DNA of 64,000 nucleotides, from NCBI GenBank assembly GCA_046563655.1, contig CM102286.1, positions 10,168,001 through 10,232,000 on the forward strand, written 5' to 3'. How positions within the stretch are numbered: the stretch's first letter is position 1; each line of letters begins with the position of its first letter. Made by a program: the position numbers and the translations under genes. Under the pieces are notes generated by a model. The model had not been told where the DNA came from. It did not search any database and saw only the letters and a program-made list of their open reading frames with translations. The stretch comes from Yuukianura sp. NJ FZ-2021. Its lineage: Eukaryota. Below, in pieces: positions 1 through 64,000 of the stretch.

Positions 1-384
1 AGTAATGTTAGCCTGTTCGTGGTATCCTAAACGCAGACAAAAAATATTTTTGTAATTTAAAATTATTTGAGAGTAACTTACTCAAACTTCCAATATTGAG
101 TTAAGTCAACTAAAGTTCTGCGCATTTTATACCATCTTGAATGTTCAAAATGGAGGAACTCCAGGTTTCGAAAATTTCCTCTTGCCATTGTTTTAGTAGA
201 GTTTCAAACCGACCATGTTGATATATTTGCCATTCAGTTGGTTCTACTGAAAACACTTCAATTTAAAAACAAAAGTGTTAGGAGAAGAGGTGTTGAAGTA
301 ACTTGTAAAATTTTAAAAAGACAAATATGTTATACCTGCTTGATGAGTTAATGCAAACAAGAAAATTCCAAATACAACGATCAT
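1..384 (-). CDS. 5' exons of a secreted protein gene (same gene as 53800-55684), running off the window edge
   Basis: ATG at 384 gives MIVVFGIFLFALTHQA (signal-peptide-like), followed by a GT donor; matches 55301-55684. Confidence 0.6.
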
Positions 385-902
385 TGTTAATATCTAATGT
401 GATAAAATATCTGATGTGAAAAACGAGTAAACCACGAACTAGTACGTTGCAACTTCTACTAGAGACTGCCTGTTAAGGTTGTGCAAAATAAAAAAAAAAC
501 AGGTTACCAAAGGTCAGGTCACTTTCTGATATTATGTCCTCATCCCCATCCGTCGCGAGTTCTGTGATACAAATAAAAACTTTTTCTTGGAAACAAATCA
601 GCGCTCCCTTCCTGACCGACGCTTGAAAAAAGCATAAGTAAAGCATAGGTGATTCGATAAACATTATCATACTCTAATTGACGAGTGTTGGTCCTTCCCA
701 ATGTTAACAGCATGACCATGCAAACTATATGTGCAAAAAACTCTCTATGTGTGGAAGAGTGGAAAGATTCAGGGGTGTCCCTTTTCCATTACTCCTCCAA
801 GCACAGACTTCCAAAAATTCCATCTCAACTCAATCAGAGCACAAAAAAGGGGGGGTCTGTGGGGGCTTGCCCCCCCAGCCTCATCAATACATTTTCGATT
901 CA

Positions 903-1054
903 ACTAGACAGAACCCGTGATGTGTACACATCACGAAATTACCTAGGTCATACCTCGGGTCAAACGAAAAAGCTAGCGGATTTTTGACAAAATGTTCAAA
1001 TTCATCCTTCCTTCATGTCATCGTGATGTGTAAACATCACGGGTTCCGTCTAGT
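903..1054. mobile_element. 152-bp inverted-repeat element with Helitron-like 3' termini (hairpin + CTAG) at both ends
   Basis: ACTAGACAGAACCCGTGATGT...ACATCACGGGTTCCGTCTAGT; each end has a GTGATGT-N4-ACATCAC hairpin about 9 nt from CTAG. Confidence 0.55.
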
Positions 1055-1591
1055 ATACAATAAACCGGTTGTAAACCGCGCATAACGAAATAGCTCAAGC
1101 CAATAGATGGTTTTCCCCCAGGTGGGGAATGTGGGGGTGGGTACTCACTCTTTTTCCCTATTCTTCCCCGTTTCCCCTACATTCCCCACCATTTCCCACA
1201 TTCACACGCCCCTCCCCCCTCGGAAGAGTGGGGGGTGGGTTCCCCCCACCCCCGGGGGAGTGGGAGTGGGTTTCCCCACTTTCCCGCATCTCCGTGGGGG
1301 AATGGGAGTGTTCCCCCACTTTTTCGCTCCGCACCCCAGGGAGCGCGGCGGTGTGTTCCCCCACTTTTCCGCCCTTCCGCCCCCCCGGGTAGTGGGGGTG
1401 GGTTCCCCCCACTATTCGGCCTCTTCCCCCGGGGGAGTGGGGGAGGGTTCCCCCACTTTTCCGCCCCCCCCCCGGGGGAGTGGAGGGTGTGGCGTTTTGG
1501 GAACAGTCCCACTCCCAACCGCCAAGGATAGAGGTGTATGGAATGGACAGTGCCTGTTATGGTAGCCTTCCGATTCTATCCTGTGCAGATT

Positions 1592-1667
1592 GTGACTCGA
1601 TAGCTTAAGGGTTAGAGCTGTCTCCCCGGATTGGAGAAGGCGTGGGTTCGAATCCCACTCGGTCACT
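1592..1667 (+). ncRNA. tRNA-like Pol III unit in LTR1 (GGA at the anticodon position; probably not a decoding tRNA)
   Basis: A box TAGCTTAAGGG, B box GGTTCGAATCC, anticodon stem TCTCC/GGAGA, T stem GTGGG/CCCAC, T6 terminator; C instead of U33, bulged acceptor stem, no long Ser variable arm. Confidence 0.8.
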
Positions 1668-1879
1668 TATTTTTTCTGCACTGTCATCGTGTGTCTCTCA
1701 AGCTATGTGAGCCCTGATCCCTCACATATGGTGCCGAAAGCCGGGAAGGCAGTGAGGGGGCTTGAGGGGCGGGTGATGTGGCGTTTGGGAACAGTCCCAC
1801 TCCCAACCGCCAAGGATAGAGGTGTATGGAATGGACAGTGCCTGTTATGGTAGCCTTCCGATTCTATCCTGTGCAGATT

Positions 1880-1955
1880 GTGACTCGATAGCTTAAGGGT
1901 TAGAGCTGTCTCCCCGGATTGGAGAAGGCGTGGGTTCGAATCCCACTCGGTCACT
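1880..1955 (+). ncRNA. tRNA-like Pol III unit in LTR2
   Basis: Identical to 1592-1667. Confidence 0.8.
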
Positions 1956-2879
1956 TATTTTTTCTGCACTGTCATCGTGTGTCTCTCAAGCTATGTGAGC
2001 CCTGATTCCTCACAAGGGGTCCCCCACTTTTCCGCCCCCCCGGGGGAGTGGGGGCTTCCCCCCACTTTTCCCACCTAGGATGGCTGCCTTATGCGAGAAT
2101 GGGCAAGGTAGCAGGCTTGCCTTACCCATCTACACTGTATGTGAATATGTTGACCTTTGATCCCGGTTTTGACCCCCTTGGAGGGGTCAGAGACCCATGG
2201 TTCATATACCAGAGTTGTTCCCCTCAATGAGAGGAACAACTTTTGTTAGGGTCATTTTCCCGGTTTTATATTCAAAAGGTCAATGACCTTGACCTTTGAC
2301 CCAGTAAAAGGTCAAGTGTCGGGATAATATTTAAACTTGATCTGGCGGCCGACATGAGATGTCCATTGGTGAAAACCCGGATAAAAGCGGACCAGTAGTT
2401 TCCGAGATAATTTGGCGACTCGGACAGACAGACAGACAGACAGACAGACATGAATCAGATTATTAAATAGCTTTCGCTATTTAATAAGTGTGCATTTTAG
2501 TATACAACAAACTTCAGCAGCTCTTTCCTCTTTCAGTGGCTTCTAATAAAGCTTAAACAATCTGACTCTCGTTGTTTTCTACTTGACCTCATACGACCTT
2601 ACTCTGGCTCCACTAGCATAATCTGGAGTATGCGTTTTTATTGGTCCGTAGCCCGAGTAAATGTAAAGATTTTGAAATTAGTTTTTTTTTAATTTTCGAA
2701 CTGAAAAGTACATAGCTTTATTTTTTTTTAACTAAACTTTTGACTCATTGGGTTGTCGACGTTACACGCAAAAAGTCCAAAATTTCAGCTCAAATTTCGG
2801 AAGATTTTAAAGTTTCGATGCTGCGGCTGCAGTGGTAAAGCAGATTTCAGGAATAAAACCGACAACTTTACGTCAGACA

Positions 2880-3500
2880 TCAGACAGCAACTAGTCTAAA
2901 CTTCATTCTCTGTTCAGCAACACTTCCAAACCACAAGTGATTTCTCTCTGAAATGTCTGTCACTTCTGCATCGAATTTAGTGACAAACTGTTTCACTAAT
3001 ATTTTTAAAATGTTTGTTGAAATATTTCTGCCTGTACATGCATGTACGCCGGCACGCCACAACCACAGTAGCTTAGGATCCATCTTTTCCGGGTTATCTT
3101 CACGCATCAACCGCTCCGGGTTGTAATTCTGCGCCTGTTCAAAAATGTCATTTCCCGGTTCCATTTCAAAAAGAAGCGATCCAGGGACTGCTACTACGTC
3201 CACGCTTCCTACATAGTATGAACCAACTACGGAGTTTGCATGGGGACTACGAACACTTACAATTCCATTACCATTTAAACGCATGCCTTCTATCACACAA
3301 GCATGTAGAAGCTTGTTTCGCAGAGTTTCATCTATACTTGCTCCGCCCAACTCTTCTTGTAGTTAACGCCAAAGGTCCGAACGACTAGTTAATTCTTTTA
3401 AAATTTGCATGTTGTGAGGAAAGTGTTGGAAGTGCGTGGTGAGCAAGATTTCGCATACTTCTTGTGCTGATAACGTCTGAGGGCCATTAGCAGTCGCGCG
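2880..3500 (-). pseudogene. Cytochrome P450 C-terminal fragment, divergent and intronless
   Basis: ExxR (EGMR), PERF-like (YNPERL) and heme motif (WRAGVHACTG); in-frame TAA upstream (LWR*LQEE); no N-terminal half evident. Confidence 0.7.
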
Positions 3501-4351
3501 AGGAGTATCGATCAAAAAAATTGTGAACTTACATTTTCTAATAAGCTCAACCTTTGCAAAAACGTACTCTTTCTCTGCCCGCTGGTTTATTCTCGGTTAG
3601 TTTGCTTTAGCACTTACCTTTCTCAAAAATATAATTGTGAACTCTTTAGTATATCGGGTATGTGGAATTGTCAATCCTTATATAGAGCATTTTAAGAGGT
3701 TCTTAGCATGTATGCATTTAATCTTACTAAATTTGAATATTTCGCGGTCGCTCTGCTTAACGTTTCCATGTTTTCAATAAAATTGACCAAATTTAGCATG
3801 AGTAAAAGTCGTAAAAATAGTCTATCCAAGGTTTAAAGTATTAAATAAAAAACATAAATGCAGATTTTGAATAGAACCAATATAATTTAAAATCTCAATT
3901 ATGCTGCTTCGCATATTAATTTATGCATTACCTAACCCAAAAATTATTACATAAAGTTGGCGGTTGAATTATCAAATTGATATACTTGAATACCTAGCGT
4001 GTTAACTAACCGCGGTAAAAAATTACCAATTATTATTAGAAAATTTCATTGCGTTTCATATATCTAATTTATCGTTTTATTAGAATTTGGTACTATATTC
4101 AATTGTTATTAATTGAATTGAATTGAAGCTCCTAGCGCAAATGTATGCTTCATTGGCCATCTTTATCATCAGTAATATTCATTGGGAAGGGGATATATGT
4201 GGATGAAAAATTAAATTTAAAACGACCTGTAGAAACGGTATTGAAACCAAATAACCTTCGCAGCAACTCCAGCAGTTGAAAGTAGAGTGCTTTTTTTGAA
4301 ATTTTGTGGTAATGATAAAGTTAAAACTTATTGTCTTGACAGGGATAAAAA

Positions 4352-6001
4352 TCAGAGATTTCGTTCTAGAATCCAGTTGCAGGCATTGCTGCCTTCCCAC
4401 GGATTCTGGAGGCTGACAGCAAAGCTAGATTGTGCAGACGCAGTACCGTTACCCGCTGAGTAATGGCAGAGGGACCTTTGTGAAGGCCCGCCGAAATTGA
4501 AATTAAAACTGATATCGGTGGTTGTGTGTTCATTTTCGTGAACTGGCGTATGTGTCATAGGGAAAACGGGGTTAGCGGTCCACGCAATTTTTTCATCAGA
4601 TGACCTGGAACTGAGAAAAACGGAAGATCCACCGCTCGTAACTAAGCCAAAGTGTTTTTCTGGGTCATCCACCTTTCGTTCCAGTCGGAACTTGAGGTCA
4701 TCACCACTCTCCAAAGGTAGTAAAATCCAACTGTGGAAAACGAAGGAAGTAAAATGAATTTCTTGTTAAAATATTCTGAATAAATGTTTCACTCACCCGC
4801 ATAATTCCTCCAATCGGTTAAGTGGTTGTTCTCGCAGTACCACGACTTCCAGTTGTACGTCTAAATTGTCAACATTGTTTCTGGTGGAGCCTGGGTAGGA
4901 TAATTCACGCAAATACATGCCATTTCCAACATTCTTAATACAAAGCACTCTTCCCCAGATTAGGTTTTGAATTTGAAGTGGGAATTTTTGCTTGATTTCT
5001 TCTGAAACGTCGAATCGGCGAGCCAATGATGCAAGTCTAATAGTGTGTTGTGATGTGATGAGATTGAAAGACGACAATTTGGCAAGTGTGCTGTTCACCA
5101 CACTGTCTGTAAGATGGCGATCGTGACCTCCGAATTCGGTTAAAAACCAGACGATTTTTGGAAAGCCCATCGTAAATGCTTCGGCAGTAGAAGAAATGTC
5201 GTTCAAAAAGGATTCGATCAAAAAAATCAGTTCGTCCGCATCGTCAACGTCGCGAATCACTGCGCGCATTAAATCTGAATCTCGGAGTACGATGCCTTGC
5301 ACAAGTAGCTCCAAGTGTATTTTAGAGTCCTAAAAATAATAACTATAATTTTACTTAAGAAGGGGACTCTCATCACTCAAGTCAAAAGCATTTTTATCAT
5401 AGAGAGAATCGATTCAGCGACTACGATCACACGTTTACGTACCTTAGCCCATCCTTCAAATTGTATAATCTTGTTTTGAAAATTAGCATAGCTTGTGCTG
5501 AACGCATCTGGACATCTACTGGGACCTTCGGTGAGCCACTCTTCTCGTAAAAAATTTGCACGGGTTTTGATGGCTTCCAGCTGACTCAACGTGGTGGAAT
5601 TGGCGCCAGCGCTTCTTCCCCTGTTGATTACTTCATCTGCTTCGGCATCAATTAAGCGAAGTTGTGCATTAATTTCTACAGTACGCTTCGGGCATGCGTT
5701 GGCTTCTGGATTTTGCGCAATGAGAGTCAGAATGTCACTGAGTCCCGGTTGGGCCGCAACCCGACGCGTCCATTCTCTAAACAGTGAGTCCAACTTGTGG
5801 CGCTGTTCGGTTTCAGTAAGACGTGCAGATCCTGTGTTCAAGCAATTGACATTTACAAGCAGAAAGTACTTGGCACTTGATTAAAATTATTTACCCAACG
5901 GTAGCTTTACAAACTAGTACCAAAGTTTCAGACTCACCTGAATTTCCTCTTACTTGGTTCAACACTGGCAAAATCAATATGATTAATGCTAAATTTCTCA
6001 T
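4352..6001 (-). CDS. Secreted 4-exon protein: helical N-terminal region plus 30K-lipoprotein/ricin-B beta-trefoil-like C-terminus
   Basis: Signal exon MRNLALIILILPVLNQVRGNS (6001-5938, GTGAGT donor); motif FPLQIQNLIWGRVLCIKN...YLRE; paralog at 53800-55684 shares an intron position. Confidence 0.65.
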
Positions 6002-6923
6002 TTTGAGTTGCCTGGCAACTTGAAGCTGCAGTTGCAAATGTTCTTTAACAGAAATCCTTAACTATGTTTTATTTCAGTTTGTCGTTTGTTCCCGGATTCA
6101 AAAATCTCAAATGCCGTAGAAAAGCAACACACTAATGGAAGCGTCATATCAATATTAAAAGTAACTAGGAACGCGAGTTCTAAGAGTTGTAGGTCGACAT
6201 TGATTAGTCGAGTTCTTACGAACAGTTGGTAGCTTCTGAGAAAGGCTCTTGAAACGAAAGAATATCTTCAGGTCAAAGGTCAAGCATTAGATTCATTCCG
6301 ACTTAAGTTACTTAGCAATTCTCTATAATATCGGCATAAGTATTAAATTATCGCAATTCTAATCAAAAATGTAATTTATCACAAAAAGGCGTCGTGTGCA
6401 GCACCGTGAACTCAAATGTTGATCAAACTATTCTGCGACTTAAAAACGTCAAGCAGAAGCTAACATTATACTTTGCAGCAACCAATTCTTTGAAAATGTG
6501 ACGTTAGCTGAAAATGACATTAAAGATCACGGGTCAAACAACAGATTCTTGGAATTGGTCAACTTTTTACAGTAAATCTAAAATAAGCAACCTGAGATTA
6601 CGGGATCCTAAGAAATTACATCCCTATAATTTCTTTTGGTTTAGCAAAGTCCAACTTACTATGAGATTAACTTTAAGTTTTGCAAACTAAACTCAACTTT
6701 CAGTTTAAATTTGTCAATTGCGTTTAGAAGTGCCTTTCATCTAAGTCAAACCCTTCAAAGTGTCGTCGACTTTTTCGAGTCTAAAAATATTTACCTAATT
6801 GTAACTTTATCCTACTAATATATTAAAACAGCTGATTTAATTGTAGTAACCCAGAAATTTTGTGTATCTTTATAGATGGGATTGTAGATCGAAGTCATCA
6901 AATATGGTAAAATGGTTTGCATA

Positions 6924-8538
6924 TTAATTTGAATCATGTTTCAATAAATAGGTCGCCATGTACATGACGGTGAAAAGCAAAAACAGAGCGGGATAAGCAA
7001 TTCTAGCAGCCACGTCCACTTTTTTGGGCCAGGTCATTTGGGCGTACCTTTTCAATGGATTGGCCTTTGGGTCAAGCAGAGTTACCTCAGATTCAGCAGG
7101 AGATTGGTTTCCACCGCCCCAGTAGTTGACCAACACACAAATGACCAAAGCAGAAAAAACAAATGTTAGGGAGAACCCGGTCCACACGTCAATGGCCTTC
7201 GTGTACGACACAGGAGGCGTTGCTGCATTTATAAACCACGTTGCAGAAGACATTATGAGCAAGGTTACCAAGGTCAATGTTATTCTTGCGCTTGTCTCCT
7301 TTTGATCAACCCAGAATGCCATATACGCCACAATCACGAACATCGTCGTGGGAATGTAGACTTGAATCAAGTAGTAAGAGAACTCACGTCGAAATAGAAA
7401 ATCAACACGAAGACAACTGTAAACTCCTAGCGTTAAAAAAAACGAGATTTAAAAATCTAAAGTTAACTTGTTGCTTTGCGGCTGGATTTGAAGCTGCTGC
7501 TAACCTGTGTTAGTATGAGAATCACAGTAGTCTGTCGTAAACTGCTCCAACGCAAATCGAGGCAAATGAAGAGCCGGGGTCACTTGTACTGGGTCATCAA
7601 TCTTCCATTTAAAAATTAAGTCGTCAGTTGTAAATCCGTCTAGGACCAAAAAAGAATATCAGAAGGCCAAACTGGAATGTTGTACTTTGGCTTTCTTACA
7701 ACTGGCCATGCGGAGGCTGCAAGTTTGCTTGTCCAGTGGGTACAGTTTTAGTATCATTGGGCAACTTAAAGTAAGGCTCACTCTGAAATAAGTATGAACC
7801 TAATCAGTGTTAGGCAAAATATCAAGGTTTTTAATAAAATATATTTAATCACACAAGAAACTTTACCTAACGCTGTACAGGACCTGCCCATCCGGGAATA
7901 TCCGAACGTAAACGTTTGGTTTGAGAAGATCATGCAGATGACCTTCCTTTTCATTGGAAAAGAACAAATCTGGGATCCAGACCTTAGAAGACGTGCTCAA
8001 GGTCAAGTACTGTTTTTGTCCTGCCAATTCTGGAGAGGATTTGCCCCAGGCCAACCTTTCGTCGAGCCACAACATTCGAAATGTCAACTGCGTTTTGTAG
8101 ATCTTTCGAAAAAAAATTAAAGTTGAAAATTTTTTCTTTTGGACCTAAAATTCATTTTAACAATTACCATTTTCACGTCATCGATATCATCAACTGACCT
8201 CACGTACATGTTGACATTCACAACAGTTGCTCCTGAAATATTTTTTGTTACATTTTGCACGTAATTTTCTGTTGAATACTCTTAGTACTATATAAATATT
8301 AAACCTGTGCCATTAGCTCCTTGTGGACGAATGTGAGTATCGTAGTTCTTCGGATCCAAAATTGAATTCAAAGTTTGCCGCTCCATTTCTTGAATTGATA
8401 CTCCGCCTCTAATATTTTAGAAAAGAATATTTTAGTAAAAAAAATATTTCAAATGAATATGAATAATTCTTACACTCGGTTTTGGAAGAGTAACGCCGTC
8501 ACAAAGCAAAGCAAAAATTCGACGCGGTCCGTTTTCAT
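6924..8538 (-). CDS. Cys-loop ligand-gated anion channel subunit, glutamate-gated chloride channel-like (multi-exon)
   Basis: Signal peptide from ATG 8538; WIPDLFF, Cys-loop CPMILKLYPLDKQTC, loop C YCDSHTNTG..YSC, M1-M4, PPVSYTKAIDVW. Confidence 0.9.
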
Positions 8539-11315
8539 TTCTTTCTTTTTTGTTTGACTTATCGATGTTAAGAAGTTTCTGAATTCGTGAAGTTTTTAGA
8601 ATTTTTTTTCAAATGTGAGCTTTGATGATGAACTTCGAGAGCCGCTGCTTTGTTCAATGTCCAAACAATTATGTTCATAAAGTGTTGCAGTCTTTACTTT
8701 AAATTGACCATAGTGACCTTCCAAATCATCTTTCCAAACATTATCCTAAACAGTCAGTTCATGTTAAATTCACGTCATTGCCACTTAGTTTAAATTAAGT
8801 CTGGTTAAGACGCAATGTATGATTAATGCTTTATTAAAATTTTCCACTGTCAGCGTCGCATGTTTTTACAGGAAAATATTGTTGACGCAATAAACATGAA
8901 AAACATGGTTATACTATATCATTGCGAGCGCTTTATTTAATTTCGCTGGACTTTGGATTTTCAACATTATTGGCTTGACCTTGATAGATGAGCGAATTTA
9001 TATTCACTGAGGTGAGACCAAGTTTTGATGTATTTAATTGCGTACACTCCTTTGAGCTATCGCATATGTCGATTTTGTGATTTTGATGCAACCGTCTAGT
9101 GCTAACTTATAGTAAGACACCTTCGGAAGTGCAAAAATAATTTCTCTTTCAAATTTTTTAAATCTGTGGAATAGCGCAAGAGGCGATCGGACTTATAAAA
9201 CTTAAGTGAACTTATATAATCACTTTGAAAAATGTCGCTTTACTTTCTGCGACCTTTTGGACAACATCCTGTTTTGTTTTTTGATCTAAGATGGTTTGAT
9301 TTTTTCTTTGGGTTGTGTCGGCTCTAAAGATGTGTCGTAAACATAACTTCAAAACAAGCAGTCACCAGGACATGGATACTCGACACTGTTATAGTGTTTA
9401 TTTTGAAAGCCACAATATTTGTTTTACCAAAACACCTCCGTCTGACGTTTGAAACTTTTAAATACAAGTTCTAAAGCACTTCAAAATTTTGTGTCCTATA
9501 TTTTGGCAATTAGCGGAATCCCGTCATATGCCACGAATTTAATTCATAATCCACCCAACGCAATTTGTTAAACTGCAACGAGTTCGGGGTTTTGTACGGT
9601 TTTTGGATTGTCGGGCGTTGACCTGCCGCGCTAAATTGCACGGAAAGATGAACTGTTTGATCCCTCACCGTTCTCTTTCTGTTAATAAAGGTACTTGAAT
9701 CATTTATCTCCTGGACTTTCACATTCCGGTTAACTTGATTGATTTTGTCACGGGCATGGTGCTGGCTGATAAGTGGAGCAAAAAATTAAAGTTTATAAGT
9801 GTAAAAAATATGTATTATGAAACGTAATGGAGTTTCCAGGTTGTTCAACTCGTTTTCAAATTAATTTATGACACTTATGTCTTTTGGTCGACTCTCTTCA
9901 TTAGTTTTACCATTATTGCCATCAGAACCTCTACGGGAAGCGTTGCTTTCTTTAGTAAAGAAGTAAACGTCGAAAACGAACCGATCATGTAGACGCCGCG
10001 CATACGAGACACTTCAGCCATTTATTAAAGCGTCTATACGCATACGAACATTTTTCAGCATCATCTCAAATTGAATTTTTCATAATATGCTTCCCTATTT
10101 GGAATGAATTAAACTTAAGTGACTGCTTGCCAATCAATTCTGAAATTGATTTGCTTTATGTACGACTTAAAGGCTTGGGAATACCCTGCGGACGGGGTCG
10201 AAGTGCGCTTGATGATGAATTTTAAAATGGTTTAGCTCAGCACAGGAAGGTCGCACAGTACAGTGACCAAATAATAATATACAAAGCTTGAGGAACAGAC
10301 TGGATCTTGTACTTTCAAATAAAAAATTGCAAAAAGTTTTGTGAAACAAATTGTCCCAAGTTATTCCACATACGGTTCAAACACACAAAAATATTTTTCT
10401 ACCCCATGTTGTCCAATTCTTCAATGTTTGAGAATGATTTTCAACGAGCCAGAGTAAAGGGGTTATTCGGTTTCGGTAATTAATCAAATTAGGTGATGCT
10501 GGGTTGCATGCAACCAGTTCTAAAAATGGGAGACAAAATCGTAGCACAATCTTCTTCATATGCTACGATGAAATATAGAGAGCTAATCAATTAAACTTTA
10601 ATACAATGGACATTACACGTGTGGATATTATTTTAGACTAATGTTACTAATCAAGGGCTGAATAAAAAAGTGTGTCTATTTTCCGAAAGAATGATAGTTT
10701 TATGCATGAAGTAGTAAAGCAATAAAGTAATATATTACAGTATATATATTTATTCATACTTTGAAATTGATTATTTAATCTGTAAGCGATTATTAGAAGT
10801 ACTTTTTTAATGCTGAAGGTATAATTAAATTAGAATTTATCAACTAAAATTTAGCCATAAAATGAGCTAAATAAATACTTCTAATGTCATATCTGTCAAT
10901 CTGCCCGAAGTTTTTGTTCACGATTTAATCAGTTTGCCTGATTTCCTTCTTGTTCTAATTTTAGTTTTAATAACTTTTCTAAGAAATTTTTACGGAAAAG
11001 TACAGGTTAGGAGGAGGTGACAATGAACTTAGTGAATCACCAGCGTCTTATTAGTAAGAACAATTAAAAAAAAACTTAACAAAGTGTTTTTCTTGGACAA
11101 AAGACAATGCCAGGGTGTAGTCAAGTTAACATTGTCCACCCATGCCAAATGACTTTAAAGCCAGAGGAAAAAGTACTACATTGGGCTGACGACATGTTTT
11201 TCGGACAGTCCAGATTTGGAAATCGCTTCTGCTCAAACTTCTTCCAAGCCTATCGAATCCAACTTACTAACTAATCTAAAGTAAAGCTAACTTAAAGTTA
11301 CTTAATTGAGCAATT

Positions 11316-11690
11316 ATGAGCAAGGTGCCAACTGTCATCGTCTGGGTCATTTTTGCACTGGGGTATTTCGTATTACGGAATCAGGCAGAAAAATTCGATA
11401 AAGAGAAAAATGTCACCGCACCGGTTGCTAAACCTATTTATTTGGAATTTTGGACGAAGCCAAATTCCCAAGGGTTTAGATACGGTAAGCGTGCCAACTA
11501 CATTAAATGTTATTAGCTTATTTAATTAAAGTGACCTAATCATAAAATAAAGTTAGATATAATGATACAATCATATTAAAATTGGATCTTAAAACCAAAC
11601 TTATTTTTTAGCTTTAGACGTGTTCTTGCCTCATAACACCAAGAAGTGCTACGCAATGCCAAGGCAAAGACGAAGAACGGAATGACATGC
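11316..11690 (+). CDS. Possible small secreted/membrane peptide gene (2 exons)
   Basis: Hydrophobic N-terminus, GTAAG donor near 11485 and acceptor near 11611; no recognised homology. Confidence 0.25.
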
Positions 11691-12143
11691 TGATGGGTGT
11701 AAAAACACAAATTTGTATCACAATCTACTCACATGGTAAATCCGAAACTGCTTAAGAGTTATGTAGCTTTGAGAATGGATCCGAATAGTCCTTGTACCAA
11801 GGAAGGACTTCGACGTACCGTATGCTCACCTGCCAACTTTTAAAACTACCCCCCCCCCCCCGCCCCGTTTTCCTGCCACCACAATTTCTGAGTTTGGCGA
11901 AGCGGTAGCTACGCTCCGCGAGACTTCTGCCATTTTGGAACTCAATCGGCAAATTCGACTTTTTCCAACCTAACCTTAAGTAATTCACTACAAACCACTA
12001 CAAATTAATACAATCTAATTAATTGATATAATTACTTATTTTAAACTAAATTTAACTAAAAATTAGTAGAAATTCACCTAAAATTAGAACAAATTAACCT
12101 AACCTAACATTAACTTAATAAAGTGTGGTTGAGGTAAGCTTTA

Positions 12144-12761
12144 ACGACCTTCATTGTAGCCGCACAGTGTAGCCGCCGGTATCATCTCGGGTGGCAACAT
12201 TTGTATCCGCTCGTGGAAAATTTTGCCTTAGCCACAACTATGTTACCGCACATGCTAAATAATACTGGCAACACTGTTTAACAATGTACACGCAATCAGC
12301 ACTGCGATATTTAAATAATCCAACCTATAGACGTAATCAGTGTTGCAAACCTTAAAAAAACCTAACTCGCCTTCGACGTGGGAAAATACAACTGAATTTA
12401 GGATTTGTTGAATCAGAAAGTAAAGGTTGCCAATCTAATTAATGTTGTTTCGTTGCTGTTTTAGAGAATTCGATTTTATTTTTCCGCTCCGAAGGCGCGG
12501 TGTTAGGGTAGGTTAGTTCCGAACAATAGTGGCTAGATTAGGTTTGAAGTTTTCGCTTAAATTATTGTAATGTCAAGACCAAATTCTAAAACATAGTTGC
12601 CAGCATTATTTAGCAAATGTGGCTACAATTGGGTGGCGACAGGGGAAATTTTCTCACAAGCGGCTACAAATGTTGCACACAGTGTAGCCACCCATTGTAG
12701 CCACCCAAGAAGGCGTCACCCAAGCCGGCGGCTACAGTGTGCGGTGACAACGACGGTCGTT
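12144..12761. mobile_element. MITE-like inverted-repeat element with TGTAGCC/GGCTACA subterminal repeats
   Basis: AACGACC...CCGCACAGTGTAGCCGCC mirrored by GGCGGCTACAGTGTGCGG...GGTCGTT; TSD not clear. Confidence 0.55.
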
Positions 12762-12764
12762 CTT

Positions 12765-15700
12765 GGTTCAGTGCATATATATTTTGGGCTTGCAAACTGG
12801 AGCATGATTTTGGTCCAATCAAATCGTAAAATTGCCAACACAATTTTGGCGAATCAATTCTCTATTCCTCCAAAAGATCTATGCTCAACCCGTGAGCATC
12901 GCCCTACCGTGTTTCATTTCGTGGTACACGAGGGAGATTCAGTTTCATATACTACATGGGTTGACACAGGGGTCAACTTTACATCTGACGAACTGTATTT
13001 CCTCACCAACCCCAATGTACAATGAGTTAGATTAAGTGTAGAACAAAGATGAGGCTGTACTTGTGACGTCATTTTTGTTGCGCTAATTAGTAGATGCTTG
13101 AACTTTTCCATCATCGCCATCAGCCCGCCTTGTGACCTCCTTACCAAATGAAAGCTCAACTGCATTACGTTAAACAGTTCATAACCCATTATAATAGTTA
13201 TTATAGTAGAAATAGGGTCCCTCCCTATTTCAGTGTTTCTTCGTGAACAATTCGGCACATACAGGAATGGTAAACAGCGTTAGCCCCATTCATTTGTTAA
13301 ATAAGTTTATGCACAGCACAACCATTGAAATAGATGCCTCATAGGAATCTGAAGCGGTATTTTGGATGTCATCGACTACTTTGTGCAAGTGGGAATCGAC
13401 AGTTATTGTGTCATTGCTTGCTAAAATATCAAACTCGAGTAAACCTGTCATATGTGTTTTGATGTAGACAACCGCTTGCCGAATTTTTAGTACCAGTTCT
13501 ATCGGCAAAGCGGAACCTATTCCTACATTGCTCATTCCACGGCGAATAATGTTATCAGCATCGACAGCATTGCAAATAGTTTGCATTCCAACTTTTCCCA
13601 ATGCTCCTGTGCACTTTTGTTTCAAACTTGTGACTTCCATTTCGCATATGGAATATGCTGCACCGACATAGTTTTCGCAATACAACTTCCAGGAACAGAG
13701 GGATCCCTCCATCTCCGTCAAAACATGCATCATAACAACTAGGTGTGAATGCATGGGATCAGTAATTTCATTCTTGATTTGCATTCCAGTCTCACCCAAG
13801 GCTTGGAAGCTTTCCAGCACTCAGCCTTAAGTTTAAGTTTAGCGCAAGTGTACTGGAGAACTACACGACCCTACAAATTTTATTAAAAGAACCCATAATG
13901 ATATGCGCATATGTGATGGAAATTCACTTAGCCAAACATGGAAAATTTTGTATAGTTGATAAGTTACTTGGACCGTGATCCTCGACTTGAAGCAAGTTAT
14001 AGCAGAAATGGCTTATGCTTCCATTCATACGCTGCAACATCGTTCATGATTTGCAGTAACGATATGATGGCTTTCGTTTGTGTACGCGTGGCACTAAAGG
14101 TGTATTTACAATATTGGCTTTCTACGGCATTGATCTCATTGTATATTGGGGTTCAGGTGTGAAAGCTCAACTGCATTACGTTAAACAGTTCATAACCCAT
14201 TATAATAGTTGTTATAGTAGAAATAGGGTTCCTATTTCAGTGTTAGCTTGCCGAATTTTTAGTACCAGTTCTATCGGCAAAGCGGAACCTATTCCTACAT
14301 TGCTCATTCCACGGCGAATAATGTTATCAGCATCGACAGCATTGCAAAGCGGCGCTGTCTTTCTCGAAACGAAATGCTCTTGTCATTCATATCCAGTTCA
14401 TGTACAGCATCAGCGACCGTCTGCGCACTTGTTGCGGTGACAAAAGATGATGGTGGTGGCAACTCGACTCGTTTTTGTAAAAATTGTTCTTCCTGCTCCG
14501 ACAAACGCATTTCCATAAGTATAGCTCAGGTCGGTCAGGGCCACCTCCCATTGATCTCCAGGCAGGCTGATGGAACTTGCCAACTTATTCTGGAAATCGC
14601 AAATTAGATTGCCTGGAAAGTAGTCCATCGAAGCTTTCGATTGAAGCGTAACGTAGAAAGAGTTGGATGTACTCGAACCAGTTGCAGTCATCATCTTGTC
14701 GTTGTCAAAGCACGAATCCTTTTAAATGAAAGCACGAATCCATAAAAATGTGAGGCACGAATCCTAAAAATTGGTTAGCACGAATCCTTTTAATCCAAAT
14801 TAGGGTTACCTCAAATCCAAAAATACGTAGGTAGGGATGAGTAGAATTGTAAGCTCGAATCCACAAAAATGGCTGGCACGAATCCTTGAAGTCTTTTCTT
14901 AACAATTTGTGTTCATCCAAAAGAAGCGAAAGCACGAATGAACAAAATCGCTGAGCACGAATCCTCAAAAAATGATCACGCTGGATCCTCCCCACACAAC
15001 GTTCGGCTGCCCGATCAGCCCCCTCACGGGCGCGCAAGGGGGGACCTTGCCTCCGACTCCATCTCTCCTTCAAAACTTTTCCCAACGACAGACGTTTCCT
15101 CCTCCTCCTCTTTGATGCTTCGTCCCTCCCTTTCGGAATACATTTTTTCCAGTTGGATTAGCAGCCCTCCTAACAAGCCTCTTTGCAATAGGTGTAGCTT
15201 TAGCTCTAGTAGGTGAGGGACGATGAATTTGAAATGGTGGTGGTTGGGGGTTTTCTTCAAAAACGTCTTCTACCTCTTCCTCTTCCTCCTCTTCGTCATC
15301 GGTTCCCCTTTCATTCTGGCTGGCACTTGGTGTGTTGTAATTTGATCCCGCCAGGTTCTGTTGTTGTTGTTGTCTTTGCTCAAAAAATATGGCTGGGAAA
15401 GTGATTAGGCGTGAAATTCCAGAGTTTGGAGCAGATCCATCCACAATTTTTGGAGAAATGTACCTCTGCAATTGGTCTCGAACTTGTATGAATCCTTCGG
15501 GAGCTCTAATATGCTTTCGATCCTTTCTCGCATTTTTACTTCCTTTTAGCTGCTTCAAAATGTAAGGTTCAGTAACATCTAGAAGATTTCCACTCTGATG
15601 CTGGGATTGGAAATTATACTATCTCCAAGTTGAGTTCCGTAAAAAAGTTTTGATTCATTTTCGTCTTCTTGAAATCCCTCATGTTCACGGTCACCCGCAA

Positions 15701-16900
15701 CATTTTTCACCAAAATTGGTTTGGATTCTAAAATATGACGTTTTTGTGCAAGTTGGAATCGACAGTTATTGTGTCATTGCTTTCTAAAATATCAAACTCG
15801 AGTAAACCTGTCATATGTGTTTTGATGTAGACAACCGCTTGCCGAATTTTTAGTACCAGTTCTATCGGCAAAGCGGAACCTACTCCTACATTGCTCATTC
15901 CACGGCGAATAATGTTATCAGCATCGACAGCATTGCAAATAGTTTGCATTCCAACTTTTCCCAATGCTCCTGTGCACTTTTGTTTCAAACTTGTGACTTC
16001 CATTTCGCATATGGAATATGCTGCACCGACATAGTTTTCGCAATACAACTTCCAGGAACAGAGGGATCCCTCCATCTCCGTCAAAACATGCATCATAACA
16101 ACTAGGTGTGAATGCATGGGATCAGTAATTTCATTCTTGATTTGCATTCCAGTCTCACCCAAGGTTTGGAAGCTTTCCAGCACTCAGCCTTAAGTTTAAG
16201 TTTAGCGCAAGTGTCCTGGAGAACTACACGACCCTACAAATTTTATTAAAACAACCCATAATGATATGCGCATATGTGATGGAAATTCACTTAGCCAAAC
16301 ATGGAAAATTTTGTATAGTTGATAAGTTACTTGGACCGTGATCCTCGACTTGAAGCAAGTTATAGCAGAAATGGCTTATGCTTCCATTCATACGCTGCAA
16401 CATCGTTCATGATTTGCAGTATCGATATGATGGCTTTCGTTTGTATTCGCGTGGCACTAAAGGTGTATTTACAATATTGGCTTTCTTCGGCACTGATCTC
16501 ATTGTACATTGGGGTTCTGGTATGGAAATACAGTTCGTCATTTAATGTGAGGTTAACCCTTGTGTCAACATGTAGCACCTGAAACTGAATCTCCCTCGTG
16601 TACAACGAAATGAAACACGGTAGGGCGATGCTCACGGGTTGAGCATAGGTCTTTTGTAGGAGTAGATACGACTTAACTCATGTTCGAGCGGCCACAAAAC
16701 CAATGAACAAAAATGAGAAACCGGTTTCCCGAGACTCATGCACCAGAGAGTCGTTTGTAATTTTCAGTGCCTTCACTGGTGCTTCTTTGTGCACGAGTTG
16801 CTCCAAAATTCCGTTGGCAATTTCACGATTTAATTGGACCAAAACTATTGTTCCAGTTTGCAAGCCCAAAATATATGCACTGAACCAAGCTTGTTTAACT
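12765..16900 (-). mobile_element. Scrambled Maverick/Polinton-like relic with internal direct and inverted duplications
   Basis: FYVTLQSKASMDYFPGN...WEVALTDLSY (about 14520-14694) resembles the Polinton minor-capsid N-terminus; about 13380-14160 is repeated at about 15743-16520; about 12765-13030 is an inverted copy of parts of 16495-16890. Confidence 0.55.
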
Positions 16901-18355
16901 TGCAATTTTGTTTATTTCTTTTTAGAAGGTTATGTCAAAACTCCGCGATTCTTTTTTTCAAATTTTTTGAACCGCACATCTGACGCGGCTGCGTTGCGTT
17001 AGCAATTCGGAATCAAAACTATGACTCAGCAACGTGAAATTTAAAAGATTATTGTGAAAATCAACAAAATTGGTATAAAATTGGTTCAAAAGTATTGTTT
17101 TTTCTTGTTTTTTTTTTAAATCGGAGTTATGAAATAACCTCTTACGCCATTTAAATAAATGTTTAAATTGTCTAAATTTGTATAAGTGGTCGCTATAGCA
17201 ATCTTGCGCAGAACTGACGTTCTTACAGATAATGTATTGTAGATATTGCTAAGGCAATATACACTATTATTTACTTATTTATTTATTTATTTATTAAGCC
17301 CATCAAGCTCTTTGTAAAAACAGTTTAACTTTGCATCATTGCTTTTTGCGCAATGAGCGCATTTCACTATAATAAATAGACCTGCTAAAATGTTTTTTTA
17401 AATATTAAATATTTTTGTTTAAAAAAAATATTTCACGATTTTTAAAAATGTAAATATTTTTTTAAATTTTTAGCGTTTTTTTGAGAAAACGAGGGTATTT
17501 TTCAAATTTTTCGTAAATTTTGATATCAACAGTTTGCACACTCTTGGTGCTCGGACCATTATGTTTGTGTGCTCTTCATTTAAAATTTAAAATTAAATTA
17601 AATTAAATTTAAAATCGTACAAGGTTCTTGTAGTCTTCCCACTTTTAAATTTCCCGTTAACATCACCTGAGGTTGTCTAAAGTTCGACATTGCAATATTG
17701 CAAACAACACAATTTGGGTATAGGTAGATGAAACAACACATTCCAATGCACGCTGTATTAAATTCTCTAGTTGGAGCCTCCAAGTATGCTTCATGGCGAT
17801 TGGTCAATTCAGAATTCAATAGTTTTTTACATGCACTTTTAAGAAACTTTTGCAATGAAACCATACCAAATGAATCATCGAGATCATATTGTGGGTAGTA
17901 GACAAACGGACGGACAGACACAGACAGTCAGACACGTAAAACAACACAATGTACCGAATAAATTCGCTACTTAATAATTGATACATGCTGTGATCATGTT
18001 GTTATCATATAAAATTTAGTACATATTCCGGCAGCAAAGAATCGGTACTCTCCCACGCCGACCAATAAATAAATGCCGTAATATACGATCTGTTAATCAA
18101 ATTTGGAAGCATGGTTGGTTGGTTGAATAGTCATTCCACGAACTCTGATTGAAAGCTTAGAACCGACTGTAAAAGAGGAATTAATACCTTTTAGCGAAAT
18201 AAGGTCATTGGCCACAGCAAAATTCCATAAGTGGAAATGATATTGATTTGATTTATCTCATACCTCGTGAAGCACACAGAGATTAAAGATTAGCCTTTAT
18301 AAATGGAGAATTTGCTCAGAGTTAGTTTAGCGGCTAGTTTTCGAGCGAATTAGAA

Positions 18356-21052
18356 ATGCTCCCACCGGGGTTCTCGTTTAAAAGTTATAACATCAGTAGT
18401 TATGAAATTCATAACTCGATTTCAAAGGTCAAAGACCTTTTAACATTTCCCGCCATTTGGAAACTGTACAACGCAGGACACGGGGTCACCAAACTTAGCA
18501 AAGGTTGTCAATTGCACCTAGAGGAGGCGGTTAGACAGTTCGGAAAAGAAATATGGCCGATTCAAAGTAAGTGAAGTTACAAATGCACGCATTTTTTTAA
18601 TTAATGCGATTTATTCTTGTCACTTTTCATTTGTATTTTTTGTATTGTAATAATAAATGTGCAAAATGTATACAAACGCTTTTTCTGGTATATAGTGGCA
18701 GATGCATGGGGTAAATTCCCAGCAGGTCTTCTGTCTGGCCACATAGGCATGATGGGCGACTTTGAAGAATGTATGCTCATGCGCGGAAGTGTTCAAGATC
18801 AACACAATGCTTCAGTTCCATTTGGAGGTCGCTATTGTCCAATGCATCTGGTTATGTCACAAGAACTTTTGGAAAACATTAACACAAATTTTAGTTCCGA
18901 GGTTAGAAATCAAACTTATTTCAACTTTTATTTCCATTTCATTTTTTAAAAAAAAATCAATTTTTAAAGCAACGCATGAAATTAAGAAAGACTTTTGCAA
19001 ATATTTTTTTAGACAGATAAACCACTTTACTCGATTGGCGAAGAATTGAATTTTTTAATGACGCAACCCACGCTGGCAGCCTGTCTTCCGACAGCATGCA
19101 CTCGAAACGATTTCAACATCTTGTTCAGTTCATTGACCTCGGTAGCTCAAGGTTTGATGACCCCTATCACCTCTTACTGTCAAACCGATGATAAACCACC
19201 ACTTGACGGAGCAGTTATTGCAATGATGTATGAAGTTCAAAATTACAAAAATCTGATAGATGTATTGATATTTGGAAATTGGATTTTTTAGGGTAGTGGT
19301 AGCACTGATCTTGTGCGTTACTTTAGTTGCAAGCGCTCTAGATCTTCTGTTGGATCAGAGGTCAAGGTCATCGTCAAAACTCTGGAAGGCATTGATGTCA
19401 TTTTCAGTGCCAAAAAATGTTCAAAGGTTGACTTCGATTAATGCGTCGGATGACTTGGGATGTCTCCATGGCCTGCGATTTGGAAGTATGTGTTGGGTAG
19501 TGCTGATCCATACTTGGAGCATTCTTTCTTACAGTGCAATCTGGAATTCTTTCAGAATGAGTACAGTAAGTATTATTAAGTTTGCAAGAAATATTAGAAT
19601 TTCTATTTAATGTTGACTTTTTTGTCAAGTACTACGAATCATGGTCAATTCTCACAGTGATCAATGGATCATTTTGTGTTGACACATTTTTTACACTCGC
19701 TGGCTTCCTAATTTCCTATCAACTTCTTCGCGGATTGGACAAACATGCAGACGAGAAATTCAATCCACTAAAGCTGTATCTACACCGTTTTCTAAGGTTG
19801 TTGACCTAACCCAATCTAAAAAAAAACACAACCTACTTAAACTAATTTTTTAAATATGAGTTTGCTTATTTTAGAATTACTCCTACCTATGCATTTCTGC
19901 TGGGCCTGATTGCCACATTTCAGCCGTACTTGTCCAATGGTCCAATGTGGAGTATCATTGACATGAATTCAAAATATTGCCGCAGAAATTGGTGGCAGAA
20001 TTTGCTTTACATCAACAACTTGGTTGCGCATGATATAACTGAGGACCCCACTAACGTACCTTGTTTTGCTGAAGCCTGGTATTTGGGATGTGACATGCAA
20101 TTTTTCATTGTTTCCATTTGGCTGATTTTCTTGATTTGGAAACACCGTCGTACCGGTTTCGTTTTGTTGTTGGCAACAACCATCGTATCAGTAGTCACCC
20201 CTGGATGGATAATCGGCGCCAAAAATTTGATGCCGACGAGTATTCCGTTTCGACCGTAAGTAGAATTTCTGGAAAGTTTTGTCCAGATTTTTTAAGCATG
20301 ATAGCTTATAATATTTGGTTCGAATTAAAACAGACCTAGTGGAGAGGAAACTGGCAATTATGACATTGACGTTTATGTCAAGCCTTGGACTAGATACGGA
20401 CCATACGTAGCAGGTACGTAGCCGTTGACATAGCTGAAGGCCATTGACCTTAAATTTTGAAGTGTTTATAATTTTTAATTGTGAAGGAATTTGGACGGGA
20501 TATGTCTACTACTTGTTTAAGAGTACGCACTTTCGATTCAGTCGTCCTGTTACATGGATAGGATGGTCTTGCGCCACAGCAACTGCTCTGGCTGTAGTCT
20601 ACGGACCTGTGCGGTTCTTTGACCATGACATTCCGCTAGGAAAAGTCGAATCCGTACTCTACGGAGGACTGGCTCGATTGGCATGGGGAGCTGTAGTTGG
20701 GTGGATAATTTTTGCATGTTTAACCGACAATGGCGGACCGATAAACCGATTCCTGTCAGCGAAACCTTTTGTACCGCTCGGTAGAATAACGTTTTGTATG
20801 TATCTTGTTTCTTATGAACTTCAACAAATGTTTCATGCTCGCTACCCGCATCCACTGTCTTATGATGTCTATTTTTTGGTAAGTGATGCATAAAGTATTT
20901 AAACTTATTATAAAACTAAAGTTTTGACTATTTTTTTATAGGTTAACTTGTTTTTGGCGCACTTGACGCTATCGATTCTCATCGGATTTTGGATAACAAT
21001 TTTAATTGAATCTTCATTCACCAGCTTAACTAAAACTATTTTAGGAAGCTAA
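18356..21052 (+). CDS. Nose-resistant-to-fluoxetine-6 (NRF-6)-like O-acyltransferase, multi-exon
   Basis: DAWGKFPAG..GDFEEC (NRF domain), CLHGLRF, VDTFF, YLHRFLR|ITP, WYLGCDMQFF, YVKPWTR; stop at 21050-21052; exact start uncertain. Confidence 0.88.
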
Positions 21053-21099
21053 CTAACTAAAAATGAATTTTAACATAAATATGAATTTGGAAAGTTAAA

Positions 21100-22145
21100 T
21101 TAAAATGTGAGGAGGAGATTGATGAGTGTTCCAATCACTATATCTTGCATCACAATGGGATAGCTATTTTTGGCAACAGTTGTATTTCCAATTTTCAAAC
21201 GAATGACCGGAGCTGATCTGAGAACTGCTTTGTTCAGGCGGGAGTTTGCAAACTCCGCGAAAATTTCCCTGAACTTTACAGAATTTTCCGTAATATTGAC
21301 ATGGAATTGAAGGCAAAAATAGAGCGCCACTGAAGAATTAATAACACATAACCCCATGAAGGAAATGGCGGCAATGCTCAACTGTCCCCAGAATCTGAGG
21401 TTGAAGTAAACTTGGGTTCCGCGCCTCTCCCCACTCGTGCAAATTTTCGCGCTAGTTCCATTGTCCCCACCAAATGTGTATCCACCAGCCTTACACCGAC
21501 TCCCCCTAGCGGCTGAAGTGAAACTAGCGAATTCGAGCTGGCAACGTCGCACCGTTGCTCCAGTGTCCCCACCCTACCCAGGGCACAGATAATAAATATA
21601 GTGAGACTAAATTAGAAAAACCAATACACAAAATCAGTATTGTAGGACATTCACAGACATAGTCACTATTGCGTGCTTAACCAAACCTAACGCCGCGCCT
21701 TCGGCGCGGAAACTGCATTGTACCAAGAAGTTTCGTGCTGAAATTTCACGAAAATGTTTCTTTGCAGTTTCCGCGCCGAAGGCGCGGCGTTAGGTTTGGT
21801 AATGCACGCAATAGTGATTACGTCTGTAGGTTTGGCGGACTAAAAGTCTCGCAATAGTGATTACATGTTCCCTAGTCCCTAGTGGGCTTTTCTACAGCGG
21901 CTTTTTTACATTGAAGCAACACTACAACGTTGCCAGCTCGAATTCGTTAGTTCGACACCAACCGCTAGACGGAGTCGTTGTTTTAGGCTGGTGGGGACAC
22001 ATTTGTCCCCACTTGGTGGGGACACTGGGTGGGGACAATGGAAGCAGCGCTAAAATTTGAACGGGTGGGGACAGGCGCGGAACCCAAGTTTACTTCAACC
22101 GAATCTGATGATGCAGAACAGAGCCGTCGATACGACGTTGGCAAA
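21100..22145 (-). pseudogene. 3' remnant of a 7TM chemoreceptor, disrupted by a MITE
   Basis: Near-identical to the last exon of 40963-42360; similarity resumes after the MITE at 22109 and stops near 22145. Confidence 0.85.
21399..22100. mobile_element. MITE with 8-bp TSD and GG-starting TIRs (Merlin- or hAT-like)
   Basis: TIR GGTTGAAGTAAACTTGGGTTCCGCGCCT; TSD GAATCTGA (21391-21398, 22101-22108); empty site in the paralog near 41254; internal palindrome 21661-21820. Confidence 0.9.
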
Positions 22146-22404
22146 ATGACGTCAGTTTCACGAAAGTGACGTTCGTAACGTTACTAACGTTTAAAACGCG
22201 TTTAAATCATAAATTCTGGAAAAAAAATTTTCTATTTCTACTTTTTTTACTCTGTGCCTCACAAGATAAAAACGACCCTCTGGAAATAAGGAATTATGGT
22301 GGCTAGCACGAAAAAGTTGCCCACAAAAATTAAACTCAACGTTCGTTTTAATTGGCTGTACTGTTCTCGGCACTTTTTGATGTGGCTGTTATGACCTGCT
22401 ACGG

Positions 22405-23027
22405 AGGGATAACGCCGTCCGTTCAGTTTCCGTTTTTAGCAAAAAACTGAAACGAAACGGAACGGTATTTCACAAAACGGAAACGGTCAAAAACAGAATA
22501 AACGAAAATGAAACTGAAACAGTCCAAGAAAAACGGTTAAAAAACGGGAAAGCCGTTCACTGTATCAGCTGTAAAGTGTTTTATTTCAGAAATACTTTAT
22601 AAAACATAATCATATCACCATTAGCTAAATCGATGGCATCTTACATGATAATTAAAATTAGCGTTAATGATTTTGGAGAGATTTTATAAAACAAAAGAGG
22701 CAAGCATTCGTAGTGTAATTCTGAAACTAGCTAGAAGCCACAATGTCGGAATCACTCCCGCTTACCAAATCTGAGCATATTATGTTAACAGGATATCAAT
22801 TTTATGATTCTTACCATTATCTTATAAGAAAATGTTATTTTTGTGTGCATTCCGTGTTTCCCGTGTTTTTCGTTTTTGATTTTGGTTAACGTTTATTTTC
22901 CGCTTCGTGTTTCGGAGAAAACAAAACGGAACGAATGCCACCGTATTTAAAATCATGAATAGCGGAAAGGGGAAAAACGGATCTTTCGTTTCGTTTCCCG
23001 TTTTAAACGGAAACGGCGGCAGCCCTA
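22405..23027. mobile_element. Degenerate hAT-like MITE with AAACGG subterminal repeats
   Basis: Right end GGCGGCAGCCCTA; CCGTTT/AAACGG clusters at both ends; left TIR decayed. Confidence 0.4.
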
Positions 23028-24135
23028 CGGCTACGTGCGTTAACTACTAAAGTTACCCCAAAACCAGGTAACTAGAATAATACCATGTAGTGCGAACACA
23101 AACTTTGTTAGGTTACCAAGAATTTTATTTATGACGTCGCTCGTTGAAAAATACTGTAATCGTGAGATAAAATCCCACGCGCTTATCTATACAACACAAG
23201 CGCTATATTGAAAGATTTTTAAAAACAAATAACAAAAAAAAACTATGAGGACCATTCTAAACAAAATTTTTGAAGCAAATGTTTTGTGGCGTTTCTCCTG
23301 ACAACTGACCCAATGCCATGAAACTTAAGACTGGTTCACACAGTATTCCATTCCTTGCAGTTTGATATTTTGCGAGAATTGTGAGAACCGAGGTTAACCT
23401 TGAAAATTGAAATGAAAGCGGTGTTGGAAATTACTCAGCATATCCCAAATGGGAATAGAAATAATTTTAATATCAAATTGAAAGTGGGTTTAGGTTTAAG
23501 TGAAAATGAAAGTAATTTTAATTTGGAAATAGAATTAGTTTTAATTTAGAAGTTTAGTTTGCCTCGCATGAGAGGAGAAGAGAAGAGGTGAAATTAAGAT
23601 GTAATCAAAGGGTTAATGTTGATCCACTTGAGTGGAGAATAGAATCAAAGGGAAAGGGTTAGCGTCTACTTTGTGTGTGAAAATAGTACTACTGACTTGC
23701 GCACTAGAGCAGGGATAGTATGTGTATTTGTAAATCAACGCTTTCCATAAGGTAGAATCTCTCCCTCCTTTTTACTACAGAAAAGATACACCACAAGAAG
23801 AGAGTCTTGAAGTAGCCTTTGCAGAGGCAGCAACTTACACATAGATTCTCACCTTTCACTTGTCACTTTTCAGTTCTCATTTTTAATCACATTTCAATTA
23901 GTAGAGTAATGTTAGGTTTCAAGTTTTATTATTAAATTAAATAAATCAATCAATGAGAAAAAGTTCAGTGTTCAGAATCTGGCATTCCATCCAACAATCT
24001 TCAAGCGGTTTTTACTCCACTCCACTGAGAAAATGGTTCAAAAATTTTGTTGAAAAAATGCCTAATGTCCACTCTAGTTAAAAGGAAAAAACGGAGAATC
24101 CCCTTGACAACTCCATGGGTATATGGATTTCTATA

Positions 24136-24799
24136 TGACACCATCATTACTCGCCGAGTTCGGGTATTTTTTCAACGAGTGACGTCACAAACAAAAACTG
24201 CATGGGTTGCTAATGGGGCTAAGTCCAGACGACGTTTTGACTTCTAGGTACAAACTGTATGGGGGCGTACTGATGCGTGGAAATGTGGAGCAAGTGCCAA
24301 GCTTGACGTATGGAGGCAACCACGTTGGTGTCAGAGGCAACTCACTTCCAACAGCACCTGCTGGAGGTGAGTTCATTTTTGTAGCAGATGTAATTACATA
24401 AATAAATTCCGAAGCAATGAATTCTGATGAACTCACTGATAATATGCTTGCTGTGTTAACGGTGGTAGTCGTGGCGGTGGTTACGGTGGCAATGGAGGGG
24501 ATGATGGCAACGACAAATTTCGTAAATTTCGTTTGCCGGTTGAAACGGCCGGAGGGAAGCAACAGTTCCCGTTTAAGCCGCCAGTTGATAAGAGTGGGTA
24601 GCCCGTGCTCAAAAAAGTAAATGTGAGTGGAACTGTTGGCAAAAACGAATATTTGGATGCTGATGGCAACGTTTGGACAAAAGGAAGAGCTATTGACAGC
24701 AATAAGAAAATTGGACAGCATTTCGAGTGGGATGTCCAGTTGAAGCGTGGAGGCGGAAAACACGTCAATGTCGATTGGAATGGAAATATTTCACACTAA
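24136..24799 (+). pseudogene. Bacterial polymorphic-toxin-like gene with C-terminal Ntox17-like predicted RNase domain, decayed
   Basis: Gly-rich linker followed by LP...FKPP...YLDADGNVWTKG...GQHFEWDVQL...GKHVNVDWNGNISH*; in-frame TAG at 24599-24601, upstream stops and a frameshift; no introns. Confidence 0.75.
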
Positions 24800-24863
24800 T
24801 TTCTACAATCATCATTGATTGTTTACAACATCAATTGTTTCAATACGAATTACTACATTATTA

Positions 24864-25268
24864 CTGTTCAGATCAAATAAGAAACCGCAAAAACACCTGC
24901 GCGTCGCCATGTGCTTTTTTCCCATAAGAAAAAAGAAGCTACTCACTCCTGCCTTCCTTCCCTGAGAAAAGAGGGAAGATTCTTTTTTGACAGCGAAAAG
25001 GAAGAGAATTTCAAGTTGCGCGGCTTGCAGGTGTTACCGCCAACAAATGATTTTTTTCTAAAGGAAGAACTCACGAAAAAAAATAGTTTCTAGAGATAAC
25101 ACCTGCATGCCGCGCAATTCCTAATTCTCTTCTTTTTCGCTGTCAAAAAAGAATCTTCCCTCTTTTCTCAAGGAAGGAAGGCAGGAGTGAGTAGCTTCTT
25201 TTTTTTATGGGAAAAAAGCACATGGCGACGTGCAGGTGTTTTTGCGGTTTCTTATTTGATCTGAACAG
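24864..25268. mobile_element. Long-palindromic MITE with TA TSD
   Basis: TA|CTGTTCAGATCAAATAAG...CTTATTTGATCTGAACAG|TA; near-perfect arms of about 170 bp. Confidence 0.9.
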
Positions 25269-25321
25269 TACTGCAAATTACTACAAGTTGTTACTGCAAG
25301 TAATTAAAAATTATTAAATAA

Positions 25322-25684
25322 TGTAACGCCTCAGCGCTACGGAAACACTGAAATGGCCGCAGCCACACCCTCTCAGACTCCAATCTCAGTCCGAAAACTC
25401 AGGCAGCAGTGACGAGCAATGATACCTGAACTCGGACAACAGATCAGCGAAGATAAATATAAAACATATATTTATTGAGCTGATCAATAAAGAATATATA
25501 CAAAATAAACTGCTCGTGGCAGCACGCACATAACACTGAGAAACTGCTCTCTCACCAACCGCCAAATCCAGACTCAGCTCTAAGCTCCACACTAACCTAA
25601 AACTAACTCTCCTCGCGGACACTCAAATCTCCCTCCGCTGACACTCTAACCTAAACCCTACGTGGCGGGAACCAGGGCACTTCA
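25322..25684 (+). mobile_element. Solo LTR
   Basis: TGTAACGCC...TTCA, 4-bp TSD ATAA, internal AATAAA; same terminus as 35592-35995. Confidence 0.7.
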
Positions 25685-28205
25685 ATAAGGAAAGCTATTT
25701 TATAAAAGTATTCATGTCTCTCTGTCCGCCTGTCCCGGAAAGTATCAGAACTATTATCTCCGGTAGGAGTGGGGAAGTCCCTGTTGCATGGAACGAAACA
25801 GCTTCTGTTCCACTTCAATTTCGCTTCTGTTCTACTTTTTTATAACAGAAAGTCCGGTGACGTTTCGTTTCGTTCAGTTACATCCCCATCTGTTCCTGTT
25901 CAAAAATCAGAAGCGGAACTGAAACAGAAATGCAAGAACTTTCTGTGTTGCGGGATTTTTAGCCAAAAAATATCAGAAAAGGAATTTTTTTAACGACAAA
26001 ATTTTGTTTTTAGCAGAATTTCCTTATGCTTATGGAAATTTTCATGGTTCCGGAATTACCCGGGTAATACTATTATTGCCCAGGATATTCGAAAAACCGG
26101 GTTTTCCCGGGAAAGGACGGGTTATAATGGGCAGCAAAAGTCTTAGGTCTCAGGCTATTGTAAAGCTTCTTAACAAAAGTTAAGTTGAGAGCTGGCAGTG
26201 CTGGCCATGTTTCGCTTCGTAGAATATCAACTAACTTATTCATTTACGCAAAAGAATAGAAGATAAAGTTTCATGAAACTGAGATAAATTGAGTTTGAAA
26301 AAAGGTTAACTAATTTCACCCGCTACCCGCTCAAGTAGAAAATCTTAATGAGATTAGCTGAGAGTAGTTTAAGAAAATATCTCAGCAAAGTATAGCCTAA
26401 CATACGAGTCCATGAATTTGAAATTCCCACAATTAATACATTATTGCCCAATGTTGCCCACGTCCAGAAAAATCCGTTATTTTCCAGGTTGGGTTTACGG
26501 GTTTTTTCCACAATATGTCCGACTTGGGAAAACCCACTTCGGAGCCCTCTGGATATCTAGATAAGGAAATGATGTTAGAATAATATCAGTGAGTCATTCC
26601 TTTTGCTGAACCCAAAGTTACAAAATCCGGAGCAAGTCTATCCAGGTCTATTGCTAACTTATCAATTCTAGCAATTATTTCCCATTGCAAACATACGTCG
26701 TAAAGTTAAAGTACACTATTCTTCACTACAGTAGATGTCTAAAAAGTTGAATTGAGTTTCTTCACACTTCGACTCCATTGTTAACTGTATCGTCAACCTC
26801 TCAAAATTTATCATTGCAACTGAACAATTCAAATTGAAAAACAATACAGCTTTTCCGAATGCAGCTTCGATCATATAAGCATAAAATGAAACTGACCTAA
26901 TTTAGTAACTCGAAACTTTCAATTACTAAGAAAAACGTAGAAGATTATCAAAAATAGTACAACAAAAGTCTAAAACCCGTAGGACAACGCCATCTGCGTA
27001 ATTGTAAATTTAATCTTATGGTGCATTCACATTAGACAAAAAGTTCCTAGAAACTAGTTGCTAGGAACTTCGGGTAACTTTTTAATTTTTGGATGTTCCG
27101 GTTCTAATAAGGACAAATTTTTGAGGAACTTTTCATCATAGAACTAGGAACAAGTTTCTAGGAACTTGTTCTCACAACTTTTCATTTGTAGATGTGAACG
27201 CACCTGGGAACTTTTCCGTTTTCATTCCTTCATATCAGCTGTGTCGACACAAAGTTACGTAATTAAAAACGAAATGGTTGCTTATACTGGCACATCATGC
27301 TAAACCATAATGTACTACTTTAGTAACAGATATCCCTTGACATGGAAGGAGGTCATCTAATGTGTTCCATGCCATCGTGTCAATTGAATTTCATCAACTG
27401 CCATTGCATCAACTGAATTATGTCAATTTGCATTGTATCAACGCGCAATTGTGTCAATGGCTACTAGTATCAACCAACGTAACCGAACCTAACCTAAGCT
27501 AAACTAAGCATATTAAGCATTACACTCGTTGACACAATTAGTCGTTGACACAATTGACCAGTTGATACATTTCTAGTCGACACAATTCTCGTTGACAGAA
27601 TTCAGTTGATGCAATTCAATTGATACAATTTATTTATTTATTTATTTATTTATTAGGCCCATCGGGCACTCAGCCCACGGGGCCATGGTAATCGTTTGTA
27701 CATGAAAGTCGGATTATAGAGTCTGGCTATAAATTAATTTACATAATAAATAAAAGTATAGCAGTTGATATCTTCTTGCCGTAGTTTTGGTTGGTTGACC
27801 AGTTCAGAGGCTTTCTCGGACGGATTGACTAATTTACTATCTAGCGTTGTGTCAGCCGAACTGTTTCACATCTCCGTCAAAACTAAAAGTCGCTATTTTT
27901 TCGATTAGTCACATCCCATTTCAAGCCATGTAACGCATGTCCTTTCCTTCTTCTTTTTGTTGATGGACTAATTTAGCTTAGATGTAACTTAATAGACTAA
28001 ATTAATCAATAATAATTAACTACTACTAGTTAACATATCTATTATCACTAACTGTTTTTTTTTTGTTGGCTTTTTCTTTTTTGATTTTTTTGTCTTTTTT
28101 TTTTTTTTGATTTTTTTTTTCCTTAATTTCCCAATTTAAATAGATTAAATATAGTTATATATTATTAACTAGGGATACTTCCCCTTATTCCATGCAACTA
28201 GCATT

Positions 28206-28697
28206 TTAGACTGGAAGCTCTCTTCCCAAACGTCGCAGTTCTTCATCTCGTCTGTAATTCTCAACTGTAACCCTGCGCTTTCTCTCCGTTCTGATTCTAT
28301 GCGCCTGCGTAACCAGGACATAGGCCATGACTGAAATTGGTACTAATAAGAGAATGAGTAAACAGCAAATTATAATGTCAAATACGTATTCAGTATGTGC
28401 CATCCCCTGTTGGATCTGCAATTGCGATGACAACTCTTCAGCTTGGATATCGTTCTCCAGCGCGTTTACCGCTTGATATTTCAGTTGGTCGTTATAGACG
28501 TTATCATATGTGAATCCAAATTTTTTTGAGAACTCACCACCATATCCGAAAAGTGACCTAACCTTAGTTATGAATTCCCCCAAGTTGTAAATTTTGCCGA
28601 GTGCCTTCGGGGCAAGTTGGAGTAGTCCAGATCCTGTGATTTCTGTTGAACAGAAGCACAAAATGAATACAAAAACGCTTAATCTTACTCCTTGCAT
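28206..28697 (-). CDS. LINE-borne ORF3: small type-I membrane protein of unknown function
   Basis: 163 aa, intact; ATG overlaps the ORF2 stop region; signal peptide, one TM helix with CC, polybasic tail; lies inside the TSDs. Confidence 0.75.
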   Translation of the reverse strand: MQGVRLSVFVFILCFCSTEITGSGLLQLAPKALGKIYNLGEFITKVRSLFGYGGEFSKKFGFTYDNVYNDQLKYQAVNALENDIQAEELSSQLQIQQGMAHTEYVFDIIICCLLILLLVPISVMAYVLVTQAHRIRTERKRRVTVENYRRDEELRRLGRELPV

Positions 28698-29307
28698 TCT
28701 TCAATTGTGAACAATCTGCCCTTCACAGAATTCAAAAGTTTGTTTTTCAGTGCTTTTAAATTTCCCGACTCCCGTTCCAGAAACTGTAAGATTTGTTGTT
28801 GTCTCCTGGTCTCCTCCACCATAACTGGCTCGCAAGCTCTCATCACTTTAGAATGAGGGCATTCGAAAATACAGTGAAAGGCGTCATCAGCATTTCCTTT
28901 GTTGCAAATTGTGCAGTGCTGGCTTGGGTTAAATACTAAATTTCCATTCATTCTTAGGAATGGCTGACCCATTCTGAATCCAATATTCCACCTTTTGGCC
29001 TTCCCCTTGGTCCCTTTGTGGCTGGTGCTTGTAAGAAGTAGTCATACCCTCTTATGGGTGGCTGTGTGAATTTTTCCTGCCAAGTTTCACAGATACAAAA
29101 AATGTCATTTAGTGTCACATCGTTTTCTGCCAGTACAGCATTTTTCACATTACTAAAACCTCTGGAGTTCCAGAACAAAATGCTCGTTGCTTTTTCTGTT
29201 GAGTCATGGAAATTAAGATTATTTTTGTGTGAATTATATGCTAAGTTACTATGTGGTACAATAAGGGTTGAATGAAGGTCATGATCCGGTCCCGTGGGCT
29301 GTAATTC
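28685..29307 (-). pseudogene. LINE ORF2 remnant: APE N-terminus joined out of frame to the C-terminal CCHC region; RT deleted
   Basis: FWNSRG, DIFCICETW, GRPKGGI, then CTICN...DAFHCIFECP; junction near 28982. Confidence 0.88.
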
Positions 29308-30015
29308 TCATTGAGACAGCTCATCTACTTTTCCGTTGAGGATCCCATAGCGAGTTGCCTTTCCATTAGCTGTAATTGTCAGAGTCCCTGACCTGATGAG
29401 GTGAGTCATCCTCGGATTGAGTGCCTTCTGCTCTCTTACGAATATTCTGAAAAGTCGCTCCTTTTCTCGTTCATTTTGAGTTTTTTCAGGATTAATAAAA
29501 ACAAATTTGAAAGCCTGCTTACCATTCAGTTCCTTTTTGTTTTTCAAGACACGGTATTTGTCCTTTTCCTTCACCAATTTCACCAAAACAGGCCTCACTT
29601 TTCCCTGACCTGGGCGACCAATCCGTCTTATTTGACTGATAGCTATGTTATCCAGGTTCATTTCCAGAAAAAGATCGGTAACGGTTTCTTCCAGAGTATC
29701 GTAGTTTTCATTTGCCCGCTCTTGCAATCCGTTGATGACCAAGTTGGGAGCTATGATTTCTCGCCTCATGTATTCCAAATCCTTTTCGATATCACTGATC
29801 ACTTGTTCGACCTCCTGTAATTCTCCTGTGAATGTCTCTATTTTTTTCCATGTTTCCCCCCAATCGAAAAACTGACCCACAGTCCACTTCACTTGTTCCG
29901 AAGTTGATCCCTTAAGGACCTCCTCCTTTGACTTTTTGTCCATTTCGTTCTCTTTGGGAGACTCGGCTTTCCGCTTTGCTCTAGGTGTGGTGGGAGGGGA
30001 GTGTCCTATTGGCAT
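29308..30015 (-). CDS. LINE ORF1 protein (coiled coil + L1-type RRM/CTD)
   Basis: NLVINGLQE, RRIGR...RPVLVKL and VFINPEKT..ER motifs; intact 235 aa. Confidence 0.9.
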   Translation of the reverse strand: MPIGHSPPTTPRAKRKAESPKENEMDKKSKEEVLKGSTSEQVKWTVGQFFDWGETWKKIETFTGELQEVEQVISDIEKDLEYMRREIIAPNLVINGLQERANENYDTLEETVTDLFLEMNLDNIAISQIRRIGRPGQGKVRPVLVKLVKEKDKYRVLKNKKELNGKQAFKFVFINPEKTQNEREKERLFRIFVREQKALNPRMTHLIRSGTLTITANGKATRYGILNGKVDELSQ

Positions 30016-30841
30016 TGGGAACTATAGCAGAGATGTTCACTCTTCCACTTCTAAAACCAGACTCCCAATTGATACAATGACGTGCTACCATCTAAGGTTA
30101 AGCGATAGTACGAAATGTTCCGGGTTTCAACTGTACTAATGAGGTGGTAAAGAAATTCCAGGCCATCACTGTAGGTCAACGACCATTCACGTCATCCGGG
30201 TCGACCCGGTCACACTCGCTACTGTCGTAGTACAAGTATTCTGAGGTACAATGTCGCACTGAGGTCGAAAGAAACGTAGAGATGATTGAGTGCGACCCAC
30301 TGACCCAGTCCTAACCATTATCAGACGTGATGTTGCACTTGCTTCTGCAGTTGAAGTTAATCAAATTGCGAAAAACTGCCTTAATTAGAATTAAAACCTA
30401 ATTTGGAATTTTAATTAAGTAATCCTAAACACGGTACCTTTCATTTCAAAAACAGAAGAAATTATTAAAGAATAGAAAATGGGTTTGAAATTAGCGGGTC
30501 GACCCGCAAAAGAAAAAAAAACCTTGAAGTGAGGCAATGTGAGACATGATGAGCCAATCAGGAGCGAGCAACTTTTTTGGAGAAGAAAAGTTGAGTGATC
30601 GCTTCACTCATACAACTTTCCTGTCCAGTGTGAACAGAAAAGTTTCGGGAACCTGAAACTTTTGTTCCCGAAACTTCGGGCACAAGTTCCTATTAACTTT
30701 TTCACCTAATATGAACGCGAGTTCCCTCAAGTTTCCAAAACAAGTTCCTTGATGCTAGGAACTTTTGGCCTAGTGTGAATGCAACCTTAGTTTAAACTTT
30801 TCGGCTTGTCATGATGACAGTGCAGAAACTTATCTTATCAA

Positions 30842-33800
30842 TGGAGAAGGTGACTAATGAGAGTTCCAGTGCAAATTTGGGTAAAAGTGCAAGGTTGAAT
30901 TGCACCGTGTGGATTGACAGATTCGAGGTGAGTTTTGACGTATAATTGCATTTCGAAATCGTTTAGAAAGACAAGGATGGAACCGATTGACGTTTTGGCT
31001 GCTTGCGAGCACTACTTGCTATGTTGGAATCTTTCTTCAGACGTACCTTTTGACAACATTGAAGCAAGAATGAAGAAAGTTAATAAACTGAAGGTTTCGA
31101 CTAATTCGGACGACAGAGGAGACAATAATGGTGCTTACTATAGAGTCAAAAATCTGCAGTCCTCCTTGGTCCCATTTGTGCAACTGTTTCTGGAAATTGT
31201 TGCTGAAGAGCTGGAAAAGGCAAAACAAACGCTGGAGGACGTTCAAACTGTGATTAATGCAATGGAGTTTGACCAGAGATACTTTGGTGGATTGACGTAC
31301 TTGCATGAATTGGTCAAAATACACTTTAAACTGGCTTTTCAAAATGTCCCGGGATACGAAGACATCCAGGATTACATCCAGGTGCGTGATCCACTCCCGA
31401 CAGTCTTGGACTTAAATGCAGAGTACAGTGGCTTGGAAAAACAGAACAAGTGTGTCATCGTTTTAGCTCGACGGATGCTTAACTTGACGCATAAGCGCAG
31501 TAGTCGTGACAAAGGACTCCGCATGATGAGACAGGTAACGTATAAGGCATCAAAGCAACGCAAAACTTAATTTAAAGCTTAATTCCTGAGTCAGTAAAAT
31601 CCGCAACGTATAGCGAGCGTTAGAGTTTTTAGTCTTCTGGAGACGCATGTCTACGACATGCTGAAGAAGACTATTGATACGACTTTGTCCGTCTGTCCGT
31701 TCGCTTTTTTAGGATTTTTTTGCGCAGAAACATTAGCCCCCATCTGTTCGGGGAGTTATGTATGGCTGAAGTGTTTTCAGTATGTCTACATTGCCCTCAA
31801 AGTGCAATATTACCAACGTAGAAATGGGCGATTGCTTTGCGCTGATGGTTCTTAACTCCTCAAAATTCTGTGTTAGGTCTGCATTACACTAAAAAAAATT
31901 TTTAACAGCAAAGCTTTGATCTGGACATTTTCTGACAGTATGTTTATTTACGTTGTTAATTTGTGACTGATGAGAGGGCTCAGAATCCGGCTTAAATTTG
32001 TAATACGTAAGCAGTGCTTGGCAGGGTTCAAATTTGTCTTTGCAAGGAATTTTTATAATTTTGATTATAAACTAGCGCTTTTCGGCTCAATAACTTATGC
32101 ACTAAATTTAATACACTGTGCATTTTCATGAACCGATTTCGAATTAAAAGAAGGGATATTCTACCCATCCTCCTCGGCGTTGAATTTTGTGCATCATGCG
32201 CAAAGCTCAACTTCGACATCATCAAGGTAACTAAACATAAATACACAAGCGCTTTCTAAGGTAGTCTCACGAGCGGTTTTTAATATTTTTTTGCGATATT
32301 TTTTGGTGGGGCGTATTGTTCGGTTTCCAAGGAAATAAACCTGTATAAAATTCGTGCTAAGGTTGGTTGACGTAACAATGATGTGTTAGTTCAATCAGCG
32401 TTCAGTATTTTACGCAAATCAACTATTTGTCATTGAGATGCATTGAACTCGTGGTAATTATAAGCGTAAAATTTGCTTACTCGATTTTCAAATCCCAAAA
32501 TCAATGTAAACCACTAGCCCGATGATTGGGTACACTGGATGGTCACAATGGAGGAATTTGATTTTGTACTTCGACCGAAGGAAAACGTTGTCAGAGGAAT
32601 GTTTAAAAAACAAACAATCCGCCCACCAAAAATATCGCAAAAATTGCTGAAAAAACCGCTCGTGAGACTACCTTAGACAGAGCGTGTGTATTAATGTTTA
32701 GTTACCTTGGATATCATTATTTTGACGCCGTTTGGTTTACGCGTTTTTCGCTAATACTACAATGCCATGGCAACACCGACAATACATTATGTGCATCTTG
32801 CTCAACAAATTAAGAACATAAATTTAGTGCAAATGTTTTGGTGTTCAAAACTGCAATATGATTTTGGTGCAATTAAATGGTAGAATTGCCAACCCAGTTT
32901 TGGTGCAACTCATGCACAAAATAGGACATCACACCCGCACTTTTGAGCGACATTTGAAAATTTTGAGCGACTTTTTGGTGCATCAGCTACATCAAAACGG
33001 TTTCTCAGTTCTTCTACAGTTTTGAGGCAGGCCGGTTTAAGTCGTATCAATTGTCAACTCATTCCAGAAGACCTATATCCTTGAGCATCGCCCTACCCTT
33101 GTTTTTCTGTATTTTGAATTCAGACACAATTTAAATTTTTCGCGTATGGGTATATATCGCGCATGGGTATAATTTATATATATATATCTAGGTATATATA
33201 CACGATAACCAATACATGATGAATATATATTCGGAGTACAGTGTATCTTCTCAAATGTGCATAAAATGCTACGGGTGCCTAAAGTAATTCTTTTTTTTTA
33301 AGATTATTGAGCTGGATCCAGAAAATTGGTACTGGTATTACATTTCGTACGACAATATACATTTCATGAGAAGAAATCCCGACGCCGGTGCTGATAAGGA
33401 CTACATGCCATCCACCGAAGAAATAGAGATGGTGTCCAATGCACTGAAGTACGTCGGTAGCGACCAGGCCATTAGCAGACTCAATTGCAATGCCATTCTA
33501 TGTCAGTGTTTGGCAGAAATTGTGGCATGCCAGCATAGCAAAGGACTAGACGAACCAGTAGTTTTGGACAAACCATACGACTGTGTAAATAAAATGGTGG
33601 AGCACATAAAAAATTCTGCAAGGTACAACAAATGTAAATTTTCTTTTTCTCAAATTCAGAAATATTTGATTTCTATAGCACTTTTTTTACTTTTGAAGCG
33701 CCGCCTTACCATCACAATATTGTGGATTTAACGACTTCATTCGTTTTGGAGAAATTTTAGGAATAACTCTTCCACATGGCATGCGTGACTACAAGACGTC

Positions 33801-34904
33801 TCTAGAATTTTTGAAAAAGGGCAATACAAAGCATAACAACAGTTCTAAGGGGCACCACAAAATGGGGGTCGTCATCGTCAATATTTTAAGAATGAAACAA
33901 AATTTTCTTCACAATATAGATGAAACCGAACGTGCTTACTGGCGTGCATGGGTATTTTTTTAATATTTTTGTTTCTTTAGTTTCTTTACGTTAATTTCAG
34001 TTTCTATAAGTTTTTTAAGGTTAATGAAATCTTGCTTCCTAACCTAGACAATTTAACCTAGATAAAACAGCTATTACTGTGAAACCTCTCCGTTCGCAAC
34101 GCGTTAAACATGATTGACGTATGTAACGTATGAGAACATTTTGTTTACGTTGTTATTAACAATGCCTCATAAATCTATCCCTTACGGTACCCGGGTACAT
34201 TGTGATGCGCAACTTTCTGAAGAACTGGGTATACCCAGTTCTTCAGAAAGTTAGCAGTGAGGGTTTCTACAGTAGTTGCTTAACCTTTCACCACTTACAT
34301 GTTACATTCAAAGTATTTCAGGAAGGGAGCATGAAGGATGCAATTTTCCATTTTGAAAAAGCGATTGAGCATGGGCCGGATAGTTTTCCAGCCAGGACGG
34401 ACCTCCTTCCTGCGCTCATGCGAGATTACGAGGAAAACAAAGACAAAATAGAAAACGTTCTGGACGATGCTCTGACAAACGACCATCAATGGAGCAACAA
34501 TGAGTTCGGAGCGTTTTATTTCTACAAAGCGTGCTATAAATTCCTCACAGGATCAGATGTTGAGGCAGTCAAACTATTGCGGGACGCAATGGAAAAGAAA
34601 TTCGACGGCTTCAAAGTAAGAAATATAATAAACAAATTGCATTTTTAACGTACAAAGTTTGTGGAATATACGTTAAGTTGTTGTTGATATGATTTTTCAG
34701 GACCTTGGTAGAATAAAGTCGCGCTATGGCTGGCGGAATTATCAGTTGACTTTTGACCATGTACTGGACATCCTTGACAATGTGTCTAGGCGGGAAACGG
34801 ATGGGAATGTATTGGACGAAATCAGCGATGTTCGAGACTGTGTCGCTGAGGCACAGAAGAAGACAAACGAATTCTATCGGCGGAGAAATTCCAGACAAAA
34901 TTAG
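30842..34904 (+). CDS. Multi-exon alpha-helical/TPR-like protein
   Basis: Exon-like ORFs at about 30967-31533, 33303-33621, 33680-33950, 34322-34615 and 34701-34904 with GT-AG boundaries; TPR-like segments (AIFHFEKAIEHGP, IIELDPEN); start and end uncertain. Confidence 0.6.
32223..32709. mobile_element. P-element-like MITE in an intron
   Basis: TIR CAAGGTAACTAAACAT...ATGTTTAGTTACCTTG; 8-bp TSD GACATCAT/GATATCAT (one mismatch). Confidence 0.75.
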
Positions 34905-35591
34905 AAGAAGAGAGAACTACAATCAGTCCAGCCTCGAAGCTATGCCTCACATTCCGTAGGGTCATCATGGAATTAAATAAAGCAAAATCAAATAATTAAG
35001 CTTTAAAAACATATTTTTTAAGGTTTACGATAGCTCGCCAGTGGCCTGGTCCAAAACTAAGAAGCTGAGGCTGTGGATTTCTTTTTTATTCAAAAGGAGA
35101 GATGCGGAACTTGCAAAAACATCGAGAAAGCCGGAAGATGCGCAGGCTTCGTTGGTCTTGTTGATTGGCTCATCTTGACAAAAATCGTGTCGTAAATTTG
35201 AATGAAATCTTCCGGTTCGATCATTTTAAATACAAAGTTTCTCCATTCTCCGTTCACACAATTTGACCCCGTCATCTTCTCACTTTGCAAAACTCAACTT
35301 CTTTTAAAAGATTAAGTACGAAGCTCATATATCCCAAAGACAACTTCAAAATTTCAAAAATTGAAATAAAATTGAACTACAGAACAGTTTCACTCCGTTC
35401 GTTTCAACTTCAAATGCGACATGACACTATGTATACCTCATTCTGAATTCTGTTTTGTATCTACTAAACGAAATTTTTTGTCCTTGGGAAATACGACTTT
35501 CTGCTTTCCTCTCGCTTCTGCTTTCCTCGTCGTTTCACTAAAAATTTTTCATACTTTCAAGTAAATTCAACGCACTCTGACAGCTAGAAAC

Positions 35592-35995
35592 TGTTGGCGT
35601 CTGCTAGGCTTAGTAGTCATAAGATTATATCTTATTGAGATTTCATAGAGATGCGGCGAGTGGAGTCACTGGAGATTTGAGATGCGGTGTGGTGAGAGCG
35701 AGAGATATGCTTTCTGTATATTTTAGTAGTTAGTCTGGGATGGATTGGATTTAGAGTAAGTTGGTGGAGATCAGTAGCTATGATCATTAATTATTCAGTT
35801 GTTCTTTAATTTTATTTTATCCATTCATTAAATATATATCATATATTTATTCATCGATCGGTTGAGATGCAGTGGTGATTGTTTGGTGGTCATTTGGGTC
35901 TGAGAGCCTGTGGGCTCAGAGAGATAGTCTGGTGCGGAGCGGCAGTGATTGCTCCGGTAGTGTTTTTCAGTTGTTTAGCGTCGTAGGGCGTTACA
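35592..35995 (-). mobile_element. Solo LTR
   Basis: TGTTGGCG...GGCGTTACA with 4-bp TSD AAAC; minus-strand start TGTAACGCC as at 25322. Confidence 0.75.
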
Positions 35996-36233
35996 AAACG
36001 TACACTCAGCGTGGAATTTCAAAAAATTACAAAATCAATTTCATCATCAGAGATAATACAAACTAATGAAAACTTTGAGAAGATAAGAAGACAAGTTATT
36101 TCTGCTATGCTGTTGTCGTTGGATTCAATAGACTGCCCACCACAAAATCTACTGTGAGCTAAAGTAAACAAACGCAAGTGTATTGGGCGATTTTTACATG
36201 ACATGCAACGTATATAATAGGTAGCATGTATTA

Positions 36234-37305
36234 TACCGTGTGCGCCAGCGAAAAGAGTACACCCTCAATTCAGTTTCCAAGGAAACAAGTTTTAAAATGG
36301 GCAAACAATGGGGGCGGGGGGAAAACGAGAGAGCAAAATCTGTGAAAATCGTGTTTCCTTTTTTTCAAGAAAGAGGAAATTATTAGCCTGTCGATATTTC
36401 TTTTTCGTTTATCGTTTAATTAGGAACTGCTTCGTTCTACATAACGCCTCAGTATACGATTCAGCATCGCGCAGAAATGGTAGCTTATTACTATCAACAG
36501 TCTAGTTTTAGAAAAGCCCAGAGTGTTTTCAGTGCCGTCCATCCAAATCTTCCGATTCCTAGTATTTTTACCATTCAGAGAGCTGTGAAGAAACACGAGA
36601 TACACGGCAGCCAAGAAAATCGAAAAAGAGTCGGAACCAAAAAAGCCACCAATGACATGACCGCTGCATCCATTTTACCCTACGTTTCTGCAAATCCACA
36701 TGACTCAACACGACGAATTGCACAGAGGTCAGGAATTTCAGCAACTTCTGTACGAAGAATCCTGAAACGCGAACGGTTTCATCCATATAAGATGCAATTC
36801 CATCACGCCTTAACTGACGATGACCCGAAAAGACGAATCGAATTTTGTGAGCAAATGATGGACATGTGCCTGCAGGATCCCACTTTGGTATCAAAAATTT
36901 GTTTCACTGATGAGGCCACATTCTTTTTGAATGGACGCATGAACCATCAAAACTTTCGGTTTGTAATTTCCACTTAACCTATTCTTGTGATTCCGAATCA
37001 AATTAAGATGAAATTATAATCGCACTAGGTATTGGTCGGATTCGAATCCACACTGGATGAGGGGGTCCAAATCTCAAAATGCTCCAAAGATCAACGTTTG
37101 GGCTGGTGTAATTGGTGACACCATTATTGGCCCTTTCTTCTTTGAGGGAAACATAAATGGTGAAAACTTCTTGGACATGCTGGAATCAGAAATAATTGGG
37201 CCCGCTGAAAATATGTAATATGTTTCCCCTCATAGTTTCCTTGGTATCGAAAATAAATAAGGTTTTGAAATTTTGGGTGTACTCTTTTCGCTGGCGCACA
37301 CGGTA
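36234..37305 (+). mobile_element. Tc1/mariner element (rosa/DD41D-like), 3'-deleted transposase with an intron
   Basis: Perfect TIR TACCGTGTGCGCCAGCGAAAAGAGTACACCC, TA TSD; ICFTDEATF..NHQNFR|YW..NPHW...INVWAG...IIGPFFF; downstream catalytic residues missing. Confidence 0.92.
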
Positions 37306-37831
37306 TATGTAGAAAGTTGAAATAAGAATTCAACTCAAAATAAAAAATTTACGAAGTAAGTGGGATGCCACAGAGAAGTGCTACTCCGCGAAGAACCAAT
37401 TGTTTGGGCGGGGTGTCGGTCTAGAAAGCAATATATCCAATGTAGTTGGGGTCCGTCCGACGCGGGTTCCTGTAAATTGGACACTCGAACAGCCGCGGAT
37501 CTTTGGCCTAAGTTGTGTTCACTGCAAAGATGAAGATGACTGGAACGGGTTCGTAAGAGCACTTTGGGCTTGCTGTCCACCAACTTCCCAGAACGTTTCT
37601 CTACGGAGGCTCCCTCCACGTTCAGGCAATGCACGTACACACCTGAAACAATCATATTTTACATTATGTAACAAAAAAGAAGAAGCCGGGTGGGATTGAA
37701 CCCACGTCACTTCTCCCTCTATTCAGGAAAATAGGCCAACCAAGTGACTGATTCCATTTCTCTGCGATTAGGCCAATTTCATTCCGATACACAACTTTGT
37801 TATTATAATTACCTTCCATCGGTGGTTGGTT

Positions 37832-37912
37832 GGGGGCGAGTTGGCTCATTGGTTAAGCCATTAATGCTTTTCAATTGGCCGACCTGGGTTCGCACCCAGT
37901 CAGCGGGAGAAA
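37832..37912 (+). mobile_element. tRNA-derived SINE-like head
   Basis: A box TGGCTCATTGG; T-arm CTGGG-TTCGCA-CCCAG; extent of the body not determined. Confidence 0.45.
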
Positions 37913-38385
37913 AAAGGAGTCGAGGCCGTGGGTCCTCCCTGTCCCGAAGCAGGGAGGCAAGTGCTGGACTTCTCTTCTTTCCGGCGGCTGGTGCGTGGAC
38001 ACCCCCAGATAAAGGAGTATATTCGGGGTACCGCATCTGCAAGCACTGCCTGTTGTGGTTACGGAAGGAGCTGGCCATGAGTCAGAGGTGCCGTAATCAT
38101 CAGTATCGGCGGGTAAGAGCTTCGCAGATTGTGGTGGTTGCCGATTCCTACTGCTTGAACCAGTGGATTAAGCATAGATACACTTTCGATCTCATTTGTC
38201 TATCAATTACGGACGACCTCCGTAAAGGAATAGCATTGAAGATTACCGTAATGTGTATCTGCTCGTAAAAGACAAAAAATAACGCTGTTTCTAAAGGGGT
38301 TAGGCTGAAATATACCATAAGCGTATCCTCAGCGTGAGTCAGTCACCTAATTATAGGTGACTGCTCCCCCCAATAAAAATACATA

Positions 38386-39190
38386 TCGCTGGTTGGTTGA
38401 TGTCTTCCTTCCAGAATCGAGTGACGACGTTCTGCAGAACGACGGAGTCCAACGCCCATCCTTTGTGTGCCCGTGTGACCTCCTTTGTTCAAACAAACAT
38501 TTTGAAAAAAACTGTTTCAGAATTCTGAACACTTTTTTGAACAATTTTTTGAAAATTTTCTCTACCTGACGCATGGCGGTAAGGAATACTTGTGGATTGA
38601 AAAACCCAGTCATCCAGAAAACTGGTGGTTTTCCAAACGACAACCAACTGCGATAACTGGTTACACCGCTCCAGCAGTTCAGTAAACCAAAAGCCAATGG
38701 AACTCGAATCCCAGCAAATCTGAAAAGTCAAAATTTCAAAAACTAATTTCAAAACATTTTGAAAAAACGATTCCGAAATTTATGACTTACCTTCCTCCAA
38801 GTTGGTGGAACTTGTGCATTGTACATTGCGTCGAGTGACTCCCGTAGCACACTGCTCATGATAATTGTTCCGTCAATTGCCAATTTCAAATCACTCAAAG
38901 TTTGGCGCACTACTAACAAAACTTTGCCCATTCGATCCAACTCCTGTTTCAGAAAAATGTTCATCGGAAGCAGAGATCCTAGCTTGCTCAGCGCATCTTT
39001 CACCTAAAACAAACCTTTCAACTTAATTAACTACACAAGTTTAACTCAACAATTAATTGCACAGTAATTAACTACTTAAGTTAACTAAAACTTGATTACC
39101 TGAAAAGAGACGTAGGGAAGAGGCAACTTCCTGAACATTTCATCCGCCAGACGATACACAACGTCCTCTCGTGACTCTCCGCCTGCACTC
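38386..39190 (-). pseudogene. Axonemal dynein heavy chain (DNAH5/8-like) internal fragment, 4 exons
   Basis: [65 protein letters not shown]; frameshift near 38655; introns retained. Confidence 0.9.
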
Positions 39191-39224
39191 CCGCTCTGTT
39201 TCGGCTGAACTCCGAGAATCAGAT

Positions 39225-40913
39225 GCAGATGCATGGGGTAAATTCCCGGAAGGTCTTCTGTCTGGCCACATAGGCATGATGGGCGACTTTGAGGAGTGCA
39301 TGCTCATGCGCGGAAGTATTCAAGATCAAAGCGCTTCAGTTCCATTTGGAGGTCGCTATTGTCCAATGCATCTGGTCATGTCACAAGAACTTTTGGAAAA
39401 CATTAACACAAATTTTAGTTCCGAGGTTAGAAATCAAACTACTTTTAACTTTTATTTTCATTTCATTTTCAAAAAAAAAAAAGTCTTTTTTTAAATCAGT
39501 GCATGAAAATCAGAAATACTTTTTTTTTTCAAATATGTTTCTTTAGACGGATAAACTCCAGGTTTGTAAACAAGAAAATAGTTTTTTCTTCAACAGGTTA
39601 GGCAATAACTCAAGCGTTTTAAATGTTGTTTAAAAATTAACAAAACTTGGTTCACCGTGCCTTCCTATGGTAATGATTTATATGGAATCAAATGGGATTA
39701 GAGTAAAATCAGAGTAAAAAATTGTTTGGAGCGAATTTTTTCCTAAACAGCACTTATTGCCAAACCTCTTAAAGCATTTCGTTGCTATAGAAACCTTGGA
39801 TAAACTAATTTACTCGATTGGCGAAGAATTTAATTTTTTAATGACGCAACCAACTCTGGCAGTTTGTCTTCCGACAGCATGCACTCGAAACGATTTCAAC
39901 ATCTTGTTCAGTTCATTGACCTCGGTAACTCAAGGTTTGATGACCCCTATCACCTCTTACTGTCAAACAGATGATACACCAACACTTGACGGAGCAGTTA
40001 TTGCAATGATGTATGAACTTCAAAATTACAAAAGCCCGATAGGTGTATTGATATTTAAAAATTCGATTTTTCAGGGTATTGGTAGTAGCACTGATCTTGT
40101 GCATCACTTTAGTTGCAAGTGGTTTAGATCTTCTGCTGGATCAGAGTTCAAGGTCATCGTCAAAACTCTGGAAGGCGTTGATGTCATTTTCAGTGCCAAG
40201 AAATGTTCAAAGGTTGACTTCGATTAATACGTCGGAAGACTTGGGATGTCTCCATGGCCTGCGGTTTGGAAGTATGTCCTGGGTAGTGCTGATCCATACT
40301 TCGAGCATTATTTCTTACTGTGCAATCGGGAATTCTTTCAGAATGAATATAGTAAGTATTTTTAACTTTGAAAAAAATATTAGCATTTTAATTTGATGTT
40401 GACTTTTTTTTTGGATTGGTTACATGGATAGGATGGTCTTGCGCCACAGCAACTGCTCTGGCTGCAGTCTACGGACCTGTGCGGTTCTTTGACCATGACA
40501 TTCCGCTAGGAAAAGTCGAAACCGTACTCTACGGAGGACTGGCTCGATTTGCATGGGGAGCTGTAGTTGGGTGGATAATTTTTGCATGCTTATCCGATAA
40601 TGGCGGACCGATAAATGGGTTCCTGTCGGCGAAACCTTTCGTACCGCTCGGTAGAATAACGTTTTGTATGTATCTGGTTTCTTATGAACTTCAACAAATG
40701 TTTCATGCTCGCTACCCGCATCCACTGTCTTATGATGTCTATTTTTTGGTAAGTGATACATAAAGTATTTAAACATATTATAAAACTAAGGTTCTGACTA
40801 TTTTTTTATAGGTTAACTTGTTTTTGACGCTATCGATTCTCATCGGATTTTGGATAACAATTTTAATTGAAGCTTCATTCACCAGCTTAACTAAAACTAT
40901 TTTAGGAAACTAA
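39225..40913 (+). pseudogene. NRF-6-like duplicate, 5'-truncated and internally deleted
   Basis: Matches 18698-21052 but lacks about 19625-20548, carries an insertion at about 39560-39800 and a short deletion in the last exon. Confidence 0.88.
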
Positions 40914-40962
40914 AACTAACTAAAAATTAATTTTAACATAAATATGAATTTAGAAAGTTAAA

Positions 40963-42360
40963 TTAAAATGTGAGAAGGAGATTGATGAGTGTTCCAATTA
41001 CTATGTCTTGCATCACAATGGGATAGCTATTTTTGGCAACAGTTATATTTCCGATTTTCAAACGAATAACCGGAGCTGATCTGAGAACTGCTTTGTTCAG
41101 GCGAGAGTTTGCAAACTCCGCGAAAATTTCCCTGAACTTTATAGAATTTTCTGTGATATTGACATAGAATTGAAGGCAAAAATAGAGCGCCACTGAAGAA
41201 TTAATAACACATAACCCCATGAAGGAAATGGCGGCAATGCTCAACTGTCCCCAGAATCTAATGATGCAGAACAGAGCGGTTGAGACAACGTTAGCAATAA
41301 CGCATACGTTGAGCGGTCCAACCGTTTTCACAAAATTATCCATCAGTCTTGCAACAACTCGAAACGTTCTATCCAGCATTATTTCTTTACCACGCAATTG
41401 CTTTGAGGCCAACCTAGTATAAGAACAAGTTATTTAAAGTAAAAGCGTAAATAATATAAAATATACATAACTTACTTTTTGTTTACGAATGTTTGCCATT
41501 TCCCAAAGTTGTATAGGTTAAAAAGGAAGACGTTGGCCATGCAAAACATCGTTTGTGCAAAATCAATTGCGATGACGCATGATGCGAAAAGAGAAACTAA
41601 GAATCTACCGCCATAAATCAAATCACAAACTTCCTGGAACGGTTTCAAAAAAATATAATTTCGGTTGACCAGAAAGTCGAACATGGCAATCACGGTGAAA
41701 AAACCAAACGCATGGACTCCGCATGCACAGTAAAAATAGATGAACTCACTCAACCGGTTACGGAGGACTGGGCCACTTCCTAATTCGGCAGCTATGGATC
41801 AAAAAGTGTTTTAAAAAAGTGTTAAGCTTTTAAGAAAAAAAAAACTCGTAATGGCGGCGAATTAGGAAATACAGGGAATCGAATTACCGAAATTCCAAAT
41901 TACCCCTAGCCTATCATTGAGGAAGACACTTCGGTAAATGAACCATACTGTCTGACCGTTCCAAATTTGTCAACCTACACTACGTTTCCTTCTTACCAAA
42001 TGTTTTATCCATTAAGTTCATGCCATTGATGTAATTAACAATAGTAGGTTGTGGAAACGCTAAGATGTATGGAGAAAAATATATGCCAGAGAGAAGTATC
42101 CCTTGGAGGTATAGAAATATTTCTTTCCCAGTCGTGATTGGATCAAAAATTTTGTAGGCGCAAAAAACAATTACAAGAATCTTGATGCCAACTAAAATTG
42201 CATACAATGGTCTCCACAATTCGAATTGTCGTTTACAGATTCTACTTGAAGCAATTCTATAACAATTTCCACTTGAGTCCCATTCAGCCACGGATAAATG
42301 AAAAAAGTTCCAGAATTCAAAAAAGAATCGCTGGATTTTTAAAATTGATGGAGTGATCAT
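40963..42360 (-). CDS. 7TM chemoreceptor-like protein (gustatory receptor superfamily), 3 exons, about 380 aa
   Basis: Exons of about 42360-41994, 41792-41477 and 41416-40963 splice in frame; many TM segments; C-terminal ...IVIGTLINLLLTF. Confidence 0.72.
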
Positions 42361-42692
42361 TGTTTCGCTTACTGATGAAGAGAAATCTCCAAATAAAGAA
42401 TAGGAGTGATGAAATACTTTACAAAGTTCTAAAGGTTATATTTCTTTCTGAGGCAATTTCACATTCATATACCTATTGATTTTTGCGCAATTTGTGTTTC
42501 TTTTTTGAATTTCGTTGTTCTTTTTAGAATAAATTCGATGATACTGCTTTATGTCACAATTTAAAGTCTAAATTATTCCAAACCGGATACTTATGGTACG
42601 TGACTCGCGATATGCATCCTTTTTTTTTTTCAAATTCAGTCTTTAATTTAAGAGTGCCATTTCATAATATGTCGGTTTGACTATATTTATGA

Positions 42693-43351
42693 TAGAGTTT
42701 CATGACTCCGACTCTTTGGCAAAGAGCCGAGTCGGAGTCGGAGTCGAACTGACTCCCGACTCTCATTTTTGCAAGGAGTCAGAGCCCGTGCCGATGCATG
42801 ACTCGACTCTTTATCAAAGAGTCGAGTCAGAGTCAGAGCCGAGTCGGGAGTCGCGACTCCGGGAGTCATCCGTTTAAAATGTAATTTTCTATCAACTCAT
42901 TAAAGAGTAAGTCAGCTTATTACATCAATACGCTAAGTAGATTAAGCTTTATAATAGTTTAATGTGCATACATACATCGATGTATTCAGAATCCACTAAC
43001 TGAACCGCATTTGTTTCAGAATCCATTGTTTTTACCAGTTATCAGTCAGCAAAGTGCTGTTGCAGGAAGGCAGAGTGTAGAGTTCTTTTGTTTTAACATT
43101 GTTATTTTTAGAATTCAATAACTTCATGCCCAATCTCACGCTTAATTGCACATGTGCGACTCCCGGCTCCTTGAAGCATTAAAGAGTCAGAGTCAGATTC
43201 AGAGTCGGACTGACTCCCGGCTCTCATTTTCGCAGGGAGTCAGAGCCCGTGCCGACGCTCCGACTCGACTCTTCATCAAAGAGTCGAGTCGGAGTCGAGT
43301 CGGGAGTCACGACTCCGGAGTCGTCAGGGAGTCGAGAGCCGTGAAACTCTA
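42693..43351. mobile_element. hAT MITE with GAGTC/GACTC subterminal repeats
   Basis: TAGAGTTTCA...TGAAACTCTA; 8-bp TSD ATTTATGA on both sides. Confidence 0.9.
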
Positions 43352-44648
43352 ATTTATGACAACCCATTTTAAGTGGTATTCAATTTGGAGTAAAGTAAAG
43401 AATACGAACATTCTATGTACACTACCAAATAATGCTTATGATTGTTGGGATATTGTGTTGTTATGCGTATTGCCTACAAAAACACAATTACGCTACCAAA
43501 TAATGCTTCGTAATTCTCTTTGCTCTATTCTACGAAACTGAACTGGCCAAAATTAGACCTTTGCAGAATTTGCTGTAACTTTTACATAAAATTGAAAATA
43601 AATAAATTTTCTACTTACTTTACAAAATTGAACACATTACCGTAAGGGAAATCCTTATTTTGGAAAATTTTCTTTAGGTACGCAAGTAGTCAAACATGTA
43701 GTAGAAAAGATAAATTATGAGCATTTTGATTGGTCACTGTATGGTGTTTGCTCGTCATGTCCTTTTTCTTCAATCCAGAAGGTTATACGGAGGTTAGTGG
43801 TGAAGGTTAGCCACAGCAGAACGTTTTTACATCCACATTAGTGCAATCAGCGGGAGTTTTTAAAATACTTTTCATAGCAGTTGGACACTGCGGAGAATCA
43901 GTAGCACACCCAGTGTGGCAGCAGTAAGCAATACGATCTACAAAATAAATCAACCTACAAAGTTACGACGAACTCTTTAATATATTACAAAAACACCATA
44001 ATCTATACTAGCATTAATGAATAATAAGGTGCAATATAATAACCTACAGTTTATTAGTATTGAAAGGTGCAAAGGCAGAAGTCAATGCAATGATGTGATG
44101 ACAATCAAAATGATGACGAGGCAGAGCAGATTTTGAATCCCGTCTTCTTCTATTTCGTTAGAAAAGTTGAAACAATGAATTTGTAACAATTCAAACCAGT
44201 TTGTTTTTTCTAAACAGAATTATTTGAAGTTTGAAAAAATTGAAACACGTTAATTCTTCGTGAAAGTCGAAAACAAAGTAGGGTGTGTAGACAAGCAAAC
44301 CTCATTCTTGTCTATTCACTTATTCTCGTACTTCCTGAAAGCTTCAGTGTGTTGGGCGACTCGAAAAACACTTTTGGATAAGAATTTTTCGAACAAAATT
44401 TTCACATTCCAAAGACTCTTGTTGAGCAGTGGTTTCCATATATTAACGATCTTCACTAGTTTCAACAAAGTTTGAGAATTTATCCTAACTTTTTGGAGTA
44501 GAATTTAGAATCACAAAAATTACAGTAGGTACGCAAGCTTTTGTTGTGTTTGAGGAAAAAATTGTTGTAACAAAGCTTTCTATTTTTATACGCCTCTTTT
44601 CCGCGAGGGTGACGTTTAGTTATATACGTTTCTCAGTGCAAAAAACGG

Positions 44649-45180
44649 TCAAAGGTCAACAGTATGAGATTGCATGGCCGTTGGACCACAAGGTAGCAAC
44701 TCCTTATCACTGCCGCAGTCCGAGTCACTGCGCATGACAGGTGGTGGGAGTCCTTGAAAAAATGTTAAGGTGACCAAACCGCGGCGTTTTCTTCGTTTCA
44801 TTTTGATCAAAATGAAGATTCCCGCCAAAATACTCAGCAATACTACCACGCCAATGACCAACAGCAACCACGGCGTTGGAAGTGTTTCGAAGTCGCGAGC
44901 AACATTTACCACCTCTTTCACTAAGTCACTCTTTGGTTTAAACTGATCTAGAATTGATGCGGAGGAATTCGGCGAAATGATGGAATCATTCAAGGCAGTC
45001 ACTGAAGTTGCGTTCAGAACTGTGCCGGCAACAGAGTCCGTGGAATCATCTTTCCATATCATTTTTCGCGTCAAATCTCCGTTTTTCCAGTAGTAGTTTT
45101 CCAAGTCATAGGGTTTGTCTTTAAGTATTGTTCGATTGACGTGGCGTACCCTGCTCAAACAAACCCAGCTTTGTTCAGAT
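44649..45180 (-). CDS. Exon encoding a single-pass membrane protein of unknown function (possibly a pseudogene)
   Basis: Ser/Thr-rich stalk, TM WLLLVIGVVVLLSILAGIFILI, then KMKRRKRR; upstream structure unclear. Confidence 0.45.
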
Positions 45181-46572
45181 TTTTGGATATACTAAATCGT
45201 TAACTGAAAAATGGAGAATTTCAATAAATTTTGATTTTGCATGTTGAGCTTACATTTCTGACCACAACATGGTGTTTTCTCCAAAGTCGAACCAACTCCA
45301 CAGGTTTGCAGAACTTTTCAACGTGTTGCGCAACTTGAAAACCACTTTTCAAAGATGCTGTTCGTCAATTAAATGAGAGGAAACGGTTTTACGAAACGCA
45401 GAACTTGAAATGGTTAGGTATAAATTAATGGTTAGCATACATTATGCCACTTGTAATTATAATTTTTGTTTACAATCGCAAAATTATAAAGTCGTCGAAC
45501 TTTAAATTTGCGTTGATTTTATATCTGCAATCATTTAGATTGGTGACTAATTATGAGATTTTTTCCCTCGTTTTTTTTTTGGTTACAAGTTGAAAATACA
45601 CATTCTAAAATCTATTTTTCTGGTAGGGAAATCGTTAAATCTAAATCTGTGCTGTTAGCCAATATCGAAACCAAGATATTGGCAGGAGTCCTGGTCCGTA
45701 CTGGCCAATAATTACTTTGAACTAAAATGTGTCTCAAATAAAACTAATTTACAAAAGCGACAGCATTGACTAACGATTAATCATGACACTGCGGAGGCGA
45801 TCATTTTAAGAATTTGAGCTTTTATTGTTGGTTATGACTGCGACACATGCGGACTGAAGTGGATCAGTTAAGGTAGTATACAAAATCTATTTAGATAATA
45901 ATTTTAATTTACTCTAAATTGCGCTTATCTAGCAGGAATTCGGTTGCGTCAATAGCCGAAATTTAAGTGTCTGTTGTTATTATGAATTTGTGTTTTTTTG
46001 TGAGGCTAGGCTCGCCATACCGTTATGGGTAGAGTTCAAATAGAAGCATAACAACGTACGTTTTTCTTTGAACTGATAGAGTTTTGCGCCATATCACATA
46101 TACTACTATAATCACTCACATATTCAAAAATATAATTCACGACCAAATTGTTAAACCGTAACGAAGAATGGGATAAGGTCTCTAAATGGAAAGTCTGAAA
46201 TCAAAATATAAAAGCAATTCTTATTAGTGCTTTTTTTGCTTTCAAACACTTAAGGTTTTATGTTGACTTACTAAAAAAACTGACTAAAATTCAATAAATC
46301 ATAAAATTCAATAAAAACGATCCTTCAAAGATTGCAAATAAATAAATTAAATTATCTTGTTAAACTAATGAATTACATCTTTCGTAGAGTAAATTTTGTA
46401 AAAACACTTATAATTGAAAGGATAATTTTGATTTTTTTTTGAATTCGATTACTATTCGACGAATGGTTAGTTTATGTTTCGGCAATAATTCTAATTAACT
46501 CTAATGTCAATCCAACTTCCGCTACTTAAGTATATCCACTATACCACCCGTTGATGAAGCCTAATTCATATT

Positions 46573-49185
46573 TCACATCCCATTCCGTTTAACATTGAAA
46601 TCTAGCTTAAATTTGATTTTCATTTTAAAGCCCGTTATTGACTTCAATTTACACTTATTCAATATATTCCTTCCAAAAACTTCAATCAAAGCTGAAATAT
46701 TTGAAACGACATGAAACACAATTAGAATGCAACACATCTTTCGCATGAAAGCATTAACACCGGATGGTCGCTTGATGCTTTGCGGCTTCTTTTCTTCACG
46801 AATCAAAATATTTCCTGGTTCAGATGGATGAAACTTAGACATCCATTTTGCCCAAATGTGGTAGATGCCATGCGCCATCAAGTCCAATATCCCCTTGTAA
46901 ATGATCTCCTTCCCGGGATCACGTTGCTCAATGACGAAACCATCCCATTCCTTCAATATTTTTTTACTTCCTTTTAAAAGGCCTGGTCCCTTATTCATGT
47001 CTTTGCTAACAGAAATAACAGCTTCCAGTGCTTCTTCTGTATCAATGTATCCAATTCCACTACAGTTCTGTATTTCTATCGCCACTTTCTTATAGAACTC
47101 TTCCAGTGGCTCAAATTTCTGAAACGGTAAGTTTGTAAATATTACCCTCGAAAACGGTAAAGGTGAGGATGCATAACTTTTCGTTTCTAAACTGTTGTTT
47201 TGCTCAACGGCACCTATATAATCGCATTGAAAGAATCCAGCATTTCTCGGCAGCACACCAAAATTTTTGTAGTAGCTGATTGCATTTTCAACATTATTTC
47301 TCCCTGGTCTTATGTTGCAAACTGGAGGTTTTAACGACACGTGAATTTGTAAATTCAAGGACTTAACTATTTCAACTACCTTGTCACAATTTGCCGCCAA
47401 TGAATTATCAATTTGTTGGCTTTTTGCAAGTCTGGAGCATAACCGAGGAACTATTTCAGTGACATCCGGGTAACAAAGACAGGGTTTGATAAGGCTAATA
47501 TCTAAATATGTGAACGCGAAATTTCGTTCATTCTGTGTTTCTGATTTCAACCTCAGAATGTTATCCTCCCAACCGTCCGGAATGAAAAACGTCCGCTCTT
47601 CGTCTTCAAAAGCTTCATCTATACGTGTTTTAGTCATGAAATTTTCCATACATGTAGTCCCGGATGTCACCACAGCTTTGTACACACTTAGTAGAAGTGT
47701 TATTACTAAGGTCCAAAGTCCCAGAATTCGTAGCGCAGTACTAAAATTATTAAGGACTTTCTTGAGTGAGTGCAGTGGGTGAGCATTTGCTTCAAAAAAC
47801 AGCGCAAAGTTGTAAAAAGCTGAAATGAAGATGGAATTGAAGGATGCCCGCCAGTCGCCTTCGAAATGCTTGTAAGAAACGACTAATACTGCGATAGGTA
47901 CCAAAATAAAGACAAAACTGATAATGATTGACCAAGCAACGGCACTGAAAGGCTTGAAATAAATTTTGATGATTAAATTCTGCTCCAAGTCGTTACATGT
48001 TATAAAATTAAAATAATTTTCCCGCGTCGGAATGAATCTGTAAAAGTCCGGATTAGGAGATTTGATGTTTCTAAAGTCTTGTATTTTTCCCGTAAACTCC
48101 TGTTGACTTAGCATAAATTCTAGTACAGATGTGGCGTTTGAAAAGTCAATGCAGGGGGTAATTGAAGTGGTACAATCGAAAGGATCTGGGAGTACTCTAA
48201 TGTCAAATAAAGTCAGAGACAAGTAAGTCATTACGAGCTCTGGAGTCCATCTAACTGCTTCTTTATACCCGAAAGGTGGCAACGGTTTAAATGGATTGTT
48301 TAATAAACCATTTAGTAACTCACCGATATTTATAAAACTGGAGTTAATCAGTGTCCTCCAATGGTAAAAATGCGAGAGATGAGTCTCGACATTTGTGCAA
48401 CCCAACGCAAATTTTCCGCCATACAAAATATTGTCCAAACTATCTTCTGCCGTTTTACGACAATTTTCATAACCACCATGGACACAGCTTGTAATACGAT
48501 TTAAATACAATACGTGTGGTATATCCTGTTTTCCAGTAGTAGTTAATGCCTCCAAACTCCAAAACCATTGGCGCCAATCAGGAACGACATAAAATACAAC
48601 AACAGATAAAACGTCGGACATGTAGTACTCAATCCCTAAGCTGTCGCTATCAAGTTTTATTTGATTTCCGTAAACTATCAAGTACTCGTGAATATCTTGT
48701 TTATAAATACGGATCAACTGCGTGCTTGCCATCATATTTTCATCTTGATGTTCAAAAATATTGATATATATTTTTGCACTTCGATGTACAAATTTTTTTG
48801 CGACTTCAGTTACACTGTCAGAGAAGACACGGAAGCTTTGAAATTTAAGTGCAGGAAACAAAAAGAAATAACAAAAACAGAAATTTCTTTTGCGCAACTT
48901 CGGAGAAGTGATAAGGGATACGTTGTCGTTAATTAGTTTGACTGGTACCGCCAAACGGTCCTGTAAATCTAGCGGTCTGTAAAAATTAACAATTGATACT
49001 TCACAATCCGGATACTCATTCACCAAATGGTCCAACATTTCTATTCGATACGACACAAGAGATTCTGAACTAACTACTCTCAGAACACACAACAGACACG
49101 CGAAGACGCAGTAGAGCCAACACATTTCGGTAGCGGTTTCAGTATTTATCAGTACTCGTGTCTTACAGCGGTATAGAATGAACAA
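46573..49185 (-). CDS. Intronless divergent ionotropic receptor (IR)-like protein
   Basis: 870-aa ORF; signal peptide from the internal MCWLYCVF; FITC..., FKPFS..AW (pre-M1/M1), M3 W...LLSVYKAVVTS, S2 end L.AHGIY..W, M4. Confidence 0.78.
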   Translation of the reverse strand: MFILYRCKTRVLINTETATEMCWLYCVFACLLCVLRVVSSESLVSYRIEMLDHLVNEYPDCEVSIVNFYRPLDLQDRLAVPVKLINDNVSLITSPKLRKRNFCFCYFFLFPALKFQSFRVFSDSVTEVAKKFVHRSAKIYINIFEHQDENMMASTQLIRIYKQDIHEYLIVYGNQIKLDSDSLGIEYYMSDVLSVVVFYVVPDWRQWFWSLEALTTTGKQDIPHVLYLNRITSCVHGGYENCRKTAEDSLDNILYGGKFALGCTNVETHLSHFYHWRTLINSSFINIGELLNGLLNNPFKPLPPFGYKEAVRWTPELVMTYLSLTLFDIRVLPDPFDCTTSITPCIDFSNATSVLEFMLSQQEFTGKIQDFRNIKSPNPDFYRFIPTRENYFNFITCNDLEQNLIIKIYFKPFSAVAWSIIISFVFILVPIAVLVVSYKHFEGDWRASFNSIFISAFYNFALFFEANAHPLHSLKKVLNNFSTALRILGLWTLVITLLLSVYKAVVTSGTTCMENFMTKTRIDEAFEDEERTFFIPDGWEDNILRLKSETQNERNFAFTYLDISLIKPCLCYPDVTEIVPRLCSRLAKSQQIDNSLAANCDKVVEIVKSLNLQIHVSLKPPVCNIRPGRNNVENAISYYKNFGVLPRNAGFFQCDYIGAVEQNNSLETKSYASSPLPFSRVIFTNLPFQKFEPLEEFYKKVAIEIQNCSGIGYIDTEEALEAVISVSKDMNKGPGLLKGSKKILKEWDGFVIEQRDPGKEIIYKGILDLMAHGIYHIWAKWMSKFHPSEPGNILIREEKKPQSIKRPSGVNAFMRKMCCILIVFHVVSNISALIEVFGRNILNKCKLKSITGFKMKIKFKLDFNVKRNGM

Positions 49186-50356
49186 AGTTTAACAGGTCTG
49201 AGAATTTCTGTGTTAGAAGCTCATCCAACTTATAGTAATAGTAGGTTAGAATTCGTATTGAACATTGACGTGTAGTAGACCAAAAACCATATTCAACTTC
49301 GTGTCGAACTGCTTCGCATTACTAAATTTATGATTTTAGAAATATTAAACATCAAGTATCGTCACGGACTCAAATATTGTTTACCTTGCTCCCGCCCCGA
49401 CCCTGACCCCATATCAACCACACGAAAGGCAAAACTTATATTTTTTATCCTTCACCCTTCTCAAAAACGTACTAGAATTATAAATCATTTATTATATTCT
49501 TACATTAGTAATTATTCGTATTTGCGCCGTAAGACTCTTGGATGATCATCTCAATATTGTTCGATAACCTAAGCCGAAAAACGTATGCTTTACCATGATG
49601 TGCTTGAATTTTTTGATATGATGGGACGTACGTGAAACAGCTTGTCCTGGCTTACTTTCTTCGGTGTTGTACGATCAACTTTCAAACGGGTCAACGTCAT
49701 GTTATCTGTTGCAACTTGCTACTAAAAAACGTAACGTTTTGCGGGAAACAGATGCAACGCATTGACGACGAATTATTAATCGAATATAATAGTTGCATAA
49801 ATATTGTACAATGACTTAAAACATTAGGTTACGTATCAATTTGAAACATCAGCTTCATCATCATCATGCTTGATAGTACCAAGAAGCACTAAAGTTTATG
49901 TTAAATTCACCTAACTTTGCACCGAAAACTTAGGATGTAAAGATAACATATAGAAAACCGATCTAGGGTAGCATGTTGATGGTTTTTGTACGTGAGTGGT
50001 AAAAGTGGTTCCATTTCAAAATCATCCTTACTTATACTCTGCAACCAACAAAAATAGCGCAAATTGTATACATCACTACACACAGCTTTTAGGAACCACT
50101 TTGGTTCGCCAAAAGTATTGAAAACTGAAAGATAGAATAACAATGAAAGTTTGACCTTTGTACCTTCCTGTCGCATCTGTTGTTTGGATAATGAGCACAA
50201 CTTCATCAAATCAATTTTTGAGTTCAGCAGTATCAGAATCTAATCACATCACACAACAAATCTCATCAGAATTTACACCGCAGCATGCGCATTCTCCTGG
50301 CACTTATTTTTAGTTTTAGTTTCGCAATTTAAGTTAACTAGTGGATCCGTTTGATA

Positions 50357-51333
50357 ATGAGTCCATGGTATTTCCTTTTCTTCTGCAGTTTGGCTGCGAG
50401 CAGTTCCACTTGGGACACATCCATACCTGGATTCGGTAATTTCTATCTCGTACCAAGCTCTTGACTTCTGTCCTATGTTCTCAAATTCTAAAAACTACTT
50501 CAGACAAATCTTTGAAAAAGTTCCTTGAAAAGAAATTTACAAAATTTCTACTTTTTGTAGAAGTCGAAGGACAATGGTGGATATTCGAAAGTCAATTGGA
50601 CAAAGAGGAGCGTGAAAACGATTTCAAAGAATTGGTTGAAAATTTGCGAGTCGTTCTTCTTATTCCGTCTGGCGCCCTTGATGTTGAACACTCTCGGTTC
50701 ATTGAGTGGAGGAGCTTAATGCTCGCCAGAGAGGTCAGTGGATCTGAACTAAATAACAGAATTACTAGTATTAAATACGAAATCAATTTAAGTAATTACA
50801 AAAAAAAAATTAAACTGTCGTGAATTGCAGTATCTTCACCGTAGTACAGACGTCCAAGTAATTAGTGATAAGATTCAACGCTTCGAACAATTCCTGTCTT
50901 CCGGAATAAATATGATTGCCATTTTAGAAAGCTATGAAGATGATGTTATTTTTAAATCTTTCCTAACTATTATGATGAAGACGCGAGAAATTATGCTGGA
51001 AATTGAAAAGGTTGGTCATGAACACATTTACTTTAAATTGGTCAATACTTTCGATTAAAAGAACAAGTATTTCTTGAATTACTAGTATCACGTGCAGTAT
51101 CAGACAGAAGAGTCACGACAAACAATGCTGTCCAAGGAATGCCACAAAATTTTAGATTCACTAAACAACAGCCAGAGGCATAAAGATAATACGGGTTTTC
51201 AAGAGCTCGTTCGGGAAGTTCTAATGTGGAAAGCCAACGTAAGCAATGCCTATGATTTTGTGGAAATAATATTTTTCATTGTAAATGTTTATATAACACG
51301 CCGTTAGACCAAAAAAATAGTCAAGCGGAAATA
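50357..51333 (+). CDS. Small secreted helical protein, multi-exon, unknown function
   Basis: MSPWYFLFFCSLAASS followed by a GT donor and successive short exon-like ORFs. Confidence 0.5.
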
Positions 51334-51491
51334 ACGTAAGCACAAAAAAAGCTAACGAAAGCTAATTAAGAAAAAAGGAACTCAATCAAGAAAATTGGGG
51401 ACCTCAGAATTTGATTTATTTTTAAGTAATATTTAAGTACAGGATCTAAAGACCTCTTTTAATTTAAACTAGGCTAGGATAGATATATACT

Positions 51492-51591
51492 NNNNNNNNN
51501 NNNNNNNNNNNNNNNNNNNNNNNNNNNNNNNNNNNNNNNNNNNNNNNNNNNNNNNNNNNNNNNNNNNNNNNNNNNNNNNNNNNNNNNNNNN
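51492..51591. other. Assembly gap
   Basis: 100 N. Confidence 0.99.
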
Positions 51592-53025
51592 CTAAGCGTA
51601 CGGTAAAAAACGTACGCTTAGAACAATTGGGGAGAAAAGTCTAAGCGTACGGTAAAAAACGTACGCTTAGAAAACGTACGCTTAGAACAATTGGGGAGAA
51701 AAGTCTAAGCGTACGGTAAAAAACGTACGCTTAGAGAACGTACGCTTAGAACCAATTGGGGAGAAAAGTCTAAGCGTACAGTAAAAAGCGTACGCTTAGA
51801 AAAGCGTACGCTTAGACAAATACTGATATAACTAAATATAACCTTACTCGAAACGATTAAAATTTGCATTCTATAAATTACAGAATATATTGATTATGTT
51901 GATTACAGAATATTATTTATTTTTATTATAAAATATGAATCTTACAAATACTTTATTTTTCATATGCTTTCCTACGGTTTTGAAAAATGTATGGCGGCAT
52001 AATTTAAATGATGTCTTCACTAATGTAAATAAACCGTTGTAAACGCCGTACGTAAGTAGCGTAAGGACGCTAGAGTGCACAACCCAGAAAGTGTGTACTT
52101 CCGGTAAAACCGGAGCCTTATTAATCACTCCCCAGGCTATGCCAAACTGGATGACGAAAACAGATTGCAAATAGGTCCAGGGGTTTTGGAGGTATAGTTA
52201 TAGTGCAGACAGGCAGACGGACAGACAGACATACTCCGGGAAAAACATAAAGTAGGTCATGATTCGCCGAGTAGGACGAGGGTCGCAATTTTGCAACTTT
52301 TATCGTCTGTATCTCTGTAACCGTAGATCAATTGTCAAGGTCACCTTTATAAAAGCTGTTATGCCCAATGAGATAAACAACTTTTGTAGAGGTCATTTGT
52401 GCGATTTCCGTCATTAAAGTATTTGACCTTTGACCTAGACAACTTCCGGTCAAGCTGGACACTGATTAAGCACCCCTAGAACATGTGAAACGCAAATGTG
52501 AAAACAGATTGAAGATCGGTCCAGCGGTTCCAGAGCTAGCTTGACCAGCAGACAGATGGACAGACGCACAGACGGACAGACAGACCCGGGGAAAAACATA
52601 AAGTAGCTCATACTTTCGCTACTTAATAATGGCATCACGAAGACATCATTTAAATTATGGCGCCATACATTTTTCAAAACCGTAGGAAAGCATATGAGAA
52701 ATAAAGTATTTGTAAGATTCATATTTTATAATAAAAATAAATAATATTCTGTAATCAACATAATCAATATATTCTGTAATTTATAGAATGCAAATTTTAA
52801 TCGTTTCGAGTAAGGTTATATTTAGTTATATCAGTATTTGTCTAAGCGTACGCTTTTCTAAGCGTACGCTTTTTACTGTACGCTTAGACTTTTCTCCCCA
52901 ATTGGTTCTAAGCGTACGTTCTCTAAGCGTACGTTTTTTACTGTACGCTTAGACTTTTCTCCCCAATTGTTCTAAGCGTACGTTTTCTAAGCGTACGCTT
53001 TTTACCGTACGCTTAGACTTTTTCG
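51592..53025. mobile_element. Foldback-like long inverted repeat with CTAAGCGTACG tandem motifs
   Basis: About 51592-52018 is mirrored by about 52639-53025. Confidence 0.8.
52022..52630 (+). mobile_element. HINE/DINE-1-like element at the centre of the foldback
   Basis: AATAAACCGTTGTAAAC start, sub-TIR TAAGTAGCG/CGCTACTTA, (CAGA/CGGA)n; body related to 2150-2488. Confidence 0.6.
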
Positions 53026-53799
53026 CCGATTAAAGTTTCCCCAATAAACTTTTCGCCAATTAAAGTTTCCCCGATTAACTTTTCGCCGATTAAAGTTTCC
53101 CCAATTAAATTAACTTTTCGCCAATTAAATAAATGGGGGAAAGTTAACTTTTTTTAATTCGGGAAACTTTAATTGGCGGGGAAAGTAAAATAGTTTTGCT
53201 ACTAATATCCCTCCATATACAAGAGGATATAACCCACGATGTAACTACCTGCCTGCATGCAGGGTATCAGTGGCAAATAAGTAAATGACAAGAACGGATG
53301 GTTCCCAGAACCGGTTCTCGTTAAATACAACAACACTAAAGCTAAGTTACTAAACTAATATAAAAAGAGTCTAACTACAAAATTAGTTGTCGATACGCAA
53401 GCGAATTAAACAAAACGTTTTGTTCTAGCGACAAAACTAGTCGCAAAAGTTCGAAGAAAAACACTTTACAGGCGATACTTTGATACTCCTTTGGGGGTTT
53501 ATGTAGTAAAAATAAGATAAAACCCTCAATTGAGAAAGAAAAAGTTCGAATTTCCCGCACAAACGGTTCCCGGTTCTTTCAACCTGAAGGATCCGGATCC
53601 GCAGTAATGGCGGTTCCCGGTTCCCAGATGAGCTAGGAGCAGATCGGGATCCGAAGTAGCGGTTCCTTCTTTTAGGAAGAACGGAACCGGATCGGGATTT
53701 GGAACCGCGGTTCAGGGAACCGTTAGGATCCGAGATCCGTGAAACTCTATTTAAGATGCTCAAATTATTTTTTGTGTTATAGTTTGTAAACGAAGTTAA

Positions 53800-55684
53800 T
53801 TAAATACTCTCCAGCGTCCAATGGCAGTTGAAGTCATTCTGTGGGCCAAGACGCAACGATGTCTCCAAAACGGTTGTTTCACTGGCATATGAATTTACGC
53901 CGTACTTTTTAGGCTTTTGACAAAGTGATTTAGTAACTCCGGTAGAAGCGGTTTCAATTTTGAAAGCCATGTCATTTGCGCGTTTTCTAACCGGAACGAG
54001 TCTCCAATTGAAATTTTCACTTTGAGGTTCAGAACTAATGAAGACGCTGTTCCTGCCGCTTCTGCTCAAGCTCCATGTGTGTTCGGGGTCATCTATCTTA
54101 CGCACAATCTTAAAAAGCGTGGAATTGAAGCTTCCGCCAATGGGTTTGATATCCCACCTAAAATTGAAACGTTTGAATTTTTTGCTTTTGGATTGGTTTT
54201 TACGAAATTTGCAAAGAAACTTAATGGATTGTCAAAAAGTTTACATTTGACGTACCCACAGTGGTCAGCTATAATCAAACCTTCTTCTTTCACGGTTGCG
54301 ACTTCTTGGTCTGCGTCACTGTCCACCGGCCATAGGAACTCCCTTTCTCGAAGGTAAAACCCGCTTTCTTGGTTGCGGATGCAGATACCCGTAGTTCCCC
54401 AGAACAAATTTTGGATTTGCTTTGGGAAAGCGTTTCGCGTTGCCTGAGACGCTTGGCTGACACGAGAGGCGTAGGCGAGCTGAATCGTACGCGCAGACGC
54501 CATTCCACCAAAGCTGGTGGGAATGAGATCCTGGGTGACTTAAGATCCAGTAGATATGACCAAAATTGGAGTCCATAGCTGCTGCATTTGGAAACAGTTT
54601 TTCAGTGACGTCGGCCAGAAGAAGGTGAAGGTCACTGAGATCTCTTCCAGTGAGGTCAATGATTGGATCCACGTTGTGATACTGTATGCTTCGTGCCAAA
54701 AAGTCTATTTCTTTGGGTCTGATATTTGCCTGACGAAAACGAAGTCCATGACAAGTTTTCAAAATTGTTAGAAAAGAATCGTGGCATACATTTTTCAGCA
54801 GATATTATCCACAGAATTCTAATTTACTGCGAGTATTAAAATCTTACCTTAAGTTGTTCGTCGACATGATAAATTTTCTGCACTACCTGGCCATGGTTAG
54901 TACGAAATTCTCGAATGCAGTTGCTGAGCTCTTCATTTCCTCCTTCTTCTCCCAAAAACTTTGACCTTGCTTTCAATTTTTCAATTGACCTTAAAAGGTC
55001 GCCCAGTTGAACATTACCGCTACCTCCGTTCAAATTTTGTCTTTCGAAATCAGCGACGTCCTTGTCTAATTTGCTCAGAACTTCCCTCAATCCTACCGTA
55101 GTTTCCGCGCACTTTATTGCATCTTGAATGCAATGTGTCTCAAGGCCTAATGTCGACTCAGAACAGTCGGAATTTGTAGCGTCATGCTCAAACTTTGAAA
55201 TTTCTTCTAACAACTGCTGCGTGATTCCTGTCGTCCAAACTTTGAACTTTGATTTCAATAAGTCCTGTTGTTCCTGCTGCCAAATTGTTAACTGCTGTAC
55301 AGTAATGTTAGCCTGTTCGTGGTATCCTAAACGCAGACAAAAAATATTTTTGTAATTTAAAATTATTTGAGAGTAACTTACTCAAACTTCCAATATTGAG
55401 TTAAGTCAACTAAAGTTCTGCGCATTTTATACCATCTTGAATGTTCAAAATGGAGGAACTCCAGGTTTCGAAAATTTCCTCTTGCCATTGTTTTAGTAGA
55501 GTTTCAAACCGACCATGTTGATATATTTGCCATTCAGTTGGTTCTACTGAAAACACTTCAATTTAAAAACAAAAGTGTTAGGAGAAGAGGTGTTGAAGTA
55601 ACTTGTAAAATTTTAAAAAGACAAATATGTTATACCTGCTTGATGAGTTAATGCAAACAAGAAAATTCCAAATACAACGATCAT
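53800..55684 (-). pseudogene. Paralog of the secreted 30K/beta-trefoil-like gene with an apparent frameshifting deletion
   Basis: FPKQIQNLFWG..ICIRN...YLRE, KIDDPEH, CHWTLE; reading frame switches near 54510, where the paralog has about 14 more codons. Confidence 0.6.
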
Positions 55685-56788
55685 TGTTAATATCTAATGT
55701 GATAAAATATCTGATGTGAAAAACGAGTAAACCACGAACTAGTACGTTGCAACTTCTACTAGAGACTGCCTGTTAAGGTTGTGCAAAATAAAAAAAACAG
55801 GTTACCAAAGGTCAGGTCACTTTCTGATATTATGTCCTCATCCCCATCCGTCGCGAGTTCTGTGATACAAATAAAAACTTTTTCTTGGAAACAAATCAGC
55901 GCTCCCTTCCTGACCGACGCTTGAAAAAAGCATAAGTAAAGCATAGGTGATTCGATAAACATTATCATACTCTAATTGACGAGTGTTGGTCCTTCCCAAT
56001 GTTAACAGCATGACCATGCAAACTATATGTGCAAAAAACTCTCTATGTGTGGAAGAGTGGAAAGATTCAGGGGTGTCCCTTTTCCATTACTCCTCCAAGC
56101 ACAGACTTCCAAAAATTCCATCTCAACTCAATCAGAGCACAAAAAAGGGGGGGGGGGTGTGGGGGGGCTTGCCCCCCCAGCCTCATCAATACATTTTCGA
56201 TTCAACTAGACAGAACCCGTGATGTGTACACATCACGAAATTACCTAGGTCATACCTCGGGTCAAACGAAAAAGCTAGCGGATTTTTGACAAAATGTTCA
56301 AATTCATCCTTCCTTCATGTCATCGTGATGTGTAAACATCACGGGTTCCGTCTAGTATACAATAAACCGGTTGTAAACCGCGCATAACGAAATAGCTCAA
56401 GCCAATAGATGGTTTTCCCCCAGGTGGGGAATGTGGGGGTGGGTACTCACTCTTTTTCCCTATTCTTCCCCGTTTCCCCTACATTCCCCACCATTTCCCA
56501 CATTCACACGCCCCTCCCCCCTCGGAAGAGTGGGGGGTGGGTTCCCCCCACCCCCGGGGGAGTGGGAGTGGGTTTCCCCACTTTCCCGCATCTCCGTGGG
56601 GGAATGGGAGTGTTCCCCCACTTTTTCGCTCCGCACCCCAGGGAGCGCGGCGGTGTGTTCCCCCACTTTTCCGCCCTCCCCCCCCGGGGGAGTGGGGGTG
56701 GGTTCCCCCACTTTTCCGCCCCCCCCCCCCCGGGGGAGTGGGGGAGGGTTCCCCCACTTTTCCGCCCCCCCCCCGGGGGAGTGGAGGG

Positions 56789-57315
56789 TGTGGCGTTTTG
56801 GGAACAGTCCCACTCCCAACCGCCAAGGATAGAGGTGTATGGAATGGACAGTGCCTGTTATGGTAGCCTTCCGATTCTATCCTGTGCAGATTGTGACTCG
56901 ATAGCTTAAGGGTTAGAGCTGTCTCCCCGGATTGGAGAAGGCGTGGGTTCGAATCCCACTCGGTCACTTATTTTTTCTGCACTGTCATCGTGTGTCTCTC
57001 AAGCTATGTGAGCCCTGATCCCTCACATATGGTGCCGAAAGCCGGGAAGGCAGTGAGGGGGCTTGAGGGGCGGGTGATGTGGCGTTTGGGAACAGTCCCA
57101 CTCCCAACCGCCAAGGATAGAGGTGTATGGAATGGACAGTGCCTGTTATGGTAGCCTTCCGATTCTATCCTGTGCAGATTGTGACTCGATAGCTTAAGGG
57201 TTAGAGCTGTCTCCCCGGATTGGAGAAGGCGTGGGTTCGAATCCCACTCGGTCACTTATTTTTTCTGCACTGTCATCGTGTGTCTCTCAAGCTATGTGAG
57301 CCCTGATTCCTCACA
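56789..57315 (+). mobile_element. TRIM with tRNA-like LTRs (copy B)
   Basis: Same sequence, TSD and flanks as 1488-2014. Confidence 0.9.
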
Positions 57316-58175
57316 AGGGGTCCCCCACTTTTCCGCCCCCCCGGGGGAGTGGGGGCTTCCCCCCACTTTTCCCACCTAGGATGGCTGCCTTATGCGAGAA
57401 TGGGCAAGGTAGCAGGCTTGCCTTACCCATCTACACTGTATGTGAATATGTTGACCTTTGATCCCGGTTTTGACCCCCTTGGAGGGGTCAGAGACCCATG
57501 GTTCATATACCAGAGTTGTTCCCCTCAATGAGAGGAACAACTTTTGTTAGGGTCATTTTCCCGGTTTTATATTCAAAAGGTCAATGACCTTGACCTTTGA
57601 CCCAGTAAAAGGTCAAGTGTCGGGATAATATTTAAACTTGATCTGGCGGCCGACATGAGATGTCCATTGGTGAAAACCCGGATAAAAGCGGACCAGTAGT
57701 TTCCGAGATAATTTGGCGACTCGGACAGACAGACAGACAGACAGACAGACATGAATCAGATTATTAAATAGCTTTCGCTATTTAATAAGTGTGCATTTTA
57801 GTATACAACAAACTTCAGCAGCTCTTTCCTCTTTCAGTGGCTTCTAATAAAGCTTAAACAATCTGACTCTCGTTGTTTTCTACTTGACCTCATACGACCT
57901 TACTCTGGCTCCACTAGCATAATCTGGAGTATGCGTTTTTATTGGTCCGTAGCCCGAGTAAATGTAAAGATTTTGAAATTTTTTTTTAATTAGCAAACTG
58001 AAAGTTACATAGCTTTATTTTTTTTAACTAAACTTTTGACTCATTGGGTTGTCGACGTTACACGCAAAAAGTCCAAAATTTCAGCTCAAATTTCGGAAGA
58101 TTTTAAAGTTTCGATGCTGCGGCTGCAGTGGTAAAGCAGATTTCAGGAATAAAACCGACAACTTTACGTCAGACA

Positions 58176-58796
58176 TCAGACAGCAACTAGTCTAAACTTC
58201 ATTCTCTGTTCAGCAACACTTCCAAACCACAAGTGATTTCTCTCTGAAATGTCTGTCACTTCTGCATCGAATTTAGTGACAAACTGTTTCACTAATATTT
58301 TTAAAATGTTTGTTGAAATATTTCTGCCTGTACATGCATGTACGCCGGCACGCCACAACCACAGTAGCTTAGGATCCATCTTTTCCGGGTTATCTTCACG
58401 CATCAACCGCTCCGGGTTGTAATTCTGCGCCTGTTCAAAAATGTCATTTCCCGGTTCCATTTCAAAAAGAAGCGATCCAGGGACTGCTACTACGTCCACG
58501 CTTCCTACATAGTATGAACCAACTACGGAGTTTGCATGGGGACTACGAACACTTACAATTCCATTACCATTTAAACGCATGCCTTCTATCACACAAGCAT
58601 GTAGAAGCTTGTTTCGCAGAGTTTCATCTATACTTGCTCCGCCCAACTCTTCTTGTAGTTAACGCCAAAGGTCCGAACGACTAGTTAATTCTTTTAAAAT
58701 TTGCATGTTGTGAGGAAAGTGTTGGAAGTGCGTGGTGAGCAAGATTTCGCATACTTCTTGTGCTGATAACGTCTGAGGGCCATTAGCAGTCGCGCG
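58176..58796 (-). pseudogene. Cytochrome P450 fragment (copy B)
   Basis: Same as 2880-3500. Confidence 0.7.
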
Positions 58797-59647
58797 AGGA
58801 GTATCGATCAAAAAAATTGTGAACTTACATTTTCTAATAAGCTCAACCTTTGCAAAAACGTACTCTTTCTCTGCCCGCTGGTTTATTCTCGGTTAGTTTG
58901 CTTTAGCACTTACCTTTCTCAAAAATATAATTGTGAACTCTTTAGTATATCGGGTATGTGGAATTGTCAATCCTTATATAGAGCATTTTAAGAGGTTCTT
59001 AGCATGTATGCATTTAATCTTACTAAATTTGAATATTTCGCGGTCGCTCTGCTTAACGTTTCCATGTTTTCAATAAAATTGACCAAATTTAGCATGAGTA
59101 AAAGTCGTAAAAATAGTCTATCCAAGGTTTAAAGTATTAAATAAAAAACATAAATGCAGATTTTGAATAGAACCAATATAATTTAAAATCTCAATTATGC
59201 TGCTTCGCATATTAATTTATGCATTACCTAACCCAAAAATTATTACATAAAGTTGGCGGTTGAATTATCAAATTGATATACTTGAATACCTAGCGTGTTA
59301 ACTAACCGCGGTAAAAAATTACCAATTATTATTAGAAAATTTCATTGCGTTTCATATATCTAATTTATCGTTTTATTAGAATTTGGTACTATATTCAATT
59401 GTTATTAATTGAATTGAATTGAAGCTCCTAGCGCAAATGTATGCTTCATTGGCCATCTTTATCATCAGTAATATTCATTGGGAAGGGGATATATGTGGAT
59501 GAAAAATTAAATTTAAAACGACCTGTAGAAACGGTATTGAAACCAAATAACCTTCGCAGCAACTCCAGCAGTTGAAAGTAGAGTGCTTTTTTTGAAATTT
59601 TGTGGTAATGATAAAGTTAAAACTTATTGTCTTGACAGGGATAAAAA

Positions 59648-61297
59648 TCAGAGATTTCGTTCTAGAATCCAGTTGCAGGCATTGCTGCCTTCCCACGGAT
59701 TCTGGAGGCTGACAGCAAAGCTAGATTGTGCAGACGCAGTACCGTTACCCGCTGAGTAATGGCAGAGGGACCTTTGTGAAGGCCCGCCGAAATTGAAATT
59801 AAAACTGATATCGGTGGTTGTGTGTTCATTTTCGTGAACTGGCGTATGTGTCATAGGGAAAACGGGGTTAGCGGTCCACGCAATTTTTTCATCAGATGAC
59901 CTGGAACTGAGAAAAACGGAAGATCCACCGCTCGTAACTAAGCCAAAGTGTTTTTCTGGGTCATCCACCTTTCGTTCCAGTCGGAACTTGAGGTCATCAC
60001 CACTCTCCAAAGGTAGTAAAATCCAACTGTGGAAAACGAAGGAAGTAAAATGAATTTCTTGTTAAAATATTCTGAATAAATGTTTCACTCACCCGCATAA
60101 TTCCTCCAATCGGTTAAGTGGTTGTTCTCGCAGTACCACGACTTCCAGTTGTACGTCTAAATTGTCAACATTGTTTCTGGTGGAGCCTGGGTAGGATAAT
60201 TCACGCAAATACATGCCATTTCCAACATTCTTAATACAAAGCACTCTTCCCCAGATTAGGTTTTGAATTTGAAGTGGGAATTTTTGCTTGATTTCTTCTG
60301 AAACGTCGAATCGGCGAGCCAATGACGCAAGTCTAATAGTGTGTTGTGATGTGATGAGATTGAAGGACGACAATTTGGCAAGTGTGCTGTTCACCACACT
60401 GTCTGTAAGATGGCGATCGTGACCTCCGAATTCGGTTAAAAACCAGACGATTTTTGGAAAGCCCATCGTAAATGCTTCGGCAGTAGAAGAAATGTCGTTC
60501 AAAAAGGATTCGATCAAAAAAATCAGTTCGTCCGCATCGTCAACGTCGCGAATCACTGCGCGCATTAAATCTGAATCTCGGAGTACGATGCCTTGCACAA
60601 GTAGCTCCAAGTGTATTTTAGAGTCCTAAAAATAATAACTATAATTTTACTTAAGAAGGGGACTCTCATCACTCAAGTCAAAAGCATTTTTATCATAGAG
60701 AGAATCGATTCAGCGACTACGATCACACGTTTACGTACCTTAGCCCATCCTTCAAATTGTATAATCTTGTTTTGAAAATTAGCATAGCTTGTGCTGAACG
60801 CATCTGGACATCTACTGGGACCTTCGGTGAGCCACTCTTCTCGTAAAAAATTTGCACGGGTTTTGATGGCTTCCAGCTGACTCAACGTGGTGGAATTGGC
60901 GCCAGCGCTTCTTCCCCTGTTGATTACTTCATCTGCTTCGGCATCAATTAAGCGAAGTTGTGCATTAATTTCTACAGTACGCTTCGGGCATGCGTTGGCT
61001 TCTGGATTTTGCGCAATGAGAGTCAGAATGTCACTGAGTCCCGGTTGGGCCGCAACCCGACGCGTCCATTCTCTAAACAGTGAGTCCAACTTGTGGCGCT
61101 GTTCGGTTTCAGTAAGACGTGCAGATCCTGTGTTCAAGCAATTGACATTTACAAGCAGAAAGTACTTGGCACTTGATTAAAATTATTTACCCAACGGTAG
61201 CTTTACAAACTAGTACCAAAGTTTCAGACTCACCTGAATTTCCTCTTACTTGGTTCAACACTGGCAAAATCAATATGATTAATGCTAAATTTCTCAT
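59648..61297 (-). CDS. Secreted 30K/beta-trefoil-like protein (copy B)
   Basis: Same translation as 4352-6001. Confidence 0.65.
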
Positions 61298-62219
61298 TTT
61301 GAGTTGCCTGGCAACTTGAAGCTGCAGTTGCAAATGTTCTTTAACAGAAATCCTTAACTATGTTTTATTTCAGTTTGTCGTTTGTTCCCGGATTCAAAAA
61401 TCTCAAATGCCGTAGAAAAGCAACACACTAATGGAAGCGTCATATCAATATTAAAAGTAACTAGGAACGCGAGTTCTAAGAGTTGTAGGTCGACATTGAT
61501 TAGTCGAGTTCTTACGAACAGTTGGTAGCTTCTGAGAAAGGCTCTTGAAACGAAAGAATATCTTCAGGTCAAAGGTCAAGCATTAGATTCATTCCGACTT
61601 AAGTTACTTAGCAATTCTCTATAATATCGGCATAAGTATTAAATTATCGCAATTCTAATCAAAAATGTAATTTATCACAAAAAGGCGTCGTGTGCAGCAC
61701 CGTGAACTCAAATGTTGATCAAACTATTCTGCGACTTAAAAACGTCAAGCAGAAGCTAACATTATACTTTGCAGCAACCAATTCTTTGAAAATGTGACGT
61801 TAGCTGAAAATGACATTAAAGATCACGGGTCAAACAACAGATTCTTGGAATTGGTCAACTTTTTACAGTAAATCTAAAATAAGCAACCTGAGATTACGGG
61901 ATCCTAAGAAATTACATCCCTATAATTTCTTTTGGTTTAGCAAAGTCCAACTTACTATGAGATTAACTTTAAGTTTTGCAAACTAAACTCAACTTTCAGT
62001 TTAAATTTGTCAATTGCGTTTAGAAGTGCCTTTCATCTAAGTCAAACCCTTCAAAGTGTCGTCGACTTTTTCGAGTCTAAAAATATTTACCTAATTGTAA
62101 CTTTATCCTACTAATATATTAAAACAGCTGATTTAATTGTAGTAACCCAGAAATTTTGTGTATCTTTATAGATGGGATTGTAGATCGAAGTCATCAAATA
62201 TGGTAAAATGGTTTGCATA

Positions 62220-63829
62220 TTAATTTGAATCATGTTTCAATAAATAGGTCGCCATGTACATGACGGTGAAAAGCAAAAACAGAGCGGGATAAGCAATTCT
62301 AGCAGCCACGTCCACTTTTTTGGGCCAGGTCATTTGGGCGTACCTTTTCAATGGATTGGCCTTTGGGTCAAGCAGAGTTACCTCAGATTCAGCAGGAGAT
62401 TGGTTTCCACCGCCCCAGTAGTTGACCAACACACAAATGACCAAAGCAGAAAAAACAAATGTTAGGGAGAACCCGGTCCACACGTCAATGGCCTTCGTGT
62501 ACGACACAGGAGGCGTTGCTGCATTTATAAACCACGTTGCAGAAGACATTATGAGCAAGGTTACCAAGGTCAATGTTATTCTTGCGCTTGTCTCCTTTTG
62601 ATCAACCCAGAATGCCATATACGCCACAATCACGAACATCGTCGTGGGAATGTAGACTTGAATCAAGTAGTAAGAGAACTCACGTCGAAATAGAAAATCA
62701 ACACGAAGACAACTGTAAACTCCTAGCGTTAAAAACGAGATTTAAAAATCTAAAGTTAACTTGTTGCTTTGCGGCTGGATTTGAAGCTGCTGCTAACCTG
62801 TGTTAGTATGAGAATCACAGTAGTCTGTCGTAAACTGCTCCAACGCAAATCGAGGCAAATGAAGAGCCGGGGTCACTTGTACTGGGTCATCAATCTTCCA
62901 TTTAAAAATTAAGTCGTCAGTTGTAAATCCGTCTAAGACCAAAAAAGAATATCAAAAAACCAAACTGGAATGCTGTGCTTTGGGTTTCTTACAACTGGCC
63001 ATGCGGAGGCTGCAAGTTTGCTTGTCCAGTGGGTACAGTTTTAGAATCATTGGGCAACTTAAAGTAAGGCTCACTCTGAAATAAGTATGAACCTAATCAG
63101 TGTCATGCAATATAAAGGTTTTTAATAAAATATTTTTAATTACACAAGAAACTTTACCTAACGCTGTACAGGACCTGCCCATCCGGGAATATCCGAACGT
63201 AAACGTTTGGTTTGAGAAGATCATGCAGATGACCTTCCTTTTCATTGGAAAAGAACAAATCTGGGATCCAGACCTTAGAAGACGTGCTCAAGGTCAAGTA
63301 CTGTTTTTGTCCTGCCAATTCTGGAGAGGATTTGCCCCAGGCCAACCTTTCGTCGAGCCACAACATTCGAAATGTCAACTGCGTTTTGTAGATCTTTCGA
63401 AAAAAAATTAAAGTTGAAAATTTTTTCTTTTGGACCTAAAATTCATTTTAACAATTACCATTTTCACGTCATCGATATCATCAACTGACCTCACGTACAT
63501 GTTGACATTCACAACAGTTGCTCCTGAAATATTTTTTGTTACATTTTGCACGTAATTTTCTGTTGAATACTCTTAGTACTATATAAATATTAAACCTGTG
63601 CCATTAGCTCCTTGTGGACGAATGTGAGTATCGTAGTTCTTCGGATCCAAAATTGAATTCAAAGTTTGCCGCTCCATTTCTTGAATTGATACTCCGCCTC
63701 TAATATTTTAGAAAAGAATATTTTAGTAAAAAAAATATTTCAAATGAATATGAATAATTCTTACACTCGGTTTTGGAAGAGTAACGCCGTCACAAAGCAA
63801 AGCAAAAATTCGACGCGGTCCGTTTTCAT
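62220..63829 (-). CDS. GluCl-like Cys-loop channel (copy B)
   Basis: Same exons as 6924-8538; differences mainly intronic or synonymous. Confidence 0.9.
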
Positions 63830-64000
63830 TTCTTTCTTTTTTGTTTGACTTATCGATGTTAAGAAGTTTCTGAATTCGTGAAGTTTTTAGAATTTTTTTT
63901 CAAATGTGAGCTTTGATGATGAACTTCGAGAGCCGCTGCTTTGTTCAATGTCCAAACAATTATGTTCATAAAGTGTTGCAGTCTTTACTTTAAATTGACC

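Follow-up and report, generated by a model that had tools for sequence, protein, structure and literature searches.

A putative Helenus-type TRIM with a tRNA-derived Pol III gene in each LTR and a tRNA-Phe-type primer-binding site

A complete, non-coding TRIM of 527 bp occupies positions 1488-2014 of the 64,000-nucleotide stretch of DNA analysed here (the window), as established by reading of the sequence and by global alignment of its LTRs. With a probability placed at about 0.88, the element belongs to the Helenus type, within the class named TRIMp3, and would thus be a non-autonomous retroelement whose LTRs both harbour a Pol III gene of tRNA origin. Helenus designates TRIMs with tRNA-derived sequence in their LTRs, reported from fungi, one plant, and six animal phyla, and TRIMp3 is the joint name for Helenus, Ajax, and Cassandra (Kojima 2024, PMC10886601). 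On the text of that work, the element appears to form a family of its own and to use a primer type so far unreported in the group, since word searches of the main text and of the consensus file found neither.

The two LTRs, like all other parts of the element, lie on the plus strand. The 5' LTR (1488-1726, 239 bp) and the 3' LTR (1777-2014, 238 bp) both run from TG to CA and are 99.2% identical, the global alignment placing only two differences between them: a 1-nt indel, by which the 5' LTR has one extra T in the run at 1495-1498, and one substitution, C at 1719 versus T at 2007. The internal region (1727-1776) measures 50 bp, and consists solely of the dinucleotide TA, the primer-binding site (PBS), and a purine-rich stretch. 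The PBS, at 1729-1746, starts 2 nt (TA) past the 5' LTR and is complementary at 17 of 18 positions to the 3' end of tRNA-Phe, while the polypurine tract that follows it, at 1747-1776, holds 23 purines in 30 positions and has a core at 1755-1773 (15 of 19 purines) that ends 3 nt before the 3' LTR. The longest stop-free stretch across the whole 527 bp is 85 codons, and the element is devoid of coding capacity. A 239-bp direct repeat of 99% identity, accompanied by such landmarks, is far beyond what chance could generate.

Within each LTR lies a tRNA-like gene, at 1592-1667 in the 5' LTR and at 1880-1955 in the 3' LTR, both called on the plus strand by ARAGORN as a 76-nt tRNA-Ser(gga) and both matched by the Rfam tRNA family RF00005. 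The layout of a Pol III promoter is preserved: the A box, TAGCTTAAGGG, is found at 1601-1611, beginning with TAGCT at 1601, and agrees at 9 of 11 positions with the textbook consensus, while the B box, GGTTCGAATCC, at 1645-1655, is perfect (11/11). A run of six T resembling a Pol III terminator is located at 1670-1675 of the plus strand, 3 nt past the tRNA-like gene of the 5' LTR, and the motif scan finds the corresponding T6 run of the 3' LTR, also on the plus strand, at 1958-1963. The thermodynamic fold of the tRNA-like gene of the 5' LTR is cloverleaf-like (-28.3 kcal/mol, z -1.78), mildly better than that of shuffled sequences. The cloverleaf, the A and B boxes, and the T6 run that the original prediction had assigned to each LTR are thus confirmed by ARAGORN, Rfam, and the T-run scan.

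The fact that two kinds of annotation, ARAGORN and Rfam, both call a tRNA at these positions evokes the question of whether the window simply holds two functional tRNA-Ser(GGA) genes. Such a reading is very improbable. The Rfam alignment does trace a full cloverleaf; however, its score of 39 bits exceeds the gathering score of 29 by only 10, a deletion and a non-standard pair are seen in the acceptor stem, and the long variable arm, which is a defining trait of tRNA-Ser, is absent. This degeneracy speaks against a working tRNA-Ser, and, judged from its sequence, the tRNA-like part is a tRNA-derived pseudogene that maintains an intact Pol III promoter layout but does not encode a working tRNA. 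The same has been described for most tRNA-like parts of Helenus elements, which are non-functional tRNAs (Kojima 2024, PMC10886601). The warning that automated tools would mislabel the element was well placed, as ARAGORN and Rfam do call it as tRNA genes.

The insertion is embedded in a GC-rich satellite with a period of approximately 45 bp (repeat families D2 and D3), which occupies 1120-1487 and resumes at 2015-2075. The element is flanked by two copies of AGGG on the plus strand, at 1484-1487 on the left and at 2015-2018 on the right, whereas a 5-bp reading of the TSD fails, GAGGG and AGGGG being unequal. The satellite provides its own paralogous empty sites: an intact monomer lying upstream, at 1444-1470, is 96% identical to 2015-2041, the sequence that starts at the right AGGG, and this uninterrupted monomer has AGGG only once, at the matching place (family D3). 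Since adjacent monomers contain AGGG a single time, the motif was duplicated upon insertion. The TRIM anatomy of the original prediction, which comprised LTRs of 239 and 238 bp with two differences, a 50-bp internal region holding PBS and polypurine tract, and AGGG as TSD, therefore stands, both on the sequence and on the alignment.

A different view of the locus would be that a region with a tRNA gene was duplicated locally in tandem, with no retroelement involved; two 239-bp direct repeats lying 288-289 bp apart, with a tRNA call in each, are indeed what such an event could leave behind. This possibility is scarcely credible, and is already contradicted by the anatomy of the element. The repeats end precisely in TG and CA, the intervening 50 bp correspond exactly to a tRNA-Phe-type PBS followed by a purine tract, the whole unit is flanked by a 4-bp duplication, and it breaks a satellite monomer whose neighbours are intact. 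In addition, contigs of two organisms contain pieces of the unit at high depth, and a third sample holds a variant of it (see below).

The original prediction had looked to further copies with different TSDs. Within the window, a second whole-element copy is present on the plus strand at 56789-57315, but it has neither flanks nor a TSD of its own: it is 100% identical to the first, has the same flanks, and lies inside a 55.3-kb duplication, in which positions 1-8700 of the window are repeated at 55301-64000. Since the two copies (1488-2014 and 56789-57315) are identical, share their flanks, and lie within a duplication, they represent one insertion event and not two independent ones. The second copy arose either by segmental duplication or by assembly; the window also contains an assembly gap of 100 N, at 51492-51591.

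Evidence for a wider family comes from public sequencing runs. Seven of the nine runs listed for the element contain all or part of it, and the positive ones include four of one organism, one of a second organism, and one sediment metatranscriptome. Contigs were compared in four of the nine runs, among them DNA runs of two organisms (X1 and X3) and the sediment metatranscriptome (X4). In X1, word depth is 709 for the exact contig at 1653-1726, 463 for that at 1697-1805, and 995 for that at 1807-1970, and in X3 the exact contigs have depths of 54, 37, 93, and 62. These exact pieces cover the LTR as well as the junction from LTR through internal region to LTR (1697-1805), at depths of 463-995 in X1 and 37-93 in X3, alongside low-depth contigs of 15-31 and 8-9, respectively; contig word depth is not a copy number. 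The bin at 1977-2013, which holds the T at 2007 that is private to this copy, reaches a depth of just 5.45 in X1 and 3.09 in X3. The contigs also suggest that the T4 run of the 5' LTR is private to this copy.

The boundaries of the contigs are informative as well. In both X1 and X3 a contig ends exactly at 1726, the last base of the LTR, and the next contig leads from the LTR into the internal region and on into the next LTR; we infer that this break is a branch of the assembly graph at the true LTR terminus. Furthermore, ten contigs of X1 have in common the 3' part of the tRNA-like gene and diverge upstream of it, while others diverge past the T run and retain a short motif of the LTR tail, which suggests the existence of sister subfamilies. 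Taken as sequence evidence, the contigs suggest a multi-copy family bounded by TG...CA ends. Joints in X1 that lead from the satellite to 2056-2233 were considered as candidate empty sites and rejected, their sides measuring 21-28 letters, below the 31 required. No element contigs were placed in a further run, X7 (share 0.10), and an exact 23-mer of the LTR has no match in metagenome, viral, or prokaryote-genome contigs.

The metatranscriptome X4 contributes two contigs, at 1509-1670 and 1641-1826, with depths of 8-17. The second of these, which leads from LTR through internal region to LTR, derives from a different copy, as it has a 2-nt insertion after 1725. X4 is an RNA library in which DNA carry-over is possible, and RNA ends cannot be read from its contigs. 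Neither the satellite nor the downstream repeat next to the element is covered, an absence of coverage that proves nothing and is not taken as evidence of transcription.

The identity of the host can be approached through the other contents of the window, where exons match a Cys-loop neurotransmitter receptor, NRF-domain acyltransferases, a dynein heavy chain tail, and a Tc3-type transposase, as well as, with a borderline score, a P450. These matches indicate that the host is an animal. The receptor exon matches glutamate-gated chloride channels, nearly all of them arthropod among the 120 matches listed; its best single alignment, at 64% identity, is equal for an ostracod and a damselfly, and the top ranks (ostracod, nematode, and malacostracan) reflect scores summed over duplicated domains. 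By sequence similarity, the exons of the window are those of a protostome animal, with best matches to arthropod proteins. A homologue search with the borderline P450 exon found nothing. Similarly, a word-based search found no homologues of an 870-aa single-exon ORF, for which a full HMMER search detected 29 relatives at 22-30% identity; the 20 that were examined are all metagenome proteins. The host is thus a protostome that has been poorly sampled, and it is met with in sediment samples.

Assignment to Helenus relies on several shared traits: a short pair of LTRs, each with tRNA-derived sequence that includes A and B boxes; an internal region reduced to PBS and polypurine tract; and a T run past the tRNA-like part, a feature also visible in published consensus sequences (PMC10886601). 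The dimensions agree as well. Published Helenus elements have LTRs of 104-323 bp, internal regions of 43-621 bp, and full lengths of 311-1263 bp (314-1263 bp in animals), and all animal families with a determined duplication have a 4-bp TSD (Table S1, PMC10886601); at 239/238, 50, and 527 bp, with a TSD of 4 bp, the element agrees with animal Helenus in each of these dimensions (Table S1). It differs from known members in its tRNA-Phe primer type, which is not named for Helenus in the main text, and in its host, which is apparently not among the listed species, the listed arthropods being all Hymenoptera (PMC10886601). A 22-nt word of the LTR has no match in the consensus file of that work, in a word search from which the 70-letter line wraps can hide words, while a generic 14-nt B-box word occurs there once, in a fungal family.

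These comparisons also revise parts of the original prediction. Its reading of the element as a TRIM analogous to Cassandra, both LTRs of which harbour a tRNA-type Pol III gene, is supported by the anatomy and by the tRNA calls. Ajax, the name it tentatively gave to tRNA-bearing TRIMs, in fact belongs to the 5S-rRNA type, the tRNA-bearing ones being Helenus, and the lophotrochozoan origin that it mentioned is too narrow for a group also found in fungi, in a plant, and across six animal phyla (PMC10886601). Nor is the element new in kind, tRNA-bearing TRIMs having been described as Helenus in 2024 (PMC10886601). Among the matches listed for literature from 2024 onwards on Helenus or TRIMp3, the other works on transposable elements comprise a study of sugar beet, a review, and a meeting report whose relevant passages add no hosts; the remaining matches deal with butterflies or use the name in further unrelated senses.

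Membership in the two other groups of TRIMp3 was also considered. No 5S rRNA family matches positions 1480-2020 at E up to 1, tRNA being the sole match in this interval. Cassandra is reportedly a 5S-rRNA-bearing TRIM of plants, described by Kalendar in 2008. It resembles the element in that a Pol III gene, with its promoter and terminator, lies inside each LTR, and its mode of action corresponds to the one proposed here for the element, but it carries 5S rRNA and inhabits land plants, whereas the element has a tRNA-like sequence (PMC10886601 and PMC7215508). Membership in Cassandra is rejected on the lack of a 5S match and on the presence in the window of animal genes, such as the Cys-loop receptor and NRF-domain exons. 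Ajax, like the element, is an animal TRIM whose LTRs contain a Pol III promoter derived from a small RNA; however, Ajax has a 5S rRNA fragment, a 5-bp TSD, and a tRNA-Leu PBS, and is known from two nemertean species (PMC10886601), and membership is rejected because there is no 5S match and the TSD measures 4 bp and not 5 bp. Finally, tRNA-derived SINEs (SINE2) have a similar tRNA-derived head with A and B boxes, but are mobilised by LINEs and possess no LTRs, PBS, or polypurine tract; SINE2 elements have been proposed as the likely source of the tRNA-like module of Helenus (PMC10886601).

The primer-binding site merits separate consideration. A Drosophila oligonucleotide complementary to tRNA-Phe(GAA) begins with TGGTGCCGAAACCCGGGA in its printed form (10.1101/699934), and so does a printed human primer for the 3' end of tRNA-Phe (PMC10993922). 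The PBS of the element, TGGTGCCGAAAGCCGGGA, agrees with TGGTGCCGAAACCCGGGA at 17 of 18 positions, the reference in this comparison being the tRNA-Phe of Drosophila and human. The tRNA-Phe assignment at 17/18 that had been proposed from the sequence is thus borne out against these antisense oligonucleotides, as printed in the two sources (10.1101/699934, PMC10993922). The G at the mismatching position is not confined to this copy: the contig that contains it matches exactly, and at high depth, in two runs.

Primers named for Helenus are Lys, Leu, Trp, and Arg in Hymenoptera; His, Leu, and Lys in vertebrates; and Lys, His, Ile, Pro, Glu, and Ser in bivalves (PMC10886601). The term "tRNA-Phe" does not occur in the main text of PMC10886601, the per-family primer assignments being given in its FigS1-S3, and "Phe" does not occur in its consensus file. 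The first 11 nt of the PBS likewise have no match in the consensus file, whose line wraps at 70 letters can cause words to be missed.

In metagenome contigs, the 18-nt PBS has 46 matches, none of which lies in a tRNA gene; five of the 46 loci match the element over more than 24 nt, with a longest match of 29 nt. At three loci (L009, L022, and L024) the same 18-mer is preceded by CATA, an arrangement that resembles an LTR end followed by a PBS. A 659-aa ORF follows at L009, with no Pfam match at E up to 0.001 and only a sub-threshold match to an Arc capsid (E 0.0026). These three loci may lead to gypsy-like elements that share this primer site, and carry no evidence on the present host.

The presence of a PBS and a polypurine tract suggests that the element follows the standard route of LTR-retrotransposon replication. 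Its RNA would be packaged and reverse transcribed in trans by the proteins of an autonomous LTR retrotransposon, from a template that extends from the 5' LTR into the 3' LTR, with host tRNA-Phe priming the minus strand and the purine tract priming the plus strand. The autonomous partner is probably of the Ty3/gypsy type, in view of the 4-bp TSD and of the data on animal Helenus, thought to be mobilised by gypsy elements from the similarity of their primer sites (PMC10886601). No autonomous partner is present in the 64-kb window.

In the preferred model for the template, Pol III would initiate near 1592, where the tRNA-like gene of the 5' LTR begins, and a fraction of the polymerases would read through the T6 run at 1670-1675 and stop at that of the 3' LTR, at 1958-1963. 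The product would be an RNA of approximately 372 nt in which the tRNA-like segment serves as the terminal repeat R. Read-through is a necessary part of this model, since the first T6 run should stop most transcripts after approximately 80 nt. Within the predicted Pol III unit, the two T6 runs are the only runs of at least four T, the sole T4 run of the element being located in the 5' LTR upstream of the tRNA-like gene, and a motif scan of the whole element finds no TATA-like hexamer, AATAAA, or ATTAAA. It is the absence of such TATA-like and polyadenylation hexamers, the absence of any run of four or more T between the T6 runs, and the upstream position of the only T4 that favour a Pol III template. 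In Cassandra, the RNA extends from the 5S of the 5' LTR to that of the 3' LTR, and only 18 bp are repeated (PMC10886601); with so short a repeat in that system, the real RNA ends of the present element may differ from those of the 372-nt model.

With the Helenus structure unchanged, the replicative RNA could instead be a Pol II transcript, initiated in the LTR or entering the element by read-through from its surroundings. Under this view, a SINE insertion would have left the tRNA-like part behind as a passenger, or that part would have another role, for instance in RNA stability, packaging, or chromatin. This alternative is a tentative one, and on present evidence the less probable. It gains from the position of the T6 run, 3 nt past the tRNA-like gene, which would stop most Pol III before U5 and the PBS are reached, and from the fact that the Pol III promoter function of Helenus lacks experimental validation (Kojima 2024, PMC10886601). 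The X4 contigs include 1509-1591, the part of the LTR that lies upstream of the tRNA-like gene, a finding that fits either model. The lack of Pol II signals in the element weighs against it, as does the quality of the A and B boxes (9/11 against the textbook consensus and 11/11). Moreover, in Cassandra, which is the nearest analogue to have been validated, transcription reportedly proceeds from the Pol III promoter (PMC10886601). The choice between a Pol II and a Pol III template leaves the identity of the element unchanged.

The Pol III model can be joined to the remaining observations in a broader, more speculative proposal, which as a whole is rather unlikely. The element would be the first Helenus of a poorly sampled, sediment-dwelling protostome outside the host groups of 2024, with an unreported tRNA-Phe primer; it would be young and still transcribed, and its tRNA-like gene and T6 run would together act as R, which would make replication dependent on regulated read-through of the terminator. 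If this were true, the element would offer a compact natural system in which to study the problem posed by a terminator in the 5' LTR of Pol III-driven LTR elements.

For annotation, the four tRNA-Ser(GGA) calls in the window represent parts of a retroelement, not tRNA genes, and tRNA counts will be inflated in genomes with such families, as shown for rust fungi (Kojima 2024, PMC10886601). The clean and apparently young copy described here, with its paralogous empty site, should serve as a reference by which to find the rest of the family and its autonomous partner. With this element, a class defined only recently gains a host and probably also a primer type, tRNA-Phe, and these additions support the view that TRIMs with Pol III promoters arise repeatedly.

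The Helenus-type TRIM lies within a GC-rich satellite (1120-1487 and 2015-2075), whose units of approximately 45 bp, resembling CCCCCGGGGGAGTGGGGGAGGGTTCCCCCACTTTTCC, contain palindromes, and whose depth in public DNA sequencing runs is high and uneven. This region forms part of a larger repetition, in which the initial 8.7-kb segment (window 1-8700) recurs 55.3 kb downstream, at 55301-64000, with an identity of 98-100% and with differences that cluster in the satellite. An assembly gap of 100 N is located at 51492-51591, 3.7 kb ahead of the second copy, and the repetition could represent either a true segmental duplication or an uncollapsed assembly.

Several host exons and genes accompany the element. 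A borderline P450 exon (2883-3362, minus strand; 22.7 bits versus a cut-off of 22.8) lies approximately 870 bp downstream of it. At 6927-7448 and 7866-8144, also on the minus strand, are exons from a Cys-loop receptor gene that resembles glutamate-gated chloride channels. Genes carrying NRF and acyltransferase-3 domains occur as two paralogous copies (18605-21573 and 39135-41433) separated by approximately 20 kb, with 92-96% identity in the repeated stretches. The minus strand also harbors a single-exon ORF of 870 amino acids (46573-49185), with segments that look transmembrane, for which no match was found in Pfam. Its 29 relatives share 22-30% identity with it; all 20 of those looked up are unnamed metagenome proteins, and one relative displays a weak match to the ligand-gated ion channel family (PF00060). 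The ORF may belong to a divergent ionotropic receptor family from a poorly sampled animal group.

Other repeats and a transposon remnant are dispersed through the window, including a direct repeat of 99% identity with a spacing of 2363 bp (13380-13679 and 15743-16042), and a Tc3-type transposase helix-turn-helix domain (36420-36974, plus strand), which is the remnant of a Tc1/mariner element. Three long hairpins (21656-21825, 24985-25149 and 53075-53189), whose matches to plant microRNA families fall far below threshold, look like MITE-type inverted repeats. Outside the element, a lone tRNA-like 3' half, which contains the B box GGTTCAATCC and has a T run after it, is present at 37673-37716 on the minus strand; it is 80% identical to positions 146-188 of the element's LTR, and could be a piece either of another Helenus subfamily or of some related SINE.

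Beyond the window, 'CATA' followed by the 18-nt primer-binding-site variant exactly as in the element was detected on three metagenome contigs, at loci L009 (2001-2018, minus strand), L022 (1265-1282, plus strand) and L024 (1569-1586, minus strand). In L009 the primer site is followed by a 659-aa ORF with a below-threshold match to Arc-capsid (gypsy gag-like). These sequence matches suggest that environmental eukaryotes carry LTR elements with the same tRNA-Phe primer-site variant as the element.

Follow-up and report, generated by a model that had tools for sequence, protein, structure and literature searches.

A LINE copy with an open reading frame downstream of ORF2

The window analysed here, a stretch of DNA of 64,000 nucleotides, contains a LINE on the minus strand (30065-27628) that carries target-site duplications on both sides and a (TAAA)n tail. 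Read along that strand, the order is ORF1, the remnants of ORF2, a third open reading frame (ORF3), the 3' UTR, a hairpin and (TAAA)n, with the following features:

30066..30078, minus strand: 5' target-site duplication, ATTGTATCAATTG on the minus strand, 13/13 identical to 27617-27629
30016..30065, minus strand: 5' UTR or leader, 50 nt, between the duplication and the ORF1 ATG (direct reading)
29308..30015, minus strand: ORF1, 235 aa, a long helix and then a basic, strand-rich half
28981..29307, minus strand: N-terminal remnant of ORF2, 109 codons, without an ATG (open frame 28954-29307)
28980..28981, minus strand: deletion breakpoint inside ORF2 (contig comparison, runs X2 and X4)
28685..28980, minus strand: C-terminal remnant of ORF2, about 98 codons, with a CCHC zinc knuckle (C-x2-C...H-x4-C), in another frame than the N-terminal remnant
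28206..28697, minus strand: ORF3, 163 aa, intact and intron-free (ORF list and translation)
27655..28205, minus strand: 3' UTR, 551 nt, with an internal A-rich tract at about 28046-28130
27656..27684, minus strand: GC-rich 3'-terminal hairpin, directly ahead of the tail and kept in a second element, L001 (see below)
27628..27654, minus strand: (TAAA)n tail (TRF: period 4, 6.8 copies of ATTT on the plus strand, 100% matches)
27617..27629, minus strand: 3' target-site duplication, 13/13 identical to the 5' copy (repeat family D20)

The duplicated sequence, CAATTGATACAAT, is found at 27617-27629 and at 30066-30078; since the last 2 nt of the 3' copy overlap the tail repeat, the length of the duplication is 11-13 bp. 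At the other end of the element, the consensus contigs end next to the 5' duplication, at 30064 in run X2 and at 30052 in run X4. An earlier, sequence-only reading of this DNA had described a LINE bounded by duplications and ending in (TAAA)n, and the 13/13 identical duplications and 6.8 tail units bear this out. The target-site duplication, the simple-repeat tail and the CCHC knuckle at the C-terminus of ORF2 mark the window copy as a LINE, an assignment that rests on sequences without a reverse-transcriptase (RT) domain: the window copy has lost it through the internal deletion at 28980/28981, and L001 starts downstream of it. Comparison of the window with itself by tblastn and blastn returned self matches only, and hence no second copy of the element in the window.

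ORF1 ends in a TGA that is in frame with ORF2, so that a single TGA parts ORF1 from the start of ORF2. The ORF1 protein had no Pfam match above the cut-off and no sequence match in the PDB; its nearest Atlas clusters in a feature search are arthropod and partly PF25298 (Baculo_FP_2nd), with a score of 0.93, which we take as a lead only. Its AlphaFold2 model, made from the single sequence, was poor (pLDDT 47.9). The N-terminal remnant of ORF2 looks like the start of an endonuclease, with an N..RG...ETW pattern that we take to be endonuclease-like; the corresponding 117-aa fragment matched 0 Pfam families. The C-terminal remnant matched zf-RVT (PF13966) at E=0.016, under the Pfam cut-off.

The ATG of ORF3 lies inside ATGCAAGGAGTAA, 10 nt ahead of the stop of the ORF2 frame (28685-28687). 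The sequence-only reading had reported an intact ORF of 163 aa whose ATG overlaps the ORF2 stop, and this is what is found at 28697-28206 on the minus strand. It had also placed ORF3 between the ORF2 stop and the tail; the position is correct, but ORF3 does not adjoin the tail, the 551-nt 3' UTR lying in between.

The window copy is a deletion derivative of a longer element

With the greater part of ORF2 gone, and with it the entire reverse-transcriptase region, the window copy cannot be autonomous. About 109 N-terminal and 98 C-terminal codons are left, in different frames, an internal deletion that the sequence-only reading had missed. We compared this region with contigs from four (X2, X4, X5 and X6) of the six runs listed for 28000-30100; the labels of X2 and X4 name different organisms, and no RNA run is among the six. 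A contig from X2 matches the window over 28175-28981 and then continues with 769 nt unlike it, and a contig from X4 matches 28489-28981 and continues with 629 nt unlike the window. From the other side, a second contig of each run matches the window from 28980 to about 30060 and carries unlike sequence beyond 28980 (1045 nt in X2 and 727 nt in X4). The loose ends at the breakpoint are identical in X2 and X4. Translated by hand, both 30-letter loose ends are open in the ORF2 frames, a statement that covers the 30 letters for which the longer contigs were read. The loose end upstream of the C-terminal remnant reads as 10 sense codons; among them is K-R-x-I-A, in agreement with KRNIA at the corresponding site of the L001 ORF2. 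These X2 and X4 contigs indicate that the deletion at 28980/28981 is private to the window copy or to a minor variant, and that ORF3 joined to a longer ORF2 is the common form. In X4, positions 27697-27987 are without contig cover, a gap from which nothing is concluded; the contig depths in X2 (164-447) are not taken as copy numbers.

On the ORF3 side, 7 of 807 positions in the X2 contig and 5 of 493 in the X4 contig depart from the window. With so few differences the window copy is young, and an intact ORF3 is by itself uninformative on selection. Nor are the differences between copies within ORF3 informative in this respect (two synonymous and one non-synonymous among those listed).

The junction between ORF2 and ORF3 is also present, with 0 differences, in a 207-nt contig from X5. 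This bears on the idea that ORF3 is a chance open frame, or that it was brought next to ORF2 by mis-assembly, which we hold to be extremely improbable. Long open frames do occur in the window, where 19 among 6977 stop-free runs reach at least 163 codons, but the junction recurs in independent contigs of X2 and X4 as well as in that of X5, and ORF3 has 25 relatives with a conserved architecture, described below.

The same gene order in a second element

The genomic context of ORF3 is known for two elements, that of the window and L001, an unrelated metagenome contig of 1747 nt that is among the loci listed (at least one) for a four-member alignment, A3. L001 encodes at 905-1408 an ORF3 homologue, P0002, which is 37% identical to the window ORF3 (E 5.9e-18). 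The frame upstream of it is open from the first bases of the contig to 703 and ends in C-x2-C...H-x4-C; as in the window, its match to zf-RVT (E=0.016) lies under the Pfam cut-off. This frame is homologous to the C-terminus of the window ORF2, with 13 of 44 residues identical (30%; BLASTP E=2e-6). About 200 nt past the ORF3 stop, at about 1612-1640, L001 has a GC-rich hairpin followed by a run of A9. By eye, the hairpin sequences of the two elements are identical at 18 of 23 positions, and both fold as hairpins (z -1.8 in L001 vs -1.5 in the window, where the 66-nt stretch around the hairpin folds at -19.7 kcal/mol, z -1.53). The order ORF2 end, ORF3, hairpin and tail is common to these two elements at 30-37% protein identity.

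A 3' transduction would be found downstream of the 3' end of the element; in both elements ORF3 comes before the conserved 3' hairpin, and on this ground we rejected a one-off 3' transduction as its origin. The view of the sequence-only reading that ORF3 belongs to the LINE and was not transduced once by chance is upheld by the longer ORF2 to which ORF3 is joined in X2 and X4 and by the order ORF2-ORF3-hairpin in L001.

The proposal that the overlap of ORF3 with the ORF2 stop couples their translation fared less well, the overlap being no feature of the family: in L001 a spacer of 201 nt separates the stop of ORF2 from the ATG of ORF3. That spacer contains no ATG, against 2.1 expected, which agrees, as weak evidence, with scanning or re-initiation reaching ORF3. 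ORF3 may be translated from the polycistronic RNA of the element by re-initiation after ORF2, a mechanism that we offer as a guess because the start/stop overlap is not conserved.

ORF3 could also be a passenger, a host gene captured by one LINE lineage and without a role for the element. LINEs are able to acquire foreign sequence, and the A-rich tract that follows ORF3 (about 28046-28130) is a possible relic of a captured polyadenylated RNA. However, ORF3 is kept at 37% identity in L001, whose ORF2 C-terminus is only 30% identical to that of the window over 44 residues, and in both elements ORF3 precedes the conserved hairpin. Its GC3 follows that of its own element (0.43 vs 0.34-0.47 in the window; 0.565 vs 0.556 in L001), and there is no named or large-cluster host-gene relative among the 25 found. 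An ordinary host gene, which the sequence-only reading had held up against its own proposal, was not found, 0 of the 25 clusters having an informative name. We consider the capture of a passenger gene very unlikely, and ORF3 very probably a real LINE gene.

Predicted architecture of the ORF3 protein

The ORF3 protein can be divided into five parts:

Residues about 3-21: signal-peptide-like N-terminus (hydrophobicity, predicted)
Residues 39-82: conserved core (alignment)
Residues 83-104: polar helical stalk
Residues 105-130: membrane helix (predicted)
Residues 131-163: basic tail

Kyte-Doolittle (KD) 19-mers above 1.6 occur only at residues 3-26 and 98-133, and the best internal hydrophobic 19-mer is 105-123 (KD 2.95). 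The motifs quoted by the sequence-only reading are all present: GLLQLAPKALGKIYNLGEFITKVRSLFG at residues 24-51, CC at 111-112 and RIRTERKRR at 134-142. The N-terminus, MQGV, has no Gly2. In the stalk the heptad signal is weak, with at best 7 of 12 a/d positions hydrophobic. The AlphaFold2 model, made with the family alignment A1 (mean pLDDT 79.6), has helices at 3-19, 39-50 and 53-60 and one continuous helix from 64 to 160 that runs through the membrane segment. The predicted topology places about 85 mature residues outside and some 33-40 inside.

ORF3 defines a protein family

A phmmer search of 1,835,955,588 representative proteins found 25 relatives of ORF3 at E<=1e-3, 8 of them at <=1e-10 and none at <=1e-30, with lengths of 70-169 aa. 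Each of the 25 clusters has 1-3 members; six are called 'hypothetical protein', 19 are unnamed and none has an informative name, and they derive from contigs of 0.7-6.5 kb in JGI/IMG, ENA and Logan, apart from one NCBI entry. With 25 of 25 clusters unnamed or 'hypothetical', genome annotation seems to miss the ORF3 family.

Alignment A1 has 28 rows: the window ORF3, 24 of the 25 relatives (the 70-aa fragment P0025 was left out) and three cluster members. Six of its columns are invariant (F42, G51, F56, Y64, Y68 and L72), and the motif F-x8-G-x4-F-x7-Y-x3-Y is present in all 28 rows. So is a hydrophobic 19-mer, which begins 61-74 residues past the core motif. K+R outnumber D+E in the tail of 27 of the 28 rows, and 22 rows have no N-x-S/T sequon ahead of the helix. 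A Cys is found somewhere in the membrane helix in 14/28 rows, the CC pair in the window protein only. Mean pairwise identity is 42.9% in the core (39-82) and 13-25% in the other regions. The signal-peptide-like N-terminus, the one membrane helix and the basic tail that the sequence-only reading had seen in the single protein are family-wide, an architecture common to relatives that are 22-31% identical to the window protein. Within a nine-member subfamily that includes the window ORF3 the stalk is better kept (32.8% identity), and the tail, at a mean identity of 21.7%, yet keeps a motif like I/V-x-x-Y-x-R-x-x-E-L.

Other searches added no relatives. A word-index protein search returned 0 matches for ORF3 alone and three for the A1 profile, all among the relatives already known. 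No fused form of ORF3 was seen among 8000 scored candidates of longer length, which is weak evidence against such forms. As a single query against metagenome contigs, ORF3 found 0 loci, and scans for the ORF3 family found 0 loci in viral contigs and 0 in prokaryote genome contigs.

Searches for a known family or fold gave a similar picture. Pfam had nothing above the cut-off for ORF3, P0001, P0002 or P0010. The best match of the A1 profile in a PDB sequence search was the membrane helix of KCNE2, at E 0.1, and the Atlas search with ORF3 returned unnamed clusters, at a best score of 0.86. With the ORF3 model, Foldseek gave a best E of 2.8 in BFVD, where no FAST protein was listed, and 0 rows in the PDB; a wide VIA-align search gave generic long helices and coiled coils only, at Z<=7.8, within background. 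ORF3 defines a new protein family without a Pfam model and without a solved or predicted viral relative in these searches.

A proposed membrane-anchored accessory protein

[quoted passage not shown] The reading that we prefer, and hold tentatively, is that ORF3 is a genuine third gene of a non-LTR lineage and encodes an accessory protein of the element, one that is anchored in a membrane. This protein would be small and cross the membrane once, in type-I orientation. Behind a cleavable signal peptide it would have some 85 aa on the outer (lumenal or extracellular) side, where the aromatic/glycine-rich core is the most conserved region, and it would end in a basic tail of about 35 aa in the cytosol. 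It would enter the ER, after which the outer core would work across the membrane, either in the lumen or at the surface of the cell, while the tail may contact the particle of the element or a host factor. The protein could in this way anchor or route the ribonucleoprotein of the element at the ER or the nuclear envelope, within the producing cell. Anchoring or routing is our best guess at the function, drawn from predicted topology and conservation only. Among LINEs, a link to membranes has a precedent in ORF1p of ZfL2-1, a lipid-binding esterase (PMC3905857).

The same small single-pass architecture would also suit a membrane effector directed at the host, either viroporin- or toxin-like or a decoy or blocker of a membrane pathway of the host, for instance in defence or silencing. 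Conservation of the outer core in the family, and of the tail in the subfamily, suggests that ORF3 has specific partners on either side of the membrane, and the continuous helix 64-160 of the AlphaFold2 model, if correct, resembles that of many small oligomerising membrane proteins. However, neither Pfam, the PDB nor Atlas (best score 0.86) gave any similarity to a toxin, viroporin or defence family, and we regard an effector of this kind as rather unlikely.

A conserved third gene that encodes an integral membrane protein would bring a membrane step into the life cycle of one LINE lineage at least. ORF3 offers a small, easily expressed protein with which to test the assembly and routing of LINE particles on membranes and their exit from the cell. 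A more far-reaching version, which we think decidedly improbable, is that this LINE lineage has its own minimal membrane-fusion or egress protein and is the non-LTR counterpart of the envelope-carrying LTR elements. If this were true, particles could cross between cells, for example from soma to germline, or even between animals, and the strict cell-autonomy of LINEs would be overturned.

Comparison with fusogens and other known systems

The sequence-only reading had labelled ORF3 FAST- or env-like. On this reading ORF3 would be a minimal cell-cell fusogen or env-like protein that passes particles between cells, for example from soma to germline. The most conserved part of ORF3 is indeed the outer aromatic/glycine segment (FG-x-G-x-x-F...G-F/Y-x-Y-x-x-V-Y), a composition of the kind found in fusion peptides and loops, and the distance from the core to the membrane is constant at 61-74 residues. 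To our knowledge, FAST proteins have no signal peptides, and ORF3 has a predicted cleavable one. The FAST fusogens are proteins of about 100-200 aa with a single helix, N-out/C-in topology and a juxtamembrane polybasic motif, according to PMC12945298, and p10, p14 and p15 resemble ORF3 in its size, its single helix, its predicted N-out/C-in topology and its polybasic RIRTERKRR at 134-142. A possible role as fusogens has likewise been suggested for the short, membrane-segment-containing ORF3s of rotifer LTR elements (PMC5408684).

Several other features do not fit. FAST proteins carry most of their mass on the inner side (PMC2646142), whereas most of the predicted mass of ORF3 is outside. Their acylation, as PMC12945298 describes it, is either myristoylation of the N-terminus or palmitoylation of a di-cysteine beside the membrane on the inner side. 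ORF3 has neither site: there is no N-terminal glycine, and the CC pair, which the sequence-only reading had set beside the acylation sites of FAST proteins, is located in the outer rather than the inner half of the helix and is absent from all other family members aligned. On these two grounds we rejected palmitoylation of this pair. The hydrophobic patch of FAST ectodomains may have a counterpart in the aromatic/glycine-rich outer core of ORF3, although that core shows no cystine noose or proline hinge of the type described for p10 (PMC12945298). Class I fusion proteins and the TM subunit of retroviral Env need a fusion peptide, two heptad regions that can form a six-helix bundle, and a protease cleavage site with a receptor-binding partner. 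ORF3 is without a second heptad region, the heptads of its stalk being weak, and without an upstream surface subunit, and no R-x-x-R cleavage site was seen when the outer residues of the window protein were read. The fold and sequence searches described above gave no match to a FAST protein, a viral model or a solved structure, only generic long helices; a missing match of this kind does not exclude membership of the FAST group. Because the mass distribution, the acylation, the heptads and the cleavage site all fail, ORF3 is not to be filed as a FAST or env protein. These failures lower the chance of a fusogen-like membrane action without removing it; such an action is possible but unsupported, and passage of particles between cells by a fusogenic ORF3 seems to us quite improbable.

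Among transposable elements, the closest parallel in layout is provided by LTR elements. In rotifer Vesta4 and the errantiviruses, for example, an additional ORF follows the polymerase gene, as here, and its product has membrane segments and a helical region (PMC5408684; PMC13524379). Those carriers are of LTR type with gag, pol and integrase, whereas the carrier of ORF3 is a non-LTR element. The canonical env proteins of LTR elements are, moreover, large glycoproteins derived from viral F or gB, unlike ORF3 with its 163 aa and no detectable viral relative.

Among LINEs, the preferred reading of ORF3 as a membrane-anchored accessory protein has a counterpart in the esterase ORF1p of the CR1/L2/RTEX group. 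The ZfL2-1 protein binds phospholipids and liposomes (PMC3905857) and, as ORF3 would, ties its element to lipids and membranes. It is, however, a soluble SGNH esterase in the ORF1 position, whereas ORF3 encodes a predicted integral membrane protein 3' of ORF2 with no esterase motif or Pfam match. A full-text literature search, to which Repbase, Dfam and subscription journals were outside scope, found no LINE with a downstream membrane-protein gene; a prior description is possible. According to one preprint, the extra ORFs that non-LTR elements carry share no homology across clades (10.1101/788562). Primate L1 also has a third ORF, ORF0 (PMC4700185), which is antisense, located in the 5' UTR and primate-specific; in contrast, ORF3 is in sense orientation, lies 3' of ORF2 and is kept across divergent elements.

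Translation of ORF2 and its internal deletion

The LINE is read from the minus strand, and its ORF1 and ORF2 parts are arranged as follows:
30015-29308 (-), ORF1, 235 aa
29307-28981 (-), N-terminal remnant of ORF2
28980-28685 (-), C-terminal remnant of ORF2

ORF1 and ORF2 lie in the same frame and are separated by a single TGA (29308-29310, minus strand), and the first 109 codons of ORF2 in the window copy contain no ATG. This arrangement suggests that ORF2 is translated either through readthrough of the TGA stop or through re-initiation at a non-AUG codon. Within ORF2, two contig matches share 2 nt at the deletion site (window 28980-28981), an overlap that suggests microhomology where the deletion is joined. 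The deleted junction itself was in no contig of the four sequencing runs searched (X2, X4, X5 and X6).

The element in the sequencing runs

In run X2 the terminal part of the 3' UTR (27661-28028) formed its own 369-nt contig with a depth of 447, whereas the coding parts (28175-30064) were covered at a depth of 164-216. Many 5'-truncated copies, or short derivatives carrying the 3' end of the LINE, could account for this higher 3' UTR depth, which is not a copy number. Short contigs of the element were also present in two metagenome runs, X5 and X6, one of them labelled as soil. A 207-nt contig from X5 spans the ORF2/ORF3 junction with 0 differences from the window, and another, 240 nt long, covers the start of ORF2 with 4 differences; the end of the latter that departs from the window is identical to that of the long form, the contigs that continue past 28980/28981 into a longer ORF2.

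Other features of the window

Window positions 1-8000 and 55300-62800 form a large, near-identical duplication. It could be explained by segmental duplication or by an artefact of the assembly; the window contains 100 N. Both copies carry these open frames:
1094-1575 and 56377-56967, Pro/Gly-rich repeat
2880-3362 and 58176-58658, P450-like
6924-7448 and 62220-62741, ligand-gated channel membrane region

There is also a tandem gene duplication with an Acyl_transf_3 domain (18605-21573 and 39135-41433; Pfam match PF01757 at 19846-20259, E 1.1e-6), and a Tc1/mariner-type transposase remnant at 36420-36977 (+), matching HTH_Tnp_Tc3_2 (E 6.1e-8) and DUF4817 (E 2.1e-7). The longest ORF in the window, an 871-aa open frame (46573-49188, -), has several hydrophobic stretches and matched zero Pfam families at E<=1e-3.

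Possible relatives of ORF1

A Pfam search of ORF1 (29308-30015) did not find a match to PF25298 (Baculo_FP_2nd, the FP protein C-terminal domain). In the Atlas feature search the clusters nearest to it were from arthropods (scores 0.92-0.93); 13-73% of their members carry PF25298, and this proximity hints that the ORF1 proteins of LINEs are connected to the FP-like proteins of baculoviruses.
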